Source: an uncultured Schumannella sp.
GTDB lineage: Bacteria; Actinomycetota; Actinomycetes; Actinomycetales; Microbacteriaceae
Direction of reading: 5' to 3'
Assembly (NCBI RefSeq): GCF_905479755.1
Contig: NZ_CAJQNT010000009.1
Span: 7,844-71,843, forward strand
DNA length: 64,000 bases
Shown: positions 1 to 64,000 of the stretch, one piece after another
How positions within the stretch are numbered: position 1 is the stretch's first letter
How the letters are laid out: each line of letters begins with the position of its first letter
Program-made: the position numbers and the translations under genes
The notes under the pieces: model-generated
What the model was told of the DNA's origin: nothing
What the model saw: only the letters and a program-made list of their open reading frames with translations
The model's database searches: none

Positions 1-1150
1 GCGGCGCAGCAGCGACGGTGAGATCAGTGGCCAGAGAGAGAAACGCGGTCACCCCAACGCTCAGTGCGACACCGCCCAGCAGCACCAAGACGAGTGACTG
101 CGTGGGCGTGGCCAACGCGATACCGAACAAGCCGATGCTCGCGGCCCCCAGACCGAGGACGATGACGCGCGGTTTCGATAGCCGGGTAATGAGGACACTG
201 GCCAGAATCGCGCCGCCGATCCCGAACACGGCCATCGGAATCATCGCCAGCGACGCCAGCAGCGGAGAGAGGCCGAGCACGAGTTGCATGTACTGAGCCA
301 GCGACATATTCGGCCCGGTGAGCGCAAACATCCCGACCGCGACGATCAGCAGTCCGAGCCTGACGCCAGGCACGCGGATCAGGTCGCGGTCGATTAGGGG
401 ATGCCGTGCACGGCGCTGATGCCACACGAACCCGGAACCGGCTGCCAGCGTGAGAGCGAGAAGAAGCCACTCGGGCACACCCCAGACGCCGGAGGCTGCT
501 TGCTTGAGCAACGCCATCGCCGAGACCACCAGCGTGAGACCGATCAGAGCACCGACGAGGGGCAACGGCGCGGGCGTCTTTGCACGAGACTCCGCTACCC
601 ACAGTCGCAACCCGAGCAGCAGGAGCACCACGACAGGGGCATTGATGATGAACACCGACCCCCAGGGGAAGAACTCAAGCAGCCCGCCAGCGACCACCGG
701 CCCCAGCGCACCGCCCGCCGCGAACGCTGCCGTCCACAGGCCGATGGCTCTGGCGCGTTGCTGTTCGTCGGTGAACGTCGTGCGGATGAGCGCGAGCGTC
801 GAGGGCATCAGCGTGGCACCACCGAACCCCATCATCGCGCGAGCGAAGATCAGCCACCCCGCGGAGGTCGAAAACGCCGCAGCCAACGACGCGAGACCGA
901 ACAGCACCGCCCCGATCACGAGCAGGCGGCGGCGTCCGATGCGATCCCCGAGCCTGCCCGCCGGAATCAGCAGCGCAGCCAGGACGAACCCATACACGTC
1001 CATGATCCACAAAAGTTGCGAACCAGACGGACGCAACTGCTCACTCAGCGAGGGCACCGCGAGGTAGAGCACCGTGAGATCCATCGACACCACCACAACC
1101 GGCAGCAGCAACGTGGTCAGGGCCAGACGCTGGCGTGTACTCATCTTCAT
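1..1150 (-). CDS. MFS drug-efflux transporter (DHA2/EmrB-QacA-like), 3' end cut by window edge
   Basis: Absent from the ORF track because the frame stays open to position 1. Reverse complement from ATG (comp. 1148-1150) reads MKMSTRQRLALTTLLLPVVVVSMDLTVLYLAVPSLSEQL...LIPAGRLGDRIGRRRLLVIG, i.e. MFS TM1 plus the cytoplasmic loop motif. It is still hydrophobic at the edge (...LSVGVTAFLSLATDLTVAAAP). Divergent from a MerR gene. Confidence 0.75.
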   Translation of the reverse strand, partial: MKMSTRQRLALTTLLLPVVVVSMDLTVLYLAVPSLSEQLRPSGSQLLWIMDVYGFVLAALLIPAGRLGDRIGRRRLLVIGAVLFGLASLAAAFSTSAGWLIFARAMMGFGGATLMPSTLALIRTTFTDEQQRARAIGLWTAAFAAGGALGPVVAGGLLEFFPWGSVFIINAPVVVLLLLGLRLWVAESRAKTPAPLPLVGALIGLTLVVSAMALLKQAASGVWGVPEWLLLALTLAAGSGFVWHQRRARHPLIDRDLIRVPGVRLGLLIVAVGMFALTGPNMSLAQYMQLVLGLSPLLASLAMIPMAVFGIGGAILASVLITRLSKPRVIVLGLGAASIGLFGIALATPTQSLVLVLLGGVALSVGVTAFLSLATDLTVAAAP

Positions 1151-1165
1151 ACCCACGACGCTAGA

Positions 1166-1185
1166 ACTTGAACATTGGTTGAAGT
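1166..1185. promoter_or_regulatory. imperfect palindrome ACTTGAAC-ATTG-GTTGAAGT in the MFS/MerR divergent intergenic region (possible MerR operator)
   Basis: 6 of 8 positions pair between the two half-sites. It lies between the divergent starts at 1150 and 1203. MerR regulators typically bind a dyad inside the promoter spacer. Confidence 0.25.
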
Positions 1186-1202
1186 CAAGCCATGCTGGAA
1201 GC

Positions 1203-1583
1203 ATGACTATCATCGAGACTGACGCGCCCGAGTTGCTGACGGTCGGCGAGACGGCTGAACTCAGCGGCACCGCGACCTCGGCGATCCGCTTCTACGAGCG
1301 GCAAGGGCTCATCGAGTCACAGCGCACCTCCGGCAACCAGCGCCGTTACCAGCACTGGGTTCCCTGCGTGGTTCGCGTAGCCCGGGTCGCCCAGCGCGTC
1401 GGGTTGTCCGTGCAGGAGATCGCCAAGGTGCTGGAAGACGTTCCGGACGAGCCGACCCCCGAGGACTGGCAACGACTGACCGACCACCTCATCGCCGATG
1501 CTGAACGCCGGATCGCCGAACTCCACGCCGTGCTCGCAGACCTGAAATCTGAAACCAAGCGCTGCGACCTTCCCAGTCGCTGA
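1203..1583 (+). CDS. MerR family transcriptional regulator
   Basis: Internal ATG of ORF 1074..1583. MTIIETDAPELLTVGETAELSGTATSAIRFYERQGLI...RRY is the MerR N-terminal HTH, followed by a C-terminal coiled-coil-like helix. No SoxR-type Cys cluster. Confidence 0.8.
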   Translation: MTIIETDAPELLTVGETAELSGTATSAIRFYERQGLIESQRTSGNQRRYQHWVPCVVRVARVAQRVGLSVQEIAKVLEDVPDEPTPEDWQRLTDHLIADAERRIAELHAVLADLKSETKRCDLPSR

Positions 1584-1637
1584 CTCCCGACTCCTACATT
1601 CGAACTCGCGACCCTCTACGACAGCGCCGTCGTTCCT

Positions 1638-1660
1638 GCCTCAGTTTGCTGAGGCTTTTT
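1638..1660 (+). terminator. hairpin plus T-tract downstream of the MerR gene
   Basis: GCCTCAG-TTTG-CTGAGGC followed by TTTTT. Confidence 0.5.
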
Positions 1661-1774
1661 CGAGCACCTGATATTTCCCCCACACGTCTGGCACTAAGAG
1701 TGCGGGCCGCGCGCTGCGCGCGCACCTGACCCCCGAGATCGTCCCTCCTGTGACGGTCTTGGGGAGGGGCCGTC

Positions 1775-4700
1775 GTGGTGATGACCATCCGGGTCATGTC
1801 GTCCGGCAAGGGCTACGAGTACCTGTTGAAATCCGTTGTCGTTGGTGATGGTGATCGGGAGATGAGCAGCCCGCTGACCCGGTACTACACCGAGTCCGGC
1901 TGCCCGCCCGGAACGTGGGTCGGCACCGGCCTGATGAGCCTCGACGACGGGCGCAGCTCAGCGTTGGCCGAGGGCGACACGGTGACCGAGGAACACCTGG
2001 CCCGACTGCTCGGTGATGGCATCCACCCGGTCACCGGCGAGAAGCTTGGCAAGAGGTTCCCCTCGCTGCAACCCCCGCGCGAGCGGATTGCGGCCCGTAT
2101 TGCACGACTTGACGCCGACTTGCGAGGCGAGGCACGGACCGAGGCTGTGGATCGCATTCGCGAGGAGGAGGTTGCGAAGAAGCCGCGCACCGCCGTTGCA
2201 GGGTTCGACTTGACGTTCTCCCCGCCGAAGTCGGTCAGTGCGATCTGGGGCTTGGCCGACGCGGGAACGCAAACGCTGATCGCGCAGGCGCATCACGCCG
2301 CGATGCGCGACACGATCGCGATGCTGGAAGATCGCGTCACCGCAACCCGCGTAGGCGCGGGCGGTATCGCGCAGATGCCGATCATGGGCGTGATCGCCAC
2401 GGCGTTCGACCACTACGACTCCCGAGCCGCCGACCCGCAACTACATACGCACGTCGTGGTGTCGAACAAGGTGCAGGGCGAGGACGGACGGTGGCGCACG
2501 CTCGACTCCCGCCGACTACACAAGGCCGCTGTCGCTCTCTCCGAGTCGTACAACGCCTTCGTCACCGACCACACCGCGCGGCTTCTCGGCGTGACGTGGG
2601 TGCCGGTCGACCGGGGCAAAGACCGCAACACCGGGTGGGAGATCGAGGGCGTACCGGCAGAACTGATCGCGGAGTTCTCCCGTCGCACCACCGGAGGCGT
2701 TGACGGTAGGGAGGGCATCGAACAGGTCAAGAACCGGCTGATCGAGCAGTACGTCGCTGAGCACGGGCGGCAACCCTCGGCGGCGACGATTGCGAAGCTC
2801 CGCCAGCAGGCGACCTTGGAGACCAGGCCCGAGAAAGAACTGCACTCACTGTCCGAACTCACCGCCGACTGGCGTGCGCGAGCCGAGGTCGTACTCGGTG
2901 AGGACGCAACTACGTGGGCACAACACCTGCTCGACCGGGGTGCGACCAAAGCCCGACTCCGCGCGGATGATCTCGGGCTGGAGCAGATCGAGGATCTCGC
3001 ATCCGTGGTGCTGATGGAGGTAGCGAACAGGCGTGCAACCTGGGGGCGATGGAACCTGCACGCCGAGACGATGCGGCAGATCATGGGTGTCCGGTTCGCA
3101 ACCACCGACGACCGTATCCGCGTGCTCGATCAGATCGTCGCGCACGCCGAGGCCGAATCGCTCCGGCTCACCCCGGACTACGACCGCGCCGTACCCGCCC
3201 ACTACATCGAGGGTGAGGGCAACAGGTTCCAGCTGGTCGATCAGATCGCATACTCCAGCCAAGACATCCTCGACGCCGAGCAGCGCCTCCTCGCGCACAG
3301 CCAGCGCACTGGCGGGCCAGCACTGACGGCGCGGCTCGTCGCACGTCACACTTCCCGCAAGATCAGGGGCGTCCGGCTCGACCCCGACCAGACCATCGCT
3401 ATCACCCGCATCGCCCGCTCCGGGCTGACCCTCGATCTGCTCGTCGGCCCCGCCGGTTCCGGCAAAACCACCGCGCTGCGTGCCCTGCATCGGGCATGGA
3501 CAGCAGCGCACGGGCGCGACTCAGTGATTGGCCTCGCACCGTCAGCAGCAGCCGCCGAAGTGCTCGGCGACTCGCTCGGTGTTCGGGCGGAGAACACCGC
3601 GAAGTTTCTCTACGAACACCACCACGGGCGTTGGAACCTCGAAGCCGGGCAGCTCGTGCTCGTGGACGAGTCCTCCCTGGCCGGAACTCTCGCGCTCGAT
3701 CGGATCACCGAGCACGCCGCCGAGGTCGGAGCCAAGGTCGTGCTCATCGGCGATTGGGCGCAGCTGAGCGCGGTCGAAACAGGTGGGGCGTTCGGGATGC
3801 TCGTCCGCCACCGCGATCAGGTTCCCGAACTCACCGATGTGCGCCGCTTCGCCAACGACTGGGAGAAGACCGCGAGCCTCAGCCTGCGACACGGAAACAC
3901 CGACGCGCTCGACGACTACCAGGCGCGCGGCAGACTACTCGACGGCGACGCCGAGACGATGCTCGACAGCATCTACGAGGCATGGCGCACCGACCGCGAC
4001 GAAGGCCTGCGCACGCTGATGATCGCGGGCACCGGCGAGATGGTCGCCCAACTCAACGAACGCGCCCGCGCCGACCTGATTGAAGCCGGACAGGTCGAGG
4101 CCGATGGCCTGCGTCTGCACGACGGCACCACCGCAGGCGTTGGCGATCTCGTCGTCACCCGGCTCAACGACCGCCGCCTGTCCGCCGGCAGAGCGTGGGT
4201 CAAGAACGGCGACCGTTGGCAGGTCACCCGCCGCTACGGCGACGGTTCGCTCGCTGTGCGCCGCTTGGGGCGCGGCGATCAACCTCACGGCAAGGCACTC
4301 GTGTTGCCCGCGAGATACGTGCGTCAGGAACTCGAACTCGGCTACGCCTCCACGGTTCACCGTGCCCAAGGAGCAAGCGTCGATACCGCGCACGCGCTGG
4401 TTGATCCCGAAGCCTCGTCACGGGAGTCGTTCTACGTGGCGATGACGCGCGGCAAGCTCCGCAACCATGCCTACGTGATCGTGCCCGACCCGCACGAGGT
4501 CGAGCCGCATCTCGACCAGCCTGAACTGCTGACCCTGACAGACCGGCTCGCCAAGGTGCTCGCCCGAACCGACGCCGACCTGTCCGTGACCGAAACCTTG
4601 ACGCTCGAGGTAGACCGGCACGCCTCGCTGTCCACGCTGCTGGACGAGTACGACGTGCTCGCCCGCGAAGCACAGACCGACCGCTGGGCCACGCTGCTCG

Positions 4701-5332
4701 ATGGCGCACCGTTCCCCGAGAACGTGGCCGACGACGTGTTCACCAGTCCCTACTATGAGCACTTGGAGAGCGCACTCGCGCGTCACGAGGCAGCCGGCCA
4801 TCTCGCCGCGGTCGCGCTCACCGCGCTCGCACCGAGGATCACACCGGGCGAAGACCAGGCCGACCCCGCCGCGCAGCTGGCTGACATGCTCGACCAAGCC
4901 ACTCAGAAGCTCCGGCCCGGTAAACGAACCAGGGTACGAGTCGCCGGACTCATCCCGACGCCCGCCGAGCCGATCGCGTACGACATGCAGACCGCACTCA
5001 CCGAACGGCAGAGACTCATCGAAGCCGCCGCAGGGCGACTCGTAGATGAGGCACAGAGTGTCGGAGCAAGCTGGGCCTCACGACTTGGCAAGCCTCCGAC
5101 CCAGCCAAGAGCGCGAACGCAGTGGCAGGCGCACGCGGTCACCATCGCGCTGTATCGATACCGCTACGAGGTGACCGGCTCCTCGCCATTGGGAGAGGCC
5201 CAGAGCGTCCGCACGCCCGAACAAGCGGCCGAACACCGGACAGCGCGGTCCGCCTTCGCTCAGCTCCGGCAGCTCAGCACACGCACCGACAGCTTCCAGC
5301 GCCCAAGCATCGACCGTGTACGCCGACTCTAG
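1775..5332 (+). CDS. MobF-family conjugative relaxase with C-terminal helicase (TrwC/TraA-like)
   Basis: N-terminal relaxase motifs: GKGYEYLL, TRYYTE, and the His-triad HYDSRAADPQLHTHVVVSN (2411-2467). Helicase Walker A VGPAGSGKTT (3443-3472); VLVDESS; C-terminal TVHRAQGASVD. RBS GGGGAGGGG at 1761-1769. The start could be GTG 1775, GTG 1778 or ATG 1781. Confidence 0.85.
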   Translation: MVMTIRVMSSGKGYEYLLKSVVVGDGDREMSSPLTRYYTESGCPPGTWVGTGLMSLDDGRSSALAEGDTVTEEHLARLLGDGIHPVTGEKLGKRFPSLQPPRERIAARIARLDADLRGEARTEAVDRIREEEVAKKPRTAVAGFDLTFSPPKSVSAIWGLADAGTQTLIAQAHHAAMRDTIAMLEDRVTATRVGAGGIAQMPIMGVIATAFDHYDSRAADPQLHTHVVVSNKVQGEDGRWRTLDSRRLHKAAVALSESYNAFVTDHTARLLGVTWVPVDRGKDRNTGWEIEGVPAELIAEFSRRTTGGVDGREGIEQVKNRLIEQYVAEHGRQPSAATIAKLRQQATLETRPEKELHSLSELTADWRARAEVVLGEDATTWAQHLLDRGATKARLRADDLGLEQIEDLASVVLMEVANRRATWGRWNLHAETMRQIMGVRFATTDDRIRVLDQIVAHAEAESLRLTPDYDRAVPAHYIEGEGNRFQLVDQIAYSSQDILDAEQRLLAHSQRTGGPALTARLVARHTSRKIRGVRLDPDQTIAITRIARSGLTLDLLVGPAGSGKTTALRALHRAWTAAHGRDSVIGLAPSAAAAEVLGDSLGVRAENTAKFLYEHHHGRWNLEAGQLVLVDESSLAGTLALDRITEHAAEVGAKVVLIGDWAQLSAVETGGAFGMLVRHRDQVPELTDVRRFANDWEKTASLSLRHGNTDALDDYQARGRLLDGDAETMLDSIYEAWRTDRDEGLRTLMIAGTGEMVAQLNERARADLIEAGQVEADGLRLHDGTTAGVGDLVVTRLNDRRLSAGRAWVKNGDRWQVTRRYGDGSLAVRRLGRGDQPHGKALVLPARYVRQELELGYASTVHRAQGASVDTAHALVDPEASSRESFYVAMTRGKLRNHAYVIVPDPHEVEPHLDQPELLTLTDRLAKVLARTDADLSVTETLTLEVDRHASLSTLLDEYDVLAREAQTDRWATLLDGAPFPENVADDVFTSPYYEHLESALARHEAAGHLAAVALTALAPRITPGEDQADPAAQLADMLDQATQKLRPGKRTRVRVAGLIPTPAEPIAYDMQTALTERQRLIEAAAGRLVDEAQSVGASWASRLGKPPTQPRARTQWQAHAVTIALYRYRYEVTGSSPLGEAQSVRTPEQAAEHRTARSAFAQLRQLSTRTDSFQRPSIDRVRRL

Positions 5333-5414
5333 GTAGGGGTTGGTTCTGCCTGCGCGAGGACGTGTGTCTCTCGTACACTGATGACATGTGACCGTGCTCG
5401 CGAGGAGGAGTTCC

Positions 5415-5519
5415 ATGTCGATAGAAGCGGACGCCTCCAGACAGGGTGGCTCCCAGCTCTCAGGCCCATCTGGTGTGGATATTGCCAGTGGGGACAGAGC
5501 GAGGCGGTGGCTGAAGTGA
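5415..5519 (+). CDS. hypothetical 34-aa upstream ORF, translationally coupled to the PHP-ATPase gene
   Basis: Strong SD GAGGAGGAG (5402-5410) lies 4 nt before ATG 5415. Peptide is MSIEADASRQGGSQLSGPSGVDIASGDRARRWLK. Its TGA (5517-5519) overlaps GTG 5516 of the next gene (GTGA). Below the ORF-track length cut-off. Confidence 0.3.
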   Translation: MSIEADASRQGGSQLSGPSGVDIASGDRARRWLK

Positions 5520-8155
5520 TTGACACACAATCATCTGGCGACGACGGGTCGCGTGGTGCGCGCTGGGTTCGTGCGGCTCTGCAGGTGAACCCATACGGGT
5601 ATGTTGGCAACCCTTCGCCCTCCAAGAGCTTCGCCGATGAGGCGGCCTACAACGCTGCACTGATCGTCGAACTAAAGGCTCAGCAGATCGAGCTAATCGC
5701 GATCACGGACCATTGGAACGCGAGTAGTGCGTCTCAGCTCATCGTCGATGTGGAGGCTGCAGGCATCGTCGCACTTCCTGGCTTCGAGGCGAACACCTCT
5801 GAAGGCATCCACTTGCTGGTGATATTCGAACGTGGCACAGCGATTGAGCAGATCACTGCGGCGATCGGCGCTTGTGGGTTGACGCCTGGTGCGGCGAAGG
5901 GCACTACGAAGAAGTCTTACGGCGACATTTTGACGGATATGTGCGGGCGAGGCGCTTTAGTTATTCCGGCACATGCCAACGTCGCAAACGCCGGGCTCCT
6001 GAGTCGAGCCAAGGGCGACACTCTCGCCGAGATGGTTAAGCACCCAGATTTGCTCGCCATCGGCATCACCCCCTCCGCAGCCCCGCTTGGCGATCAGATC
6101 AAGATCCTCAAGGGCACCAGGCCCTACGATCGGCCGCACTCGCTCGTTGCCATTCATGCAGATGATGTATCCGATCCTGCGACCCTGGCCTCTGCTGGTG
6201 CGAGCACTTGGTTCAAGATGAGTAGTCCGAGTTTGCTTGGACTTCGCCACGCAGTGAAGACACCAGAGACGCGGGTTAGCACAGTCGATCCGGCATCGAC
6301 GTCACGCGTGCTGCTCCGCGAAATTTCATGGGATGGCGGCTACCTCGACGGCCAGAGGATCTATCTTGCTGAAGACCTCACGGCGCTCATTGGCGGTCGA
6401 GGTACTGGTAAGTCCACTGCTATCGAAAGTCTCCGCTACGTGTTGGAGATTTCGCCTATCGGTCAAGCATCAAGTGATGACCACAAAGACATGGTCAAAA
6501 ACGTGCTCGGCGCTGGAACGGTAGTCTCGCTTGTTGTGGACGTGGTGACTCCGAGTCCCGCACGTTTCACGATCGAGCGCACCATCAACAACCCGGCAAT
6601 AGTCCGTGACTCCAGCGGTACGCAAACAAGTCAGCGGCCACGCGATGTTGTCGGAAACCTTGAGATCTTTGGTCAACACGAACTCGCCGAGCTGGCCCAG
6701 GACAAAGACCTCATGGCCGAACTGGTCGCGAGAGTGGCAGGAAAGCCAACGTCGCCCGCCGAACGAGATCAGCTTCTGAAAGACCTGGCCGACAATCGGG
6801 ACGATATCGCTAAGCACGAGCGGGATCGCGAAGCGTTGGAGAACGAACTCGCAGACATTCCGCGCCTTACCGAGAGCATGGAAGCCTTCGAGAAGACCGA
6901 CCTTGCGGCGAAGCTTGACCAGAAGACCCGGCTTGATAAGGACGAGGCGGTGCTCACCGAGGCGTCTGAGCGAGTCCAGCAGGTTGAAGACTTCATTAGT
7001 GGATGGGGGCTTGAGGCTCTGAGTGAAGAGCTTCGCGCTGAGCTCGCTGATGTCGATGACTCTCCACGTAAAGGTACTTTGCAGCAACTCAAGCCAGTGC
7101 TCGATGCGCTCGCCAAAGTGTTGGAGCAGACTGCCGCAACGGCGCGTTCCGCCGTTGACGATGCGAAGAAGAAGATCGAAGCGACCGAGCAGGCTTGGAA
7201 AGACGGGACCAAAACTGAGAGCGACGGTGTCGCGGCCGTTCTGCGTGAGTTGGTCGAACAGGGGCACAAGCCTGATGAGTACCTGACTCTGCAGTCGAAT
7301 CTGATTCGGCTGAAGAAGCGAGCGGAAAAGCGGGCTAACTTCGACAAGGAAAAGAAGAAGCTCCTGGGGGCGCGAGCCAAGTTGCTCCGTCAGCTCTCCG
7401 ATATCGACAAGAAGACCGCGTCCGATCTCAAGAAGGCCATCAAAGCTTCAAACGAGGCAACTGCGGGTGCTGTCATAGTGAAGCCGATCGCCTCGCCGGA
7501 TCGAAGCCAGATCAAAGCGGTAGTCTCCAAGCACTTCTCGACCCAACGTAGTCAAATATTCTCGGCCATCGATAAAGATGACTTCAGTGTCGCGGCATTC
7601 GTGGCGGCTGCGCGATCAGGCTTAGACGCTATCTCTGCGCTGGGTATCACTGGGGCTCAAGCGAAAGCCATCGTCGAGTGCGGCGAACCTCTGTTCCGGG
7701 AGTTCGAAGAGCAGACCGTTGGATTGGCAGTGGAGGTGCAGCTGAACGTCGCCGTCAAAGGTCAGCCAGCGACCTGGCGTCGCCTTGAAGACCTATCGAA
7801 GGGCCAACGAGCGACTGCCCTCCTGCTGCTCCTGCTCGGAGCGTCGATGAGCCCTCTGGTCATCGACCAACCCGAGGACGATCTGGACAACCGATTCGTT
7901 TACGACGGAGTTGTCCAGAAGCTGCGATCGTTGAAAGGAACTCGGCAGCTGATTGTCAGTACGCACAATGCTAATGTTCCCGTTCTTGGAGACGCCGAGT
8001 TGGTTGTGACGCTCGAGGCCGATGGACAGCGTGGGCGAACAGTTGCCGATGGCGTCGGATCGCTCGATGACCCGACGGTCCGAAAGTACGCGGAAGACCT
8101 GCTCGAAGGCGGACGTGCGGCGTTCGACGCACGAAAACGCCTCTACGACTTCTGA
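5516..8155 (+). CDS. PHP-domain phosphoesterase fused to a Rad50/SMC-like ABC ATPase
   Basis: PHP-like motifs: ITDHWN (5702-5719), LPGFE, EGIHLLVIF, VIPAHAN. Walker A GGRGTGKST (6392-6418). A long charged Leu/Glu/Lys-rich insert. Signature-like LSKGQRATALLLLLL (from 7793). Walker B LVIDQPEDDLD (7856-7888). STHNANV. The track start ATG 5381 has no SD, so GTG 5516 coupled to the uORF is preferred. Confidence 0.75.
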   Translation: MIDTQSSGDDGSRGARWVRAALQVNPYGYVGNPSPSKSFADEAAYNAALIVELKAQQIELIAITDHWNASSASQLIVDVEAAGIVALPGFEANTSEGIHLLVIFERGTAIEQITAAIGACGLTPGAAKGTTKKSYGDILTDMCGRGALVIPAHANVANAGLLSRAKGDTLAEMVKHPDLLAIGITPSAAPLGDQIKILKGTRPYDRPHSLVAIHADDVSDPATLASAGASTWFKMSSPSLLGLRHAVKTPETRVSTVDPASTSRVLLREISWDGGYLDGQRIYLAEDLTALIGGRGTGKSTAIESLRYVLEISPIGQASSDDHKDMVKNVLGAGTVVSLVVDVVTPSPARFTIERTINNPAIVRDSSGTQTSQRPRDVVGNLEIFGQHELAELAQDKDLMAELVARVAGKPTSPAERDQLLKDLADNRDDIAKHERDREALENELADIPRLTESMEAFEKTDLAAKLDQKTRLDKDEAVLTEASERVQQVEDFISGWGLEALSEELRAELADVDDSPRKGTLQQLKPVLDALAKVLEQTAATARSAVDDAKKKIEATEQAWKDGTKTESDGVAAVLRELVEQGHKPDEYLTLQSNLIRLKKRAEKRANFDKEKKKLLGARAKLLRQLSDIDKKTASDLKKAIKASNEATAGAVIVKPIASPDRSQIKAVVSKHFSTQRSQIFSAIDKDDFSVAAFVAAARSGLDAISALGITGAQAKAIVECGEPLFREFEEQTVGLAVEVQLNVAVKGQPATWRRLEDLSKGQRATALLLLLLGASMSPLVIDQPEDDLDNRFVYDGVVQKLRSLKGTRQLIVSTHNANVPVLGDAELVVTLEADGQRGRTVADGVGSLDDPTVRKYAEDLLEGGRAAFDARKRLYDF

Positions 8156-8199
8156 TAGCACATGCCAACTTCATCGCTGCCCGCTGCGAAGACAGCATC

Positions 8200-9384
8200 A
8201 TGACGGACCAGCCCGAGCCTTCACGACATCAAGAGATTAGTGCGGTTGCGCAGCAGATGCTTGCTCTCGGCGAGTCGGGCCGCTACGAGTTCAAGCGCGA
8301 CGTTGAAGCTGTCTCGGTCGGTCTTCTCGCTGCCCTCGCAAACTGGGTGGCCGCTGAACCGGACCGCGAGGTCGCCCACCTTGTCGTCGGGGTAGATGAG
8401 GTAGAGGACAAGACCACGGGGCTCGTGCACGGGCAACCTTTCGGATTGCCCAGAGGTCTCGATAAGGCCGTATCCCGTATTCAAGACGTGGCGAGCAAGA
8501 CACGACCAGTCCCGGTCGAAGTCTTCATTGTGGAGGAGGGAGTAGCCGAGCCAACGCCGTTCGTCCGCGTAGAGGTGCGCCCGACCATGCCGCCACACTT
8601 CGATGACCAGGGCCGTCGCCAAACGCGGCAGGGCCGTTCCACGCGCGCGCTGACAGATGAAGAGCTGCTACGCATCTACCTGGACCGCGAAGCGGGTAGT
8701 TTTGCGATGCGCTTCCGTCAGGTCAGTGATGAACTTCGTTCAGCTGTCGGCGCCGTGGGCAGTCAGGTCGACCAGATCGCTGAAGGGATCGAGAACAACG
8801 TCGCTACACCAATCCTGGCGCTCACCAGAACCACACACGACGCCGCAGACGCAGCAGAGTCTGCCTCATCTTCCGCAGACTCCGCTGCGTCTTCAGCCGA
8901 TACCGTGTCCTATGAAGTCGAGCATGTACAACGCATCGTTCGTGAGCTTCAGCGAGTCGTCGAGGACATCCAAGACGACTCCACTCAGAACCTGGCATAC
9001 AGAGTCATGCGGCTTCGGCGAAAGGTCTGGTGGAACTTCACTGTCGACACCTGGGAGCACAAGTCCAAGCGCGCGGATCAGTTGGAGTCTCGGCTCCGTG
9101 AGCTTCTCTCCGGCGAGGTCTCCCTTGAGGCAGACCGGAACACCTGGGAACTCCGAGTCTGGCAAGACCTACTCAAGGACCGCCGTGCACAGCGCGGTGA
9201 ACGCGGCACACAGAAGTGGTGGGATGCAGCAATCCGTGAGGTCATCTTGTTCATGGAGAGCCCTGCGTACGCCGCACCCGACCTGCCAGAGCTTCGTGCC
9301 GCGCTTAAGGCCGACCTCGACCACGAGATTGACGATCCCGATAGCGTGACGAACCTATTCCGCAGGCTCGTCGAAGACTCGTAA
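8200..9384 (+). CDS. AlbA_2 (Schlafen-type) DNA-binding domain protein with an unknown helical C-terminal half
   Basis: N-terminus ...LGESGRYEFKRDVE (ES at 8272-8277, EFK at 8287-8295) matches the AlbA_2 hallmark. It is followed by VAHLVVGVDE... The C-terminal ~200 aa is helical and Trp-rich with no motif I recognise. Lies 44 nt downstream of the PHP-ATPase on the same strand. Confidence 0.55.
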   Translation: MTDQPEPSRHQEISAVAQQMLALGESGRYEFKRDVEAVSVGLLAALANWVAAEPDREVAHLVVGVDEVEDKTTGLVHGQPFGLPRGLDKAVSRIQDVASKTRPVPVEVFIVEEGVAEPTPFVRVEVRPTMPPHFDDQGRRQTRQGRSTRALTDEELLRIYLDREAGSFAMRFRQVSDELRSAVGAVGSQVDQIAEGIENNVATPILALTRTTHDAADAAESASSSADSAASSADTVSYEVEHVQRIVRELQRVVEDIQDDSTQNLAYRVMRLRRKVWWNFTVDTWEHKSKRADQLESRLRELLSGEVSLEADRNTWELRVWQDLLKDRRAQRGERGTQKWWDAAIREVILFMESPAYAAPDLPELRAALKADLDHEIDDPDSVTNLFRRLVEDS

Positions 9385-9437
9385 GCAGTCACCCGAAGTA
9401 GTGGTGCTCCTGCTCACCGCGCCTTCGGTCCGTGACG

Positions 9438-9866
9438 TCACAGCAAGTCCTTAGTGTGCGTCCATACGGTCATCCGATGCACCTCGAACCTGCGGCAGAT
9501 GGAGACTACGCTCTCCCCGTTCGTGCGGGCAGTTCGGATAGCGTCTACTTGGCTCTCCGTGAGGGGTGTTCTAGATCGTCTCCCAGGGTTCGCGACAACC
9601 TCCGACTCATCCTCAGCGGCACCGTCTGGTTCGTCGCCGAGAACGAGTTTCGCCTGATTCCACGCGGAACTTAGCCGCTCGAACCTCTGCCAGGTGTTCG
9701 GTTTGAGTCCACCCGCGTCCACTCTTCGAAATGCCTGGTGAGGAGGTCTTTTCTCCGAGTTCACGTCCAGTTCACGGTTGGTGCCGTCAGGTTCCGTGCC
9801 AGACAGCGTGCCAAAAAGGCGATCGAATTGGGTCGTTCCGGACGCAAAACGGCCCCCGATGGTCAC
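9438..9866 (-). pseudogene. remnant ORF with a resolvase-type C-terminal HTH (serine recombinase fragment?)
   Basis: The C-terminus RRSRTPLTESQVDAIRTARTNGESVVSICRRFEVHRMTVWTHTKD resembles the HTH_7 tail of Tn3-type resolvases. The N-terminal 90 aa lacks the catalytic Ser domain. Confidence 0.4.
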
Positions 9867-9897
9867 TTCCGCCGAGGGCTTCCTGCGCGGGGTCAGA

Positions 9898-10315
9898 TCA
9901 GTTGGCGACTGCGCGCAACGCCGCGTCTATGTTGGCGGCGATCACTGCTCCGCGCTCGACCGCAGTCCGCTGATACAGCAGCACCGCCGCCGGGGTCGAA
10001 TGCCCGGCACGGGCTATTAGCTCGGGAATCGTCGCGCCCGACTGGGCTGCAAGCGTCAGTCCGGACGCACGCATGTCGTGGAACGTGAACTGTTCAAGCC
10101 CGACCCTCTTGCGATCACGCTTCCACGCACTCCGGAGTGCAGAGCGCGTCACCGCGCGCCCGTTGCAAGGAAAGCTGGAGACATGGTTTCGGCTTGCCGA
10201 GGGCCTGGACGTTGAACTGGCCACCGGTGTCTCTGCGTTGCATGGCTCTGGCCGCGAGCGCCGCCAAGCGGCAGGAACCTACTGCACGGCGAGATGTCGG
10301 GTCCGCCCGGCACAA
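9898..10315 (-). pseudogene. tyrosine recombinase/integrase, C-terminal catalytic fragment, apparently frameshifted and N-terminally truncated
   Basis: ORF 9898..10224 ends ...FTFHDMRASGLTLAAQSGATIPELIARAGHSTPAAVLLYQ, showing HxxR, the second His, and the nucleophile Tyr. A possible box-I-like piece (ORF 10115..10315, ...ARAMQRRDTGGQFNV) sits in another frame. There is no N-terminal domain before 10448. Confidence 0.6.
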
Positions 10316-10447
10316 ATCCGCCCGGTGTATGTCCTGGCTCGTATTCGGGAACTAGCGAGGCTTCGCTTCGTGATTTCGAGAAACGACGCGGTGCGCTCCT
10401 CGGCCGTCAGATCGACAGATGTCTTCGCCCGTCACTAGCTTTCTTGC

Positions 10448-12292
10448 ATGGAGTTCACCGCAGCCGAACTTGTCGCAGCGATTAGTGAGGTTGACACATC
10501 TGAGGTCATGCTTAGGGAGCCAGTAGAAGCATTCGGCGCGTTTCGCGAGCTGGCGGAGGGCTATCCCGAGGACGGTCCCCACCGAGTCGCGCTCGCGGCA
10601 CTGTCGAACGTGGCCGGGATGATGCTGAAGCCCGACCGCTGGGAATCCCCATACGTACCGATGATGCAGTTCGGGGATCGGCGGAGCTGGCTCCCAGAGG
10701 ATCTCACCGAGGTCCACATCGACTTCCTGCGGCAAGTGCGTTCGCAACTCCCGCCGGGTCAGCTTCGCGCACAGATAGTCGATGTCTTGTTCTTGCGGGT
10801 GACAGATGGTCGTGAACGATACGAGCTGGCGCAGGAGGTCGTACAAGCCTGGATCACGGTGGGGTTGCATGGAGAACTTGATCGAGAAGAAGAAAACGGT
10901 TGGCGTCGTGCAATTGAGATTGCCCTGCGATTCGGATTCGCCTCGCAGGTGACGGAACTTGTCGGCCTTGCGATGGAGCAGATTCGATCGGAGAGAGCAG
11001 CGCCCGCATGGCAATCCGCTCGCGTACTTCATGAGTCTGGTGCCGGACGTGAACACGCGGAGGAGATCAGCAGACGGCTGAGAGACCTGGCGGCCACGGT
11101 CGAGGATCTGCACTTCCGTCGCGAAATCCTCGATCAGGCGCGTCGGTGGGCGACGAGCAGTCAAGACTCTGCGGGCGTCGCCGAGATCGACGAGCAGCTC
11201 GGTGATCTCTGGTGGGAGGAAGCAAAGCGACGGAAGTCGTCATCGCACTTCCTGGCCAGAGACTGCCTTGGAAACGCATACAACCAGTACAAGCGCATCG
11301 AGCGGAGCCGGCGGTCGGCAACGACGAACCGAAGGCTCGCACGATTGCCGCGCAAAATTCGCGAGGAGGGGGAACTTGCGCTCGGTGAGATGAATGCTGT
11401 TGAGTCAGATCCCATCGATCTGACGGTGCTGAGGCAGCAAGCCGACGAAGTACTTAAGGAGGACGACAACCTTCGCGCCCTGGCTTCATGGTTCACTCGG
11501 GTCCCGCTTGATCCGGTCCAACAGGCGCGTGCAACCGCGGAAGAGTCGATGCGCGAACACCCCATTCAGCATCTGTTCTCCCGAACGACCGTGGCAACTG
11601 ATGGCCGAACGGTGCAGCACTCCGCGAGTGCTCGCGGGCAAGGGGAAGTCCCAGGCGATGTCTGGAGCGAGATGCTGCGCCACTGGGAGTTGAAGGTTGG
11701 AATTCTTGCCCACGGCTACATCTGGCCAACGCTCGTCGAACTGAGCACCAAGTACAAGCTCGCGCCCGGCGACTTCGCGCTAATGGTTCGATCCTCTGCG
11801 TTCGTCCCACCTGAGCAAGAGCGGCACTATGTGATGGCGCTCCACAACGGCTACTACGGCAGACTAAGCGAGTCGATCTTCGTGCTCGCCCCTACCGTCG
11901 AGGCGTGTGTCCGTGCGTGTCTGCAGAGGGCTGGGATCGAGACCAGGAACCATCGCTCGGACGACACCGAGATCGAACCAGGACTGAGTGCGCTGATGGA
12001 GCTGGATGGTGTCGATGACGCGCTCACACCTGACCTGGCCTGGAACATCAGAGCGCTCTACTGCGGGCCGCTTGGCCCGAACTTGCGCAACCGAGTGGCC
12101 CACGGGCTTCTCTCCGAATCCGAGAGCAGCAGTGGCTACGTGCTGTTCGCTTGGTGGCTCGCACTACGACTCGCGTTCGTGCCGTTCTTCAACCATGTGA
12201 TGGATGACTCAACGAAAGCTGAGGGCAGAAGCAGTTCAAAAGAAGAGCCAGAATCTGGACAGACCCCACCTCGTGATGATTCTGAAGAGTGA
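10448..12292 (+). CDS. large DUF4209-like protein with C-terminal Rx4H (HEPN/Abi_C-like) motif
   Basis: 614 aa. The C-terminal GPLGPNLRNRVAHGLLSESE contains RNRVAH (12086-12103), which I recall as the conserved core of DUF4209. The acidic tail is low complexity. No SD before ATG 10448. Confidence 0.5.
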   Translation: MEFTAAELVAAISEVDTSEVMLREPVEAFGAFRELAEGYPEDGPHRVALAALSNVAGMMLKPDRWESPYVPMMQFGDRRSWLPEDLTEVHIDFLRQVRSQLPPGQLRAQIVDVLFLRVTDGRERYELAQEVVQAWITVGLHGELDREEENGWRRAIEIALRFGFASQVTELVGLAMEQIRSERAAPAWQSARVLHESGAGREHAEEISRRLRDLAATVEDLHFRREILDQARRWATSSQDSAGVAEIDEQLGDLWWEEAKRRKSSSHFLARDCLGNAYNQYKRIERSRRSATTNRRLARLPRKIREEGELALGEMNAVESDPIDLTVLRQQADEVLKEDDNLRALASWFTRVPLDPVQQARATAEESMREHPIQHLFSRTTVATDGRTVQHSASARGQGEVPGDVWSEMLRHWELKVGILAHGYIWPTLVELSTKYKLAPGDFALMVRSSAFVPPEQERHYVMALHNGYYGRLSESIFVLAPTVEACVRACLQRAGIETRNHRSDDTEIEPGLSALMELDGVDDALTPDLAWNIRALYCGPLGPNLRNRVAHGLLSESESSSGYVLFAWWLALRLAFVPFFNHVMDDSTKAEGRSSSKEEPESGQTPPRDDSEE

Positions 12293-12624
12293 ATGATCCC
12301 CCTCCGGGCGGTGCTCTGAGCTGGGATGCTGGAAAAGGACCCTTGCCCCACTCGGCGCAAAGACTGCAAGTGGTGGTGACTCACCCATTCGCAACGCCCT
12401 CGGTGCAGGTGGATGGCCAGGCCCAGATCTCAGCTCCCGCTCGAAGGCCTACCCGGAGACTCTCCGGCTTGGTGTCGTCGCTCCGGCCTGAGGGTCCGAC
12501 GAGGGATTCGAGGCCGGGTGGGAGAGGCTGGAGCGCCCAAAGGCGCGGACCCCTACGGTTACCCCGTAGCTGGATCCTGCATCAATCACATAGTGAATGC
12601 AACTCGCGGACTGAGGGTCAGAAA

Positions 12625-13305
12625 CTACCGACTTGTCTGCGCATGCCGCTTGGATGCAGCCGCCCTGACCTCTCGGCGCAGGTCGGCGTGGTTGATGTCG
12701 CTCTCCAGCGCCTTCCGCCGTCGACCGTCCTCTTCGTCAAGCCAGCTCTGGAAGTCGGTCGCTGCCGCCTCAACGTCGGCCGCATTGAGCGCTGTCGCAA
12801 CACCGAGCGCTGCCTCCACCCACGACTCTTGCATCTCAGCCTCGGTGAGCACGGGGGCCGACTGCTCAAGGAACTGATTTAGCGGCAGGTCGAGCCGTGC
12901 ATGATCTCTGACGATCCGCTGCTGGAGGACCAGAATGCCCTGACGCGAGAGGGATGCGATGCGATTCTCCAGCTTCAGTGAGGAGGATGGGACAGCCGTG
13001 GTATCCAGAAACTTGGCCGCGTAGTGTTTCCCGTCTTCGCGCAGGTCAGGAAGGGGCATGACCCGGAGGTGACGATCCCAGTCGCCCACCTTCTCGTAGC
13101 TTCCCACCGGTGCGACCTGGATGCGCTGAACTAGTTGCACCCCGCGTCTCATGCTGCATGGATGCATGACGACCTGCACGGTCAGGGGCGTGTCACCAAG
13201 TCCGGGCACAATAACGTTCTCGAACACGTCGCCTTGAAGAATCGGACGCGCGTAGGAAACGCCGTTCCGTTCTTCGTAAAGGTCATCTGAGGTAATGGCA
13301 TCCAT
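12625..13305 (-). CDS. hypothetical protein (226 aa), last gene of the cassette
   Basis: Non-repetitive protein-like composition. Its start lies 9 nt after the stop of the upstream HTH gene. N-terminus RPILQGDVFENVIVPG...VQVVMHPCSM; no family recognised. Confidence 0.55.
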   Translation of the reverse strand: MDAITSDDLYEERNGVSYARPILQGDVFENVIVPGLGDTPLTVQVVMHPCSMRRGVQLVQRIQVAPVGSYEKVGDWDRHLRVMPLPDLREDGKHYAAKFLDTTAVPSSSLKLENRIASLSRQGILVLQQRIVRDHARLDLPLNQFLEQSAPVLTEAEMQESWVEAALGVATALNAADVEAAATDFQSWLDEEDGRRRKALESDINHADLRREVRAAASKRHAQTSR

Positions 13306-13314
13306 GCGGCCGCA

Positions 13315-13953
13315 TCACTTGCCTCGGGGGCGGATGATCCGCTCACCTGCAGCATCCACCACGACCTCGTAGTTGCTGCGGTGATCCCGCCAGCCCGGCA
13401 TCGCCTGGTCTAGGACGCTCTCGGCGTCCTGGCGTTGCTCAGCGATGTCGATGAGTGCCTCGGCATGCCCAGTGACGTACAGGTCGATGGGTCGAATGGT
13501 GTACCCGCTCGGGAGCGGGAGCTTCATTTCCATCCACTGTGCTGGGTCGGCGACGGCGCTTGTCTCCAGTACGTCCAGCAAGGCGGCAATCCGACCCAAG
13601 CTGTTTCGGTTCTCGGCACTCGCGGCACCACCGTTGCGCCACTTGCGGATAGCGGAGACGCTCACCCCGGCAGCAGCGGCGACATCGGACCAAGACATAC
13701 CGCGAGAGGAGGTCAGCTCTGCGAGCAGCTCCGGCACACCTGCGCTCGTTGCCTTCGCGTGCGCCCGGTCATGGAGGTCGAGCGTACGGGTGCGCCCGTG
13801 GAGCGCATGCACGTCGTCGCGGAGCAGGTCCACATCGGTTCGTAGCCACGACGCGCTGATGGAGATTGCACGGGTGGCGTTCGCCTCTGCGTAGTCAGAC
13901 GTCACAGCAGGCGCAATTGCGGTGGCCGTGGTGCGCTCAAGCGTGGAAGTCAT
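13315..13953 (-). CDS. XRE-type helix-turn-helix domain protein (212 aa)
   Basis: Central MSWSDVAAAAGVSVSAIRKWRNGG is an HTH_3/XRE-like motif. The start overlaps the upstream gene stop by 4 nt (13950-13953). Confidence 0.65.
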   Translation of the reverse strand: MTSTLERTTATAIAPAVTSDYAEANATRAISISASWLRTDVDLLRDDVHALHGRTRTLDLHDRAHAKATSAGVPELLAELTSSRGMSWSDVAAAAGVSVSAIRKWRNGGAASAENRNSLGRIAALLDVLETSAVADPAQWMEMKLPLPSGYTIRPIDLYVTGHAEALIDIAEQRQDAESVLDQAMPGWRDHRSNYEVVVDAAGERIIRPRGK

Positions 13954-14828
13954 TTTTCGCTCCTTCGGAACGTGTTGCGTGCATCGTCGGTGATGGAAGC
14001 TTGGAACGTGGCCCCCGACGGTCCATGCACAGCGTCAAGCGTGCTGGCGACCACATCAACGGACAACAGCGTGGCATCTGGTCCACTGAAGTCCTGGTAG
14101 CCATCCAGGTCGAGCACAAAAAAGGGCAAGTTCTGGTCGAACGGCGCGCGAACAAGCGCGGCAGGTGAGACCACAGCCCCCTGCGGGAGCGCAGCGAAGC
14201 GGAAGTTCAGTCCGCGATCCTGTCCGAAGTGATAGACCACGGTGCCTTCCGCCTGGAGCACCTCTGCGTCCGAGGGACCCAGGGCCAACTGGCCGAGCAG
14301 GCTTGGGTCAATCCACTTCGCCCAATCGCGGACGTTGGCGATGCCCGCATCGGGAAGTCGAATCTCATCGATGTACCGAAGACCGATACGCCGGATCGCG
14401 GGGGTCACGCCTGCCTCCACAAGCGCCCGGCAGCAGGTCAGAAGCTGCTCGCGGAACTCGGGGAAGTGAGAGTAGGCCGTCGTCTCCAGTGAGAGTCGAT
14501 CTGAGGTCAGCGTCGCCACGGCTGTACTTGAGGTGTTCTTGAAGTTGCGGCCGGGTGTCTGCCTGATCTGAGGCGCAGCACCGGGACGGACCTCAAAATC
14601 GGCCTGCTGGAACTGATCCTGGACGGGCAACATCGGCTCAAGCGCGATGGAGATGGCGTCAACGATCTCTTGTTGACGTAGGCGGGCGGAGTCGCTGAAG
14701 CGGACCTCCGCGGCCACGAGGGCGAGCGGTGAGGACGGGAACACTTCCCTGTGTGCGTAGTCCATAATCAAATCAGCGTAGTGGGGTTGAACCTGGATTC
14801 GCACCGAATCTCGCACCAGAACATGCAC
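13950..14828 (-). CDS. TIGR04255-like family protein
   Basis: IRRIGLRYIDEIRLP (comp. 14367-14396) and the N-terminal ...PLALVAAEVRF match my recollection of the TIGR04255 family. The track start is GTG 14828. ATG 14765 (MDYAHREVFPSSPL...) is the more likely start. Confidence 0.55.
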   Translation of the reverse strand: MHVLVRDSVRIQVQPHYADLIMDYAHREVFPSSPLALVAAEVRFSDSARLRQQEIVDAISIALEPMLPVQDQFQQADFEVRPGAAPQIRQTPGRNFKNTSSTAVATLTSDRLSLETTAYSHFPEFREQLLTCCRALVEAGVTPAIRRIGLRYIDEIRLPDAGIANVRDWAKWIDPSLLGQLALGPSDAEVLQAEGTVVYHFGQDRGLNFRFAALPQGAVVSPAALVRAPFDQNLPFFVLDLDGYQDFSGPDATLLSVDVVASTLDAVHGPSGATFQASITDDARNTFRRSEK

Positions 14829-14902
14829 CGATACTACGACCCGAACCTATCGAGAGGCTGTGAAGCCACGCGTCTGGAATGCGTTTGGGCGTTACTCCCG
14901 CG

Positions 14903-15088
14903 TTAAGACCGCCGAGCGCTCTCGACCAAAAGATGCACCGCGGTGGACTCGAACCTCACGTACCTTCCCACTTTGAGGAACTCGATCCGGCGCTCGCGGA
15001 CAAGACGACGGACGAAGCTCTCCGGGACGGCAAGCTGCTTCGCAACCCCGTCAATGGTCAACAGCGGATGAGCCTTGTTGTGGGTCAT
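14903..15088 (-). CDS. excisionase/AlpA-type HTH DNA-binding protein
   Basis: 61 aa. LLTIDGVAKQLAVPESFVRRLVRERRIEFLKVGRYVRF matches the HTH_17 excisionase pattern. RBS AAGGAGG lies upstream of ATG 15088. Confidence 0.7.
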   Translation of the reverse strand: MTHNKAHPLLTIDGVAKQLAVPESFVRRLVRERRIEFLKVGRYVRFESTAVHLLVESARRS

Positions 15089-15265
15089 CGGCGGACCTCC
15101 TTTCGTCTACTGCGCCGCCGACCCAACGCACGGAGACCAACGCTGTGCCAGATTTCGTGCCACTAGCACCGAAGACTTCTGGCACGCGGCGTTCAACGAC
15201 GCTCAGGAGACGGCGCTCGTCTCCAGAAACAACGGGGGTTCCGCTGGTCGGATTCGGGCCGCTTT

Positions 15266-15311
15266 CTGCTTTGCAAGCAGGAGGTCAGGGGTTCGATTCC
15301 CCTAGGCTCCA
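15266..15311 (+). other. 3' 46 nt of tRNA-Ala(UGC): anticodon stem-loop 3' part, T-arm and acceptor 3' strand only (att-site remnant)
   Basis: CTGC-TTTGCAA-GCAG carries anticodon TGC (15272-15274). T-arm is AGGGG-TTCGATT-CCCCT. The acceptor 3' strand AGGCTCC+A implies a G3:U70 pair. No complementary 5' acceptor strand or D-arm lies upstream. Confidence 0.7.
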
Positions 15312-15425
15312 CTCCGCCAGCTGACCCGCCGCCGCTCCTGCGGCGTGTGCCGCTCCGCGCACCGAGCGCGGTCGCTGCGCTTCGCGGGGGTTCGTCGCAC
15401 GATTGTCGTCGTCGGAGTCGGGGTC

Positions 15426-17966
15426 TTACGGGGCGGTAAGCAGGCCGGTTTCTTCGAGAACGTCGCGGAGCGCATCCCGGGAACTGACGCCGAGCTTTCG
15501 GTAGGCCGCCTGCAATTGGTTGTCGACCGTACGCACCGAGATCCCGAGTTCTTCGGCGATCTCCCGGGAACGCTGGCGCCGCGCGGCCGCGCGGGCCACG
15601 TCGAGCTCGCGCGGAGTGAGCAGCGGGCGGTCGGCGGGAGCCGCGGTGGGCGCATCGATGGCGGCGCGGAGGGCGAGCGCCGTCGCGGCCAGTCGTCGGC
15701 GGGCCGATGCGGAGATGTCGTCGCGCTCGACCCTCGCCAAGATGTCGGCGGCGGCGGCCGTGAGACCGGTGCTCGCGAGAGCGGTGGCCGCCGTGATCAC
15801 CTGCTCGACGCGCCCCGAGCGCAGCGCGGCGGCCGCCGCGGCGACCGCGAGGGCCGGCTCGATGGTCTCGATCGCGTTTCGGCACAGTGCGTCCGCCACC
15901 TCGGCGGTGCGGTCGATGTCGTCGAAACGCAGCGCGCTCGCCAGAGTGAGCGAGGCCAGGAAGTCGTACGACGAGTCGATCGCATCGTCGACCGCGCGAA
16001 GGATGACCTCGGCGGCGCGCCTCGGCTCGCCGTCGGCCGCGGCGAGGAATGCCTCGCACTCGGCGCGGGTGAGCAGTGCGACACCGCTGACCGGCCCCGC
16101 CGCGTCAAGCTCCCCCAGCATGCGGCGCGCCACCTCGATGTCGCCGCGCTGGGCCGCGATCGACGCGCGCAGTCCGCGGGCGAACGGTGTCATCTCGCCG
16201 CCGTCCCAGCGGCGCAGCTGTTCCAGCGCGAGCTCGGCGAGAGCCTGCGCTTCGCCAAGTCGACCATCGTGAGCCCGCTGCCACGCAAGCATCGCGGTGA
16301 AGAACCCGACCTCGTCATAGGCCTCGGCGCGCACCGACTCCAGGTACGAGGCGGCTGCGGCCGCCTCGCCGGCGGCCCGCAGCGAGCAGACGCGTTCGAT
16401 GCCGACGGCCATCGCCGCGGTGGGGGCGTCGGCACCGAGCACCTCGCGCGGAGCGGTGAGCGTGCGCGCGGCCGCCCGCGCGACGCCGAACTCGCCCCGA
16501 GCGGAGGCGGCAATCGTTGTCGCGATCGCGCTGCGCACCTCGACGGCCGACGACTCCTCGGCGAGGCTGCGCCAGCGCCAGAGGTCGGCATCGAGCGGGG
16601 CGGCATCACCGGCGTCGAGGGCTCGCCGCACCTGTTCGCCCTGCGCCACGGCGGCGGCCGGGTCGCCGCGACGAAGGGCGAGGTGCTCCCCGCGGCGGCG
16701 CGCGAGGGCGATGCGCTCGCGCGGCTTCGCGGCCAGCGCCGCGGCCTCGTCGAAGTGCGCGTCGGCGGCGTCCAGCTCGCCGATCACCGACGCCGCCGCC
16801 CCGGCGGCGAGCTGCGCGGCGAATGCCGCCGGACGCCGGCCGGGGAGCTGGGCCGCTGCCGCCGCCAGCCGCGCGGCGCTGCGCGCGTCGCCCGTCGCGG
16901 TGGCGTATGACGCCGCCCAGGTGAGTTCGGACGGATCGGTGGGTCGCCCGGCGCGCAGTTCCCACTCGGCCGCACGGAAACGCCGGGCGGGCCGCGCATC
17001 CCGTCGGAGCAGCCGCAAGGCCTCGCCGAGGATGCCGGTCACCTCGGGGCCGCGCTCCACCGCCTCCGCGATCAGCGGGTGCGCGATGCTGACCCGGCCC
17101 GACTCCTCGACGAGCAGCCCGCGCCGGACCAGCTCCGAAATGGTGCGCGGCGCATCGAAAGTCTCGATGATGTCGGTCGCGGCGACCGGCTGCGTGATCG
17201 CCACGAGGCACATCATCGCGCGGGAGGCGGCGGGAAGCTCCTCGACGCGGGAGTCGATGAGCGCAGCGAGGGCCGTCGGGGAGCGGTCCGGTTGGATCTC
17301 GACCTGGGTGCCTCGGTGCAGCACCCGCCCGCCGTCGATCGCCGACTCGACGATCATCCGAAGGTGCAACGCGTTTCCGCCGGTCTCCCAGGCGAGACGG
17401 CGAACATCCTCGTCGCGCGCCGGAAGTCGGAAGCGACGATGGAGCAGCTCGGCGATCTCGTCGAGTTCGAGCCCCACGAGTTCGTGGCGCTGCAGCAGAC
17501 CGGAAGTGCCCAACTCCTCGAGTCGCGGAGGAAGAGCTTCGAGGGCGCGCGCGGTCGCGATCACGGTGGCGCCGAAGCCGGTGATGAGTCGCGCGACGGC
17601 CTCAGCCGACCGTTCGTCCAGCCGCGGGGCGTCGTCGACCAGCACGAGAGGCGGGGTCGGGCGCGAGCCGAGCACCTGCACGAGTTCGGTCAGGGCGTGC
17701 TCGCGTGCCGGGGGACCCAGCGCGTCCGCCACCGCCGCGAATGCGCCGAGCGGCACCGACGACTGCTCGGCGAGACCCTGCACGATGATCGGCGCGGAAC
17801 CGGCGTGCCGCTGTGCCACGACCCGCGCTAGCGCCGATTTGCCGACGCCCGCCGGACCGTGGAGGAGATGGATGACTCCCGGGTGACGTGCGACCTCGTC
17901 CGCCACCTGGGCCAGCAGGCGTTCGCGCGGAACCAACGGCCAGGTGGCGCGGTGCTCTCCGGTCAT
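15426..17966 (-). CDS. LuxR-family regulator with N-terminal AAA ATPase (LAL/MalT-like)
   Basis: Walker A HGPAGVGKSALA. C-terminal HTH LTPRELDVARAAARRQRSREIAEELGISVRTVDNQLQAAYRKLGV. Start moved to ATG 17966 (MTGEHRATWPL...), because the track start 18167 overlaps the next gene. Confidence 0.85.
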   Translation of the reverse strand: MTGEHRATWPLVPRERLLAQVADEVARHPGVIHLLHGPAGVGKSALARVVAQRHAGSAPIIVQGLAEQSSVPLGAFAAVADALGPPAREHALTELVQVLGSRPTPPLVLVDDAPRLDERSAEAVARLITGFGATVIATARALEALPPRLEELGTSGLLQRHELVGLELDEIAELLHRRFRLPARDEDVRRLAWETGGNALHLRMIVESAIDGGRVLHRGTQVEIQPDRSPTALAALIDSRVEELPAASRAMMCLVAITQPVAATDIIETFDAPRTISELVRRGLLVEESGRVSIAHPLIAEAVERGPEVTGILGEALRLLRRDARPARRFRAAEWELRAGRPTDPSELTWAASYATATGDARSAARLAAAAAQLPGRRPAAFAAQLAAGAAASVIGELDAADAHFDEAAALAAKPRERIALARRRGEHLALRRGDPAAAVAQGEQVRRALDAGDAAPLDADLWRWRSLAEESSAVEVRSAIATTIAASARGEFGVARAAARTLTAPREVLGADAPTAAMAVGIERVCSLRAAGEAAAAASYLESVRAEAYDEVGFFTAMLAWQRAHDGRLGEAQALAELALEQLRRWDGGEMTPFARGLRASIAAQRGDIEVARRMLGELDAAGPVSGVALLTRAECEAFLAAADGEPRRAAEVILRAVDDAIDSSYDFLASLTLASALRFDDIDRTAEVADALCRNAIETIEPALAVAAAAAALRSGRVEQVITAATALASTGLTAAAADILARVERDDISASARRRLAATALALRAAIDAPTAAPADRPLLTPRELDVARAAARRQRSREIAEELGISVRTVDNQLQAAYRKLGVSSRDALRDVLEETGLLTAP

Positions 17967-18118
17967 CCGCGCACCCCCCGACTGTCGGATCTGCTCCTGC
18001 TCCCCGAAGTTAGCGTACGGAGCGGTCGCCGCGGGGGACAGACTCCGGCCGACACGACGAAGGCCTTCGACGCGGTCTGGCGACCGGGCCGAAGGCCTTC
18101 CCCGTGTGGTGAGGGGGC

Positions 18119-18691
18119 TTAGACCTCGTCGACGTCGGCTTCGCCGGCCTCGATGTCTTCGACCCACAGGTCATCGTCGGCGCGGAGCGTCTGCCACGCG
18201 GCGTAGGCGACGCTCGCGACCGCGAGAACGCCGAGTCCGATCAGCACGTAGGTGCCGGGGCCGGGCGACGACTTCACGGGTTCCGGTGCGACGGCCTTCC
18301 GGGCGCGCGAACTGAGGGTGGCGGTGGCCGAGCTGGCACGCTTCACCACGTCGCGCACGTGCGGGTCCTTCGCGGCTTCGAGCACCGCGAGCGCCGAGCC
18401 GATCGCACCCGACACGGCGGGGATCACGTCGTCGGCGAGCTTGCCGCGCGCGTCGCGCGACACGGCGCGACCCTTGGCGACGCCGGTCGCGAACAGCGGC
18501 TTGACGCGGTCTTCGTAGCCTCCGCGCACGCGCGGGCCCACCTCTTCACGCGCGTAGTTCGCGGCCTGACGGCGGGCGTCGCGCAGCACATCGGCGGCGT
18601 GCTCGAGCGTCTCGCGCTGCTCATCCCACAACTGGTCGGCCGATCGCTTGAGCTTCTTCAGCTCCCGCTGGCGTTTGCGTGACAGTCCCAT
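18119..18691 (-). CDS. conserved actinobacterial C-terminally membrane-anchored protein
   Basis: MGLSRKRQRELKKLKRSADQLWDEQRE..., with a single TM (YVLIGLGVLAVASVAYAAW) and an acidic tail. Start at ATG 18691 inside ORF 18119..18784. Confidence 0.6.
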   Translation of the reverse strand: MGLSRKRQRELKKLKRSADQLWDEQRETLEHAADVLRDARRQAANYAREEVGPRVRGGYEDRVKPLFATGVAKGRAVSRDARGKLADDVIPAVSGAIGSALAVLEAAKDPHVRDVVKRASSATATLSSRARKAVAPEPVKSSPGPGTYVLIGLGVLAVASVAYAAWQTLRADDDLWVEDIEAGEADVDEV

Positions 18692-18827
18692 GGCGTCCTC
18701 CGTCTGCGGTCTGCGGCGTGTCCTTCCATCCTGCCAGGTCGCCCAACCCGGTCCAAGGGTCCAAGGGCCCGCCCGGCTGGGCATCCGCTGAGAGCGGGCC
18801 CCATGACGCGCATGACAGAATTGTGGG

Positions 18828-19367
18828 ATGCCTCAACCCACTGCCATCGCCACCATGCACACGAGCCTCGGCGACATCCGCCTCAACCTGTTCGGAAACC
18901 ACGCCCCCAAGACGGTCGACAATTTCGTCGGCCTCGCGACGGGAACCAAGGAGTGGACGCACCCGCAGACGGGTGTCACCTCGACCACCCCGCTCTACGA
19001 CGGAGTGATCTTCCACCGCATCATCACGCAGTTCATGCTTCAGGGCGGCGACCCGCTCGGCATGGGCGTCGGCGGCCCGGGTTACGAGTTCGACGACGAG
19101 ATCAACCCCGAACTCGACTTCACGCAGCCCTACATCCTCGCCATGGCGAACGCCGACACGCGCGGCGGACGCGGCACCAACGGTTCGCAGTTCTTCATCA
19201 CGACGGTGCCCACGACCTGGCTTCAGGGCAAGCACACGATCTTCGGCGAGGTCGCCGATGACGAGTCGAAGAAGGTCGTCGACGCGATCGAGGCCGTCGA
19301 GACGGATGCGCGCGACAAGCCGTTGACGGACGTCGTGATCACGAGCGTCACCGTCGAATCCCTGTAG
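18828..19367 (+). CDS. ppiA: peptidyl-prolyl cis-trans isomerase (cyclophilin type)
   Basis: HTSLGDIRLNLFGNHAPKTVDNFVGL...FHRIITQFMLQGGDP...GTNGSQFFIT. Confidence 0.9.
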   Translation: MPQPTAIATMHTSLGDIRLNLFGNHAPKTVDNFVGLATGTKEWTHPQTGVTSTTPLYDGVIFHRIITQFMLQGGDPLGMGVGGPGYEFDDEINPELDFTQPYILAMANADTRGGRGTNGSQFFITTVPTTWLQGKHTIFGEVADDESKKVVDAIEAVETDARDKPLTDVVITSVTVESL

Positions 19368-20272
19368 TGACCGGCGAGGCGGCGACCGCGGCGGGGGTCT
19401 GCTATCGGCACCCCGACCGACAGAGCTGGGTGCTGTGCCAGCGCTGCGGGCGCACCATCTGCCCGGAGTGCCAGACGCAGGCCGCGGTCGGCGTCCAGTG
19501 CCCGGAATGCGTCCGGGAGGGGCGCGCGGCAACGCGGCCGACGGCCTCGCGGTCTCGCCTCGCGCGCATGTTCCGGCCCGGGGGCACCACTCCCGTCGTG
19601 TCGATGTCGATCGGCGCGCTCTGCGTGCTGCTGTACGTGCTGCAGCTGGTCACCGGCGGCGCCGTCACCTCGGCCCTGTTGATGAACCCGAGCGTGATCG
19701 TGAGCGAGCCGTGGCGCCTGCTGACCAGCGCGTTCGTGCACTCGCCGAGTTCGTTCCTGCACATCGCGTTCAACATGTACGCGCTCGCGATCTTCGGCCC
19801 GGTGCTGGAGAGCTTCCTCGGTCGTAGCCGGTTCCTCGCGATGTATCTCCTGGCGGCGTTCGGCGGCAACGTCGCGGGCGTGCTGATCTACCAGTTGGCG
19901 GTGGTGACCGGCGGCGCATCGATCGTGCTGACGAACGGCTTCCTGCAGCCGGCCGCCTCGCTGGGTGCCTCGGGCGCGATCTTCGGGCTGATGGGCGCGC
20001 TGCTCGCGCTGCGCAAGGCGCTCGGGGTGCAGATCACGCAGCTGCTGGTCGTGCTCGGCCTCAACGTGGTGATCGGATTCCTGGTGCCCAACATCGCCTG
20101 GGAGGCCCACTTGGGCGGTCTCGCGGTCGGCTTCGCGGTGGGAACCCTGTTCTCGCGGTTGCGCCGTCCGACTCAGAAGCGGCAACGCATCCTGGGGCTC
20201 GTCACGATCGGGGCGGTGCTCGTGGTCATCTGCATCGCGAGCGTGCTCGCCGCTCCCGGCGCCTACTCCTAG
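19367..20272 (+). CDS. rhomboid family intramembrane serine protease
   Basis: N-terminal zinc-ribbon CYRHPDRQSWVLCQRCGRTICPEC. Rhomboid motifs HIAFNMY and GASGAIFGLMGA. Confidence 0.85.
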   Translation: MTGEAATAAGVCYRHPDRQSWVLCQRCGRTICPECQTQAAVGVQCPECVREGRAATRPTASRSRLARMFRPGGTTPVVSMSIGALCVLLYVLQLVTGGAVTSALLMNPSVIVSEPWRLLTSAFVHSPSSFLHIAFNMYALAIFGPVLESFLGRSRFLAMYLLAAFGGNVAGVLIYQLAVVTGGASIVLTNGFLQPAASLGASGAIFGLMGALLALRKALGVQITQLLVVLGLNVVIGFLVPNIAWEAHLGGLAVGFAVGTLFSRLRRPTQKRQRILGLVTIGAVLVVICIASVLAAPGAYS

Positions 20273-20336
20273 GGTCGCGAGTTATCCCCAGGCCTCTCCA
20301 CAGTGTGGAGGAATGACACGGGTGTAATTCGACGAT

Positions 20337-20579
20337 TTATCGCCAGCGGGTGGTCATCAGGAAGCCGATGAACATGATGCCGAAGCCGACCAGGATGTTC
20401 CAGTTTCCGAGCTGCGGCACCGGCCACGACGTCTGGCTCAGGTAGAACACGATGATCCACACGAGTCCGAGCAGCATGAATCCGAACATGACCGGCTTGA
20501 ACCACACCGGGTTCGGCGCGTCGTTGCCCGCCTTCGGCTCAGGGGAGTCGGCGGAGGTGCGGGTGGTGTCTCGGGCCAT
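20337..20579 (-). CDS. crgA: cell division protein CrgA
   Basis: 80 aa with two TM segments, PVWFKPVMFGFMLLGLVWIIVFYLS...GNWNILVGFGIMFIGFLMTTRWR. Conserved position next to rhomboid and ppiA. Confidence 0.85.
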   Translation of the reverse strand: MARDTTRTSADSPEPKAGNDAPNPVWFKPVMFGFMLLGLVWIIVFYLSQTSWPVPQLGNWNILVGFGIMFIGFLMTTRWR

Positions 20580-20663
20580 GTTGGGGATTCTAGCGGACCG
20601 CTCTGCGCCGTCGATCTCGAACGCAGGGCAGTCAGCTGTGACCTACCCCAGTAGAATCGCCGC

Positions 20664-21428
20664 ATGACGTCGCGTCGAGAGCTGCGAGAGGCGGGGCACC
20701 GCGCGAAGCCGCGTCGGCGCCGCCCGCGGGTCACGGTCGTCGGGGTTCTCGGGGAACTGCTCGTCACGGCCGGATTCCTGGTGCTCGCCTTCGTCGGCTG
20801 GCAGCTCTGGCTCAACGACATCATCGTCGGCCAGCAGCTCGAGGCCGAGTCGCTGGAGATCACCCAGGAGTGGGACAAGACCATCGGCGAGGCCGTGCGC
20901 GGCGACACCGACGATCCGCCGGTCATGAAGCCGGTCGCCGAGACCGAGCGCTTCGCGCTGCTCATCGTGCCGCGGTTCGGGGACGACTACTATCGACCGA
21001 TCGCCGAAGGCGTCGGCACCTGGAGCGTGCTGAACAAGAACAACCTCGGCCACTACCCCGGCACGCAGATGCCCGGCGAGGTCGGCAACTTCGCGATCGC
21101 CGCGCACCGCAAGGCCTACGGCGGCAACCTCGAGAACATCCACAAGCTGCAGGTCGGCGACACGGTCTACGTCGAGACCCAGGACGGCTGGTACGGCTAC
21201 GTGTTTCGCAACCTGGAGTACGTGACGCCGCGCGGCGTCGGTGTCATCGACCCGGTTCCGCAGATGGAGGGCGTCAGCCCCGAGGAACGACTCATCACGA
21301 TGACCACGTGCAACCCGTTCTTCTCCACGGCGGAGCGCATCATCGCCTACGGCGTCTTCGACCAGTTCTATCCGCGTGCGGATGGGCCCCCGGCCGAGAT
21401 CGCCGAGACGGTGCAGGCGTCGTCGTGA
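20664..21428 (+). CDS. class E sortase
   Basis: N-terminal TM. GNFAIAAHR; the catalytic TLTTC-like motif is ITMTTCNP. Synteny with crgA and trpG as in other actinobacteria. Confidence 0.85.
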   Translation: MTSRRELREAGHRAKPRRRRPRVTVVGVLGELLVTAGFLVLAFVGWQLWLNDIIVGQQLEAESLEITQEWDKTIGEAVRGDTDDPPVMKPVAETERFALLIVPRFGDDYYRPIAEGVGTWSVLNKNNLGHYPGTQMPGEVGNFAIAAHRKAYGGNLENIHKLQVGDTVYVETQDGWYGYVFRNLEYVTPRGVGVIDPVPQMEGVSPEERLITMTTCNPFFSTAERIIAYGVFDQFYPRADGPPAEIAETVQASS

Positions 21429-21447
21429 CCGACCGAGGAGACAACTG

Positions 21448-21645
21448 ATGTACGCGACGCTCTGGTATGTGCTGCCGGGCCCGTGGTGGGTGCGCGTGCT
21501 CATCCTTCTCGTGCTGCTGACCGCCGTCATGACGGCGCTGGTGATCTGGGTCTTCCCGATCATCGATGGCCTCGTCGCACCGCAGGATGTGACCGTGGAA
21601 GATGGGGCGCCTCAGGCCCTGAACCAGATTGGCGGAGGTCGATGA
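21448..21645 (+). CDS. small membrane protein (65 aa)
   Basis: RBS GAGGAG lies 7 nt before ATG 21448. MYATLWYVLPGPWWVRVLILLVLLTAVMTALVIWVFPIID. The stop overlaps the trpG start (ATGA). Confidence 0.5.
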   Translation: MYATLWYVLPGPWWVRVLILLVLLTAVMTALVIWVFPIIDGLVAPQDVTVEDGAPQALNQIGGGR

Positions 21646-22280
21646 CCCGGGTTCTTGTCGTCGACAACTACGACAGCTTCGTGTACACCCTCGTCGGCTA
21701 CCTGCAGCAGCTGGGTGCCGAGACGGACGTGATCCGCAACGACGACATCGCCGAGGCGGAGGTGCCGGCCCGGATCGCCGAGTACGACGCGGTGCTGCTG
21801 TCGCCCGGACCGGGGACCCCGGCCCACGCGGGCATCTCGATTCCGATCGTGCACGCCGCGATCGACAGCAAGCTGCCGCTGCTCGGCGTCTGCCTCGGCC
21901 ACCAGGCGATCGCCGAGGCGCTCGGCGCCACGGTCACGCACGCCGACGAGCTGATGCACGGCAAGACCTCGCAGGTGACGCACGACGACAGCGAATTCTT
22001 CGCCGGCGTTCCGAGCGAGTTCCGCGCGACGCGCTACCACTCGCTCGCCGTCGTCGACGGCACCGTCCCGGCGGAGCTCGAGGTGACGGCGCGCACGACC
22101 GGCGGCGTGATCATGGGGCTGCGGCACCGCGAGGCTCCCGTCCTCGGGGTGCAGTTCCACCCCGAATCGGTGCTGACCGAGGGCGGCTACCGGATGCTCG
22201 GCAACTGGCTGGCGACCGCGGGGCTCGCCGTCGCCGCCGAGCGCGCGCGCGACCTGACCCCGCTGGTCAAGCTCGGCTGA
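21642..22280 (+). CDS. trpG: anthranilate/aminodeoxychorismate synthase component II (glutamine amidotransferase)
   Basis: MTRVLVVDNYDSFVYTLVGYLQQLG...LGVCLGHQAI...FHPES. Confidence 0.85.
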   Translation: MTRVLVVDNYDSFVYTLVGYLQQLGAETDVIRNDDIAEAEVPARIAEYDAVLLSPGPGTPAHAGISIPIVHAAIDSKLPLLGVCLGHQAIAEALGATVTHADELMHGKTSQVTHDDSEFFAGVPSEFRATRYHSLAVVDGTVPAELEVTARTTGGVIMGLRHREAPVLGVQFHPESVLTEGGYRMLGNWLATAGLAVAAERARDLTPLVKLG

Positions 22281-22310
22281 CCGCGCCGGAGCTTCTCGAC
22301 CGAGGCAGCG

Positions 22311-24050
22311 CTACGGCTGGCAGTAGACGACGGTGACGGTCGACTTCTGCGGCTGATCGCCCTTGATCGACTGCGACACGACCTGGCCGCCGGAGCACGA
22401 CGTGTCCTGCTGGAGCTTGACCGTCAGCTGCAGCACGCCCAGACCGTCGCGGGCGGTGGTGACCGGTTCGCCGACGTAGTCGGGGATGTTGACCAGTCCG
22501 TTCGAGATCACCAGGTTCACATCGGGAACGGCATCGCCGTCCGGCGAGACCTCGACCGCGCGGGTCACGACCTCGGTGCTCCCGGGCAGTTCGACGCCGA
22601 TGACGACGCCCTTGGCGACGTTCGCCGAATAGGTCGATCGCGTCGAACCGTAGGTGAGCCCGAGCTCCTCGATCTTGGCGATCGCATCGGCCTCGGTGGA
22701 GTAGGTGAGGCTCGGCAGGGTGACGGCGGGCGGACCGGCGGAGACGACGATCGTGATCTCGTAGCCGGGCCCGACGCGGGTGCCCGCTTCGGGCGTCGTC
22801 TCGAGGATCTGGCCTGCGGGCGCGGTCACATCGGTGCGGTTGACCTGATCGATCTGCAGGCCGCTGTCGATGATCGACTGGCTCACGTCGGTGAACTGCT
22901 CGCCGACGACATCCGGCACCTCGATGGCGGTTCCGGGGCCGGAGAGCGTCGGCCCGGTGAGGGTGAAGACCCAGTAGAGCGCAGCACCCACGATGATGGC
23001 GAAGAGGGCGATGGATCCCCAGATCCAGGCGACCGGAGGGCGCGACTGCGTGCGCGGAGCGCGGTCGCCGCCGGAGTCCTCGGTGAGGCGCCGCATCGTG
23101 GCGACCGAGGCTGCCGAGGAGTTCGGGTTGACCCCGAACAGCGCGGCACCGAAGTCGTCGGTGGCGGGCGCCGCGTCGGGCACCTTGCCGGCGAGGGCGA
23201 TCTCGAGATCGGAGCGGAAGTCGGCGGCCGACTGGTGGCGCTCGAATCGGTCCTTCGCGAGCGCGCGCAGCACCACGGCGCTGAGCGCCGGGGAGATGGC
23301 CGAGTTGAGCGTGTTCGGCGGAACGGGCGCTTCGCTGACGTGCTGGTAGGCGACCGCGACCGCGCCCTCGGCGCGGAACGGCGCCTGGCCGGTGAGCATC
23401 TCGTAGAGCACGACCCCGGTCGAGTAGAGGTCGGTGCGAGCGTCGACCGCCTCGCCGCGCGCCTGCTCGGGCGAGAAGTACTGGGCGGTGCCGAGGATCG
23501 CGCTGGTCTGCGCGATGGTGGCCGACGAGTCCGAGATCGCGCGTGCGATCCCGAAGTCCATGACCTTCACCTGACCGTTCTGGGTGATCATCACGTTGCC
23601 GGGCTTGATGTCGCGGTGCACGACGCCCGCGCGATGCGAGTACTCGAGCGCGGTCAGGATTCCTTCGGCGATGCGCACAGCTTCGGCCGGCTCCACGGGG
23701 CCGGCCTCGAGCACGTCCTTCAGCAGCTTGCCCTCGACCCGCTCCATCACGATGAACGGCAGCTGGAGCTCGCCGCCCGCGGGATCAGGGACGGTCTGCT
23801 CCCCGGCGTCGTAGACGCGCACGATCGTCGGGTGTGACATCCGCGCGGCGGCCTGGGCCTCCTGGCGGAAGCGGGTGCGGAAGGCCGGGTCGGAGGCGAG
23901 CGCGGGGCGCAGAAGCTTGACGGCGACGTTGCGACCGAGGCGGGCGTCGTAGCCCGCGTGCACCTCGGCCATGCCGCCCCGGCCGAGAAGCTCTCCGATT
24001 TGGTAGCGGTCAGCCAGAAGATGGGTTCCGGCGATCGGCCCCTCGGTCAC
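22311..24050 (-). CDS. pknB: Ser/Thr protein kinase with PASTA repeats
   Basis: Kinase motifs GRGGMAEVH, HRDIKPGN and DFGIA. One TM, then repeated PASTA-like modules. Confidence 0.9.
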   Translation of the reverse strand: MTEGPIAGTHLLADRYQIGELLGRGGMAEVHAGYDARLGRNVAVKLLRPALASDPAFRTRFRQEAQAAARMSHPTIVRVYDAGEQTVPDPAGGELQLPFIVMERVEGKLLKDVLEAGPVEPAEAVRIAEGILTALEYSHRAGVVHRDIKPGNVMITQNGQVKVMDFGIARAISDSSATIAQTSAILGTAQYFSPEQARGEAVDARTDLYSTGVVLYEMLTGQAPFRAEGAVAVAYQHVSEAPVPPNTLNSAISPALSAVVLRALAKDRFERHQSAADFRSDLEIALAGKVPDAAPATDDFGAALFGVNPNSSAASVATMRRLTEDSGGDRAPRTQSRPPVAWIWGSIALFAIIVGAALYWVFTLTGPTLSGPGTAIEVPDVVGEQFTDVSQSIIDSGLQIDQVNRTDVTAPAGQILETTPEAGTRVGPGYEITIVVSAGPPAVTLPSLTYSTEADAIAKIEELGLTYGSTRSTYSANVAKGVVIGVELPGSTEVVTRAVEVSPDGDAVPDVNLVISNGLVNIPDYVGEPVTTARDGLGVLQLTVKLQQDTSCSGGQVVSQSIKGDQPQKSTVTVVYCQP

Positions 24051-24106
24051 GGCGTAGTCCTATCGGTCGTTGAGTCGGAGCAAGTGTAGTGGCTCGCGCT
24101 GAACCG

Positions 24107-25780
24107 CTAGTTGACGGTGATGTCGAGCGAGTCGGAGGGATCGGTGGTCAGGCCGCCGGGGCTGCACGAGGCGGTGTAGCTCACCGACGCGGTGCCGGGG
24201 CTTCCGAGAACGATGCTGATCGACGTCGCGTCGGCGGCGACCGGGTTGCCGCCGCTCGCGAAGGTCGCGTTCGTGAGGGTGAAGTTGTAGCCCGCGCGCG
24301 TGTAGCCGGCGGGGCATCCCGAGTACTGCGGGAAGTTGATGACGATCGTCTGCCCCGCCGTGTACGGTCCGACCGTCGAGGAGGTCGGTGTGCTCGGGGT
24401 GGGTGCCCCGGGGTAGGACTGGTACACGCGGACGGTGACCTCTTCGCCCACGGCCAGATTGCCGGTCGGGCTGATCGACTGAACGGTGTCGTTCTGCGCG
24501 GGCGAACTCGCGACCGAGCCATCCTGGCGAACCACCTTGAGGCCGAGCTCCTCCAGCGCGGCCTGCACCTGGTTGAACGGCTGGCCCTCGTAGTCAGCGG
24601 CGCGAATCACGACCGGGGTCTCGCTGGGCTCCGGGGTCGGATCCGGCGTCGCCTCGGCCGAGGTGGGCGCCGGGGAGCTGGGCGTCGCCTCCGGGTCGGT
24701 GCCGCTCGGACTGATCGCGAGCACGATGATGATCGCCACGAGCGCGACGGTGAGCACCCCGACGAGGGCGACGAGCGGCCAGGTCCAGGGATTGCGTCGG
24801 GGCGTGGTGTCGAGCGGCGCGGTCGCGGTCGACACGCCGGCGCTGGCGCCGCCGACCCCGCCGGGCAGGATGCGGGTTGCGGCGGTGCCCATGACGGCGG
24901 TCGCGGCCGTGAGATCGGTTCCTTCGGCGAGGATCGGCACCGCGGCGATGGCGCCCGCGATGTCGTTGCGTCGCAGCGCCTGCGCGGCGCGCGCGAGATG
25001 CGCGGCCGAGGCCGGCCGATCTTCGGGGCGCTTCGCGATGCAGGAGTAGACGAGGTTGCGCACCATCTCGGACACGGTGACCGGCAGCTCCGGCGGGGCG
25101 TCATTGATCTGTGCCATCGCGATCGCGACCTGCGATTCGCCGGTGAACGGGCGACGGCCGGCGAGGGCCTCGTAGGCGACGATTCCGAGCGAGTAGATAT
25201 CGGTCGAGGGCGAGGCCGAGTGGCCGCTCGCCTGCTCCGGCGAGAGGTACTGCACCGTCCCCATGACCTGACCGGTGGCCGTGAGCGGCACCTGGTCGGC
25301 GATCCGGGCGATGCCGAAGTCGGTGATCTTGACGCGGCCATCCGGCGTGATGAGGAGGTTTCCCGGCTTGATGTCGCGGTGCACGAGGCCGGCCTGATGC
25401 GCAGCCTGCAGCGCCGAGGCGGTCTGTGCCACGAAGTCGAGCACCTTGTCGCTCGGCAGCACGCGCTCGCGCTCGAGCACGGCGCTCAGCGCCTCGCCGG
25501 GCACGAGCTCCATGACGAGGAAGGCGGAGCCGTCCTCCTCGCCGTAGTCGAAGACGTTCGCGATGCCCTCGTGGTTCACCAGGGCCGCGTGGCGCGCCTC
25601 CGCCCGGAAGCGCTCCAGGAACCCGGGATCGCCGAGGTACTCGTCCTTCAAGATCTTGATCGCGACGGTGCGCCCGATCACGAGGTCGGTGGCCTGCCAG
25701 ACCTCGCCCATGCCGCCGATGGCGATGCGGGACGACAGCTGATAGCGCCCCCCGAAGGTGAGCCCGCTTGTGGGTCTCAT
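24107..25780 (-). CDS. pknA: Ser/Thr protein kinase
   Basis: GGMGEVWQA, HRDIKPGNLL, DFGIAR. TM plus an extracellular region. Position between pknB and pbpA. Confidence 0.85.
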   Translation of the reverse strand: MRPTSGLTFGGRYQLSSRIAIGGMGEVWQATDLVIGRTVAIKILKDEYLGDPGFLERFRAEARHAALVNHEGIANVFDYGEEDGSAFLVMELVPGEALSAVLERERVLPSDKVLDFVAQTASALQAAHQAGLVHRDIKPGNLLITPDGRVKITDFGIARIADQVPLTATGQVMGTVQYLSPEQASGHSASPSTDIYSLGIVAYEALAGRRPFTGESQVAIAMAQINDAPPELPVTVSEMVRNLVYSCIAKRPEDRPASAAHLARAAQALRRNDIAGAIAAVPILAEGTDLTAATAVMGTAATRILPGGVGGASAGVSTATAPLDTTPRRNPWTWPLVALVGVLTVALVAIIIVLAISPSGTDPEATPSSPAPTSAEATPDPTPEPSETPVVIRAADYEGQPFNQVQAALEELGLKVVRQDGSVASSPAQNDTVQSISPTGNLAVGEEVTVRVYQSYPGAPTPSTPTSSTVGPYTAGQTIVINFPQYSGCPAGYTRAGYNFTLTNATFASGGNPVAADATSISIVLGSPGTASVSYTASCSPGGLTTDPSDSLDITVN

Positions 25781-27234
25781 CTGTTCAGCACCGCCTCAAT
25801 GACCTTCTTCGCAATCGGCGCCGCAACGGTGTTGCCGAACCCGGACTGCCCGAGTCCACCGCCATCTTCCACCACCACCGCAACCGCAACCTGTGGGTTG
25901 TCAGCCGGGGCAAAACCCGTGAACCAGAGCGTGTACGGCTCGCCCTCGCCATTCTGTGCTGTGCCGGTCTTGCCCGCGACGTCAACCCCCGTAATTGTCG
26001 CATTACTGGCGGCGCCGCTCGCGACGTTGTTGATCATCATGTCGCGCATCAGCGCGGCGGTCTCGCTGCTGAGCGGCGTGCCGTACACCTGCGGTTCCAG
26101 CGCCTGCACGATCGACAGGTCGGGCGCCACGATCTTGTCGACGAGCGTCGGCAGCATCTGTGTTCCGCCGGTGGCGATCGCGCCGGAGACCATCGCCATC
26201 TCGAGCGGAGTCACCCGCACGTTCGCCTGGCCGAACGAGGAGAGCATGAGCTGCGCCTCGCTCTCCGTCTGCGGGAAGATGCTCGGCGTGACGCTCATCG
26301 GAACGCTGATGCTCTCATCGCCGAAGCCGAAGCGGGCCGCCTGGGCGGCGATCGCCTCGTAGCCGAGCTCCTGGCCGAGCTCGGCGAACGGCACGTTGCA
26401 CGACAACCGCAGTGCGTCGGCGATCGTGACCGTGTCGCCGCCGCCGCAGGCGCCGCCGCCCGAGTTCGAGACGACCGAGCTGCTCTCGGGCAGGGTGATG
26501 GTGCGCGGGTTCGGCAGCTCGCTGTCGGGGGTGTACTCCCCCGACTCCAGCGCGGCTGCGGCGACGATCAGCTTGAACGTCGAGCCGGGGTGATAGAGGT
26601 CGCCCGAGATCGCGCGGTTGATGAGCGGATCGTCGGTGTCGTTGAGCAGCTCGGTGTAGTTGTCGATGACGACACTCGAGTTGTGGCTGGCCAGGTCGTT
26701 CGGGTCGAAGCTCGGTGTGGAGACCATCGCCAGGATCGCGCCGGTCGTCGGGTCGATCGCGACGACCGACCCCTTCAGATCGCCCAGCGCATCCCATGCC
26801 GCCTGCTGCACCGCCGGATCGATGGTGACCTGCACGGCGGCGCCCTGCGGGTTCTGGCCGGTGAGGATGGCGTTCACCCGGTCGAGGAACTGCTCGCTCG
26901 CCGTGCCGCTCAGGAAGTCGTTGAGCTCGCCCTCGATGCCGGTCGTGCCCTGATCGAGCGTGAAGTAGCCCGTGACCGCGGCGTACAGCGGCCCGTTCGA
27001 GTACTCGCGCTGGTAGGAGTACTCGTCGTCCACCGGAACGGAGTTCGCGATGGCGATGCCGTCGACGAGGATCGAGCCGCGCTCGGCCGAGAAGCTGTCG
27101 TACAGCGTGCGGGCGTTGAACGGGTTGGCGGCGAGCTCGTCCTGCTGGAAGACCTGGATGATCGAGCTGGACGTGAACAGCGCGAGGAACATCAGCAGCA
27201 CGAGCACGCTCACCCGGCGAAGTTCTTTGTTCAT
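25777..27234 (-). CDS. pbpA: penicillin-binding protein (D,D-transpeptidase, PbpA/FtsI family)
   Basis: STFK (HPGSTFKLIV), SCN and KTGT motifs. 4-nt overlaps with pknA and rodA. Confidence 0.9.
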   Translation of the reverse strand: MNKELRRVSVLVLLMFLALFTSSSIIQVFQQDELAANPFNARTLYDSFSAERGSILVDGIAIANSVPVDDEYSYQREYSNGPLYAAVTGYFTLDQGTTGIEGELNDFLSGTASEQFLDRVNAILTGQNPQGAAVQVTIDPAVQQAAWDALGDLKGSVVAIDPTTGAILAMVSTPSFDPNDLASHNSSVVIDNYTELLNDTDDPLINRAISGDLYHPGSTFKLIVAAAALESGEYTPDSELPNPRTITLPESSSVVSNSGGGACGGGDTVTIADALRLSCNVPFAELGQELGYEAIAAQAARFGFGDESISVPMSVTPSIFPQTESEAQLMLSSFGQANVRVTPLEMAMVSGAIATGGTQMLPTLVDKIVAPDLSIVQALEPQVYGTPLSSETAALMRDMMINNVASGAASNATITGVDVAGKTGTAQNGEGEPYTLWFTGFAPADNPQVAVAVVVEDGGGLGQSGFGNTVAAPIAKKVIEAVLNR

Positions 27235-28619
27235 GAGGGAACCACCACCCAGCGCGGTTGGCTTCGCACCGAGTCGGAGAGCCGCAGCAGCAGCGCCACG
27301 ATGATCCAGTTCGCGACGAGCGAGGAACCGCCGGCGGCGAGGAACGGCGTGGTGAGTCCGGTGAGCGGAATCACCCGCGTCACGCCGCCGATGACGATGA
27401 AGACCTGGAGCGCGACCACGAACGAGACGCCGACGCCGAGGAGCCGGCCGAAGTCATCCTGCCCGGTGAAGCCGATGCGGAATCCGCGCGAGACGAACAG
27501 CAGGTACAGGCAGAGAATCGCGAACAGGCCGATCAGTCCCAGCTCTTCGCCGAGGGTCGCCATGATGAAGTCGCTCTCGGCGAGCGGCACGATGTCGGGG
27601 CGCCCGCGGCCGAGTCCGGTGCCGAGAAGACCGCCGTTGGCCAGGCCGAAGATGCCCTGCACGAGCTGATAGCTCTGGTCGTCGGCGTACTCGGGGTTGA
27701 ACGCGTCGAGCCAGGCGGTGAAGCGGTTGCCGACGTAGGTGAAGAGCCGGCTCGCCGCGAACGCACCGCCGACGAAGAGCAGCATGCCGAGGATGATCCA
27801 GCTCGGGCGCCCGGTGGCGACGTAGAGCATCACCAGGAACAGGCCGAAGTAGAGCAGCGAGGTTCCGAGGTCGCGCTGGCCGATGAGGACGACCATCGCG
27901 AACATCCAGACCACCAGGATCGGGCCGAGGTCGCGCGCGCGAGGGAACCGGATGCCGAGGATCGTGCGCCCCACGAGCGAGAGCGAGTCGCGCGCGGTGA
28001 CGAGGTAGCCGGCGAAGAAGACCGCCAGCAGGATCTTGCCGATCTCACCGGGCTGGAAGGAGAGCCCGCCGACGCTGATCCAGACGTAGGCCCCGTTGAC
28101 CGGGCGCCCGAGTCCCGGAACCAGCGGAAGAAGCAGCAGGATGAGCGCCGCGAGACCGATGACGTAGCGGTACCGCAGGAGCACCCGATGGTTGCGGATG
28201 AGCAGCAGCACGGCGAACGCGATGATGATCGCGATCGCCGACCAGGCGATCTGGCGGACGCCGGACGCATCCCAGCCGACAAGCTCCTTGGCGATGTCAA
28301 TGCGGGTGATGCCGGCGATGCCGATCCCGTTGAGCACGGTCGCGATCGGCAGCACGAACGGGTCGGCGTCGGGGGCGACGACCCGCAGCGCGACGTGCAC
28401 GGCGAGCACGAGGATGCCGAGGCCGGCGCCGAGGGCGAGCATGGTGCCGCCGATCCGGCCGAGAGCGCCGATCTGCACCAGCCCGAGCGCGACGCCGTTG
28501 ATCGCGATCGCGAGCAGCAGCATGCCCAGCTCGATGTTGCGCCGGCGCGCGGGCTGGCGGAGGCGAAGGCGGATCGTCGTCGTCAGCGGGGGGCGGGTCG
28601 CGGTGTCGGGTGACGTCAT
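27231..28619 (-). CDS. rodA: FtsW/RodA/SpoVE family peptidoglycan polymerase
   Basis: Polytopic membrane protein with the C-terminal TGLTTPFLAAGGSS motif. Start taken at ATG 28619 (MTSPDTATRPP...), directly after the pstP stop. Confidence 0.9.
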   Translation of the reverse strand: MTSPDTATRPPLTTTIRLRLRQPARRRNIELGMLLLAIAINGVALGLVQIGALGRIGGTMLALGAGLGILVLAVHVALRVVAPDADPFVLPIATVLNGIGIAGITRIDIAKELVGWDASGVRQIAWSAIAIIIAFAVLLLIRNHRVLLRYRYVIGLAALILLLLPLVPGLGRPVNGAYVWISVGGLSFQPGEIGKILLAVFFAGYLVTARDSLSLVGRTILGIRFPRARDLGPILVVWMFAMVVLIGQRDLGTSLLYFGLFLVMLYVATGRPSWIILGMLLFVGGAFAASRLFTYVGNRFTAWLDAFNPEYADDQSYQLVQGIFGLANGGLLGTGLGRGRPDIVPLAESDFIMATLGEELGLIGLFAILCLYLLFVSRGFRIGFTGQDDFGRLLGVGVSFVVALQVFIVIGGVTRVIPLTGLTTPFLAAGGSSLVANWIIVALLLRLSDSVRSQPRWVVVPS

Positions 28620-28620
28620 G

Positions 28621-29862
28621 TCAGCCGCCCGCCGCCGCTTGCAGCCGCGCGACGATGTCAAGCGCATCGCGCAGGTTGTCCGCGCTGATCGTCTTGGTCA
28701 CCGCCTCCTGCTGGTATTCGGGCAGGTCGAGCAACTCGATCGCGGTCGTCTGGTACACGCTCGACAGCTCGAGCGGCCCGATCGTCGCCTGCACCCCCTG
28801 GAACACGGCCACCCGGCCGTCTTCCTCGCCGACGTAATAGTGCGACTGGGTCCAGCGGTACGACAGGAAGGCGGCGGCCACGATGGCGGCGATGGCCAGC
28901 ACGAGCAGCAGCAGCGCCGAGATGCGCCTCCGGATCGCGCGCCGGCGATCCTCCTCGATCAGCTCCTCGAGGAAGCCCTCGCGTTCGGGTTCGAAGTGCG
29001 CATCCTCCGACTGCGAGGCCTTCAGCGGATGCAGCAGCAGCGTGGGGAGGCGGATGGGTCGGCGGACGGGCTCGGCGTCGAAGCTCAGCGGCGCCGCCGC
29101 CGAGCCGACGAGAACGGGCGGCGCGGGGTGCACCTCCTCCTCGTCGTCGATGTCGAGCAGCACGACCGTCACGTTGTCGGGGGCGCCGTGGTCGAGGCTC
29201 TCGCGCACCAGGCGGTCGGCGGCCGACTGCGGGGTGCGGAACGAGCCGAGAATCGACGCGATCTTCTCGTCGGAGACGTAGCTCGAGAGACCATCCGAGC
29301 AGAGCATCCAGCGGTCGCCGACGCGGGTGTCGAGGATCTTGGTGTCGATCTCGGGTGCGGCGTCGACATCGCCGAGCACGCGCATCAGCACCGAGCGACG
29401 CGGATGCACCGCGGCCTCCTCGGGCGTGATGCGTCCCGAGTCGACGAGGCGCTGCACGAAGGTGTGGTCGGCGGTGAGCTGCTCGAGCTCGCCGTCACGG
29501 TAGCGGTACACACGCGAGTCGCCGATGTGGGCGAGCGCGACGCGGTTGCCGACGCGGACGATGCCGCTGACGGTGGTGCCCATGCCGGTCAGCTCGTGGT
29601 GCTCGAACACGGTCTCGGCGAGCAGGCCGTTCGCCGCGATCAGCGCGTCATGCAGGGCCTGTTCGGCGTCCTCCGCCGTCGCGTAGGCGACATCCGCGTC
29701 GACGAGGCGCTTGGTCGTGATCGCCGAGGCGACGTCGCCGCCCGCGTGGCCGCCCATCCCGTCGGCGACCACGAAGAGGTGGGTGCCGGAGTAGCCGGAG
29801 TCCTGGTTGTTGGCCCGGATCCGACCGACGTGGGAGACCGCCGCGCTCGTGGGTGTCGTCAT
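28621..29862 (-). CDS. pstP: PP2C-family Ser/Thr phosphatase
   Basis: GRIRANNQDSGY...VADGMGGHAGGDVAS...CSDGL, plus a C-terminal TM. Confidence 0.9.
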   Translation of the reverse strand: MTTPTSAAVSHVGRIRANNQDSGYSGTHLFVVADGMGGHAGGDVASAITTKRLVDADVAYATAEDAEQALHDALIAANGLLAETVFEHHELTGMGTTVSGIVRVGNRVALAHIGDSRVYRYRDGELEQLTADHTFVQRLVDSGRITPEEAAVHPRRSVLMRVLGDVDAAPEIDTKILDTRVGDRWMLCSDGLSSYVSDEKIASILGSFRTPQSAADRLVRESLDHGAPDNVTVVLLDIDDEEEVHPAPPVLVGSAAAPLSFDAEPVRRPIRLPTLLLHPLKASQSEDAHFEPEREGFLEELIEEDRRRAIRRRISALLLLVLAIAAIVAAAFLSYRWTQSHYYVGEEDGRVAVFQGVQATIGPLELSSVYQTTAIELLDLPEYQQEAVTKTISADNLRDALDIVARLQAAAGG

Positions 29863-29865
29863 CGG

Positions 29866-30396
29866 CTACCGCCGCAGTTCGAAGCTCGTCGTGCCGATCG
29901 TCACCGGGACGTTCGGCGGAACCGGGGTGGGCAGCGTCACGCGCGCGCCGTCGACAACCGTGCCGTTGGTCGAGTCGAGATCCTGGATGACCCAGGAGTC
30001 GTTCCACAGCATGAGGCGCGCGTGGTGCGTGGAGGTGTAGTCATCGCGGATGACCAGCCCGGACTCGCTGGAGCGCCCGATGGTGAGCTGCTCGGCGGGC
30101 AGGTCGATCTCCATGCCCTCGCGCGGTCCGGAGGTGATGACCAGTCGACGCGGGGTGGTCTCGCTCGGACCGGGGGGCGCGCGGTGCGCCTCCACGCGCG
30201 GGGCGCTCGGCTTGTCGCTGGGGGCGGAGGGCGCCACCGCGGTGTCCTGGGCGCCGGCGACGGGTGCCGCATCCGGCAGCTTGCGGGCGCGCTGGCCGAA
30301 GAGATCGGAGCGCAGCGAGTACACGACGACGAAGACGAAGAACCACAACAGGAGCAGGAACCCCAGTTGCAGCAGAAGCAGAGTCAGTTCGCTCAC
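29866..30396 (-). CDS. fhaB: FHA domain protein (FhaB/FipA)
   Basis: GTG 30396 (VSELTLLLLQLGFLLLLWFFVF...) with SD GAAGGAG upstream. C-terminal FHA: IGRSSESGLVIRDDYTSTHHARL...DLDSTNGT. Confidence 0.8.
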   Translation of the reverse strand: MSELTLLLLQLGFLLLLWFFVFVVVYSLRSDLFGQRARKLPDAAPVAGAQDTAVAPSAPSDKPSAPRVEAHRAPPGPSETTPRRLVITSGPREGMEIDLPAEQLTIGRSSESGLVIRDDYTSTHHARLMLWNDSWVIQDLDSTNGTVVDGARVTLPTPVPPNVPVTIGTTSFELRR

Positions 30397-30427
30397 GGGC
30401 GGCCAGGCTCCTTCAGCTCGTGAACAC

Positions 30428-31126
30428 TCATGGCGTTCTCGGGTTCCGCGGGTCGGTGCCGGCCGCATGGGCGAGCACTCGGAACACGATACGGGTTCTG
30501 CCCAGTTCGATGACACTGTCGGGCTGGAGTGGCGCGGTGCCGAGGCGCACCCCGTTGAGCTTCGAGCCGTTGGTCGAGCCGAGGTCCTTGACCTGGCCGC
30601 GCTTGCCGTCCCACAGGATCTCGATGTGCTTCCGGCTGGTTCCGGGGTCATCGATCGTGATGTCGGCGTCGCTTCCGCGTCCGATCACGGTGCGCCCGGT
30701 CGGGAGCCGGTGCTGCTCTCCCGCGATGTCCAGGGTGGGCACCCAGTCGACCTCGCCCTTCACGTTGACCGAATCGATCCGCACGATGCCCTGGCTCAGG
30801 GTCGTGTCTTCGGTGAGTGTGATCGTGATGCCGCCCGCGAAGGAGTAATGCTGGGCGGCGGCGTGCTGCTGCACCAGCTGCGTGAACTCATCGATCAGCG
30901 GCTCGCCGAGCCCGCTCATCCGCTCGAAGTCGGCGGGGGCGAGGCGCACGGTGAACTGGTTGGGGGCGAGGATCCGGTCGCGCGAGACGACGGCTGCCTT
31001 GGTGTCGAGCTCGCGGCGGAGTGCGGCCGTCACCTCCAGCGGCTGCAGACCGCTTTTGAAGGTCTTGGCGAAGGCGCCGTTGACGACGCGTTCCAAGCCC
31101 TGCTCAAAGCTGTCGAGAATCCCCAC
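30428..31126 (-). CDS. fhaA: FHA domain protein with DUF3662-like N-terminus (FhaA)
   Basis: GTG 31126 (VGILDSFEQGLERVVNGAFAKTFKSGLQPLE...) with SD GGAAGGGGA. C-terminal FHA: IGRGSDADITIDDPGTSRKHIEI...DLGSTNGS. Confidence 0.8.
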   Translation of the reverse strand: MGILDSFEQGLERVVNGAFAKTFKSGLQPLEVTAALRRELDTKAAVVSRDRILAPNQFTVRLAPADFERMSGLGEPLIDEFTQLVQQHAAAQHYSFAGGITITLTEDTTLSQGIVRIDSVNVKGEVDWVPTLDIAGEQHRLPTGRTVIGRGSDADITIDDPGTSRKHIEILWDGKRGQVKDLGSTNGSKLNGVRLGTAPLQPDSVIELGRTRIVFRVLAHAAGTDPRNPRTP

Positions 31127-31345
31127 GGGTCCCCTTCCGGCGTGCAGGCTCGGGCCGTGGCGCCCCAAGCCCGAATATGTTGATCGTAACGGGCCGAGCC
31201 GGGTTGGCTCTCGGACTTCGATTCCCGCGCCCCTTCCCACCCCGCTCCCGCCCCGCGAGCGGTGCCAAAAGCGCGGTCTGCGCATCCGGGACCGCACGTT
31301 TCGCACCGCTCGCGGGGGTGGGGGCGCGCGAGCGCCCCGGCACGC

Positions 31346-31354
31346 TGTGATAAT
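31346..31354 (+). promoter_or_regulatory. extended -10-like element TGTGATAAT upstream of tRNA-Leu
   Basis: Sequence match only. Located about 34 nt before the tRNA 5' end. Confidence 0.3.
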
Positions 31355-31387
31355 CTCTGTCAGTTGATCGCCTCGGTGGTCACATGC

Positions 31388-31473
31388 GCGCGAGTGGTGA
31401 AATGGCAGACACGCTGGCTTCAGGTGCCAGTGCTCGCAAGGGCGTGCGGGTTCAAGTCCCGCCTCGCGCACCA
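31388..31473 (+). tRNA. tRNA-Leu(CAG), class II with long variable arm, CCA encoded
   Basis: Acceptor GCGCGAG/CTCGCGC. Anticodon arm CTGGC-TTCAGGT-GCCAG. Variable arm TGCTCGCAAGGGCGT. T-arm GCGGG-TTCAAGT-CCCGC. Discriminator A plus CCA. Confidence 0.9.
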
Positions 31474-31557
31474 AGAGATATCGACGGAAGCGGCACGCGG
31501 TCCAGTGCCGCCCGACTGGCTGGCGACAACCGGGTCGCCGGTTCCTAGCCTGGCCGC

Positions 31558-32256
31558 ATGCCTCCGCTCGCAAACCCCCCAGCAACCCCGCCGACCGCAG
31601 CACTCGCCGATGCGTCGTTGCGCCTTGGTCTTCCGGTGCAGCTTGCGCCGGTCAGCCTTGCGTCGCTGGCGCGGGGCCGAATCGTCTCCGGTCGCGCGGC
31701 GCCCGTCACGCACCTGGGGAGCGTCGACGTGATCCTCGAGGCGATCGACGATGCGTCGGAGGGGGCGGTGCTCGTCGTCGACAACGGGGGCCGCGACGAT
31801 GAGGCGTGCGTCGGCGATCTGATCGTGCTGGAGGCGGCGACAGCTGGGCTCGCGGCGGCGGTGATCTGGGGACGCCACCGCGACGAGGCGCAGCTGCGGG
31901 AGATCGGGCTGCCGGTGTGGAGCCGCGGCGCACATCCGTTCGGACCCCGCCGCGTTCCCCCCGCGGGCCGCGCCATGCGCAGCGCGATGCTCGACGGGGT
32001 GGCGGTCTCGGCTGACGACTGGATCGCCGCCGACGACGACGGCGTGCTCGTGTTCGCCGCCGCGCATCTCGACGCGCTCACCGCGACCGCCGCCGAGATC
32101 GTGCGCACCGAGGCCGCGCAGGCCGAGCGGATGCGCGCTGGCGATAGCCTGCGCGCGCAGCTCGACTTCGCCGGCTACCGCTCCCGCCAGGCGGCGGATC
32201 CCGACCTCACCCTGCGCCGCTACCTCACCGAGCGCGGCGGCGCGATCGAGGTGTAG
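31558..32256 (+). CDS. RraA family protein (RNase E regulator / HMG-aldolase-like)
   Basis: ...GAVLVVDNGGRDDEACVGDLIVLEAATAGLAAAVIWGRHRD... Confidence 0.75.
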   Translation: MPPLANPPATPPTAALADASLRLGLPVQLAPVSLASLARGRIVSGRAAPVTHLGSVDVILEAIDDASEGAVLVVDNGGRDDEACVGDLIVLEAATAGLAAAVIWGRHRDEAQLREIGLPVWSRGAHPFGPRRVPPAGRAMRSAMLDGVAVSADDWIAADDDGVLVFAAAHLDALTATAAEIVRTEAAQAERMRAGDSLRAQLDFAGYRSRQAADPDLTLRRYLTERGGAIEV

Positions 32257-32283
32257 GCGAGAGGCGTCGTCGTGCCCCCGCCA

Positions 32284-32904
32284 TCACTCGGCTGCGCGAT
32301 TCAACGCCGGAATCGCGTCGGTGACGTCGTACACGTTCATGAACAGCGGGCCGGGCGCCTCGCTCCACGAGACCGTCGCGCGACCGCCCGTGGCGACCGG
32401 CAGCAGGCCCGCGTCGATCACCAGGCGCGCCGCCGCGTTCGTTGCTTCGGCGCTCTCCGATGCGACGAAGACGGCAGCAGGATGCGCCGACATCGCGGCG
32501 CTCGCCTGCTGCACGGAGAGGTTGTGGAAAGCCTTGACGAGCACCGCTTCGGGGAGAGCCTCGGCGACGTGATCGTGCGCGGTCGCGGAGCCCAGTTCGA
32601 TGAGGCCCGTGCGCTCCGGGTTGAACGGATTCGTTGTATCGATCACGATCTTCTCGCCCGCCGCCCCGAGTCGAGCGGCCGCATCCGCGATGCATTCGAA
32701 TGGCGGCGCGAAGAGGATGACGTCGCTGCACTCGACGAGCTCTTCCACCTCGCTGGTCGAGGCTCGCGGTCCCAACGACGCAGCTGCCGCCGCGAGTGAG
32801 TCCGGATTGCGGGAGTAGCTGAGGATCACATCATGTCCTCGCTGGACCCATGCCTGACTGTAGAGCCGACCCACGTTGCCGGCGCCGACGATTCCAATGC
32901 GCAC
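32284..32904 (-). CDS. NAD(P)-binding oxidoreductase (NADPH-dependent F420 reductase-like)
   Basis: GTG 32904 with SD AGGAGGA. VRIGIVGAGNVGRLYSQAWVQRGHDVILSYSR is a Rossmann motif. Confidence 0.65.
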   Translation of the reverse strand: MRIGIVGAGNVGRLYSQAWVQRGHDVILSYSRNPDSLAAAAASLGPRASTSEVEELVECSDVILFAPPFECIADAAARLGAAGEKIVIDTTNPFNPERTGLIELGSATAHDHVAEALPEAVLVKAFHNLSVQQASAAMSAHPAAVFVASESAEATNAAARLVIDAGLLPVATGGRATVSWSEAPGPLFMNVYDVTDAIPALNRAAE

Positions 32905-32997
32905 TGCGTTCCTCCTGACGACCTCGCGCTTCGATTGTCGAAGCAAAAGCCACGCTAATGCTTCGACTTTCGAAGCGCAAGGCGATATTCTGGCGGA

Positions 32998-33351
32998 ATG
33001 TCTACTCCGATGCCCGGTCGCGCCGTTCGCGGCTCCCGTAGCGGGCGCCCGCTGTTCGCGCTGCTCGACCTGATGACTCGGCGATGGGCCATGCGCATCG
33101 TGTGGGAGCTTCAGTCGGGCGACCTCAGCTACCGCGAGCTGCAGCGGTCGTGCGATGGCATGTCTTCCTCAACGCTCGCGATCCGTCTGCGTGAACTAAC
33201 GGACGCCGGTGTCGTCACGCGTCGCGACGACGGCGCGTACGGACTCACCGCCCTTGCGGTCGAGCTCCCCGCCGCCTTCGAGCCGCTGATCCACTGGTCC
33301 GCGCGGTGGGCTGAGAGCGACGACGAGGGGTCACCCCCGCTCACGTCATGA
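32998..33351 (+). CDS. HxlR family winged-helix transcriptional regulator
   Basis: LLDLMTRRWAMRIVWELQSGDLSYRELQRSCDGMSSSTLAIRLRELTDAGVVTR. Divergent from the oxidoreductase gene. Confidence 0.8.
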   Translation: MSTPMPGRAVRGSRSGRPLFALLDLMTRRWAMRIVWELQSGDLSYRELQRSCDGMSSSTLAIRLRELTDAGVVTRRDDGAYGLTALAVELPAAFEPLIHWSARWAESDDEGSPPLTS

Positions 33352-33372
33352 GGTGCCCGCGGCGCCCCGACC

Positions 33373-34260
33373 TCACATCGCGGCGGTCGCCGTCGCGGGC
33401 TCCCGAGCCCCCTTCCGCTCGCGAATGATGAACCCGAACGCGAGCGCGATGAAGAACATCAGCACGCCGTAGACGGCGGCGGGCAGCGACATCTCGACGC
33501 TGCCGATCACGGTCTGCGCGATCACGATCGCCAGCGTCGCGTTGTGGATGCCGATCTCGAACGAGCTGGCCACCGCCTGGCGTCGCTCCACCCGGAACAG
33601 GCGCGGCACGAAGAATCCCAGGGTGAGGCTCAGCACGCAGAACAGCACAACGATGCCGGCCAGCCCGGCGATGTTCGAGATCAGCAGGTCGAGGTTCGCG
33701 ATGACGGCTCCCGCGATCACGATCGCCAGGATCAGCATGGAGGCGATCCGCACCGGCGTGTCCATCGCATCCGCGAATCGGGGCTTCCACCAGCGCACCA
33801 GCATGCCGAGCACGACCGGGCCGAGCACGATCGCGAACACCTCGACCGCCTTGGCGAACTGGATGCCGAGGCCGTCATCGCCGGGCAGGAAGAACGTGAT
33901 CGCCAGGTTGGTGATGAGCGGCAGGGTGAAGATCGCGATGATCGAATTGATGGCCGTCAGCGAGATGTTCAGGGCGACGTCGCCGCGGAACAGGTGGCTG
34001 TAGAGGTTCGCGGTCGAACCGCCGGGGCTGGCGGCCAGCAGCAGCATGCCGACGGCGAGGATCGGCGGCAGCTGGAACAGCAGCACCAGGCCGAAGCAGA
34101 GGGCCGGCAGCAGCACCAGCTGGCAGCCGAGAGCGATGATCACCGCCTTCGGATGCTTGGCGACCCGGGCGAAATCACCGGGGGTGAGCGAGAGGCCGAG
34201 CCCGAACATGATGATGCCGAGCGCGACCGGAAGGCCGATGGCGGTCAACGTTGATCCCAT
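33373..34260 (-). CDS. bile acid:sodium symporter (BASS) family transporter
   Basis: Polytopic protein; LLLAASPGGSTANLYSH and GIHNATLAIVIA are BASS-like motifs. Confidence 0.8.
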   Translation of the reverse strand: MGSTLTAIGLPVALGIIMFGLGLSLTPGDFARVAKHPKAVIIALGCQLVLLPALCFGLVLLFQLPPILAVGMLLLAASPGGSTANLYSHLFRGDVALNISLTAINSIIAIFTLPLITNLAITFFLPGDDGLGIQFAKAVEVFAIVLGPVVLGMLVRWWKPRFADAMDTPVRIASMLILAIVIAGAVIANLDLLISNIAGLAGIVVLFCVLSLTLGFFVPRLFRVERRQAVASSFEIGIHNATLAIVIAQTVIGSVEMSLPAAVYGVLMFFIALAFGFIIRERKGAREPATATAAM

Positions 34261-34294
34261 GGCCGTCAGTCTGGCCTGAGCAATGCTCCGAGCG

Positions 34295-35233
34295 CTAGGC
34301 CCAGCCGCGCGCCGAGCGCTCCGCCCAGTACTGGGCGGGGTCGATCGTGAGAGCGGCGAGGTCGGCGGCGGCGACGCCGGGTTCCCGGGCGGCGAGGTTC
34401 GAGTGCAGCTGCTCGACCGTGACGGCGCCGCTCAGCACGATGTCGGCCCAGGGCTGGGCGAGCACGGCGCCGATCGCGAAGGCGTCCGCGCTCTGCCCCT
34501 CGCCGTCGGCGAGCCGGGCGGCGGCCGCGTCGGGTTCGACGAGGCGGCCATTGGCGAGGGCCTCTTTCACGACGACGAGCCAGCCGGTGGCGTCGGCGTG
34601 CGCGAGCGCGGGGCCGGCCGAGGGCTCGAGCAGGTTCCAGGTCGCCTGCACCACCGAGAACGGGGAGTCGGTCACGTCGAGGGCACGTTCGATCACGGCG
34701 CTCTGCTCGGGTCCGCTGGTCGAGATCCCGACGCGCACGCCGTCGTCGGCGAGGCGACGCAGCGCGTCCAGCAGCGGACCATCCGAGAGGGCGGGGCTCT
34801 CGGGGGTGACCGAGTGGATGAGGTAGAGGTCGGGATGAGTGCCGAGCGCCGCGACCGAGTGCGGCCACTGCCGCTCGAACATCGCCAGCGAGTGCTCTTT
34901 GCGCTCGTGCTGCGGCGCATCCATCCGCCAGTTGCCGACGTACTCGTAGCCCCACTTCGACCCGATCGTCAGCCGGTCGCGCCGACCCGGATGACGGGCG
35001 ACCCAGGAGCCGAGGAATCCCTCGGCGTCGCCGTAGGAGCGGGCCGCGTCGACGTAGCGGATGCCCGACTCCCAGGCGGCCTCCAACAGCTCGTGGGCGC
35101 GTCGCCGCATGCCGTCGATGGTGCGCTCGGCCGGGTCGCCGAGGTCGCGGTCGCGCCCGCTCGTGATGTAGGCGGGACGTCCGATGGCGGCCAGCCCGAG
35201 GCCGATCCGCGACGCCGTGTTCTCGCTCACCAT
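34295..35233 (-). CDS. aldo/keto reductase
   Basis: GLGLAAIGRPAY...YVDAARSYGDAE...KWGY. This frame is protein-like, whereas the overlapping ORFs are Arg/Pro junk. Confidence 0.85.
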   Translation of the reverse strand: MVSENTASRIGLGLAAIGRPAYITSGRDRDLGDPAERTIDGMRRRAHELLEAAWESGIRYVDAARSYGDAEGFLGSWVARHPGRRDRLTIGSKWGYEYVGNWRMDAPQHERKEHSLAMFERQWPHSVAALGTHPDLYLIHSVTPESPALSDGPLLDALRRLADDGVRVGISTSGPEQSAVIERALDVTDSPFSVVQATWNLLEPSAGPALAHADATGWLVVVKEALANGRLVEPDAAAARLADGEGQSADAFAIGAVLAQPWADIVLSGAVTVEQLHSNLAAREPGVAAADLAALTIDPAQYWAERSARGWA

Positions 35234-35298
35234 TCGACGGTATCGCGCCGCGTCGAACGGTGTCGAAACACTTCTCGCGCGCGGGTAATCTCAGCGCT

Positions 35299-35940
35299 AT
35301 GCCCGATTGGCCGCACCTGGTCGCCTTCTCTCTCGCCGCTCTTGTTCTGATCGTGATTCCCGGACCGAGCGTGCTGTTCAGCGTCGGTCGGGCGCTCGCG
35401 CTCGGGCGTCGGGGCGGTGTGCTGAGCGTGCTCGGCAACGCGGTCGGGCTGATCCCGCTCATCGTCGCGGTCGCGGTGGGCCTCGGAGCGATCATCGTGC
35501 AATCGGTGCTGTTGTTCACGATCATCAAGATCGCCGGCGCCACCTACCTGATCTACCTCGGAGTGCAGGCGATCCGCCACCGGCACCGCAACGGCGCCGC
35601 ACTCCTGGAGGGGGCGGCGGTCTCCCGCTCGCGCCGCCGGCTGCTCGGGGAGGGCTTCGTCGTCGGCATCACCAATCCGAAGACGATCGCGTTCTTCGTC
35701 GCCGTGCTGCCCCAGTTCGTGGTGGCGAGCGTCGGGCCGGCGTGGGTTCAGATGCTCGTCTTCGGGCTGATCTTCTTCGTTCTCGCGGTCATCTCCGACT
35801 CCGCGTGGGCGATCGCAGCCGGGTCGGCGCGCGACTGGTTCGCCAAGTCGCCGGCGCGCATCGCGAACCTGGGCGCGGTGGGCGGCGTCATGATGATCGG
35901 ACTCGGGGGAACCCTCGCGTTCGCGGGCGCGAAGGCGTAA
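35299..35940 (+). CDS. LysE/RhtB family amino-acid exporter
   Basis: MPDWPHLVAFSLAALVLIVIPGPSVLFSVGRAL... Start at ATG 35299 inside ORF 35260..35940. Confidence 0.8.
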   Translation: MPDWPHLVAFSLAALVLIVIPGPSVLFSVGRALALGRRGGVLSVLGNAVGLIPLIVAVAVGLGAIIVQSVLLFTIIKIAGATYLIYLGVQAIRHRHRNGAALLEGAAVSRSRRRLLGEGFVVGITNPKTIAFFVAVLPQFVVASVGPAWVQMLVFGLIFFVLAVISDSAWAIAAGSARDWFAKSPARIANLGAVGGVMMIGLGGTLAFAGAKA

Positions 35941-35968
35941 CCGCCCAACGCGGTTATCCGCGGCGGAG

Positions 35969-37537
35969 TCAGGCCACCCGGACCACGATCTCGTGCAGGC
36001 CGGTCGCCCCGTCGGGAATGACGCCCTGGATGTCCTCGGTCTGCACCTCGCCGTCGACGCTCGTCGCGCGCACTCGGATGCGGTGGTCGCCGCTCGTCGC
36101 TGTCCAGTCCAGGCGCCACTGCACCCAGGTGTCGACCGAGATGGCGGTCGCGAGCTCCGCGGGCTGCCACGCGCCCCCGTCGATCTGCACGTCGACCGCG
36201 GCGATGCCGGTGTGCTGATCCCAGGCGACGCCCGCGATCGTGACGGCTCCGGCATCCACGGTGCGTCCGCTGTACGGCACGTCGATGCGGCTCGAGATCT
36301 TCACCGGACCTTCGGCGCTCCAGCCGCGATCCGTCCAGTACGCCGTCTGATCGGCGAATCGCGTGACTTCGAGCTCGGTCACCCATTTGGTCGCCGACAC
36401 GTAGCCGTAGAGCCCGGGCACGACCAGCCGCGCGGGAAAGCCGTGCTCGACCGGCAGCGGCTCGTCGTTCATGCCGATCGCGAGCACCGAGTTGCGCTCC
36501 GCGTCCTGCAGCACGCCGAGCGGCGAGCTGGCCGTCCAGCCGTCGATGCTCTTCGACAGCACCATGTCGGCACCGGCCTGCGGCTTGGCGCGCGCCAGCA
36601 GCTCGCGGATCGGATAGCCGAGCCACTTGGCGTTGCCGATCAGCCCGCCGCCGACCTCGTTCGAGACGCACATGAGCGTCGTGTACGACTCCTCGAGCGG
36701 CAGCGCCAACAGCTCGTCCCAGCTCAGCTCGAACGGCTCGTCGACGAGGCCGTGGATGCGCAGGCTCCAGTCGGCCGGGTCGACCTGCGGCACGCGCAGC
36801 GCGGTGTCGATCCGATAGAAGAGCTCATTCGGGGTGATCACCGGCGCCAGGCCGTCGATGCCGAGCTCCGCGCTCGCCGGAACGGCCGCGGCGGTCGTGG
36901 CCGCGCTCGGCAGGGTGAACGCCTCACGGACGGTGGTGGCGGTGCGGGTGGCGGCCTGCAGGGCGTTGGCGCCCAGCGTGGCGAGCGCGCCCACGACGGC
37001 GGTTCCCGCCGACCAGCCGAGGAAGCCACGACGGCTGAGTCCCGCGGTGTCCGCGGCCGCGGACACCGCGTGCTCGCCGGGGCGCTCGGGGCGCTTCCGC
37101 AGCAGCATCGTCAGCGCGATCGCCCCGACGACACCGGCGACGGCGGAGGGCAGGGGCGAAAGCAGGCCCGCATCCGAGCGGGTCATCGCGGCGGCCACCC
37201 CGAGGGCGGCGCCGACGCCGAACAGCACGCGGCCGAGCGGCGAGCGGCGACTCTCGATCACGCCGGCGAGTGCCGCCAGTGCGGCGACGACCAGTCCGAT
37301 GCCGACGATCAGGGCGATCTTGTCGGCGGTGCCGAACAGCGCGATCGCCGCGTCTTTGGCCCACGACGGCGCCAGATCGATCGCGGCGGCGCCGATGACG
37401 GTGAAGGGACTGCCGGTCGGCACGAGCAGTGCGGCGGCCAGCTCACCCGCGCCCGCCGCGGCAACCCCGGCGGCGAGACCCGCCACCGCGGGCAGTGCGA
37501 ACTGCCGTGCGGGAGAAGACGTGCCGCTGCTTCGCAT
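35969..37537 (-). CDS. molybdopterin-dependent oxidoreductase (sulfite-oxidase family) with N-terminal membrane domain
   Basis: FYRIDTAL...WSLRIHGLVDEPFELSWDELLALP...TLMCVSNEVGG...NAKWLGYPIREL. Confidence 0.8.
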   Translation of the reverse strand: MRSSGTSSPARQFALPAVAGLAAGVAAAGAGELAAALLVPTGSPFTVIGAAAIDLAPSWAKDAAIALFGTADKIALIVGIGLVVAALAALAGVIESRRSPLGRVLFGVGAALGVAAAMTRSDAGLLSPLPSAVAGVVGAIALTMLLRKRPERPGEHAVSAAADTAGLSRRGFLGWSAGTAVVGALATLGANALQAATRTATTVREAFTLPSAATTAAAVPASAELGIDGLAPVITPNELFYRIDTALRVPQVDPADWSLRIHGLVDEPFELSWDELLALPLEESYTTLMCVSNEVGGGLIGNAKWLGYPIRELLARAKPQAGADMVLSKSIDGWTASSPLGVLQDAERNSVLAIGMNDEPLPVEHGFPARLVVPGLYGYVSATKWVTELEVTRFADQTAYWTDRGWSAEGPVKISSRIDVPYSGRTVDAGAVTIAGVAWDQHTGIAAVDVQIDGGAWQPAELATAISVDTWVQWRLDWTATSGDHRIRVRATSVDGEVQTEDIQGVIPDGATGLHEIVVRVA

Positions 37538-37664
37538 GGTGTCAGCCTAGGTCGGGCTGCTTCGAATTGTCCGGGTCGTGTGCTGGGTGCGCGGTGGCGG
37601 GATATCCCGTCTGGCTGGCCGCGCATCGATGGAGCTGTGGCGCGGAGGTTCGTACGCTCGCACC

Positions 37665-38114
37665 ATGACTCCCGCACAGCAGACCGCCGTCGACCACTTC
37701 GCCGCCAAGCTCCGTTTCGAGACCGACCCCTCGGATGTGCAGGCGGCGCTGGACGCGGGCGAGGCGCTGAGCTTCGTCGACGTGCGCAACGAGGTCGCGT
37801 GGCGACAGGGTCGCGCGGTCGGCGCGATTCACCTGCCGCGGCAGGACGTCGCCGCCCGCGCGGTCGACGTGCTCCCCCGCGAGGTGCCGGTGGTCGTCTA
37901 CTGCTGGAGCCCGGGCTGCAACGGGTCGACCAAGGCGGCGCTCGAGCTGAGCCGGCTGGGCTTCGAGGTGCGCGAGATGATCGGCGGCTTCGAGTACTGG
38001 GCGCGCGAGGGGCTGCCGGCCGTGGACGACTCCGGCGACATCACGCGGCCGGTCGACGAGCTGACCGGTCCGCGCGCGATGGCGGGTGCGGGCGCGATCT
38101 CCTGCGACTGCTGA
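37665..38114 (+). CDS. rhodanese-like sulfurtransferase domain protein
   Basis: FVDVRNEVAW...VVVYCWSPGCNGSTKAALEL (active-site Cys loop). Start at ATG 37665. Confidence 0.75.
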   Translation: MTPAQQTAVDHFAAKLRFETDPSDVQAALDAGEALSFVDVRNEVAWRQGRAVGAIHLPRQDVAARAVDVLPREVPVVVYCWSPGCNGSTKAALELSRLGFEVREMIGGFEYWAREGLPAVDDSGDITRPVDELTGPRAMAGAGAISCDC

Positions 38115-38190
38115 GCCCTCGGGGGGCGATCGGCGCGCAAATGTATCCCGAAAGCCGTCTTTCGCAACTATGAGCGCCTGAAAACCCCGA

Positions 38191-38204
38191 TTCTGTATAC
38201 AGAA
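38191..38204. promoter_or_regulatory. perfect 14-bp palindrome TTCTGTATACAGAA, GntR-type operator candidate
   Basis: Fits the GntR/FadR-type NyGT-Nx-ACNy dyad. Ends 27 nt upstream of the GntR-prpDBC operon start. Confidence 0.45.
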
Positions 38205-38230
38205 CCGGGGAAGCGGCGTACAGTGGGCCC

Positions 38231-38887
38231 GTGCGTGCGAGCGATCGGGCCTACGAGGCGCTGCGAGGAGACATCCTCGCCTGGCGCCTGCGCCCCGGCA
38301 CTCCGCTCAGCGAGATCGAGCTCGCCGAGCGCCTGGGCGTCTCGCGCACCCCGCTGCGCGCGGCCCTCGCCCGTCTCGCCGTCGAAGGCTTCGTCGACAC
38401 GACACGCGGCCGCACCGCGATCGTCTCCGACGTCTCGGAGCACAGCGTGCGCGGCTACTTCGAACTGCGCGAGGCCCTCGAGACGCACGCCGCGAAACTC
38501 GCCGCGCGCCGCCGCAACGACGCCGTCTTCGCCGACCTCGCCGAGCGCTTCGACCGCGCCACGGGCCTGCTCGACGCGGGCGACATCGACTCGTACTACG
38601 CGCTGATCGCCGAATTCGACCAGGCGCTCGCCGTCGCGATCGAGAACCCGGCCTTCGCCGCCAGCCTCGACGCCGTGCGCGCGCACCTCGCGCGCGCCCG
38701 CCGCATGGCTGCCGACAACGCGGAGCGCCTGCGTCGCTCGGCGAGCGAGCACCGCCTCATCTGCGAAGCCATTCGTGACGGCGACGAGGCGCTCGCCGCC
38801 TCCGCCGTGTCGGCGCACCTGCGCCATGCCCTCACCACCATCCTCGCGACGCTGGCCGTGCGAGACCGACAGGAGACCCCCGCGTGA
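38231..38887 (+). CDS. GntR family (FCD domain) transcriptional regulator
   Basis: [49 protein letters not shown], plus a helical FCD-like C-terminus. 4-nt overlap with prpD. Confidence 0.85.
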
Positions 38888-40389
38888 AGAATCACCTCGT
38901 TCGCACCTACAAGAGCTCGGAGCCGCTGCCCCGGGAGGAGCAGTTGGCGTGGAAGATCGCCGAAGTCGCGGTCGACCCGGTCGAGGTGAGCGCCGAGGTC
39001 ACCGACATGGTGATCAACCGTGTCATCGACAACGCCTCTGTCGCGGTCGCGTCGCTCGGACGTGCGCCGGTGACCAGCGCGCGCGGACAGGCCCTCGCGC
39101 ACCAGCCCACCCCCGGGGGTGCCGGCGCCTCGGTCTTCGGGGTGACCAGCAAGCACAGCCCCGAGTGGGCCGCCTGGGCGAACGGGGTCGCCGTGCGCGA
39201 ACTCGACTACCACGACACCTACCTCGCCGAGGAGTACTCGCACCCCGGTGACAACATCCCGCCCGTGCTCGCCGTCGCGCAGCACGTCGGCAGCGACGGT
39301 GCCGATCTCGTGCGCGGTCTTGCCACCGGCTACGAGATCCAGATCGACCTCGCCACCGGGATGAGCCTGCACCGGCACAAGATCGACCACGTCGCGCACC
39401 TCGGCCCGAGCGCCGCCGCCGGCATCGGCACCCTGCTGGGCCTCGCCCCCGAGACGATCTACCAGGCCATCGGCCAGGCGCTGCACACCACCACCGCCAC
39501 GCGCCAGTCGCGCAAGGGCGAGATCTCCACCTGGAAGGCGCACGCCCCCGCCTTCGCCGGAAAGATGGCCGTCGAAGCGATCGATCGGGCGATGCGCGGG
39601 CAGACCTCGCCCTCGCCGATCTGGGAGGGCGAAGACGGCGTGATCGCGTGGCTCCTCGGCGGCCCCGAGGCGCGCTACACGATCCCGCTGCCGGAGGCCG
39701 GGGAGGCCAAGCGTGCCATCCTCGACTCCTACACGAAGGAGCACTCGGCCGAGTACCAGGCGCAGGCCTGGATCGACCTGGCCCGCCGTCTCGGCACCGA
39801 GCGGCCCGAGTTGCGCGACCCCGCCAACATCGCCCGCGTCGTGCTCGCCTCCAGCCACCACACGCACTACGTGATCGGATCCGGCGCGAACGACCCGCAG
39901 AAGTACGACCCGACCGCCTCGCGCGAGACGCTCGACCACTCGATTCCCTACATCTTCACCGTCGCCCTGCAGGACGGCGCCTGGGATCACGTCGGCTCCT
40001 ACGCGCCGGAGCGCGCACAGCGCGCCGACACGGTGGAGCTGTGGCAGAAGGTCACCACCGTCGAAGACCCGGAGTGGACACGCCGCTACCTCTCCACCGA
40101 CCCGAAGGAGCAGGCCTTCGGCGGGCGGGTCGAGATCGAGCTGGTGAGCGGGGAGCGCATCGTCGACGAGATCGCGGTGGCGGATGCGCATCCGCTCGGC
40201 GCCCGGCCGTTCGCGCGCGCCGAATACGTGGCCAAGTTCCGCACCCTCGCCGCGGGCGTGCTCGCCGACACCGAGATCGAGCGCTTCCTGGCCGCGGCCG
40301 AGGCGCTGCCGACCCTCGGCGCGGGCGAGCTCGACCAGCTCAACGTCGTCGCCGAGGGACTGCCCGTCTCGCCGAAGGGACTCTTCTGA
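38884..40389 (+). CDS. prpD: 2-methylcitrate dehydratase (MmgE/PrpD family)
   Basis: 501 aa of PrpD length, with prpB and prpC downstream. Motifs [17 protein letters not shown] and HPGDN. Confidence 0.85.
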
Positions 40390-41297
40390 TGCTGCACGCG
40401 AACCTCACCGCGAGCGCCAAGCGCGCCGCCTTCCGCGCCCGCCTGGCGAGCGGCGAACTGGTGCGGATGCCCGGCGCCTTCAACCCGCTGAGCGCCCAGC
40501 TCATCCAGGACAAGGGCTTCGAGGGCGTCTACATCTCGGGTGCCGTGATGAGCGCCGACCTGGGGCTTCCCGACATCGGGTTGACGACCCTCACCGAGGT
40601 CGCCGGTCGCGCGGCGCAGATCGCGCGGGTCACCGACCTGCCGGCGCTGGTCGACGCCGACACCGGCTTCGGCGAGCCGATGAACGTCGCGCGCACCGTG
40701 CAGGTGATGGAGGACGCGGGCGTGGCCGGCATCCACCTGGAGGATCAGGTCAACCCGAAGCGCTGCGGTCACCTCGACGGCAAGGAGGTCGTCGACGAGC
40801 AGACGGCGCTGAAGCGGATCCGTGCCGCGGTGTCGGCCCGGCGCGACCCCGACTTCCTGATCATGGCGCGCACCGATATCCGCGGGGTGGAGGGCATGGC
40901 CGCCGCGATCGATCGCGCTAAGGCGCTCGTCGATGCGGGCGCCGACGCGATCTTCCCCGAGGCAATGGCGAGTCTCGAAGAGTTCGCCGCGATCCGCGCG
41001 GCCGTCGACGTGCCGGTGCTGGCGAACATGACCGAGTTCGGCAAGAGCGAGCTGTTCACCACGGCGCAGCTGGCCGACGTCGGGGTGAACATCGTGATCT
41101 TCCCGGTGTCGCTCCTGCGTCTGGCGATGGGCGCGGCGGAACGTGGCCTCGACACGATCCTCGCCGAGGGATCGCTGACCTCGAAGGTGCCCGAGATGCA
41201 GACCCGGGCACGCCTCTACGAACTCGTCGACTATGCGGCCTACGGTTCGTTCGACGACAACATCTTCACCTTCGACCTGAACAACAACAGGAGCTGA
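40389..41297 (+). CDS. prpB: methylisocitrate lyase
   Basis: MPGAFNPLSAQLIQDKGFEGVYISGAV...DADTGFGE...EDQVNPKRCGHLDGK. The ATG overlaps the prpD TGA. Confidence 0.9.
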   Translation: MLHANLTASAKRAAFRARLASGELVRMPGAFNPLSAQLIQDKGFEGVYISGAVMSADLGLPDIGLTTLTEVAGRAAQIARVTDLPALVDADTGFGEPMNVARTVQVMEDAGVAGIHLEDQVNPKRCGHLDGKEVVDEQTALKRIRAAVSARRDPDFLIMARTDIRGVEGMAAAIDRAKALVDAGADAIFPEAMASLEEFAAIRAAVDVPVLANMTEFGKSELFTTAQLADVGVNIVIFPVSLLRLAMGAAERGLDTILAEGSLTSKVPEMQTRARLYELVDYAAYGSFDDNIFTFDLNNNRS

Positions 41298-41298
41298 C

Positions 41299-42405
41299 AT
41301 GACAGAGATCAAGAAGGGGCTCGCGGGTGTCGTCGTTGACACCACCGCGATCTCGAAGGTCAACCCCGAGACCAACTCGCTGCTCTACCGCGGCTATCCG
41401 GTGCAGGATCTCTGCGCCAGCCGCACCTTCGAGGAGGTCGCCTACCTGCTCTGGCACGGCGAGCTGCCGAGCGAGGACGAGCTGCAGAACTTCCAGGAGC
41501 TGGAGCGAGCGCACCGCGCGCTCACCCCGCTGGCCAAGCACACGATCGACCTGCTGCCGAAGGATGCGCATCCGATGGATGTCATGCGCACCGCCATCAG
41601 CGCGATCGGTGCCGCCGATGCGACCGCGGCCGACGCGAGCCCGGAGGCCAACCTCGACAAGGCGGTCCGACTCTGGGCCCAGCTGCCGGCGATCGTCGCC
41701 TACACGCAGCGTCGTCGGCGCGGCCTCGACCTCGTCGAGCCCCGCGGCGACCTCGGCTATTCGGCGAACTTCCTGCACATGACCTTCGGCGAAGTGCCCG
41801 ACCTGGTGGTCGTCAACGCCTTCGACGTGTCGATGATCCTGTACGCCGAGCACTCCTTCAACGCTTCCACCTTCACCGCGCGCGTGATCACCTCGACGCT
41901 CGCCGACCTCTACTCGGCCGTCGTCGGAGCGGTCGGCGCGCTCAAGGGCCCACTGCACGGCGGCGCGAACGAAGCCGTCATGTACGTCTTCGACGAGATC
42001 GGCGAGGCCGCGAAGGCGGAGGCCTGGCTCGACACCGCGCTCGCCGAGAAGCGCAAGATCATGGGCTTCGGCCACCGCGTCTACAAGAGCGGCGACTCGC
42101 GCGTGCCGACGATGAAGCAGGCGCTCGACAGCCTGATTCAGGAGTACGACCGCCCCGACCTCGCCGAGCTGTACACGACGCTCGAGCAGGCGATGGATGA
42201 CCGCAAGGGCATCAAGCCCAACCTCGACTACCCGAGCGGGCCGGCGTACCACCTCATCGGCTTCGACACCGAGCTCTTCACGCCGCTGTTCGTCGCCAGC
42301 CGGGTCACCGGCTGGACGGCGCACATCCGGGAGCAGCTCGAGTCGAACGCGCTCATCCGCCCGCTCTCGGAGTACGTCGGCCCGGAGCAGCGTCAGGTCC
42401 CCTGA
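41299..42405 (+). CDS. prpC: 2-methylcitrate synthase / citrate synthase
   Basis: LLYRGYPVQDL...ILYAEHSFNAST...GPLHGGANE...GFGHRVYK. Confidence 0.85.
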   Translation: MTEIKKGLAGVVVDTTAISKVNPETNSLLYRGYPVQDLCASRTFEEVAYLLWHGELPSEDELQNFQELERAHRALTPLAKHTIDLLPKDAHPMDVMRTAISAIGAADATAADASPEANLDKAVRLWAQLPAIVAYTQRRRRGLDLVEPRGDLGYSANFLHMTFGEVPDLVVVNAFDVSMILYAEHSFNASTFTARVITSTLADLYSAVVGAVGALKGPLHGGANEAVMYVFDEIGEAAKAEAWLDTALAEKRKIMGFGHRVYKSGDSRVPTMKQALDSLIQEYDRPDLAELYTTLEQAMDDRKGIKPNLDYPSGPAYHLIGFDTELFTPLFVASRVTGWTAHIREQLESNALIRPLSEYVGPEQRQVP

Positions 42406-42437
42406 CGCCGCGCGGCTTCGGGTGGTACGTTCCGCAC

Positions 42438-43499
42438 ATGTCGCGAATCGTGGCGGTGGCACCGGCGCTGCCCGAGCATGCCTACACGCAGAGTGAGATC
42501 ACGGCGGAGCTCGCCGACCTGATCGCTCCGGTGAGCCCGCAGCGCGCCGTGCTGGAGCGCTTCCATGCCGCGAGCGGCATCGGTCGCCGACACACGGTGC
42601 TGCCCCTGGAGCACTACCGCGAACTCGGCGGGTTCACCGAGGCGAACGACATCTGGATCAGCGAGGGCACCGCGCTCGCAGCGCGCGCGCTGACCACGGC
42701 GCTCGACGCGGCCGGTCTCGATCCGCGCGAGGTCGACTACCTGCTGTTCACCTCGGTGACCGGGATCGCGGCCCCGTCGATCGACGCCCGCCTGGTTCCG
42801 CTCGTCGGCCTTCGCCCCGACATCAAGCGGATGCCCTCCTTCGGCCTCGGCTGCGTCGCCGGCGCCGCGGGGCTTGCCCGGGTGCACGACTACCTGGTCG
42901 GCCACCCCGACGAGATCGCCGTGCTCGTCTCGGTCGAGCTCTGCTCGCTCACCCTGCAGCGCGACGACCTCTCGGTGGCGAACTTCGTCGCCAGCGGCCT
43001 GTTCGGCGACGGCGCGGCAGCGGTCGTGGTGGCCGGGGCGAACCGCGCGGAGGAGCTCGGCCTGCCGGGCCCGGAGATCCTCGACACCCGCGCCGCGCTG
43101 CACCCCGACAGCCAGAGCGTCATCGGCTGGGACGTCGGCGGAACGGGCTTTCGCATCGTGCTGAGCGCCTCGGTCTCGGAGACGGTCGGCGGCGGTGTGC
43201 CGCGCGAGGTGCTCGCGCTGCTGGAGCGGCACGCGCTCGGCACCGCGGACATCGCGGCATGGATCGCGCATCCGGGTGGCCCGCGCGTGCTGGAGGCCTT
43301 CGAGGTGGGCCTGAATCTCGGCAGCGGGCAGCTCGCACCGAGTTGGCGCTCTCTCGAGTCGGTCGGCAACCTCTCCTCCGCCTCCGTTCTGCACGTGCTC
43401 GCCGATCAGTTCGTCCAGACGGACGGTGCCTTGGGCGTGGTGCTCGCCGTCGGGCCGGGAGTCACCAGCGAGTCGGTGCTGCTGAAGTGGGTGGCGTGA
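42438..43499 (+). CDS. type III polyketide synthase (chalcone/stilbene synthase family)
   Basis: 353 aa. GLGCVAGAAGL carries the catalytic Cys context; also FGDGAAAVVV and HPGGPRVL. Confidence 0.85.
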   Translation: MSRIVAVAPALPEHAYTQSEITAELADLIAPVSPQRAVLERFHAASGIGRRHTVLPLEHYRELGGFTEANDIWISEGTALAARALTTALDAAGLDPREVDYLLFTSVTGIAAPSIDARLVPLVGLRPDIKRMPSFGLGCVAGAAGLARVHDYLVGHPDEIAVLVSVELCSLTLQRDDLSVANFVASGLFGDGAAAVVVAGANRAEELGLPGPEILDTRAALHPDSQSVIGWDVGGTGFRIVLSASVSETVGGGVPREVLALLERHALGTADIAAWIAHPGGPRVLEAFEVGLNLGSGQLAPSWRSLESVGNLSSASVLHVLADQFVQTDGALGVVLAVGPGVTSESVLLKWVA

Positions 43500-44038
43500 T
43501 GACGCTCACCCTGGTGATGTTCGCAGCTCTCCTGCTGCTCACGGGTGTGGAGCGCCTGATCGAGCTGGTGATCTCGCGCCGAAACGCCGCCTGGGCCTTC
43601 GCCCGCGGCGGGATCGAGAGCGGCAAGCGCCATTTCCCGGCGATGGTCGCGCTGCACACCGGGCTGCTGGTCGCGGCATTCCTCGAGGCCTGGCTCGGCG
43701 AGCGTCCGTTCATCCCGGAGCTCGGCTGGCCGATGCTGGTGATCGCGCTGCTCTGCCAGGCGGGACGCTATTGGGTGATCGCCTCGCTCGGGTTCCAATG
43801 GAACACGCGCGTGATCGTCGTGCCCGGGCTCGCGCTCTCGCGACGCGGACCGTACCGCTGGTCGTGGGTGCGCCACCCGAACTACGTGATCGTCGCCCTC
43901 GAAGGGATCGCCCTGCCGCTGGTGCACACCTCGTGGATCACCGCCATCGTGTTCACGGTGCTGAACGCGATCCTGCTGCTCGGCTTCCGCATTCCCACCG
44001 AGAATCGCGCCCTGGCCGCGGCGCGCCCGACCCGGTGA
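43499..44038 (+). CDS. isoprenylcysteine carboxyl methyltransferase (ICMT) family membrane methyltransferase
   Basis: Start ATG 43499 overlaps the PKS stop (ATGA). Multi-TM, with GPYRWSWVRHPNYVIVALEGIALPL. Confidence 0.75.
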   Translation: MTLTLVMFAALLLLTGVERLIELVISRRNAAWAFARGGIESGKRHFPAMVALHTGLLVAAFLEAWLGERPFIPELGWPMLVIALLCQAGRYWVIASLGFQWNTRVIVVPGLALSRRGPYRWSWVRHPNYVIVALEGIALPLVHTSWITAIVFTVLNAILLLGFRIPTENRALAAARPTR

Positions 44039-45078
44039 CGGTCTACGAGACCGAAGTCGTGGTGGTCGGCGGCGGGCCGATCGGCCTCGCGAGCGCGATC
44101 GAGGCGCGCGAGGCCGGACTCGACGTGATCGTGGTCGAGCCCCGCGAGGGCGTCATCGACAAGGCGTGCGGGGAGGGCCTGATGCCGGGCGCCGTGCCGG
44201 CGCTGCACCGGCTGGGGGTCGCTCCGGCGGGCTTCGAGCTGCGCGGGGTCGCCTACCGCGACGGCCGGTCGTCGGCGGATCACCGCTTCGCCGGCGGGAC
44301 CGCGCTCGGGGTGCGGCGCACGACCCTGCACGCCGCGCTGCTGGAGCGCGCGGAGCAGGTCGGGGTGCGCCGCGTCGCCGCGCGCGTGCTCGACGTCGAG
44401 CAGGAGGGCGAGCACGTCACAGCGCTGACGACCGGGCCGCGGGTGCGCGGCGAGTGGATGCTCGCCTGCGACGGCCTGCACTCGCCCGTCGCGCGCCTTC
44501 TGGGACTGCACCGTCCGGCGCGGGAGCGCGGTCGACGCTTCGGACAGCGCCAGCACTTCGCGATCGAGCCGTGGAGCGACCTGATCGAGGTGCACTGGAC
44601 GAGCGACGCCGAGCTCTATGTCACCCCCACCGCCGATGGAGTGGTCGGGATCGCGGCGCTCACCCGCCGCGGCGTGCGGTTCGGCGAGGCGCTCGCCGCC
44701 TGCCCCGAGCTCGCCGCCCGCATCGCCCGCGCACCGCGTGCGACGCCGGTGATCGGCGCGGGCCCGTTCCGTCAGACGACTTCCGCGCGCACGCGCGGGC
44801 GGGTGCTGCTGGTCGGGGATGCCTCCGGCTATGTCGATGCCCTGACCGGGGAAGGGCTGCGCATCGGCTTCGCGCAGGCCGAGGCCGCTGTGCAGGCGGT
44901 GCGCCGCGGGGACGCGCACGACTACGAGCGGCGCTGGCGGCAGATCACCCGGGACTTCCGCTGGCTGACCCGGGCGACGGTCGCGCTCGCGAACTCCCCC
45001 GCGCGCTCCCGCGTGGTTCCGATCGCGCGCGCGGCGCCGCGACTGTTCGGCGCGGCGGTCGAGCGACTGGCCCGCTGA
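44035..45078 (+). CDS. FAD-dependent oxidoreductase/monooxygenase (geranylgeranyl-reductase-like)
   Basis: GTG 44035 overlaps the preceding TGA. VVVVGGGPIGLASAIEAREAGLDVIVVE (GxGxxG), DKACGEGL, LVGDASGYVDALTGEGL. Confidence 0.75.
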   Translation: MTVYETEVVVVGGGPIGLASAIEAREAGLDVIVVEPREGVIDKACGEGLMPGAVPALHRLGVAPAGFELRGVAYRDGRSSADHRFAGGTALGVRRTTLHAALLERAEQVGVRRVAARVLDVEQEGEHVTALTTGPRVRGEWMLACDGLHSPVARLLGLHRPARERGRRFGQRQHFAIEPWSDLIEVHWTSDAELYVTPTADGVVGIAALTRRGVRFGEALAACPELAARIARAPRATPVIGAGPFRQTTSARTRGRVLLVGDASGYVDALTGEGLRIGFAQAEAAVQAVRRGDAHDYERRWRQITRDFRWLTRATVALANSPARSRVVPIARAAPRLFGAAVERLAR

Positions 45079-45102
45079 CGCCGCCGTTCTCCGCTGCGCG
45101 AG

Positions 45103-45792
45103 CTACGCGGCGGCGGAGGCTTCGAGGCCGAGAAGCGCCGCCAGCTCGCGCGGAGTCTCGGCGACACCCACCGCGCCCGCCTGCTCGGCGGGCGAGCCGT
45201 AGCCCCAGGTCACGAAGAAGGTGGGGATGCCGCGCTCGTGGGCGCCCTCCACGTCGTGGTGGCGGTCGCCCACCATGATCGGGTTGCTGAGATCGGCGCC
45301 CGCCACGCGCAAGCGCCGCAGCGCCTCCAGCACCACGTCCTTCTTGGCGCTGCGTGACTCGTCCTCGCTCGCGCCGGTGAACTCGGTGAAGTACTGCGAG
45401 AGCTCGAAGTGGTCGAGGATCAGCCGGGCCGGCAGCTCGGGCTTGGAGGTGGCGAGCGAGAGCGGGATCCCGGCGTCGTGGATCGCGGCCAGGATCTCGC
45501 GCACTCCTGGGTAGACGACCGCGTCGAAGACGCCGGTCGAGACGTAGTGCTTGCGGTACACCTCGAGCGCGCGAGCGGATTCCGCCTCGTTCAGCCCCGC
45601 GAGGTCGCGGAAGGAGTCGAGGATCGGCGGGCCGACCCAGCGCAGCAGCTCAGCGGGGGTGGGAACCGGCATCCCCAGTGCCTCGTAGGTGTGCGCGAGG
45701 CTCGAGGTGATGCCCGGCGCGGAGTCCACGATCGTGCCGTCCAGATCGAACAGGATCGAGCTGAACGGCGGAGCGACGGATGCGGCGGACAC
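45103..45792 (-). CDS. HAD-IA family hydrolase (phosphoglycolate phosphatase-like)
   Basis: ILFDLDGTIVDS...LATSKP...MVGDRHHDVEGA. Confidence 0.8.
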   Translation of the reverse strand: MSAASVAPPFSSILFDLDGTIVDSAPGITSSLAHTYEALGMPVPTPAELLRWVGPPILDSFRDLAGLNEAESARALEVYRKHYVSTGVFDAVVYPGVREILAAIHDAGIPLSLATSKPELPARLILDHFELSQYFTEFTGASEDESRSAKKDVVLEALRRLRVAGADLSNPIMVGDRHHDVEGAHERGIPTFFVTWGYGSPAEQAGAVGVAETPRELAALLGLEASAAA

Positions 45793-45801
45793 CCGACCAG
45801 C

Positions 45802-47151
45802 CTAGGACGCGGCGCGTGCGGCGCCGGTCGTCATCCAGCGGTCCCCCCGCGCCCGAAGCCCCAGAGTGAGCGCGCGCGCCGCCAGATACACGAGCGACCA
45901 GGCGCCCTGCGCGAGCAGCACGGCGGCGAGTCCGCCCTCGGGCGGAAGCAGGGCCAGCAGCAGAGCGGGCAGGTAGACGACCACGTTGGCAAGGCCGGTG
46001 AGCGCCAGATAGCGGGCATCGCCCGCGCCGATCAGGATGCCGTCGAGCACGAACACGTAGCCGGCCAACGGGGCGGTCACCGCCAGCACGAGCAGCAGCC
46101 CGGGGAGCATCGCCAGCACCGCCGGGTCGGAGGTGAACACCCGCCCGGCGACGGGGGCGAGCGCCGCGAGGATCAGGCCGCTGCCGAGCCCGGCGAGCAC
46201 GGTGTGCTGGATCAGTCGGCGCACGACCGTGCGGACCCGGCCGTGGTCGCCCGCGCCGAGCGCGTGCCCGACCATCGCCTGCGCGGCGATCGCCTCCGCG
46301 TCGAGCACGAACGCGACGAGCGAGAGCACGGCCATCGAGACCTGCAGCGCCGCGAGCTCCTCGGTGCCGATCGCCGCGCCGACGACCGTGAAGGCGACCA
46401 TGCCGAGGCGCAGCGACGCGGTGCGCAGCAGCAGCCAGCCGCCCGCCGCGGCCGAGGCGCTCACCCCCGCGAGCCCCGGGCGGAGGGCGACGCCGTGCGG
46501 GCGTGCGGCACGCACCGACATCACGACATAGACGGCGGCCATGCCGTACTGGGCGACGACGGTGCCGGCGGCCGATCCCGCGATCCCCCAGCCCAGGCCG
46601 TAGATGAAGACGGCGTTGAGCGCCGCGTTGGCGGTGAAGCCGGCGATCGCGACGACGAGCGGGGTGCGGGTGTCCTTCAGGCCGCGCAGCAGCCCGGTCG
46701 CGGCGATCACGAGCAGCATCCCGGGCATCCCCCAGACGGCGATCGCCAGGTACTCGACCGCGGCGTCGGTCACCGCCGGGGCCGCACCGAAGGCGGCGGC
46801 GAGCGGGCGCGCGGTGAGGGCGCCGACCACGGCGAGAAGCGCACCCAGCGCCAGGGCGAGCCACATGCCGTCGATGCCCGCGCGGATCGCCCCCGCCCGG
46901 TCGCCCGCCCCGAGGCGCCGCGCCACCGTGGGGGTGGTCGCGTAGGCGAGGAAGATCAGCAGCCCGATCGCGGTCTGCAGGATCGTGCCGGCGATGCCGA
47001 GCCCCGCCAGCGACACGGCGCCGAGGTGCCCGACCAGCGCGGTGTCGGTGAGCAGGAACAGCGGCTCGGCGACGAGCGCGCCGAGCGCCGGAACGGCGAG
47101 GCGCAGGATCTCGCGATCGAGCGCGCGGCGTTCGGCTCGAGCGGTGGTCAC
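45802..47151 (-). CDS. MATE family efflux transporter
   Basis: REILRLAVPALGALVAEPLFLLTDTALVGHLG, with about 12 hydrophobic segments. Confidence 0.85.
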   Translation of the reverse strand: MTTARAERRALDREILRLAVPALGALVAEPLFLLTDTALVGHLGAVSLAGLGIAGTILQTAIGLLIFLAYATTPTVARRLGAGDRAGAIRAGIDGMWLALALGALLAVVGALTARPLAAAFGAAPAVTDAAVEYLAIAVWGMPGMLLVIAATGLLRGLKDTRTPLVVAIAGFTANAALNAVFIYGLGWGIAGSAAGTVVAQYGMAAVYVVMSVRAARPHGVALRPGLAGVSASAAAGGWLLLRTASLRLGMVAFTVVGAAIGTEELAALQVSMAVLSLVAFVLDAEAIAAQAMVGHALGAGDHGRVRTVVRRLIQHTVLAGLGSGLILAALAPVAGRVFTSDPAVLAMLPGLLLVLAVTAPLAGYVFVLDGILIGAGDARYLALTGLANVVVYLPALLLALLPPEGGLAAVLLAQGAWSLVYLAARALTLGLRARGDRWMTTGAARAAS

Positions 47152-47155
47152 GGCG

Positions 47156-47851
47156 TCAGAACAGCCGGGAGTGGCCGGTCTCGAGTCCGCGCATGGCGTC
47201 GTAGTCGAGCACCAGGCAGCGGATGCCCCGGTCCTCCGCGAGCGTGCGGGCCTGCGGCTTGATCTCCTGCGCCGCGAACACGCCCGCGACGGGTGCGAGC
47301 AAGGGGTCGCGGTTCATCAGCTCGAGGTAGCGGGTGAGCTGCTCGACCCCGTCGATGTCGCCGCGGCGCTTGATCTCGACGGCGACCGAGGCGCCGCTCG
47401 CATCCCGCGCCAGGATGTCGACCGGACCGATCGCGGTCATGTACTCGCGGCGCACCAGTTCGTGCCCCTCCCCCAGCAGGTCGATCTGCTCGGCGAGCAG
47501 GCGCTGCAGCTCGGCCTCGACGCCGTCCTTCTGCAGCCCCGGGTCGATGCCGAGCTCGTGCGAGGTGTCGTGCAGGATCTCGTGGATCGAGATCACGAGC
47601 AGGTCGGCGGTCTTCGCGTGGGTGACGCGCCAGAGCTCGACGACGCCGGCCGAGGCGCGCTCCTCGTCGACCTCATCGACGGTGAAGGTGCAGGGCGGGC
47701 TCATCCAGTTGAGAGGCTTGTAGCTGAGTGAATCCGAGTGCACGAGGACGCTGCCGTCGGCCTTCACCAGCAGCAGTCGCGTCGCGAGCGGCAGGTGCGC
47801 GCTCAGTCGCCCCGCGTAGTCGACGGAGCAGCGGGCAATGACAAGACGCAC
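47156..47851 (-). CDS. nucS: endonuclease NucS (EndoMS)
   Basis: [40 protein letters not shown]...[22 protein letters not shown]. Confidence 0.9.
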
Positions 47852-47860
47852 GCGTTGATC

Positions 47861-49072
47861 CTACGAGGCGTCGACCGGCTCGGCGTCCGGCGTCGGCGTC
47901 TGCTCGCGCGCGGCGGGCGACATGACGGCGGAGAGCACGATGAGCGCGAGCACGATGAACAGCGCGTTGAGCAGACCGATCTGTTCACCCACGAATCCGA
48001 TCAGCGGGGGACCGACGAGGAAGGCGAAGTAGCCGACCGTCGCCACCGCGCTCACGCGGGCGGCGGCGGTGCGGGCGTCGTCGGCGGCCGCCGACATGCC
48101 CACCGGGAAGCCGAGCGAGGCCCCGAGCCCCCAGAGCACGATGCCGACGACGTAGAGCGCGGGGATCGGCACCAGGATGACGATCGCGAGCCCGACCGCC
48201 GCGGTCAATGCCGAGGCGCGCAGCACCGGCACCCGGCCGAAGCGGTCGAGGATCGGAACCCCGACGATGCGTCCGATCGTCATCGCGGCGGCGAAGACGC
48301 CGAACAGCAGCGCGCCCGTTCCGTTCTCCAGCTCGTGCGCATCGATCAACGCGAGCGCGAGCCAGTCGTTCGCGCTGCCCTCGGTGAAGGCCATGCCGAG
48401 CACGATCAGGCCGATCAGCAGGGTGCGCGGGTCGGTCCAGATCGCCATCCGCTCGCGGAAGTCGGGGCGGGGCTCCTGGCCCTCCTCCTCGGTGATGTGC
48501 GCGGGCAGCCAGCGCGGCACGATGACCGCGGCGACCGCCAGAAGAACGCCCATCAGCCCGAAGTGCACGAGCACGGGCACCCCGGCGAACGCCGCCGCCG
48601 AGCCGATGCCGGCCCCCGCGACGGTGCCCAGGCTCCAACTCGCGTGATACCAGGGCATGATGTTGCGGCGAAGCGCCCGCTCCGCGCCCGCGCCCTCGAC
48701 GTTCATCGCCACGTCGCACACCGCGCCGGCGAAGCCGGTGATCGCCATGCCGAGCAGCGCGAGCACGAAGTTCGAGAGCAGCGTCGTCGCGGCGCCCGTG
48801 AGGATCAGCCCGAGCCCGAAGGCGAGCAGCGTCAGACGGATCGTCTGCGCGCCGCCGATCGCGTGCACGAGATGCCCCGAGATGAGCAGACCGAGGATCG
48901 CCCCGGTCGAGATGGCGAACAGCAGAATGCCGACCTGGGAGACCGGGATGTCCAGCTGATCGCGCAGGGCCGGGATGCGGGAGATCCAGGCCGCCATGCC
49001 CAGACCGTTGACGGTGAAGGCGACGAAGACGGCGTTGCGCCAGGCCGTAACCGAAGGAGGAGCAGTGTTCAC
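47861..49072 (-). CDS. MFS transporter
   Basis: 403 aa with 12 hydrophobic segments. WRNAVFVAFTVNGLGMAAWISRIPALRD. Confidence 0.8.
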   Translation of the reverse strand: MNTAPPSVTAWRNAVFVAFTVNGLGMAAWISRIPALRDQLDIPVSQVGILLFAISTGAILGLLISGHLVHAIGGAQTIRLTLLAFGLGLILTGAATTLLSNFVLALLGMAITGFAGAVCDVAMNVEGAGAERALRRNIMPWYHASWSLGTVAGAGIGSAAAFAGVPVLVHFGLMGVLLAVAAVIVPRWLPAHITEEEGQEPRPDFRERMAIWTDPRTLLIGLIVLGMAFTEGSANDWLALALIDAHELENGTGALLFGVFAAAMTIGRIVGVPILDRFGRVPVLRASALTAAVGLAIVILVPIPALYVVGIVLWGLGASLGFPVGMSAAADDARTAAARVSAVATVGYFAFLVGPPLIGFVGEQIGLLNALFIVLALIVLSAVMSPAAREQTPTPDAEPVDAS

Positions 49073-49135
49073 CTCCTCACGCTATCCGGCGAGGGCGCGG
49101 CATTCGTGCACGGAGAAGAATCTAGGCTGACGGGT

Positions 49136-51106
49136 ATGACCGACGCACTGCTTCCTTCCGGCATCGAAATCGACGAACTCGATCCGGCGGTCCGCCCTCA
49201 GGACGACCTGTTCCGGCACGTGAACGGACGGTGGATCGATCGCACCGAGATCCCCGCCGACAAGGCGCGCTACGGCTCGTTCTACGTGCTCGCCGAAGAG
49301 GCCGAGCAGGCGGTGCGCGAGATCATCGAGGCCGCGCAGTCGGCCGCCCCGGGCACCGAGGAGCGCAAGATCGGCGACCTCTACGCCAGCTTCATGAACG
49401 AGCAGCGGATCGAGGAGCTGGGCTGGAGCCCGGTCGCCGAGGAGCTGGCGGCGGCCGCCTCCGCCACCGACCTGACGAGCTTCGCGCAGACGCTCGGGCG
49501 TCTGGAGCGTGCCGGAGTCGGCGGCTTCATCCAGGCCTTCGTCGACAACGACCCCGGGAATCCCGAGCGCTACCTGGTGTTCCTCGAGCAGGGCGGCCTC
49601 GGTCTTCCCGACGAGTCGTACTACCGCGAGGACAAGTTCACCGAGATCCGTGCCGCCTACCTCGCGCACCTCGAGCGCATGCTGGCGATGGCCGGGCTCG
49701 ACGACGCGGGCGTGCGCGCCGCGCGCATCCTGGAGCTGGAGACGGCGATCGCCTCCCACCACTGGGACAACGTGCGATCGCGCGACAGCCAGGCCACCTA
49801 CAACCTCACCGCCTGGAGCGAGGTGACCGCTCTCGCCGGCGCCGCCGCGTCGTTCGTCGACTCGTGGCTGGCCGCCCTCGATGTGCCCGCCGGGTCCTTC
49901 GACGAGGTCGTCGTGCGCCAGCCGAGCTTCGTCTCCGGTCTCGCCGAGCTGCTCGTCGAGGACCGGGTGCCCGCCTGGCGCGACTGGCTGAGCTGGCAGG
50001 TCATCCGCTCCGCCTCGCCCTACCTGCACCGCGAGGTCGTGAACGCCAACTTCGACTTCTACGGCAAGACGCTCACGGGTACGCCCGAGCTGCGCGCGCG
50101 CTGGAAGCGTGGGGTCGCCGTCACCGAGGGCGCGCTCGGCGAGGCGATCGGCCGCATCTACGTCGAGAAGCACTTCAGCCCGACGGCGAAAGCCGCGATG
50201 GACGACCTCGTCGCGCACCTGGTGGAGGCCTACCGTCAGAGCATCCGGAACCTCGACTGGATGACCGAGGAGACCCGGCAGCGCGCCCTCGACAAGCTCG
50301 AGAAGTTCACCCCAAAGATCGGCTTCCCGGTGAGGTGGCGCGATTACTCGACGCTGGCGATCGATGCCGACGACCTCGTCGCCAACGTCCGCGCCGCGTC
50401 GGAGTTCGAGTTCCAGCGCGAGCTCGGCAAGATCGGCAAGCCGCTGGACCGCGACGAGTGGTTCATGACGCCGCAGACGATCAACGCGTACTACAACCCC
50501 GGCTTCAACGAGATCGTGTTCCCGGCGGCCATTCTGCAGTTCCCCTTCTTCGACGAGAGCCGGGATGCGGCAGCCAACTACGGCGCGATCGGCGCCGTGA
50601 TCGGCCACGAGATCGGGCACGGCTTCGACGACCAGGGCTCGCGCTTCGACGGCGACGGCCGGCTGACCGACTGGTGGACCGCCGAGGACCGCGCGGCCTT
50701 CGACGAGCGCACCGCCAGTCTCATCGCCCAGTACGACGCCCTCGCGCCGAGCGGCATCCCCGACCATCACGTCAACGGTGCGCTGACGATCGGCGAGAAC
50801 ATCGGCGACCTCGGCGGGCTCGGGATCGCGTGGAAGGCGTACCAGCTGTCGCTCGACGGCGCCGAGCCTCCCGTCATCGAGGGGCTCACCGGCGCGCAGC
50901 GCTTCTTCCTCAGCTGGGCGCAGGCCTGGAGGTCGAAGTACCGCGACGAGGAGGCGATCCGACTGCTCGCCATCGACCCGCATTCGCCGAGCGAGTTCCG
51001 CTGCAACCAGATCGTCCGTAATATTGACGAGTTCTCTCGTGCGTTCGATCTCAGCGAGACGGACGCCCTCTGGCTCGACCCGAACGAACGTGTGACCATT
51101 TGGTAG
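49136..51106 (+). CDS. pepO: M13 family metallopeptidase (PepO/endothelin-converting-enzyme-like)
   Basis: Start ATG 49136 (MTDALLPSGIEIDELD...FRHVNGRWI). NAYYNP, the zinc motif VIGHEIGHGFD, and GENIGDLGG. The upstream part of track ORF 47738..51106 is antisense to the MFS gene and was rejected. Confidence 0.9.
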   Translation: MTDALLPSGIEIDELDPAVRPQDDLFRHVNGRWIDRTEIPADKARYGSFYVLAEEAEQAVREIIEAAQSAAPGTEERKIGDLYASFMNEQRIEELGWSPVAEELAAAASATDLTSFAQTLGRLERAGVGGFIQAFVDNDPGNPERYLVFLEQGGLGLPDESYYREDKFTEIRAAYLAHLERMLAMAGLDDAGVRAARILELETAIASHHWDNVRSRDSQATYNLTAWSEVTALAGAAASFVDSWLAALDVPAGSFDEVVVRQPSFVSGLAELLVEDRVPAWRDWLSWQVIRSASPYLHREVVNANFDFYGKTLTGTPELRARWKRGVAVTEGALGEAIGRIYVEKHFSPTAKAAMDDLVAHLVEAYRQSIRNLDWMTEETRQRALDKLEKFTPKIGFPVRWRDYSTLAIDADDLVANVRAASEFEFQRELGKIGKPLDRDEWFMTPQTINAYYNPGFNEIVFPAAILQFPFFDESRDAAANYGAIGAVIGHEIGHGFDDQGSRFDGDGRLTDWWTAEDRAAFDERTASLIAQYDALAPSGIPDHHVNGALTIGENIGDLGGLGIAWKAYQLSLDGAEPPVIEGLTGAQRFFLSWAQAWRSKYRDEEAIRLLAIDPHSPSEFRCNQIVRNIDEFSRAFDLSETDALWLDPNERVTIW

Positions 51107-52008
51107 AACTCGCGCCGTCGCCTGAGCGACGAGATCGCGTACGCGGGCCGCGTACGCCTCGTCATCGTGCGATCGAGCGAGTCGCGAACTTCTCGGCGAG
51201 CTTCACCGCGCTCGGCGAGATCGCGTACGACGGTGCCCAGGTCTCGGCGTCGGTGGTCGACCTCGACACGAACGAGTCGCTCGCCTCGATCGATGAACGC
51301 ATCGCGTTGCCGACCGCCAGCATCGGCAAGATCCTGCTGCTCGTCGAGTTGTCGGCGCGGATGAGCGAACGCGACGCGAGCGGGTTCGCCATCCTCGACA
51401 AGACCCCGAGCGACACCGTGGGCGAGAGCGGCGTCTGGCAGCACCTGCAGGCCCCCTCGCTTCCGGTGGCCGATCTCGCGACGCTCATCGGCGCCACCAG
51501 CGACAACCTGGCCACCAACGTGTTGTTGCGCCAAGTCGGGCTCGACTCGGTCCGCACCCGAACGGAGGGGCTGGGGCTGACCCGCACCGCACTGCTCGAC
51601 CTGGTGCGGGACCTGCGCGGCCCGGACGACGCCCCCCAGCTCTCGGTCGGCTCCACCGCGGAGCTCACCGAGCTCTTCGTCGCCCTCGCTCACGGGCGGG
51701 TCGTCGATCATGTGACCAGCAGTCGGGTCTTGGGGTGGTTGTCGCTGAACGCCGACCTCTCGATGGTCGCCGGGGCGTTCGGCCTCGATCCGCTCTCGCA
51801 CCGCACGCCGGATCATGGCCTCCAACTCGTCAACAAGACCGGGACGGATACCGGCGTGCGCGCCGAGGCGGGGGTGCTGCGCGGTCCACGGCACGCGGTC
51901 GCCTACGCCGTGACCGTGCACTTCACCGATGACGGGGCGGCGTCGCGGCTGCGAGCGCTCGACGCGATGCGCACGGTCGGGTTCGACCTGCTGGACTACG
52001 TGCACTAG
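51100..52008 (+). CDS. class A beta-lactamase-like serine hydrolase
   Basis: SxxK (ASIGK), SDN (TSDNLATN) and KTG (NKTGTD) motifs, in that order. The only in-frame start near the 5' end is TTG 51100, which overlaps the pepO stop, so the start is uncertain. Confidence 0.7.
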   Translation: MVELAPSPERRDRVRGPRTPRHRAIERVANFSASFTALGEIAYDGAQVSASVVDLDTNESLASIDERIALPTASIGKILLLVELSARMSERDASGFAILDKTPSDTVGESGVWQHLQAPSLPVADLATLIGATSDNLATNVLLRQVGLDSVRTRTEGLGLTRTALLDLVRDLRGPDDAPQLSVGSTAELTELFVALAHGRVVDHVTSSRVLGWLSLNADLSMVAGAFGLDPLSHRTPDHGLQLVNKTGTDTGVRAEAGVLRGPRHAVAYAVTVHFTDDGAASRLRALDAMRTVGFDLLDYVH

Positions 52009-52332
52009 GCGTGTCGTTTTGCGACAAATCTGTCTATCTGGTACGTCGCGATCCCTCTTGTTAGCGTGACGAGAGTACGTCGGATTGGTCATGTGCCAAC
52101 GGCACGTGGGCTCTCGTTCCCCCGGCGCGGGAAGGCACCAGCAATCTATGGGCATCGCTTAGACACTCTCTTCTGATCGACGAGGCCCGAACTCGAGTCC
52201 GTGCCTCGCCGCGACACGTTCCCCCGGTTCTGTCATACCGGTCCCCTCCTGCGACGAAAAACGTCGCCGTTCGGCGTTCCCCCGCGCCGCAAAACATGAG
52301 CGGCACGACGCCTCTCAGCTAAGGAATCCCCC

Positions 52333-54174
52333 ATGTTCAAGAAACTCCTTGCCGGGCTGAGTGTGATGGCACTCTCGCTCGGCATCGTCGCGCTGACGGC
52401 CGGTCCGGCCAGCGCATATGTCTCGCACGTCGACGCGTCGTGTACGGCGCTCAATGTCAACCTCTCGGGCTACAACGCCGACGCCGACAACCTGGTCACG
52501 GTCTACGTCGACGAGGTTGCGGTGGTCGATGGCGCTGCCTTCGGTGAGTCGTTCAGCTCAACCCACCCCTTCGCCGATACCGGCGCGTCCCACACCTATC
52601 GGGTGGTTGTCGTGGCCCACGACGGCGAAGCGGGAAGCTTCGACAGCGGAACGGTCACCGTGGATCCGTGTGTTCAGGAGGACCTGCAGAAACAGGAGCC
52701 AGAGCCGCAGAGCAGTTCCACGCCCGAAGTTCAAACGCTGGTCATCGACACGCCTCCGGTGGTCGACAAGGTCCGGATCTGCCACGCGACCGCGTCGCAG
52801 ACCAACCCGTACACGAACCCCGAGGTGTCGGTGCGGTCGATCATCAACCTGCCGAACGGTCACCACTACCACGAGGGTGACATCATTCCGCCCTTCTACT
52901 ACGAACTCGACGACGCGATCCTTCACTACGAAGGCAAGAACTGGACCGAGGGCAATGCGGCGATCTGGGCACAGGGCTGCGGAGCCGCGACGGTGACGCC
53001 GACGGCGCCGGAGTTCTTCGATGCCGAGTGCACCGATGAAGGCGAGATCGGGCTCGGTGGGTTCATCATCTTCGAAACCGAACTGGTGAAGTACCAGATG
53101 CGCTACAGCTCCTCCGAGGACTGGGTCGATGTGGGCCCCGGCACGCACGACGAGCCGGTGGACACACGCATCCAGATCCGGGCCGTCGGACTTGAGGGAG
53201 TCGAACTCGAAGGAGACACGTCCTGGCGCTATCGGGTGATGGGCCCGGATGAGCCGTGCGTCGTCGCCGACGCCCGCGCCAGCGTGGAGATCACGAATGC
53301 CACCTGCTACGAGCCCGGCTCCGCGATCTTCTACCTGCAAAACGCGACCCTCGTGCGCGAGCCCGACCTGTCGCCGGGCGTGCACGTGATCCGCGCGGTT
53401 GCCGATGAGGGTCACGTGTTCGGAAACGGTCGCACATTCAAGGTGCTCCGGTACTACGTTCCGGACGTGCTCCCCGATGATCAGTGCATCGTTCCGACTC
53501 CGCCCGAGTTCTTTGACGCGTACTGCGACGAGCAGGTGCGCGGGGGGATCGTCGATCCGTACTTCGTCGTCTCCTCGACGCAGGGTGTCTACCTGACCTG
53601 GAAGCTCAACGGAGTCGACCAGGGCGTCGTGCCGGATGAGGCCTACGGCGTTCAGATCCCGGTGGAGATCGGCGACACGGTCGTCATTAAGGCCCATGCG
53701 ATGGATGGCTACGCCTTGAAGGATGGCCGCGTCGTCCGGTGGGAGCACTACTTCGGTCTTGACGACCTGTGTACGTTCCCGACGGTGACGGTCGACGTCG
53801 ACTCGACGCAACCCACCTGTGACGCGGACGGATCACTCGAGTTCGAGACGGTGGACGGCGAGCTGTACCCCGGTGCGGTCGAGTGGACCGTTGATGGTCT
53901 GCCGGCGGCGGAAGGCAGCTACGACATCGCGGGGACGCGAACCGTGGTGCTGACCGCGACGGCGACGGAAGGATACGGATTCGCCGGTGAAGAGGGGTCG
54001 ACCCTGGAATGGGAGATCGCCTTCACCGACCCGAGGCCGTGCGACGACCTGCCGACGCTCGCGCTGACGGGAACTGATTCGTCGGTCCTCGGCGGGTTCG
54101 GGTTCGGCGGCGCGATGCTGCTCGCGGGAGGCCTCCTCGTCCTCGCGCGCCAGCGCCGGGCACTGCACCACTAA
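52333..54174 (+). CDS. LAXTG-anchored cell-wall surface protein, paralog 1
   Basis: Signal peptide MFKKLLAGLSVMALSLGIVALTAGPASA. C-terminal sorting signal LALTG (54058-54072), then a hydrophobic stretch and RQRR tail. Cys-bracketed repeat modules. Contains RICHATASQTNPYTNPEV...GHHYHEGDIIPPF. Confidence 0.8.
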   Translation: MFKKLLAGLSVMALSLGIVALTAGPASAYVSHVDASCTALNVNLSGYNADADNLVTVYVDEVAVVDGAAFGESFSSTHPFADTGASHTYRVVVVAHDGEAGSFDSGTVTVDPCVQEDLQKQEPEPQSSSTPEVQTLVIDTPPVVDKVRICHATASQTNPYTNPEVSVRSIINLPNGHHYHEGDIIPPFYYELDDAILHYEGKNWTEGNAAIWAQGCGAATVTPTAPEFFDAECTDEGEIGLGGFIIFETELVKYQMRYSSSEDWVDVGPGTHDEPVDTRIQIRAVGLEGVELEGDTSWRYRVMGPDEPCVVADARASVEITNATCYEPGSAIFYLQNATLVREPDLSPGVHVIRAVADEGHVFGNGRTFKVLRYYVPDVLPDDQCIVPTPPEFFDAYCDEQVRGGIVDPYFVVSSTQGVYLTWKLNGVDQGVVPDEAYGVQIPVEIGDTVVIKAHAMDGYALKDGRVVRWEHYFGLDDLCTFPTVTVDVDSTQPTCDADGSLEFETVDGELYPGAVEWTVDGLPAAEGSYDIAGTRTVVLTATATEGYGFAGEEGSTLEWEIAFTDPRPCDDLPTLALTGTDSSVLGGFGFGGAMLLAGGLLVLARQRRALHH

Positions 54175-54198
54175 CGCAAGGAACCACGCCCTCTGCGA

Positions 54199-54227
54199 CG
54201 CCCCCGCTCGCTCGTCGAGCGGGGGCG
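54199..54227 (+). terminator. 12-bp perfect GC hairpin after paralog 1
   Basis: CGCCCCCGCTCG-CTCGT-CGAGCGGGGGCG. No U-tract (I-shaped, common in actinobacteria). Confidence 0.6.
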
Positions 54228-54317
54228 CCACGGATGCGCGGGTGGCTCGGTCCCACCGCTGCGAGCTGAGACGCGGCGGAGCGGGGCCGCGCTGCGTTCG
54301 GCACTGTGGAGAACCCC

Positions 54318-54347
54318 TTGTCCTCCATTTTGCGGACATGATACGTT
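54318..54347 (+). promoter_or_regulatory. promoter-like TTGTCC-N17/18-TACGTT upstream of paralog 2
   Basis: Sequence pattern only. The same TTGTCCTCCA -35-like element recurs upstream of paralog 3. Confidence 0.3.
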
Positions 54348-54500
54348 GGCGAGGCTTCGTCGGTATCCCGATCAGGTGCCCACTCCCCCGTGTGGCTTCT
54401 GGTTTCCGCCGGAGCGACAAGGCCCCCCTTGTCCACGACCCCCCGTGATGCGGTTTGTCATGCCCGGGGTCGCGGATCCTCTCAGCAAGGAATCCCCCAC

Positions 54501-56669
54501 ATGTACAAAAAGCTTTTCGCAACGTCTTTGGCGCTCGCCCTCGGCGCCGGCATCGTCGGCGTGGTCGCCGCCCCCGCGACCGCAACCGACTCCAACCAAC
54601 CCGCGTACTGGCAGACGCTTGAGGGCGAGGTGTGCGAAGACCCGGGGTACTCGACCGAGAATTCGGCGGCCAACCCTTACACGCTCCCCGAGGCCGACGA
54701 CGGCTGGCAGTGGTCCAAGGTGATCATCAAGGCCGGGAGCAGCAACGATGGCGGCCAGGTCAACGGCAGCTATCTCTACGACTCGGGCCTCGAGGCCGGC
54801 GAGACCTTCATGCACCCGGTCAAGGACTCGATCAGCCACGTGATCGTCTGTCAGATCCCCGCGGATGACCCTGAGGAGCCGCCGCTCGACCCCGAGGGCT
54901 GCGTCTTGGTCGCCTGGAAGATGCCCGGGTGGGTGAACTCGACCACTCCGACGTGGCCGCAGGCGTACTTCACCCAGGTCGGCACCTCGACGTGCGACCC
55001 GAGCGAGTTGTCGAAGCTCGACGACCACCTTCTGGAGACGTGCGATGCGTACTACCAGGTGGACCTCTACGACGTGAGTGCAACCACCACGTCGCTGATC
55101 GCCGGCAAGGTGCTTACGGGGCCGGGCAAGCCCGCGGAGGACTTCCCGTCGCCGTCGGGCTGGGACCTCACCTACAAGCTCGTCCAGGCGCCTGAGTGCC
55201 TCGACGAGGATGCCTCCGCCAGCGTCGTCGTCACGTCGGCGTCGTGCGGCGTACCGGGAACCGCGCAGTTCACGATCGAGAACGCGACGTGGAACTCGGA
55301 TGCGATCTCGACCGCCGGAACGCACTCGCGCACCGCGACGGCGAACGAGGGCCACGCCTTCGCCGGTGGCGAGACCACCAAGACCGTGAGCTACACCATC
55401 GAAGCGGCGCTGACCACGACGGAACCGCCGTGCGCCCCGCCCGCCCCGACCTTCACCGACTCGGTCTGCATCGAAGGCACCGGCGATGACACGGTCGGAT
55501 CCTTCACGCTCGCCGTGCTGGATGGCGTCACCTACCAGGCCAAGATCGGCGCCGCGAGCTACACCACGGTCGCGGCGGGAGTCGCGCACGAGGTGCCGTC
55601 CCCGGACGGCGCGACCACGGTGACGATCAAGGCCTACCGCGGTGCGACGCTCGTGGGCGAATGGTCGCACGTCTTCACGGAGCCGAACGAGGAGTGCCTG
55701 ACCGAGGTCACGCCCGTCGAGCCCGCGATCAGCCAGGCGGTCTGCACCGGAACGCCCGGCGAGGTCAGCACGGCGGGGTACACCCTCACCGCAGTGACCG
55801 GCGTCACCTACTTCGTCAAGGTCAACGGCGGCGACTGGACCGAAGCGACCAGCGGCAGCCTTCAGGTGCTCACCCCCGGTGATGTGCTCGACGTGAAGGC
55901 CGTCGGCGATTGGGACGCGGGCTACTACATCACGACGCCGGGCGAGAGCTCGAAGTCCTTCGGCCCGTACACGATCGACGACCCCGACTGCGGCGTCGAG
56001 ATCGTCGTCGGAGACCCCGTCTACTGGAACGACCTGTGTGACGAGATCAACGGCGGCGTGCTCGAGCAGGGCTTCGAGGTCGTCGCGGCCGACCACGTGA
56101 CCTACACGGTCTCGATCAACGGCGCCGATGCGACTCCGATCGACCCCGGCGTCTACGCGGCCGCACCCGGCGACTACGTCGTCGTGACGGCCCACCCCGA
56201 GGACGGCTACGTGCTCACGGGCACGGTGAGCTGGGATCACGCGTTCCAGACCGACGGGTTCTGCCCGCCGACGCTGGGTCTCGTGACGCCGACCGTCGCA
56301 ACGCAGCAGATGACCTGCGACGCCGACGGCTCGTACACGCTCGGCAACGAAGAGGGCACCCCCGATTCGATCCTGTGGAGCGTCAACGGCGGACCGGAGT
56401 TCACCACCGGCGGCACGTTCACCGTGTCCACGCCGGGCGCCGTGACGATCACGGCGATGCCGGCGGCCGGCGCGGGCTTCGCCGGTGAGGCGGAGCTGCC
56501 CTACACCTGGCACCTCGCGTTCGAGCGTCCGAGCGTGTGTGAGGATCTTCCGACCCTCGCGCTGACCGGTGGAACGATCGCGACCGGGTCGCTCGGACTC
56601 GCGGCGACGATGCTCTTCGCCGGCGGGCTGTTGATGTTCGCTCGCCGCAACTCCGCGACGCAGCGCTGA
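54501..56669 (+). CDS. LAXTG-anchored cell-wall surface protein, paralog 2
   Basis: Start ATG 54501 (MYKKLFATSLALALGAGIVGVVAAPATA). LALTG at 56556-56570, then TM and ARRNSATQR. The C-terminal ~250 aa is closely similar to paralog 3. Confidence 0.8.
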   Translation: MYKKLFATSLALALGAGIVGVVAAPATATDSNQPAYWQTLEGEVCEDPGYSTENSAANPYTLPEADDGWQWSKVIIKAGSSNDGGQVNGSYLYDSGLEAGETFMHPVKDSISHVIVCQIPADDPEEPPLDPEGCVLVAWKMPGWVNSTTPTWPQAYFTQVGTSTCDPSELSKLDDHLLETCDAYYQVDLYDVSATTTSLIAGKVLTGPGKPAEDFPSPSGWDLTYKLVQAPECLDEDASASVVVTSASCGVPGTAQFTIENATWNSDAISTAGTHSRTATANEGHAFAGGETTKTVSYTIEAALTTTEPPCAPPAPTFTDSVCIEGTGDDTVGSFTLAVLDGVTYQAKIGAASYTTVAAGVAHEVPSPDGATTVTIKAYRGATLVGEWSHVFTEPNEECLTEVTPVEPAISQAVCTGTPGEVSTAGYTLTAVTGVTYFVKVNGGDWTEATSGSLQVLTPGDVLDVKAVGDWDAGYYITTPGESSKSFGPYTIDDPDCGVEIVVGDPVYWNDLCDEINGGVLEQGFEVVAADHVTYTVSINGADATPIDPGVYAAAPGDYVVVTAHPEDGYVLTGTVSWDHAFQTDGFCPPTLGLVTPTVATQQMTCDADGSYTLGNEEGTPDSILWSVNGGPEFTTGGTFTVSTPGAVTITAMPAAGAGFAGEAELPYTWHLAFERPSVCEDLPTLALTGGTIATGSLGLAATMLFAGGLLMFARRNSATQR

Positions 56670-56674
56670 TTCGG

Positions 56675-56715
56675 CGTCGTGCGGCGCCCGCGCTGAGAAC
56701 GGGCGCCGCACGACG
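56675..56715 (+). terminator. 16-bp perfect hairpin after paralog 2
   Basis: CGTCGTGCGGCGCCCG-CGCTGAGAA-CGGGCGCCGCACGACG. Confidence 0.65.
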
Positions 56716-56740
56716 TGCGGCACGAATTGGGTATAACGCG

Positions 56741-56770
56741 TTGTCCTCCAAAGTGAGGACCTGCTAGCTT
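56741..56770 (+). promoter_or_regulatory. promoter-like TTGTCC-N18-TAGCTT upstream of paralog 3
   Basis: Sequence pattern only. The -10 fits the actinobacterial TANNNT consensus. Confidence 0.3.
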
Positions 56771-57032
56771 GGTGAAACTTCGTCGCGAAGAGCGCGTTCA
56801 CCCCCGGGCGCGTTGCCTCTCAGCCTTTGCGGCGTGGAAAGGTGTTGACCCGAGCCCTCACGTTCTGTCCCCCATGTGCTGAGGCCGCATCCCGAACTCG
56901 TGCGACCTCCTGCCCTCCCTCTTCTCCGGCATCCCCCGCCGGACACCGGTGCTTCGTCGCCGTGCGCTTCCGTCGTGAAGCCGCCGCGAGCGGGTGCCGC
57001 GGCAGCCCCCCTCTCAGCAAGGAAAATCCCCC

Positions 57033-59213
57033 ATGTTCAAGAAGATTCTCGCCGGCGTCGGCGCGTTGGCGATCGCGGCGGGCATTGTTGCCGTGGTTGC
57101 CGGCCCCAGCGTCGCGCACCACAACACGATCAGCGCGAGCGTCGTCTGCGATACCAGCAGCGGCGCGACCTACAAGGTCACCTGGACGATCGAAAACTCG
57201 GAGAGCGGCAGGTCCGAGACGATCATCGAGTCCAGTGACACCAGTCTCGTCCCCGTCGGCACCGTGATCGGGGCCGGCGGCACGCTCGTCGTCACCGAGT
57301 ACATGACCGAGGCGGTCGAGAAGAAGCTCGAACTCACGGCGCGTTGGAGCAACGGCTACGAGAAGAAGAACTACGAGACGATCAAGCCGGCGTACGACTT
57401 CCCCGAGTGCGCGCCGACGGAGATCATTCCCACGGCCCCGACGGTGGAGCTGTCGCGTTGCGTGGACTACAGCCCGACCAATGGGACGTACACGATCCCG
57501 ACCACGGCGGGTGTCGTCTACCAGGTGTCTCTCAACGGCGGAGCCTTCGCGAACGCCGCCGCGGGCGAGGTGACACCGGCGACGGGCTCGACTGTGTCGA
57601 TTCAGGCAATCCTGGACCCGAGCTACGACTCGACCCGGTACGTGCTCGGCGGAACCACCGCGTGGGGGCCTTACACCTTCAGTGCCGCCGACTGCGATGA
57701 CCCGGAGCCGGTCACGCCGGTCTTCGTGAACGAACAGTGCACGGGCGTCACCGACGGCGACCGGACGCAGGCCTCGTACCAGATCGCGGCGACCTCGGGC
57801 GTGACCTACCAGGTCCTCGAGGACAGCACCTGGAAGAACGTTTCGGCGGGAACATACGACGTGAACCCGACCGAGTCGTCGTCGGTCACCGTGCAGCTGC
57901 GGGCGATCAAGACCGCGACGAGCGCGGTGCTCGCGAGCTGGCAGCACACCTTCGAGTACGCGGGTGACTGCGTCATCGTCGTGACCCCGGTCACCCCGAC
58001 GTTCATCGACGAGGAATGCACGGGCGTCACCCCGGGTGAGCGCACCCAGGCCCGCTACACGATCACCGCCGCCTCGGGCGTGACCTACCAACTGTTCTCC
58101 GGCGGCACGTGGACGGACGTTGCGGCGGGCACCGTCAATGTGAACCCCACCTCGACGGACATCACCGTCACGCTGCGGGCGCTCAAGACCGTGACCGGCG
58201 CCGTGCTGGAGAGCTGGGAGCACACCTTCTCGAGCGCGGGCGACTGCATCATCGAGGTCACCCCGGTCGACCCGACGATCACGCAGGTGCTGTGTGACGA
58301 GTCGACGCCGGGCGCGCAGACCGAGGGCGGCTACACGATCCCCGAAACCGAGCACGTGACCTACCTCGTGCGAATCGGTGACGGCGTCGCTGCCGAGGTC
58401 GCCGCGGGCTTCCACGCGGTCCCGGCAGGAACCACCTTCACGGTGATCGCGGTCGCCGACGGCGCGGGCTACTCCCTGCCGGGCGAGGTCGACCGCATCG
58501 TGCTCGGCGAGTACACGATGGCCGACCCCGACTGCCTCACCGATGTCTCGGTTCCGGGTGTCCCGGTGACGTGGGACGACCTCTGCGATGAGGTCAACGG
58601 CGGCGTGCTCGACCAGGGCTACACCGTCGTCGCGGCCGACCACGTGACGTACAAGGTGTCGATCGACGGTGCCACTCCGACTCCGATCGCGCCGGGCACC
58701 TACTCGGCGACCCCGGGCAGCCACGTGGAGATCACGGCCTACGCGGACGCGGGCTACCGGTTGACGGGAACCTCGAGCTGGGAGCACGCCTTCCAGACCG
58801 ATGGGTTCTGCCCGCCGACGCTCGGCGTCGTGACGCCGACCGTCACGTTCCAGCAGATTGACTGCTCCACCGGCGGCTCGTACACCCTCGGCAACGAGGA
58901 GGGCGAGGCGGACGCCATCGTGTGGACCGTGAATGGCGGGTCGCCGTTCACGACCGGCGGCACCTTCACGGTGTCCGCGGAAGGCACCGTCACCATCACG
59001 GCGACTCCGGCCGTCGGTGCCGGATTCACGGGAGACCGTGAACTTCCCTACACCTGGACGTTCACCTTCGCGACGCCCTCCACGTGCGGTGACCTTCCCA
59101 CCCTGGCGCTGACCGGCGCGGTCGCGGCGGGATCCCTGGGTCTCGCGGCGACGCTCCTGCTCGCGGGTGCCGTCCTTCTCGCGGCACGTCGCCGGGCACA
59201 CGCCACGCGCTAG
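57033..59213 (+). CDS. LAXTG-anchored cell-wall surface protein, paralog 3
   Basis: Start ATG 57033 (MFKKILAGVGALAIAAGIVAVVAGPSVA). LALTG at 59103-59117, then TM and ARRRAHATR. About seven Cys-bracketed modules. Confidence 0.8.
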   Translation: MFKKILAGVGALAIAAGIVAVVAGPSVAHHNTISASVVCDTSSGATYKVTWTIENSESGRSETIIESSDTSLVPVGTVIGAGGTLVVTEYMTEAVEKKLELTARWSNGYEKKNYETIKPAYDFPECAPTEIIPTAPTVELSRCVDYSPTNGTYTIPTTAGVVYQVSLNGGAFANAAAGEVTPATGSTVSIQAILDPSYDSTRYVLGGTTAWGPYTFSAADCDDPEPVTPVFVNEQCTGVTDGDRTQASYQIAATSGVTYQVLEDSTWKNVSAGTYDVNPTESSSVTVQLRAIKTATSAVLASWQHTFEYAGDCVIVVTPVTPTFIDEECTGVTPGERTQARYTITAASGVTYQLFSGGTWTDVAAGTVNVNPTSTDITVTLRALKTVTGAVLESWEHTFSSAGDCIIEVTPVDPTITQVLCDESTPGAQTEGGYTIPETEHVTYLVRIGDGVAAEVAAGFHAVPAGTTFTVIAVADGAGYSLPGEVDRIVLGEYTMADPDCLTDVSVPGVPVTWDDLCDEVNGGVLDQGYTVVAADHVTYKVSIDGATPTPIAPGTYSATPGSHVEITAYADAGYRLTGTSSWEHAFQTDGFCPPTLGVVTPTVTFQQIDCSTGGSYTLGNEEGEADAIVWTVNGGSPFTTGGTFTVSAEGTVTITATPAVGAGFTGDRELPYTWTFTFATPSTCGDLPTLALTGAVAAGSLGLAATLLLAGAVLLAARRRAHATR
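57690..58535 (+). repeat. in-frame tandem repeat, three units of exactly 276 nt (92 aa) then one of 288 nt, inside paralog 3
   Basis: The GAC-TGC (Asp-Cys) module boundary codons recur at 57690, 57966, 58242 and 58530. The units align as ...C-x15/16-C-TGVT(D/P)G(D/E)RTQA-Y-I-A-SGVTYQ.... Confidence 0.7.
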
Positions 59214-59227
59214 GGACACAACTCGGC

Positions 59228-59263
59228 CCCTGCCTCTCGAGAGCTGAGACTCGAGGGGCAGGG
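59228..59263 (+). terminator. hairpin after paralog 3 (one mismatch)
   Basis: CCCTGCCTCTCGAG-AGCTGAGA-CTCGAGGGGCAGGG. Confidence 0.55.
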
Positions 59264-59280
59264 TGTCCGATTCACGTGAC

Positions 59281-59310
59281 GGGGCCCCGCGGGACAGACC
59301 GCGGGGCCCC
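59281..59310. terminator. second, perfect 12-bp GC hairpin
   Basis: GGGGCCCCGCGG-GACAGA-CCGCGGGGCCCC. Confidence 0.45.
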
Positions 59311-59490
59311 GCGGCATGACGGGCCCACCGCCAGAGGGCCCGCATAGCATGCTGAGTCCTCGCATCCTGAAACTATCGTGTTTCTTCCGGGTATTCCGTT
59401 GACGGAATGCAATTCGTGGAGGACGCTGGAACCAGACCTGAATGCTCGGGCCCGTTGTGGTTCGAGACACACCCGTGGGAGGGAATCATC

Positions 59491-59799
59491 GTGAAAGGCA
59501 AGATCCTTTTCGTCGCCGGACTGGGTGTCGGCTACCTGCTGGGAACCCGAGCGGGACATGAGCGCTACGAGCAGATCAAGGCGACCGCGTCGAAGTTCTG
59601 GAACGACCCGCGCGTGCAGCGCCAGGTCGACACCGTCGAGACCTTCGTGAAGGACAAGGCCCCCGACGTGGCCGAGTTCGTGTCGGAGAACGCCAAGAAG
59701 GTGGTCTCGCAGGTTTCCGCCAAGAAGCCCGCGACGTCGACCGCCAAGAAGCCGGCGTCGTCGACCTCCTCGTCGAAGTCGACCGCCAAGTCGAGCTAG
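59491..59799 (+). CDS. YtxH-like small membrane-associated protein
   Basis: GTG 59491 with SD GGGAGGGA. VKGKILFVAGLGVGYLLGTRAGHERYEQIK..., with a Lys/Ser/Thr-rich tail. Confidence 0.6.
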   Translation: MKGKILFVAGLGVGYLLGTRAGHERYEQIKATASKFWNDPRVQRQVDTVETFVKDKAPDVAEFVSENAKKVVSQVSAKKPATSTAKKPASSTSSSKSTAKSS

Positions 59800-59822
59800 G
59801 CGCCGCGGCGCCGGGAGACATC

Positions 59823-60242
59823 ATGACGGAATCCCGTACTCGACCCCCGCGTCGGGGCCTTTTCGCGCTGGTCGCCGATCTGCCGGATCAGGTGACCGCG
59901 CTCGTTCAGCGTGAGATCGACCTCGTCAAGACGGAGTTGATCGCCAAGTTCAAGGCGCTCGGCGTCGGCGCCGGGTTGATCGCGGGAGCGGCGCTCGTGC
60001 TGCTCGCGATGCTCGGCGTCCTGCTGACGGCGGCCATTCTGGCGCTGTCGCTCGTGATGCCGGGCTGGCTCGCCGCGCTCCTCGTGGCGCTGGTGCTACT
60101 CATCATCGCCGCGATCGTCGGGTTCATCGGCTACCGCGTGCTGATGCGCGGCGTTCCGCCGCTGCCGACGGAGTCGATCGAGAGCTGGAAGCGCGACCTC
60201 AGAGCCATTCAAGGAATCGGAAAGCGAGGCACCACCCCATGA
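59823..60242 (+). CDS. actinobacterial holin-X (holin superfamily III-like) membrane protein
   Basis: 139 aa with two long hydrophobic helices after LVQREIDLVKTELIAKFK. Confidence 0.6.
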   Translation: MTESRTRPPRRGLFALVADLPDQVTALVQREIDLVKTELIAKFKALGVGAGLIAGAALVLLAMLGVLLTAAILALSLVMPGWLAALLVALVLLIIAAIVGFIGYRVLMRGVPPLPTESIESWKRDLRAIQGIGKRGTTP

Positions 60243-60466
60243 GCATGACCGACGCAAAAGCAGCCGCAGCCAAGGCCCGCCACGATCTGGCGGCGACGCT
60301 GGACGCCATCGAAGACCGCGTCAACGTCCCCAAGCGGGTCGGAGACCTGAGCGACAAGGCGGTCGCCGCCTACAAGTCGAATCCGGTCCCCTGGATCATC
60401 GGCGGCGCGGCCGTCGCCGTGATCGCCGTCGGTCTTGTCGCCTGGGCGATCTTCAGCGACGACTGA
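60239..60466 (+). CDS. DUF3618-like small membrane protein
   Basis: 75 aa. ARHDLAATLDAIEDRVNVPKRV plus a C-terminal TM. 4-nt overlap with the preceding gene. Confidence 0.6.
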   Translation: MSMTDAKAAAAKARHDLAATLDAIEDRVNVPKRVGDLSDKAVAAYKSNPVPWIIGGAAVAVIAVGLVAWAIFSDD

Positions 60467-60506
60467 TCGATTCGCGTCGGCGGGGCGCGCGCGGGAGGAT
60501 GGGCGA

Positions 60507-61265
60507 GTGAACTCCTCCGGAGAACTGAGCAGATGGCGCGTGCTCGTGCCGCGCGGCGGCAAGTGGGGCGACGGTGTCGCCGCCACCGTGCGCGCCCACG
60601 GCGCCATTGCGGTGATCGCGCCGCTCGTGAACTTCGCGAGCGTCGAGCGCCCCGAGGCCCTCGCCGCGGAGCTTCGTCGGCTCGAGGCGGGCGAGTTCGA
60701 TTGGCTCGTCGTGTCGAGCGCCACCACCGTGGACGTCTTCGTGAGCCACGGCATCCGGCTGCCCGAGTCCACTCGGGTCGCCGCGGTCGGTGAGACGACC
60801 GCGCAGGCCCTCACGATCGCCGGCTATCACGTCGACTTCGTCCCGCAGAGCGACAACTCGGCCCGCGGGCTCGTGGCCGAATGGCCCGTCGCCGACGTGC
60901 GCGGCCGGGCGCTCGTGCCGCAGTCGGACGCAAGCGACCCCACCCTCGTCGCGGGACTCGCGCGACTCAACTTCGACGCGACCTTCGTCTCGGCCTATCG
61001 GACGGTCGGTGTGCCCGTCGCGCCGAACGTGGCGTCCGACGTGGCGAGCGGTCGGATCCGCGCGGTCCTCGTCACCTCGGGAAGCGTGGCGCGCCAGATC
61101 GCCGAACAGCTCGCGCCGCTCCCCGACTCGGTGATCGTCGCGTGCATCGGACCGCGGACCGCCTTCGACACGCGCGCGGCCGGTCTGCCCGTCCACGTGA
61201 TCGCCGAAGAGAAGTCCGCCGAGTCGATGCTCGACGCCCTCGAAGAGTACGTCCGCGGCAGCTGA
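60507..61265 (+). CDS. hemD: uroporphyrinogen-III synthase
   Basis: GTG 60507 after SD GGGAGGA. WRVLVPRGG...FDWLVVSSATTVDVF...AVGETTA...VLVTSGSVARQ. Confidence 0.75.
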   Translation: MNSSGELSRWRVLVPRGGKWGDGVAATVRAHGAIAVIAPLVNFASVERPEALAAELRRLEAGEFDWLVVSSATTVDVFVSHGIRLPESTRVAAVGETTAQALTIAGYHVDFVPQSDNSARGLVAEWPVADVRGRALVPQSDASDPTLVAGLARLNFDATFVSAYRTVGVPVAPNVASDVASGRIRAVLVTSGSVARQIAEQLAPLPDSVIVACIGPRTAFDTRAAGLPVHVIAEEKSAESMLDALEEYVRGS

Positions 61266-61268
61266 GCC

Positions 61269-61688
61269 TCAGCCGAGCGCCGCGAGGCCGAACAGCGCCA
61301 GCGCCAGCAGGGGAGACGCTCCCTGGATGGCGGCGGCGCGCCAGAGCCGCGGCTGCGAGACCACCAGGACGAGCGCCGCAAGCGCCATCGAGAGCGCCGC
61401 GAACACCGTGATGGCCAGGCCCGCGTCGGCGAGATCCGGCATCGCGAGCATCACCAGTCCGGTGGCGACACCGAGGGCGAGGAACAGATTGTAGAAGCCC
61501 TGGTTGAAGGCCATCGGGCGGATCGCGGCGGCGGCCTCGTCGCTGCGGACACCGAACATCCGGCGCACCGCGGGACGCATCCAGAGCACGCTTTCGAGCA
61601 CGAAGATCGCGGCATGGATCGCCGCGGCGACTCCGGCGACGACCGCGCCGGCGACGAGGACGCCGTCGAAGGGGAGCGGATCCGTCAT
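61269..61688 (-). CDS. DUF1304 family membrane protein
   Basis: AAIHAAIFVLESVLW...FNQGFYNLFLALG. Confidence 0.7.
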   Translation of the reverse strand: MTDPLPFDGVLVAGAVVAGVAAAIHAAIFVLESVLWMRPAVRRMFGVRSDEAAAAIRPMAFNQGFYNLFLALGVATGLVMLAMPDLADAGLAITVFAALSMALAALVLVVSQPRLWRAAAIQGASPLLALALFGLAALG

Positions 61689-61712
61689 GGCGTCAGTCTG
61701 GCACGCGGCGGT

Positions 61713-62711
61713 TCAGCGCCGCACGTCGACGACGAGCCGGCCGCGGACGCCGCCGTCGAAGAACCGTGCGGCGGCCGAGATGGCGTCGCTCAGTGCGAGC
61801 TCTTCGGTCACCGAATCCAGGGCGTCCAGGTCCAGGTCGCGGTCGAGGCGCTCCCAGGCCGCCACCCGCACCGCGTGCGGCGGCTTGACGGAGTTGATCC
61901 CGGCGAGCGTCACGCCGCGCAGAATGAACGGCATGACGGTCGTCGACAGCTGCGCATCGGCGGCGTTGCCGCAGGCGGCGACGATCCCGTCGGGGCGCGT
62001 CTGCGCAAGCACGTTGGCGAGGATGTCGCCCCCGACGGCGTCGATCGCGCCATCCCAGCGCGCCGACTGCAGCGGCTTTCCCGGCTCCGAGAGCTCCCCG
62101 CGGTCGAGAATGCCGGACGCGCCCAGCGCGCGAAGCTCCTCGCCGAGCTCGGGGCGCCCGGTGACCGCGGTCATCCGCCAGCCCGCCGCGCGGCCGAGCA
62201 GCAGCGCGACGGTGCCGACACCGCCCGTGGCCCCGGTGACCACCACCTCGGCGCCCGCGCCGAGACCCGCAGCAACGAGACGGTTGACGCACAGCGCCGC
62301 GGTGTAGCCGGCCGTGCCGATCGCCGCGGCCTGGCGGGTCGTCATCCGCTCGGGCACGCGGATGCCCCAGGCGCCATCGATCCGGGCCTGCTCGGCCAGT
62401 CCCCCGGGTTCCGTCTCGCCGAGGCCGTAGCCGTTGACGGCGATGCGGTCACCGGCTCGCCACCGGCTCGACGCCGACTCGCGCACGACGCCGACGAGGT
62501 CGATGCCCGCCGTCAGGTCATCGGCGCGCACGACGCCGGGCCGGCCGGTGAGCGCGAGCGCGTCCTTGAAGTTCAGGCTCGAGAACTCGATGTCGACGAG
62601 CGCGTCGCCCGGGGCGGGCGCCCCGGCGGGCTCATCGACCTCGACGAGAGCGACCCCGTTTCGTGCGCCGCGCTCGGCGGCACGCGTCACGCGGATCGCG
62701 CGGAAACTCAT
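61713..62711 (-). CDS. NADPH:quinone/acrylyl-CoA reductase (YhdH/AcuI family MDR)
   Basis: Start ATG 62711 (MSFRAIRV...) overlaps the pfk stop (ATGA). SSLNFKDALALTGRPGVV...VVVTGATGGVG. Confidence 0.8.
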   Translation of the reverse strand: MSFRAIRVTRAAERGARNGVALVEVDEPAGAPAPGDALVDIEFSSLNFKDALALTGRPGVVRADDLTAGIDLVGVVRESASSRWRAGDRIAVNGYGLGETEPGGLAEQARIDGAWGIRVPERMTTRQAAAIGTAGYTAALCVNRLVAAGLGAGAEVVVTGATGGVGTVALLLGRAAGWRMTAVTGRPELGEELRALGASGILDRGELSEPGKPLQSARWDGAIDAVGGDILANVLAQTRPDGIVAACGNAADAQLSTTVMPFILRGVTLAGINSVKPPHAVRVAAWERLDRDLDLDALDSVTEELALSDAISAAARFFDGGVRGRLVVDVRR

Positions 62712-63730
62712 CCGAACAGCACCGCGGCTTCGTCGTAGCGGCTCTGCGGCACCGTCTTGAGGCGACCGAGTGCGTCTTCGAAGGGAACGTTCACGATCTG
62801 CGTGCCGCGCAGCGCCACCATCCGGCCCCAGTGCTTCTCCAGCACCGAATTGACCGCGGCCATCCCGTAGCGGGTCGCGAGGACGCGATCGTAGGCGGTC
62901 GGCGTGCCACCGCGCTGGATGTGGCCCAGCGTCGTCGCGCGCGTCTCGATTCCGGTGCGCTCCTCGATCTCGGGGGCGATCAGTTCGCCGATGCCGCCGA
63001 GTCGCGGGCGCCCGAAAGCGTCGAGACCGCGCTCCGAGTGCGCGTCGTCCATGGTGTCGAGCTTGAAGCCTTCGGCGACGGCGACGAGCGGGGCGCGACC
63101 ACGATCGTGGGCCGACTGCACCCACTCGATGATCTGGTCCATGCTCGTCTTCTGCTCCGGGATGAGAATCGCGTGCGCGCCCGCGGCCATCCCCGAGTGC
63201 AGGGCGATCCAGCCGACGTGGCGACCCATGACCTCGGCGACCATGCAGCGTCCGTGGCTGTCGCCGGTGGTGCGCAGCCGGTCCATCGCATCCGTCGCGA
63301 TCTGCACCGCGGTGTCGAAGCCGAAGGTGTAGTCGGTGGCGGAGAGGTCGTTGTCGACCGTCTTCGGTACGCCGACGATCTGGATGCCCTCGTCGGTGAG
63401 GCGCTTCGCCGCGGCGAGCGTGCCCTCGCCGCCGATCGCGATGAGCGCGTCAATGCCCTGCTCCTCCATCACCTCGGCGACGCGCGGGGCGCCGCCCCCC
63501 TCGAAGGGGTTGGTGCGCGAGGTGCCCAGAATGGTGCCGCCCTGCTTGGAGATTCCCATCACCTGGGGGCGCCCGAGGGGCATGGTGTCGCCTTCGACGA
63601 CGCCGCGCCAGCCGCCCTTGAACCCGACGAACTCCATGTCGTGGAGCTTCGTGCCGGTGAACACGGCCGCGCGAATGACAGCGTTGAGCCCGGGGCAGTC
63701 GCCGCCGCTCGTCAAGATTCCGATCTTCAT
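62708..63730 (-). CDS. pfkA: 6-phosphofructokinase
   Basis: MKIGILTSGGDCPGLNAVIRAAV...IGGEGTL...PKTVDNDL...MGRHVGWIAL. Confidence 0.9.
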   Translation of the reverse strand: MKIGILTSGGDCPGLNAVIRAAVFTGTKLHDMEFVGFKGGWRGVVEGDTMPLGRPQVMGISKQGGTILGTSRTNPFEGGGAPRVAEVMEEQGIDALIAIGGEGTLAAAKRLTDEGIQIVGVPKTVDNDLSATDYTFGFDTAVQIATDAMDRLRTTGDSHGRCMVAEVMGRHVGWIALHSGMAAGAHAILIPEQKTSMDQIIEWVQSAHDRGRAPLVAVAEGFKLDTMDDAHSERGLDAFGRPRLGGIGELIAPEIEERTGIETRATTLGHIQRGGTPTAYDRVLATRYGMAAVNSVLEKHWGRMVALRGTQIVNVPFEDALGRLKTVPQSRYDEAAVLFG

Positions 63731-63876
63731 CAGGCTCCATCATGCCGTGTTTCGACGCCTCCGCGTCGCGCGATAGGTAGCAAATACCTGTCGCGCCCGG
63801 TCGCGAGCCCCGCTAAGGTCGGGGGCGAGTGGCGCCGATTGTCACTCATTTTCGAGCAAGAGACCTGAGGAGAGTC

Positions 63877-64000
63877 ATGACTGACCCCGTCGTTCCCGCC
63901 GCTGCCCCCGCCGTTCCCGGCAAGACCCTGGGCATCGTCGGCCTCGTGCTGGCGTTCCTGTTCCCGCTGCTGGGCCTCATCCTGAGCATCGTGGCGGCCA
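63877..64000 (+). CDS. DUF4190-like small membrane protein, truncated by window end
   Basis: SD GAGGAGAG before ATG 63877. MTDPVVPAAAPAVPGKTLGIVGLVLAFLFPLLGLILSIVAA... Confidence 0.45.
   Translation, partial: MTDPVVPAAAPAVPGKTLGIVGLVLAFLFPLLGLILSIVAA

Follow-up and report, generated by a model that had tools for sequence, protein, structure and literature searches.

The window analysed here is a stretch of 64,000 nucleotides from an uncultured Schumannella sp., and our analysis centres on two of its genes, ORF1 and ORF2, that lie directly behind a relaxase gene at the end of a mobile element. The features of this region are as follows.

1775..5332, + strand: TrwC-type relaxase/helicase (Pfam TrwC 278 bits, AAA_30 193 bits), upstream neighbour of ORF1
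5516..8155, + strand: ORF1, TrlF-family gene of 879 aa, PHP-like domain plus SMC/Rad50-like ABC ATPase with coiled-coil insert (NCBIfam NF045780)
5552..6295, + strand: non-canonical PHP-like phosphoesterase domain, about residues 13-260, aligning with the Ppl N-domain
6392..6418, + strand: Walker A GGRGTGKST (G293-T301, invariant in 32 homologues)
6758..7465, + strand: antiparallel coiled-coil insert without Zn hook, about residues 415-650, from AF2 helices
7793..7975, + strand: motifs of the C-terminal ATPase lobe (signature LSKGQ, Walker B VIDQPEDDLD, H-loop STHNAN)
8156..8199, + strand: intergenic TrlF-ORF2 gap of 44 nt
8200..9384, + strand: ORF2, 394 aa, Schlafen/AlbA_2-type N-domain and a helical C-terminal half without assigned relative
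8242..8589, + strand: Schlafen/AlbA_2 fold, about residues 15-130, Ex4ExK motif at 8272-8295
8977..9381, + strand: C-terminal Trp-rich helical bundle, about residues 260-394, candidate sensor domain
9441..9722, - strand: recombinase-like C-terminal fragment of 94 aa, end of the shared mobile-element DNA

The best start of ORF1 is the GTG at 5516 (or that at 5507) and not the ATG at 5381, because its homologues measure 873-882 aa and, in the 924-aa reading, residue 58 is the first that the TrlF model covers; the stop side lies at 8155. Against NCBIfam NF045780 (TrlF) it scores 456 bits (cut-off 350) over model positions 1-943, so that by its profile match ORF1 is a full-length TrlF-family member, and many of its homologues already bear this name. 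The first-pass annotation had put the module forward as a candidate undescribed one, a claim that falls with this end-to-end match to a curated NCBI model. The sister family of TrlF is that of Ppl, which acts against phage, and the kinship with Ppl proposed earlier is upheld by alignments of the ORF1 N-domain with genuine Ppl (26% identity over 328 aa, E 4e-13) and of the C-terminal ATPase lobe (37% over 121 aa, E 2e-18). ORF1 also weakly matched the AriA, LmuB and MADS3 ATPase models in the PADLOC search.

The AF2 model of ORF1 (pLDDT 85.5) matched the heads of SMC, MukB, JetC, Rad50 and RecF in Foldseek with E values down to 6e-13, and also LmuB structures. All motifs quoted in the first-pass annotation are found in the translations of ORF1 and ORF2 exactly where it had placed them, including in ORF1 ITDHWN at 5702-5719, the signature-like LSKGQRATALLLLLL beginning at 7793, Walker B LVIDQPEDDLD at 7856-7888 and STHNANV, and its domain reading is borne out: ORF1 joins a PHP-like part to an ABC/SMC ATPase with coiled coil, and the gene next to it is of AlbA_2 type. 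The ATPase motifs are invariant across 32 homologues (in the C-terminal lobe S761-Q764, I783-D791 and S815-N820), which together with the AF2 model and its Foldseek head matches indicates that these features exceed chance. The insert between the lobes is indeed a coiled coil, with long AF2 helices at residues 415-445, 464-496, 525-581 and 605-648, but it measures about 235 aa and not the 300 aa or so first estimated, and a search of its translation for a Zn-hook cysteine found no cysteine. In the AF2 model the PHP-like domain alternates beta and alpha elements; Pfam PHP gave no match at E<0.01, and the PDB profile search returned the PHP protein 2yb1 at E 0.09 only. PHP motifs II-V are kept, and conservation extends over ITDH, PGFE, GIH, PAH and ADD. 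In place of motif I (HxH) stands Q-V-N ('ALQV-NP'), and the terminal D-x-H histidine is absent; the metal site is incomplete. Of the idea that ORF1 is a single-chain analogue of SbcCD, the head fold stands, while the missing Zn-hook cysteine, the short coil and the incomplete PHP metal site speak against the remainder.

ORF2 belongs to a small actinobacterial family (212 close homologues; 331 representatives in 1.84 billion proteins) that matched no PADLOC or NCBIfam model. Its score against Pfam SLFN_AlbA_2 is sub-threshold (16.8 bits, threshold 25.3). The AF2 model of ORF2 (pLDDT 70.7) matched 2KYY (1.5e-4), SLFN11 (2.5e-3) and SLFN13 (5.6e-3) in Foldseek, and hhalign with the N-domain of TrlG gave E 6.3e-6; at the level of the predicted structure the Schlafen/AlbA_2 fold is confirmed as genuine. 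The motif reads G-E25-S-G-R-Y-E30-F-K32. Residues E25, E30, F31, K32, E67, E69 and D70 are invariant in the family, and Ex4ExK with the acidic cluster E67/E69/D70 matches the catalytic motifs of pSlfn and SLFN13. Ex4ExK is defined as a catalytic motif (PMC13056530, PMC5862951), and its invariance speaks for a nuclease and against a protein that only binds. The C-terminal helices are modelled confidently, and no relative of this bundle was found by Foldseek, in Pfam or among PDB sequences.

The mobile, low-GC context noted earlier is confirmed, with a GC of 0.57-0.61 across ORF1 and ORF2 vs 0.66-0.68 in the TrwC relaxase upstream. Neither a terminator-like nor a sigma-70-like site was found in the 44-nt gap, whose length is recorded as falling inside the -46 to +42 nt range of genuine TrlF-TrlG pairs, and ORF1 and ORF2 are probably co-transcribed in the window. 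Downstream, the 94-aa fragment is 82% identical to residues 558-651 of a 651-aa Resolvase/Recombinase ORF in locus L126. Homology by blastn to L090 and L126-L131 stops at exactly 9722 in every locus, with differing flanks, giving a sharp junction of the shared element DNA at 9722/9723 where no tRNA was found. The same relaxase gene, of 1183-1185 aa, also precedes TrlF-ORF2 in L126-L131, and the relaxase-TrlF-ORF2 trio is unchanged (ORF2 at least 98% identical) in many contigs in which the DNA past 9722 differs each time; TrlF and ORF2 remained paired as the element spread.

Several known systems come close to these genes. Ppl is reportedly a system of Gao et al. 2020. In the account of Xu et al. 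2026 (Mol Cell), relayed in PMC12904381 and cited in PMC13434339, this single-gene system senses 3'-OH ends and acts on ssDNA as a 3'-5' exonuclease that NTPs inhibit. Like Ppl, ORF1 is a single polypeptide with an N-terminal PHP part and a coiled-coil ABC-type NTPase, both homologous, and is encoded on a mobile element; the canonical PHP ligands, HxH and D-x-H-H, are present in Ppl and lacking in ORF1, and ORF1 reaches only 161.7 bits against an NCBIfam cut-off of 1000 bits for Ppl (113 bits in PADLOC). By analogy, the same working mode is predicted for ORF1. PARIS combines the ABC ATPase AriA with the nuclease AriB. PARIS, Lamassu LmuB and SbcCD/Mre11-Rad50 couple an SMC/ABC-type ATPase sensor to a nuclease, and ORF1 gives the model and structure matches above, but it has neither a Toprim nor a Mre11 partner, lacks a Zn hook and has a short coiled coil; it is like them in logic and fold but not in family.

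The name trlF comes from the temperature restriction locus of Photorhabdus laumondii (Hapeshi et al. 2020, PMC7554251), where trlR-trlF-trlG pairs the TrlF ATPase family with an AlbA_2 protein. The pairing of a PHP-ATPase with AlbA_2 is already published as trlF-trlG, contrary to the initial view that such a partner was new to described systems. No trlF mutants were recovered in that study, hence no function was shown for TrlF itself (PMC7554251). ORF1 has the family's PHP-like plus split ABC ATPase architecture and its tendency towards plasmids/ICEs and type I R-M operons. The window differs from the Photorhabdus locus in having neither trlR nor TrlG (AlbA_2 + HATPase_c_4), and its TrlF clade is normally solo. 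Like the 'RecG-like' TrlG, ORF2 sits directly downstream of TrlF and has a homologous N-domain, but the homology stops at about residue 165 (BLASTP only 24% over 144 aa, E 0.03) and HATPase_c_4 is lacking. Schlafen/AlbA_2 proteins have also been described as stand-alone defence effectors, pSlfn (Perez Taboada et al. 2026, PMC13056530); of these, 97% carry a fused putative sensor domain and 17% an unannotated one. Cash (PMC13462974) stands beside them in the comparison. ORF2 resembles pSlfn in its N-terminal fold with the catalytic motif, its fusion to a non-nuclease C-terminal domain and its defence-island neighbourhood, and differs in its sub-threshold Pfam score and in a C-terminal helical domain outside every named sensor class; it would count among the 17% of unannotated fusions, if that survey caught it at all.

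Across genomes, ORF2 follows TrlF in one mobile-element lineage only, with identities of 93% or more for TrlF and 91% or more for ORF2. Neither TrlG nor ORF2 lies downstream of TrlF in any of 28 loci of the window's own clade (TrlF at least 44% identical), and TrlF relatives at 87%, 83% and 80% identity are all without ORF2. About 13 of 15 independent ORF2 contexts lack TrlF and hold TIR + integrase, HsdR-YgjP-YobI-Abi_C, Mrr, HigB, IS elements or TrwC relaxases; in 8 loci ORF2 has a recurrent neighbour gene of about 215-240 aa, absent from the window. Behind YobI-ATPase genes that are 89-93% identical stand TrlF in two loci (L004, L005) but Abi_C, a 270-aa gene and ORF2 in another (L085): TrlF and ORF2 are alternative cargo there. 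The one independent exception is a Nocardioides locus (L086) where a divergently oriented TrlF of a different clade (620 bits) adjoins an ORF2 homologue. The proposal that the two genes form a module is at odds with this near-complete lack of synteny elsewhere, an outcome that the first-pass annotation had itself named as refuting.

We therefore lean, by a little, towards two separable cargo genes, stacked where a conjugative element with a TrwC relaxase ends, and no obligate two-gene system, the adjacency being cargo stacking within one recent lineage and the TrlF gene acting without a dedicated partner in the window's own clade. A tentative alternative is a TRL variant, a working two-gene system in which a Schlafen protein with another C-terminal domain has taken the place of the usual Schlafen-HATPase_c_4 partner, TrlG; TrlF would be an ATP-driven sensor or keeper with a logic like that of AriA in PARIS, and would release or activate ORF2 as the nuclease effector. 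A TrlG-type gene lies directly downstream of TrlF in 30/80 sampled loci, and the IncC plasmid pNDM10505 carries the pair as well; TrlF-family ATPases therefore favour Schlafen-type partners evolutionarily. The N-domain common to TrlG and ORF2, the same-strand gap without terminator and the weak AriA, LmuB and MADS3 matches point the same way, the Nocardioides adjacency keeps such a partner swap open, and the relief of Photorhabdus growth arrest by trlG mutations only, never trlF, fits TrlG as a toxic effector. Yet the association is limited to one lineage, the nearest TrlF relatives and the surrounding clade have no such partner, most ORF2 homologues live without TrlF and with another conserved small neighbour, and the two genes replace one another in one hotspot. 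The TrlF of the window moreover equals its solo relatives in length and carries no extra segment for binding a partner, and there is an ascertainment bias in that the pair studied here supplies one of the two co-occurrences.

It is doubtful that ORF1 and ORF2 work for the mobile element instead of host immunity, by processing or protecting transferred DNA, excluding rival plasmids/ICEs or regulating element genes through a DNA-binding AlbA_2 protein. Their position directly behind the relaxase, at the element's end, would suit such a role, as would three more contexts (L094, L096, L133) in which an ORF2 homologue adjoins a TrwC relaxase, the 83%-identical TrlF adjoining a MobC/relaxase pair, the conjugative nature of 811 of the 1127 plasmids with TrlF relatives, and NCBI labels of ORF2 relatives as DNA-binding or HTH proteins. 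However, both families also occur away from any relaxase, in chromosomal type I R-M-linked arrays and beside TIR, Abi_C, Mrr, ApeA-like and GmrSD genes, the invariant Ex4ExK argues for a nuclease, and among characterised proteins the one most closely related to ORF1 acts against phage. That ORF1 is an ordinary SbcC/Rad50/RecN/RecF/SMC orthologue beside an unrelated hypothetical gene, as the best Foldseek matches and the label 'DNA repair ATPase RecN' on homologues in some databases might suggest, is ruled out by family scores (14-16 bits for NCBIfam SMC, RecN and Rad50, cut-offs 400-730) and by a patchy, mobile-element-borne, low-GC distribution, and ORF1 carries a PHP domain at its N-terminus and lacks a Zn hook; here the first-pass annotation had judged correctly.

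Taken together, ORF1 and ORF2 each resemble a known single-gene anti-phage kind, a TrlF/Ppl-type phosphoesterase-ATPase and a Schlafen-type nuclease. In the searchable papers no anti-phage phenotype is demonstrated for any TrlF-family or ORF2-family member, and the sole genetics in this area concerns TrlG and a temperature phenotype (PMC7554251). On the observed family membership, folds, motifs and gene contexts we build a proposal for the biochemical activities and defence role of both genes, all of which we infer. By homology with Ppl, the ATPase heads of TrlF would dimerise and respond to DNA ends, nucleotide status or both, licensing the PHP domain to degrade invading DNA; with the HxH ligands changed to Q-x-N and the last histidine lost, the domain may work with a reduced metal centre or may chiefly bind and not cut. 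In ORF2 the C-terminal helical domain would most likely be the sensor of a trigger that activates cleavage of tRNA or other RNA and thereby arrests translation. The adjacency of the two genes is limited to one recent lineage and they are therefore known kinds again, not a new defence system, carried by an element that circulates in Microbacteriaceae, Brevibacterium, Flaviflexus and their relatives.

The genes concerned, TrlF-family ORF1 and Schlafen-type ORF2, stand among the following features of the window.

1775-5332: TrwC relaxase-helicase, directly upstream of ORF1, identified by profile search.
5381-8155 (+): ORF1 in its long reading, 924 codons.
8200-9384 (+): ORF2, 394 codons.
9441-9722 (-): C-terminal 94 aa of a recombinase ORF, the last 282 nt of the DNA shared with related contigs.
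10448-12292 (+): DUF7380 and DUF4209 protein, PADLOC candidate system PDC-S39 (447 bits).
15426-18167 (-): LuxR/AAA_16 regulator, at a rise in GC.

Translation of both ORFs recovered, in place, every motif quoted in the first-pass annotation, and the lower-GC island it described was also found, with a GC content of 0.57-0.61 across ORF1 and ORF2 as against 0.66-0.68 in the gene upstream. Because homologues of ORF1 are 873-882 aa long and the NCBIfam TrlF model aligns from residue 58 of the 924-aa reading, the start is, on sequence grounds, most likely GTG 5516 (879 aa) or GTG 5507, 9 bases upstream.

Nucleotide homology with eight related contigs extends from the relaxase to exactly 9722 (…CGCGTCCAC), inside the recombinase ORF, beyond which each contig carries different DNA; relaxase, TrlF and ORF2 therefore form one end of a mobile element. 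The element has flanks of at least six different kinds. It was found with an ORF2 at least 98% identical, which is listed in 161 blocks of the sequence collection and labelled at NCBI 'MULTISPECIES … [Actinomycetes]'. Its end seems to fall inside the recombinase gene, which is full-length (a 651-aa large serine recombinase) only in one related contig (L126:7236-9191), where conjugation genes including a T4SS coupling protein follow. What had been taken for dead recombinase genes is thus the end of the element rather than the product of local decay, since the same 94-aa fragment and the same breakpoint recur in every copy. A T-arm-like sequence at 9722 raised the possibility of a tRNA gene at the junction, which was rejected as neither the window nor any of six related loci contains a tRNA gene according to ARAGORN. 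A search of window positions 1-16000 for structured RNAs and repeats found nothing, and a plasmid megablast with the region gave no match. Just outside the junction, the PDC-S39 gene occupies a separate stretch of 0.61-0.63 GC (9723 to about 15400), from which GC rises to 0.70-0.77.

ORF1 had been presented as undescribed but falls in a family that already has a name. It scored 456.1 bits against the NCBIfam model NF045780 (TrlF family AAA-like ATPase; curated cut-off 350) with end-to-end coverage (residues 58-922 of 924 against model positions 1-943 of 944), and it has the family architecture of a PHP-like N-terminal domain and an ABC/SMC-type ATPase with a helical insert. In Pfam AAA_21 alone was above threshold, SMC_N and AAA_23 were weak and no PHP match was obtained. 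The scores were well below threshold for both the NCBIfam Ppl model NF042955 (161.7 bits, cut-off 1000) and Spaf_1101 (184 bits, cut-off 475), while PADLOC returned Ppl as the best match (113 bits) followed by weak matches to MADS3, AriA and LmuB. The NCBIfam equivalogs for Rad50, SbcC, RecN and SMC gave 14-16 bits against cut-offs of 400-730, so that ORF1 is not a housekeeping SbcC or RecN orthologue, the possibility against which the first-pass annotation had cautioned.

An AlphaFold model of ORF1 built from 32 homologues was confident (pLDDT 85.5, pTM 0.67), and its best PDB matches in Foldseek were the heads and coiled coils of SMC, MukB, condensin, JetC, Rad50, RecF and LmuB (E 6e-13 to 1e-6), with Rad50 chains at 2e-9 to 1e-6 and SMC, MukB and JetC better. 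The Walker A (G293-T301), the Q-loop region, the signature LSKGQ, the Walker B (I783-D791) and the H-loop STHNAN are invariant in the homologues. The proposal of a single-chain SbcCD analogue survives in the ATPase head, which is of Rad50 type and shared with SbcCD/Mre11-Rad50. It does not extend to the family-level sequence score, which ORF1 does not reach, nor to a long coiled coil tipped by a CxxC zinc hook: the helical insert of ORF1 is about 235 residues long with coil arms of about 100 residues each, and residues 415-650 contain no cysteine and therefore no Rad50-type zinc hook.

The closest characterised relative of ORF1 is Ppl. The N-terminal ~260 residues align with genuine E. coli Ppl at 26% over 328 aa (E 4e-13) and the C-terminal lobe at 37% over 121 aa (E 2e-18). 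Other TrlF members gave weak matches to the Pfam PHP, CehA/McbA, nucleoside bisphosphate phosphatase and RNase RNM models; a profile of the window's TrlF clade reached the PHP protein 2yb1 at E 0.09 only, and the best 50 Foldseek matches listed for the full-length model were to ATPase heads only, with no PHP fold. Residue-level alignment showed that ORF1 keeps PHP motifs II-V (ITDH, PGFE, GIH, PAH) and an acidic ADD. Motif I reads 'ALQV-NP' where Ppl ('DFHNHTP'), the E. coli TrlFs and the Nocardioides locus L086 have HxH, and the final D-x-H histidine is missing ('HADDVSD' versus 'GSDAHH' in Ppl); Ppl, unlike ORF1, thus has the canonical metal-binding set of N-terminal HxH and C-terminal D-x-H. 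The Q-x-N form of motif I was present at 64 of the 80 sampled TrlF loci, TrlG-paired ones among them, in a sample biased by the query, and this recurrence marks it as a conserved TrlF subfamily trait rather than decay. The conserved 'ALQ(V/I)N(P/T)', at 5570-5600 of the window (TrlF residues 19-29), replaces HxH in L024, L026, L039, L053 and L083, and 'DxHxHT' is kept by Ppl, the E. coli TrlFs, L073, L079 and L086; TrlG partners accompany both PHP types. Ppl is described as an NTP-inhibited ssDNA 3'-5' exonuclease with anti-phage activity (Xu et al. 2026, through the summary given by PMC12904381). By analogy ORF1 would probably act like Ppl, the best guide to its mechanism, with the altered metal site as a caveat.

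ORF2 belongs to the Schlafen type and carries an unannotated C-terminal domain. Against Pfam PF04326 (SLFN_AlbA_2) it scored 16.8 bits, below the gathering score of 25.3, and within its family the match was weak in 19 of 31 members (best E 5e-4) and above threshold in none. The earlier assignment to the AlbA_2 type is upheld by the fold. In the AlphaFold model (pLDDT 70.7) residues 15-130 form a well-folded N-domain, the central Ala/Ser-rich helix is poorly predicted and the C-terminal helical bundle is confident. In Foldseek the N-domain matched SLFN11 (2.5e-3), SLFN13 (5.6e-3) and, at E 1.5e-4, 2KYY, a structure of the N-domain from a 'RecG-related' AlbA_2 protein; the helical C-terminal half of about 240 aa had no match. 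A profile of 19 TrlG-type proteins aligned in hhalign with the first ~165 residues only (probability 85%, E 6.3e-6). Inside the gene a 23-nt inverted repeat (8842-8897; 87% complementary, 10-nt loop) encodes an Ala/Ser-rich segment (…AADAAESASSSADSAASSAD…), where confidence in the protein model is lowest.

E25-x4-E30-F31-K32 is invariant in 31 sequences of the ORF2 family (62-100% identity), as are E67, E69 and D70. Schlafen RNases, human as well as prokaryotic, carry Ex4(E/D)xK as their catalytic motif, and in SLFN13 the third carboxylate lies about 38 residues downstream of it (PMC5862951; PMC13056530). With the prokaryotic Schlafens (pSlfn) ORF2 shares the nuclease fold, this motif, a further fused domain and a defence-gene neighbourhood, its family members lying near TIR_2, HsdR, YobI, Abi_C, Mrr_cat, TrlF, HigB and PDC-S39 genes; it fails the significant PF04326 match of the pSlfn definition (PMC13056530). 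In pSlfn the N-terminal RNase is inactive until the fused C-terminal domain recognises a phage protein, upon which tRNA is cleaved, and 558 clusters carry unannotated C-terminal fusions (PMC13056530). This class would be the best mechanistic guide to ORF2, which by analogy may be an RNase released by a trigger and then cleaving tRNA. The family is small, since a search of 1.84 billion cluster representatives recovered 331 at E≤1e-3; the 212 named close homologues are all from Actinomycetes, and the window's copy is identical to a protein of uncultured Schumannella. PADLOC and NCBIfam hold no model of the family, viral contigs yielded no relatives and a sequence-profile search against the PDB gave insignificant coiled-coil-like matches only.

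The first-pass annotation had read ORF1 and ORF2 as a candidate defence module whose AlbA_2 partner lay outside any described system known to it. TrlF was named in the temperature restriction locus trlR-trlF-trlG of Photorhabdus laumondii, where TrlG combines AlbA_2 with HATPase_c_4; trlG mutations permit growth at 36 °C and no trlF mutants arose (PMC7554251). A PHP-ATPase gene followed by that of an AlbA_2 protein is therefore already in the literature. The window differs from the TRL operon in that ORF2 lacks HATPase_c_4 (genuine TrlG scores 75.8 bits for AlbA_2 and 50.5 for HATPase_c_4) and in that trlF of the operon is preceded by a small HTH regulator gene, trlR, whereas no trlR-like HTH gene is present in the 183 nt between the relaxase stop (5332) and the TrlF start (5516).

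The first-pass annotation would have counted a lack of synteny between homologues elsewhere against the module, and this is essentially what the comparison of loci gave. In a sample of 80 TrlF loci, one genome per species, a TrlG-type gene lay -46 to +42 nt after TrlF at 30 loci, each with a TrlF that shares under 44% identity with ORF1, and neither blastp nor tblastn found an ORF2 relative at any of the 80. In the window's own clade (TrlF at least 44% identical, mostly Actinomycetota, enough flank) none of 28 loci had TrlG or ORF2. Close TrlFs occur without ORF2 in Cryobacterium (87%, adjoining a type I R-M system), Microbacterium foliorum (83%, adjoining MobC/relaxase and GmrSD) and Dietzia (80%). 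ORF2 homologues, for their part, are found with an integrase and TIR (76%), in HsdR-YgjP-YobI-Abi_C (65%), with Mrr (62%), with IS elements (75%), with TrwC and HigB (67%), with IS110 (65%), with a NACHT-like gene (64%) and, without TrlF, in a further context (78%) and in seven metagenomic loci of various identities. TrlF stands upstream of ORF2 only in copies whose ORF2 is at least 91% identical, that TrlF being 93-95% identical.

Two further observations argue for the independence of ORF2 and TrlF. A protein of ~238 aa, or a related one of ~215 aa, recurs beside ORF2 in eight loci and is absent from the window; its 3' end lies about 10 nt upstream of ORF2 in four loci, and it may be the real partner of ORF2 in those lineages. 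These neighbours (L088:6272-6991, L097:7264-7977, L134:7275-7991, L117 and L120; L125:5297-5947, L133:9252-9899 and L119) are about 70% identical within each subfamily and weakly akin between the two, with no Pfam match. YobI-ATPase genes whose proteins are 89-93% identical precede TrlF in Ornithinicoccus (L004) and Timonella (L005), whereas in Gulosibacter (L085) such a gene precedes Abi_C, a 270-aa gene and ORF2; one type I R-M-linked hotspot can therefore hold either TrlF or ORF2 as its cargo, and it looks like a defence site with swappable cassettes. The stretches compared (L005:4282-11090, L004:943-7324, L085:1629-9960) include the YobI-like genes, which encode P-loop NTPases, and a convergent HTH gene follows the cargo in L005 and L085. 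A two-gene system is kept alive as an alternative by the 44-nt gap between ORF1 and ORF2, which has no terminator-like site, and by Nocardioides sp. YR527, in which an ORF2 homologue (64%) divergently adjoins a 991-aa TrlF-family protein of another clade (620 bits, canonical HxH). The pairing in the window mirrors the published trlF-trlG arrangement, yet it is lineage-specific.

Downstream of TrlF no AlbA_2-type partners other than TrlG-type ones were found, the other genes encoding α/β-hydrolases, a HATPase_c_3 protein, an nSTAND3-Mrr protein and CysS. An α/β-hydrolase (Hydrolase_4) takes TrlG's place 40-62 nt after TrlF in uncultured Cytophagia and unclassified bacteria (L042:5266-6399, L046:10755-11849, L059:10749-11822) and is a possible alternative partner. 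In the E. coli IncC plasmid pNDM10505 (L081; NC_019069.1 135072-146112), a carbapenemase plasmid, a trlR/F/G-like trio lies inside a type I R-M operon in the order HTH(69 aa)-HsdR-TrlF-TrlG-HsdS-…-HsdM. In Actinomycetota TrlF follows HsdR-YgjP in five loci.

The defence activities of ORF1 and ORF2 are inferred from their Ppl and pSlfn relatives, and the locus itself is an actinobacterial, ICE-borne example of two known kinds of immune gene, useful for annotation and not surprising. Broader leads outweigh it. The altered PHP site of a large TrlF subfamily raises the question whether these proteins are still nucleases, and the ORF2 family represents a compact Schlafen effector with an unassigned helical domain, whose trigger could be sought in actinophage systems. 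Most interesting is TRL as defence. Read together, the two papers give TrlG (PMC7554251) a Schlafen-nuclease plus HATPase_c_4 architecture (PMC13056530), and the pSlfn 'HisKinase' class of PMC13056530 would presumably correspond to this TrlG-type architecture. TRL loci look like an unrecognised two-gene defence system joining a Ppl-like ATPase to the commonest bacterial Schlafen architecture; the searchable literature yielded no link of trlF-trlG to phage defence. The pairing is widespread, at 30 of 80 TrlF loci, one of them inside the type I R-M operon of an IncC resistance plasmid. 'Temperature restriction' could then be heat-triggered autoimmunity of a defence effector, a connection not found in the literature. 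We also entertain, as a speculation with the odds against it, that PHP-ATPases of the TrlF family and nucleases of Schlafen type are the two components of a general, modular immune system, the ATPase acting as a sensor of invader DNA or nucleotide status that keeps the Schlafen RNase under control. The Nocardioides locus and the one in the window would then be partner-swapped versions whose Schlafen protein has a new helical sensor or adaptor domain. If this were true, the growth arrest of Photorhabdus at 36 °C would be explained as effector autoimmunity, and it might also explain why the commonest bacterial Schlafen architecture gave no defence when tested alone.

What the first reader, a model, noticed from the sequence alone, without database searches (positions are those of the whole stretch)
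12625..15088. Tightly packed co-directional cassette: Xis-like HTH, TIGR04255-like protein, XRE-HTH protein, unknown 226-aa protein
**Seen.** Four minus-strand genes lie directly inside the tRNA-Ala att remnant.
- A 61-aa excisionase/AlpA-type HTH (14903-15088).
- After a 74-nt gap, a 292-aa ORF with IRRIGLRYIDEIRLP (comp. 14367-14396). Its likely true start is ATG 14765.
- A 212-aa protein with a central XRE-type HTH (MSWSDVAAAAGVSVSAIRKWRNGG). Its start overlaps the previous stop by 4 nt.
- A 226-aa protein starting 9 nt after the HTH stop (RPILQGDVFENVIVPG...VQVVMHPCSM...), for which I recognise no family.

**Knowledge.** I recall TIGR04255 as an uncharacterised family, and I am not aware of an assigned function.

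**Inference.** An operon with an embedded HTH, overlap-coupled genes, and a position at an island edge matches toxin-antitoxin, abortive-infection or superinfection-exclusion cassettes. An embedded regulator between two unknowns fits a three-part sensor/regulator/effector arrangement.
Basis: partly seen in the sequence, partly recalled or inferred. Interest (0 to 1): 0.7.

Follow-up and report, generated by a model that had tools for sequence, protein, structure and literature searches.

The report
TIGR04255–HTH–MazF-fold three-gene toxin-like module
Three of the four flagged genes form a strictly conserved, self-regulated cassette carried on mobile elements in several bacterial phyla: a TBP-like protein, a DNA-binding regulator and a protein with a MazF-toxin fold. 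It most likely works as an undescribed three-part toxin–antitoxin or phage-defence module.

Summary
The four minus-strand ORFs exist exactly as described. Only three of them form a unit:
- TIGR04255 protein: 13950-14765, true start ATG 14765.
- XRE-HTH protein: 13315-13953.
- 226-aa protein, "U226": 12625-13305.

The excisionase (14903-15088) belongs to the island, not to the module.

All 23 genome loci found through U226 carry the same three genes in the same order. So do 5 remote relatives, 6 viral contigs and 2 plasmids. Flanking genes are unrelated between loci.

AlphaFold and Foldseek give U226 an N-terminal MazF-toxin fold plus a helical domain. TIGR04255 comes out as a TBP-like pseudo-dimer.

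Five 12-nt-phased GGT(G/T)C repeats (14786-14845) lie between the module and the excisionase gene. The same phased array is conserved upstream of nearly all homologous modules, so it is probably the HTH protein's operator.

TIGR04255 also heads cassettes with other second and third genes, on plasmids and in Burkholderia phages. One sub-clade adds a DUF1883-TIR gene.

No protein of the module matches PADLOC, and "TIGR04255" returns no paper.

Best reading (confidence about 0.55): an autoregulated tripartite toxin–antitoxin or abortive-infection module. No toxicity or phage test was possible.

The parts
13950..14765 (-). Gene 1: TIGR04255-family protein, 271 aa from ATG 14765. The longer GTG-14828 ORF of 292 aa is an over-extension. 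The predicted fold is a TBP-like pseudo-dimer (β-α-β4-α, twice).
   Evidence: NCBIfam TIGR04255 at 1.9e-34. In 20 of 23 genome loci the homologue alignment starts at residue 24 of the long ORF. AlphaFold2 pLDDT 92.2, pTM 0.88. There is no PDB match. BFVD matches include viral TFIID/TATA-box-binding proteins at E 5.7e-4 to 1.3e-2 and an unnamed protein at 1.2e-7. Residues invariant across phyla: P13, R22, P47, Y98, R126, G128, R130, Y131, D219, D221, F254, T259.
13315..13953 (-). Gene 2: 212-aa XRE-type HTH protein, the proposed autorepressor and antitoxin. It has a variable helical N-region (1-75), an HTH (76-133) and a conserved C-terminal domain (135-212) of no known family. Its start overlaps the gene 1 stop (ATGA).
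   Evidence: HTH_3 at 1.2e-5. Family alignment A5 has invariant L77, G85, W88, A92, S98, A101, K104, W105, R106, W140, P186, W188. Only the HTH is recognised by Pfam or PDB. A homologue is present in every class (a) locus.
12625..13305 (-). Gene 3 ('U226'): 226-aa protein with an N-terminal MazF/PemK-fold β-barrel (about 10-120) and a C-terminal four-helix domain (121-225). It is the proposed toxin or effector. Conserved motifs are QGD (24-26), H48-P-C50-x-M-R53, R61, W76, R81-x-MPL and LQQR (127-130).
   Evidence: No family hit. AlphaFold2 pLDDT 86.9, pTM 0.85. All top 50 Foldseek PDB hits are MazF toxins; best E 1.5e-4, TM-score to target about 0.7, about 122 columns. The family has 711 representatives at 50% clustering.
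14786..14845 (-). Putative operator: five direct repeats at an exact 12-nt period with a GGT(G/T)C core. The first G of each core lies at 14841, 14829, 14817, 14805 and 14793 on the minus strand. The array sits immediately upstream of the module's -10-like element.
   Evidence: GGTDC-N7 x3 occurs only here in the 64 kb, with 0.00 expected from 100 shuffles. The same phased array lies upstream of TIGR04255 in essentially all 23 genome loci; 45 of 108 core spacings are exactly 12. The 4-unit pattern was found in 10 loci, once each and always at that position. The phasing is also seen in distant class (a) modules.
14775..14780 (-). A -10-like hexamer, TACGCT (TAnnnT), 9 nt before ATG 14765 with no Shine-Dalgarno sequence between them. 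This suggests a leaderless or very short-leader transcript. It is inference only.
   Evidence: Sequence. Equivalent TAGGTT / TATAGT / TAGATT hexamers lie 7-9 nt before the start codon in most related loci. The sigma-70 consensus scan found nothing.
14903..15088 (-). Excisionase-type HTH gene (61 aa). It is an adjacent island gene and not part of the conserved module.
   Evidence: TIGR01764 at 2.9e-12. No homologue was found within the fetched DNA of any of the 23 related loci. The operator array lies between it and gene 1.
15266..15312 (+). 3' remnant of a tRNA-Ala(TGC) gene, from the anticodon arm to the acceptor end. It is the probable att site that bounds the island.
   Evidence: ARAGORN makes an atypical 78-nt call at 15235-15312. 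Rfam finds no tRNA at gathering score. At E<=1 only a T-arm piece at 15286-15303 was listed, with two lower-scoring same-clan hits not shown. There is no second copy in the window. GC content steps up just to the right.

Best explanation
Bases 12625-14845 encode an autonomous, autoregulated three-gene module of the toxin–antitoxin / abortive-infection type. It is carried on an integrated, decayed mobilisable island.

Proposed working, with each step marked:
1. The operon is transcribed from its own promoter just upstream of ATG 14765 (inferred).
2. The XRE-HTH protein binds cooperatively, head to tail, to the five 12-nt-phased GGT(G/T)C repeats that cover the -35 zone, and represses the operon. 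The repeats and their conservation are shown. Binding is inferred.
3. The 226-aa protein is the growth-inhibiting effector. Its N-terminal domain has the MazF/PemK toxin fold (shown at fold level). It carries a conserved Cys/His/Arg cluster. It probably cleaves RNA or blocks another nucleic-acid process (inferred).
4. The HTH protein, encoded directly upstream and always co-inherited, neutralises the effector through its conserved C-terminal domain (inferred).
5. The TIGR04255 protein is translationally coupled to the HTH gene. It is a TBP-like saddle with invariant Arg/Tyr/Asp residues on its strands. It acts as a nucleic-acid- or ligand-binding subunit that either senses infection and releases the toxin, or directs the toxin to its substrate. 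This resembles, in trans, the TBP-like domains that RnlA needs in order to bind RNA (inferred).

The biological role is stabilisation of the mobile element, exclusion of incoming phages, or both.
For: - Strict co-inheritance. All 23 of 23 genome loci found through U226 have TIGR04255 → HTH → U226 in the same order and strand, tightly packed, across Actinomycetota, Thermoleophilia and Dormibacteraeota.
- Remote relatives. All 5 of 5 remote U226 relatives taken from an exhaustive search keep both partners. TIGR04255 scores 6e-29 to 1.6e-37 and the HTH-family HMM 1e-36 to 1e-71.
- Other carriers. The triad is on six IMG/VR viral contigs and on the Rhodococcus plasmid. The Kocuria plasmid carries the class (b) version of the cassette.
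- Variable flanks. Among 129 neighbouring proteins there are 142 different Pfam families, and no neighbour recurs except a TIR gene in one sub-clade. This is the behaviour of a self-contained mobile module.
- U226 fold. The model is confident (pLDDT 86.9) and its top 50 PDB matches are all MazF toxins.
- Gene order and spacing. The HTH gene precedes the putative toxin by 9 nt, and the genes are overlap-coupled. This is the usual type II toxin–antitoxin layout (established knowledge).
- Operator. A conserved phased repeat array lies upstream, unique in the window with 0.00 expected by chance, and retained in modules whose proteins are only 25-50% identical.
- TIGR04255 fold. It is TBP-like. TBP-like domains serve as substrate-binding modules of the anti-phage toxin RnlA and of RNase H3 (PMC8266594).
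- Context. In the window the module lies between PDC-S39 (2.6e-134) and an excisionase, in an island that also carries a Ppl-like gene. Related modules lie beside a toxin/antidote pair in the integrase–portal variable region of Burkholderia phages. Another lies between terminase and portal. One sub-clade has a ThsB-like DUF1883-TIR gene as a fourth operon gene. Prophage variable regions are known reservoirs of anti-phage genes (PMC9122126 abstract).
Against: - No functional data exist, and "TIGR04255" is found in no paper.
- U226 has no detectable sequence similarity to MazF/PemK. Pfam gives no hit at E<=1 and hhalign against a small MazF alignment gives probability 0.1%. The MazF catalytic Arg/Thr therefore cannot be mapped, and the fold alone does not prove nuclease activity or toxicity.
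- No protein of the module matches any of the 5027 PADLOC models.
- Most related loci are not in recognisable defence islands.
- TIGR04255 has no significant PDB structural match. Its TBP-like assignment rests on predicted viral structures and on secondary-structure order.
- Binding of the HTH protein to the repeats and to U226 is inferred only.
- The TIGR04255 protein is also compatible with an enzymatic role, because it has invariant R/Y/D residues.
Confidence: 0.55

Rival explanations
1. The roles are reversed. TIGR04255 is the enzymatic effector or toxin, and the MazF-fold protein is a non-catalytic adaptor, inhibitor or sensor. The HTH protein regulates both.
For: TIGR04255 is the one component conserved across all four cassette classes. 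It keeps an invariant polar set across phyla (R22, Y98, R126, R130, Y131, D219, D221, T259), which looks like an active or binding site. The second and third genes are exchangeable. U226 lacks any sequence match to catalytic MazF.
Against: The TBP-like fold is typically a binding platform rather than a catalytic scaffold (PMC8266594). U226 itself has a strongly conserved Cys/His/Arg cluster. The Cys is kept even in the divergent class (b) proteins. In modular immune systems the variable component is usually the effector (established knowledge).
Confidence: 0.15
2. The module is a regulatory circuit of mobile elements that controls lysogeny, excision or transfer, and has no toxin. The HTH protein is a CI-like repressor and the other two proteins are co-regulators or anti-repressors.
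For: It lies beside xis in the window, beside int in the Chroococcidiopsis plasmid and the Burkholderia phage, and beside relaxase or coupling-protein genes on the Rhodococcus, Kocuria and Paenarthrobacter plasmids. A repeat operator is typical of repressors. The Acinetobacter homologue's HTH hits Phage_CI_repr at 4.5e-6.
Against: Most of the 23 genome loci show no adjacent mobility genes; phage integrase is seen in only 4 of 129 neighbours. The excisionase is absent from all other loci. The MazF-toxin fold and the in-operon TIR gene in one sub-clade are not expected for a lysogeny switch. The island in the window has lost its integrase, with only a fragment left at 9898-10224, yet the triad is intact.
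Confidence: 0.15
3. The module is the receiver and effector half of a Thoeris-like TIR signalling system. The window copy is a remnant that has lost its TIR gene.
For: A DUF1883-TIR gene follows U226 by 0-20 nt in 11 of 23 loci. It matches PADLOC PDC-S66 at 3.6e-62 and a ThsB-like model at 1.6e-42.
Against: The TIR-carrying loci form one sub-clade, with triad proteins 70-75% identical within it and about 50% identical to the rest. The TIR gene is therefore a lineage-specific addition. The other 12 genome loci, all plasmid and viral copies and the window lack it. In the window 325 nt of non-coding DNA and a convergent PDC-S39 gene follow U226. No protein of the triad has a recognised nucleotide-signal sensor domain (SLOG, Macro, SAVED).
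Confidence: 0.08
4. The unit is a four-gene operon that includes the excisionase.
For: The genes are co-directional with only a 74-137 nt gap. No terminator-like site was found between them on the minus strand.
Against: Excisionase homologues are absent from all 23 related loci. The conserved operator array and a -10-like element lie between xis and gene 1, so the triad has its own control region.
Confidence: 0.03

Closest known systems
MazEF / Kis-Kid (PemIK) type II toxin–antitoxin systems
   Same: U226's N-terminal domain has the MazF/PemK β-barrel fold. A DNA-binding protein is encoded immediately upstream in the same operon. An operator lies upstream, suggesting autoregulation. The module sits on plasmids, prophages and islands.
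   Different: There is no sequence similarity to PF02452 or to MazF. U226 is twice the size, with an extra four-helix C-terminal domain. Its conserved residues (QGD, HPC, several Arg) are not the MazF catalytic set. The partner is a 212-aa three-domain XRE protein rather than a MazE/AbrB or RHH antitoxin. The operator is a 12-nt direct-repeat array rather than a palindrome. A third obligatory gene, TIGR04255, is present.
RnlAB / LsoAB anti-phage toxin–antitoxin (RnlA = TBP1-TBP2-HEPN)
   Same: Two TBP-like domains are combined with a toxin nuclease fold. In RnlA the TBP1 domain is required for RNA substrate binding (PMC8266594). This offers a precedent for TIGR04255 as a nucleic-acid-binding subunit.
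   Different: Here the two TBP-like repeats are a separate polypeptide. The nuclease-like fold is MazF-type, not HEPN. The antitoxin candidate is an HTH repressor, unlike RnlB. RnlA did not appear among the Foldseek PDB hits of the TIGR04255 model, so this is an analogy and not homology.
Tripartite toxin–antitoxin systems (TAC: HigB-HigA-SecB-like chaperone; ω-ε-ζ and PaaR-PaaA-ParE with a separate regulator)
   Same: Three co-transcribed genes: a toxin, a neutraliser or regulator, and an accessory protein. In ω-ε-ζ the repressor ω binds arrays of short direct repeats (my own knowledge). That resembles the phased array found here.
   Different: The accessory protein is neither a SecB-like chaperone nor a small RHH regulator. 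It is a 271-aa TBP-like protein encoded first in the operon. It is the most widely conserved component and recurs with unrelated partner pairs.
PADLOC candidate PDC-S66 / ThsB-like DUF1883-TIR proteins (Thoeris-type TIR defence)
   Same: In 11 of 23 related loci such a TIR gene is the fourth gene of the operon. This ties the module to immune-type genes.
   Different: The TIR gene is absent from the window and from most module lineages. No ThsA-type effector is present. The triad proteins match no Thoeris model.

Membership tests
TIGR04255 (NCBIfam 'sporadTIGR04255') | Full-length match to the family HMM above the curated cutoff of 30 bits | tested here: met
   119.6 bits, E 1.9e-34, covering model positions 2-251 of 252. 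The first genes of 10 distant modules also score 6e-29 to 1.5e-47.
XRE / Cro-C1 HTH regulators (PF01381) | HTH_3 match at or above the gathering score | tested here: met
   25.7 bits against a cutoff of 23, at residues 83-114. Among 30 family members, 20 hit HTH_3 and 27 hit HTH_23.
MazF/PemK/Kid toxin family (PF02452) | Sequence-profile similarity to the family | tested here: not met
   No Pfam hit at E<=1. No PDB sequence hit with the family profile. hhalign against a four-sequence MazF/Kid alignment gives probability 0.1%.
MazF/PemK/Kid toxin family (PF02452) | MazF/CcdB-type β-barrel fold | tested here: met
   The top 50 Foldseek PDB hits are all MazF proteins. Best E 1.5e-4, probability 1.00, TM-score to target 0.62-0.74, 114-131 aligned columns. 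The model has pLDDT 86.9.
MazF/PemK/Kid toxin family (PF02452) | Catalytic Arg/Thr pair and sequence-specific RNA cleavage | not testable with these tools
   No residue-level structural alignment or model coordinates were available, and there is no biochemistry. The conserved residues differ: QGD, H48, C50, R53, R61, R81.
Type II toxin–antitoxin module | Adjacent co-directional, tightly coupled genes that always co-occur, with the DNA-binding partner upstream | tested here: met
   A 9-nt gap and a 4-nt overlap. Co-occurrence holds in every class (a) locus examined.
Type II toxin–antitoxin module | Operator at the promoter for autoregulation | tested here: inconclusive
   A conserved 12-nt-phased repeat array is present and statistically unique. 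Binding by the HTH protein was not tested.
Type II toxin–antitoxin module | Toxicity of one protein, neutralised by direct binding of the other | not testable with these tools
   This requires expression and interaction experiments.
Toxin–antitoxin–chaperone (TAC) systems | The third gene is a SecB-like chaperone | tested here: not met
   TIGR04255 has no Pfam hit, and so no SecB hit. Its fold is TBP-like. It is encoded first in the operon, not last.
Known or candidate defence systems in PADLOC-DB v2 | A match of any module protein to a defence-system HMM | tested here: not met
   There is no hit for TIGR04255 or U226. The HTH protein gives only weak HTH-level hits (mad1 0.002, RmrA 0.008). 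The same holds for homologues and variant cassettes.
Excisionase (TIGR01764) as a member of the cassette | Conserved linkage with the other three genes | tested here: not met
   The gene itself is a good excisionase (2.9e-12). No homologue accompanies the triad in any of the 23 loci.
Thoeris-like TIR system | A TIR-domain gene within the operon | tested here: not met
   There is no tblastn match to the DUF1883-TIR protein anywhere in the window. It is present only in an 11-locus sub-clade.

The most novel reading that the evidence does not exclude
TIGR04255 proteins are TBP-like nucleic-acid (or nucleotide) sensors. They head a previously unrecognised, phylum-spanning family of three-gene immune or addiction cassettes on plasmids, integrative elements and temperate phages. 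The sensor is constant and the regulator–effector pair is exchangeable.

At least four pair types were seen here:
- HTH plus an 'HPC' MazF-fold protein.
- HTH plus a 'QTCD' MazF-fold relative.
- Two unrelated pairs, one in a low-GC viral contig (L033) and one in Burkholderia phages.

The HTH-containing types are controlled through a distinctive operator of 12-bp-phased direct repeats.
Probability: 0.35. Interest if true: 0.8.

Novelty: new variant of a known kind. Interest (0 to 1): 0.62.

Why it matters
TIGR04255 is a curated family. I recall it as being described as 'sporadically distributed' and without an assigned function (my own recollection, not checked here). No paper in the searchable library mentions it.

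The present results give it a concrete, testable context:
- It is always the first gene of a tightly packed three-gene cassette on mobile DNA.
- Its partners are a regulator and, in the commonest form, a protein with a toxin fold.

If the module proves to be a toxin–antitoxin or defence system, three things follow:
- A new tripartite architecture would be added, built as TBP-like protein + XRE repressor + divergent MazF-fold effector with a conserved cysteine.
- Hundreds of protein clusters now labelled 'hypothetical' could be annotated. The U226 family alone has 711 representatives at 50% identity.
- A clean system would become available for studying how a third component couples sensing to toxin release.

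The 12-nt-phased operator is also an easily testable example of repressor binding to direct repeats.

Tried and rejected
- **Family searches for U226.** Pfam, NCBIfam, PADLOC and PHROGs gave nothing. PDB sequence searches with profiles of U226 and TIGR04255 gave nothing meaningful.
- **U226 against MazF.** hhalign of the U226 N-domain profile against a small MazF/Kid alignment gave no similarity. I therefore do not claim MazF family membership or map catalytic residues.
- **TIGR04255 model against PDB.** Only insignificant hits appeared (Med18, EspG, PYR/PYL, MHC), with TM-scores below 0.2. I rejected these as assignments.
- **Apparent domain fusions.** P0432 (479 aa) has an HTH-homologous N-terminus and a U226-like C-terminus joined by low-complexity sequence, so I judged it a frameshift or gene-call artefact. 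The N-terminal extension of P0145 (397 aa) resembles a fragment of a neighbouring gene merged by the gene call. Neither is used as evidence.
- **HEPN-like Rx4-6H motif in the U226 C-terminal helix.** The His is not in a conserved column, so I rejected it.
- **First profile comparison of the two third-gene classes.** It was insignificant (probability 3%). The link was accepted only after a bridging Kocuria sequence raised it to probability 90%, E 1.5e-6.
- **Sigma-70 consensus promoter scan.** No sites were found, so the promoter proposal rests on a TAnnnT element only.
- **Defence-island enrichment.** The neighbour census showed mostly housekeeping genes, so I do not claim general defence-island association.
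- **Literature.** Searches for TIGR04255, for DUF1883+TIR, and for tripartite toxin–antitoxin with XRE and MazF found no description of this module.
- **Frameshifts in U226 homologues.** L018 and L021 carry frameshifts. They could reflect toxin decay, but both are MAG assemblies and sequencing error is equally likely, so they are not used.

Full report
**1. Observation**

- The 61-aa ORF (14903-15088) is an excisionase-type HTH: TIGR01764 at 2.9e-12, plus HTH_17.
- The 292-aa ORF (13950-14828) is a TIGR04255-family protein, at 119.6 bits against a cutoff of 30.
- The 212-aa ORF (13315-13953) has an XRE-type HTH at residues 83-114. Its ATG overlaps the preceding stop by 4 nt.
- The 226-aa ORF (12625-13305, 'U226') starts 9 nt after the HTH stop. 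It matches nothing in Pfam, NCBIfam, PADLOC or PHROGs.

GC content drops to 0.57-0.63 over about 5000-15000 and rises to 0.69-0.77 to the right.

The 'tRNA-Ala' that ARAGORN calls at 15235-15312 is not found by Rfam at gathering score. At E<=1 only an 18-nt T-arm piece was listed. By eye, 15266-15312 corresponds to the anticodon arm through the acceptor end of an actinobacterial tRNA-Ala(UGC); this rests on my own knowledge of the sequence. It is a 3' remnant of the kind left at one end of an integrated element.

**2. The conserved unit is three genes, not four**

A search of 5.8 billion proteins with U226 gave 145 relatives, all unnamed and without Pfam domains. A scan of one genome per species returned 23 loci. 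tblastn with the window's proteins showed that all 23 carry TIGR04255 → HTH → U226 in the same order and on the same strand, tightly packed. None has a match to the excisionase or to the neighbouring PDC-S39 gene within the fetched DNA.

The loci come from Mycobacterium, Amycolatopsis, Kribbella, Nonomuraea, Intrasporangium and many uncultured Actinomycetota. One comes from a Thermoleophilia genome and one from a Dormibacteraeota genome.

An exhaustive HMMER search of 1.84 billion cluster representatives widened the U226 family to 711 representatives at E<=1e-3. Nearly all of the 150 listed are 200-260 aa. Five of the most remote listed members were looked up on their contigs. All five are preceded by a TIGR04255 gene (6e-29 to 1.6e-37) and a member of the HTH family (1e-36 to 1e-71).

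Homologue alignments start at residue 24 of the long ORF in 20 of the 23 loci.

**3. Context**

Clustering all neighbouring ORFs of the 23 loci found no other recurrent gene except one. A Pfam census of 129 neighbours gave 142 different families. Phage integrase (4) and AAA_16 (3) were the commonest, and most of the rest were housekeeping enzymes. The triad is a self-contained insert in very different places.

The exception is a DUF1883-TIR gene. It matches PADLOC candidate PDC-S66 at 3.6e-62 and a ThsB-like model at 1.6e-42. It starts 0-20 nt after the U226 stop in 11 loci. Those loci form a sub-clade, with triad proteins 70-75% identical within it and about 50% identical to the others. The TIR gene is a lineage-specific fourth operon gene, and the window lacks it.

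In the window the triad sits in a decayed mobilisable island:
- MerR regulator, 1074-1583
- TrwC relaxase, 1775-5332
- a Ppl-like PHP/ATPase gene, 5381-8155
- an integrase fragment, 9898-10224
- PDC-S39, 10448-12292 (2.6e-134)

A protein 100% identical to the HTH protein is named by NCBI as from 'uncultured Schumannella sp.'.

**4. Structures**

AlphaFold2 on a 27-sequence alignment gave a confident U226 model (pLDDT 86.9, pTM 0.85). It has a β-rich domain (residues 10-119) followed by four long helices (121-225). In a Foldseek search of the PDB the top 50 hits are all MazF-family toxins from S. aureus, B. subtilis, B. anthracis, B. cereus and M. tuberculosis. The best E-value is 1.5e-4, probability is 1.00, TM-score to target is about 0.7, and about 122 columns align.

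At sequence level there is no similarity. Pfam gives nothing at E<=1. The family profile finds no MazF in the PDB. hhalign against a small MazF/Kid alignment gives probability 0.1%. U226 is therefore a MazF-fold protein and not a demonstrable MazF family member.

Its invariant residues include Q24-G25-D26, Q44, H48-P49-C50, M52-R53, R61, W76, R81, M83-P84-L85, R115, L127-Q-Q-R130 and R137. They include enough His, Cys and Arg for a nucleic-acid-directed active site, but which reaction it catalyses is unknown.

The TIGR04255 model is even more confident (pLDDT 92.2, pTM 0.88). Its secondary-structure order is β-α-β-β-β-β-α, twice. It has no significant PDB match. Against predicted viral structures it matches an unnamed 202-aa protein (E 1.2e-7, TM-score to target 0.61) and several giant-virus TFIID/TATA-box-binding proteins (E 5.7e-4 to 1.3e-2). 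I read it as a TBP-like pseudo-dimeric saddle.

Across Actinomycetota, Gammaproteobacteria and Cyanobacteriota the invariant residues are P13, R22, P47, Y98, R126, G128, R130, Y131, D219, D221, F254 and T259. R22, R126-Y131 and D219/D221 fall in predicted strands.

**5. A conserved operator**

Aligning the DNA upstream of gene 1 in all loci revealed an unexpected feature: 3-5 direct repeats with a GGT(A/G)C core at an exact 12-nt period. Of 108 core-to-core spacings, 45 are exactly 12. The array ends about 25-35 nt before the start codon. It is followed by a TAnnnT hexamer 7-9 nt before the start.

In the window the five cores start at 14841, 14829, 14817, 14805 and 14793 on the minus strand.
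- The pattern GGTDC-N7-GGTDC-N7-GGTDC occurs nowhere else in the 64 kb, and 0.00 matches are expected from shuffles.
- A four-unit version was found in 10 of the fetched loci, once each and always at this position.
- The same phasing is kept in distant modules whose TIGR04255 proteins are only 25-30% identical to the window's (L025, L028, L031, L032, L034, L038, L039, L042).

The array lies inside the over-long GTG-14828 ORF, which independently supports ATG 14765 as the start. It also lies between the excisionase gene and gene 1, so the triad has its own control region.

The obvious candidate binder is the module's HTH protein, whose recognition helix (VSVSAIRKWR) is nearly invariant. This is inference. 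A leaderless or short-leader transcript from the TAnnnT element (TACGCT, 14775-14780) is also inference, and the sigma-70 consensus scan was negative.

**6. Wider family**

Searching plasmids and phages with the TIGR04255 protein showed the same 'TIGR04255 first, then two tightly packed co-directional genes' layout in every locus with enough downstream DNA. These were:
- plasmids of Rhodococcus, Acinetobacter baumannii, Chroococcidiopsis, Paenarthrobacter and Kocuria
- eight IMG/VR viral contigs
- an Acinetobacter contig deposited as phage
- the Burkholderia pseudomallei phage vB_SBP21, with matching hits in six sibling phage genomes

The partners fall into classes.

| Class | Second gene | Third gene | Seen in |
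|---|---|---|---|
| (a) | HTH212-type | U226-type with a '[HQ]HPC' motif | window, 23 genome loci, L025, L028-L032, L034, L037-L043 |
| (b) | HTH protein related only in the HTH region (1e-5 to 1e-8) | 270-330 aa with '[ST]Q[ST]CD[IL]' | L024, L026, L027, L035, L045 |
| (c) | 169 aa, unrelated | 141 aa, unrelated | L033, between terminase and portal |
| (d) | 175 aa, unrelated | 236 aa, unrelated | Burkholderia phages |

Classes (a) and (b) at first looked unrelated. The Kocuria third gene, however, hits the U226-family HMM at 1.1e-9. With it included, the profile-profile comparison reaches probability 90%, E 1.5e-6 over 119 columns. QGD aligns with QGD, HPC with QTC, and VAPV with VAPV. Their N-terminal domains are therefore homologous and share a conserved cysteine.

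Class (b) upstream regions also show 12-nt-spaced direct repeats, but with a GTGTGAA/TTCACA core. This was read by eye and involves two units only.

In phage vB_SBP21 the class (d) cassette lies in the variable region between integrase and portal, next to an annotated toxin/antidote pair. Variable regions of P2-like phages are known reservoirs of anti-phage systems (PMC9122126 abstract).

**7. Mechanism**

The best-supported reading is an autoregulated tripartite toxin–antitoxin or abortive-infection module.

Shown:
- strict co-inheritance of the three genes
- translational-coupling geometry
- a toxin fold in gene 3
- an HTH in gene 2
- a conserved, unique repeat array at the promoter
- residence on mobile elements

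Inferred:
- The HTH protein represses through the array and neutralises U226 through its conserved C-terminal domain (W140, P186, W188).
- U226 is toxic.
- TIGR04255 binds a nucleic acid or nucleotide and couples a signal, or a substrate, to U226.

The last idea has a precedent in RnlA, an anti-phage toxin built as TBP1-TBP2-HEPN, in which TBP1 is required for RNA binding (PMC8266594). Here the TBP-like pair would act in trans with a MazF-fold rather than a HEPN domain. This is analogy, not homology.

The rivals are reversed roles (TIGR04255 as effector), a non-toxic regulatory circuit of the mobile element, a Thoeris-like system that has lost its TIR gene, and a four-gene operon with xis. They are weighed in the rival section. 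None is excluded by experiment, but each fits fewer of the observations.

**8. Comparison and novelty**

- No module protein matches any PADLOC v2 model, including the candidate 'PDC' systems.
- PHROGs offers no function.
- "TIGR04255" occurs in none of about 8 million searchable papers.

The module resembles type II and tripartite toxin–antitoxin systems in logic. It differs in all three parts: a TBP-like first gene, a three-domain XRE protein with a direct-repeat operator, and a double-size MazF-fold protein with a conserved Cys and no MazF sequence signature.

I class it as a new variant of a known kind. The more ambitious reading is that TIGR04255 heads a modular, phylum-spanning family of cassettes with exchangeable partner pairs. 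That reading is compatible with everything seen, but it rests on about 15 TIGR04255-seeded loci and needs a proper census.

**9. Limits**

All functional statements are computational. The structure matches are fold-level only. I had no model coordinates, so conserved residues could not be placed on surfaces. Many related loci are metagenome-assembled. The operator–protein pairing and the promoter are untested.

Noticed in passing
window 10448-12292 (+): A 614-aa protein with DUF7380 and DUF4209 domains. It matches the PADLOC single-gene defence candidate PDC-S39 at 2.6e-134. It is convergent with the triad, 325 nt from the U226 stop.
   Followed up: partly
window 5381-8155 (+) and 8200-9384 (+): A 924-aa ABC/SMC-type ATPase gene with a partial match to the PADLOC 'Ppl' defence protein (2.5e-33, C-terminal part). 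It is followed by a 394-aa gene with only a weak Schlafen/AlbA_2 hit (0.0099). Together they may be a two-gene defence system in the same island.
   Followed up: partly
window 1074-5332 (+); 9438-10224 (-): Island backbone: a MerR regulator (1074-1583) and a 1185-aa TrwC/MobF relaxase-helicase (1775-5332). A 108-aa C-terminal fragment of a tyrosine integrase (9898-10224) lies next to a 142-aa ORF (9438-9866). The element looks mobilisable but decayed, because no intact integrase accompanies the excisionase.
   Followed up: partly
L002-L004, L009-L012, L015-L018 (e.g. L003 6702-7487): A DUF1883-TIR gene (PDC-S66 / ThsB-like), about 80% identical among these loci, is fused into the operon directly after the U226 homologue in one sub-clade. 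In some loci its start overlaps or abuts the U226 stop.
   Followed up: partly
L033 5986-7731; L044 4471-6501: TIGR04255 also heads three-gene cassettes whose second and third genes are unrelated to those of the window. One lies between terminase and portal in a low-GC viral contig. The other lies between integrase and portal in seven Burkholderia pseudomallei phage genomes, next to an annotated toxin/antidote pair.
   Followed up: partly
L024, L026, L027, L035, L045 upstream of the TIGR04255 gene: Class (b) modules show two 12-nt-spaced direct repeats with a different core (GTGTGAA / TTCACA) in place of the GGTRC array. This suggests operator and HTH co-variation. It was seen by eye only.
   Followed up: no
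L018 6001-6661; L021 6001-6634: The U226 homologue is frameshifted in two MAG-derived loci, while the TIGR04255 and HTH genes are intact. L021 and L013 are two copies from the same MAG, and the L013 copy is intact. This could be toxin decay or assembly error.
   Followed up: partly
window 15426-18167 (-): Immediately outside the island, in high-GC DNA (0.72-0.77), lies a 913-aa LuxR-family regulator with an N-terminal AAA_16 ATPase domain. It is probably a core-genome gene and marks the island boundary.
   Followed up: no
window 14826-14828: The GTG that the ORF finder uses as the start of the 292-aa ORF is part of one of the GGTGC operator repeats. This is an example of a repeat creating a spurious upstream start.
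   Followed up: yes
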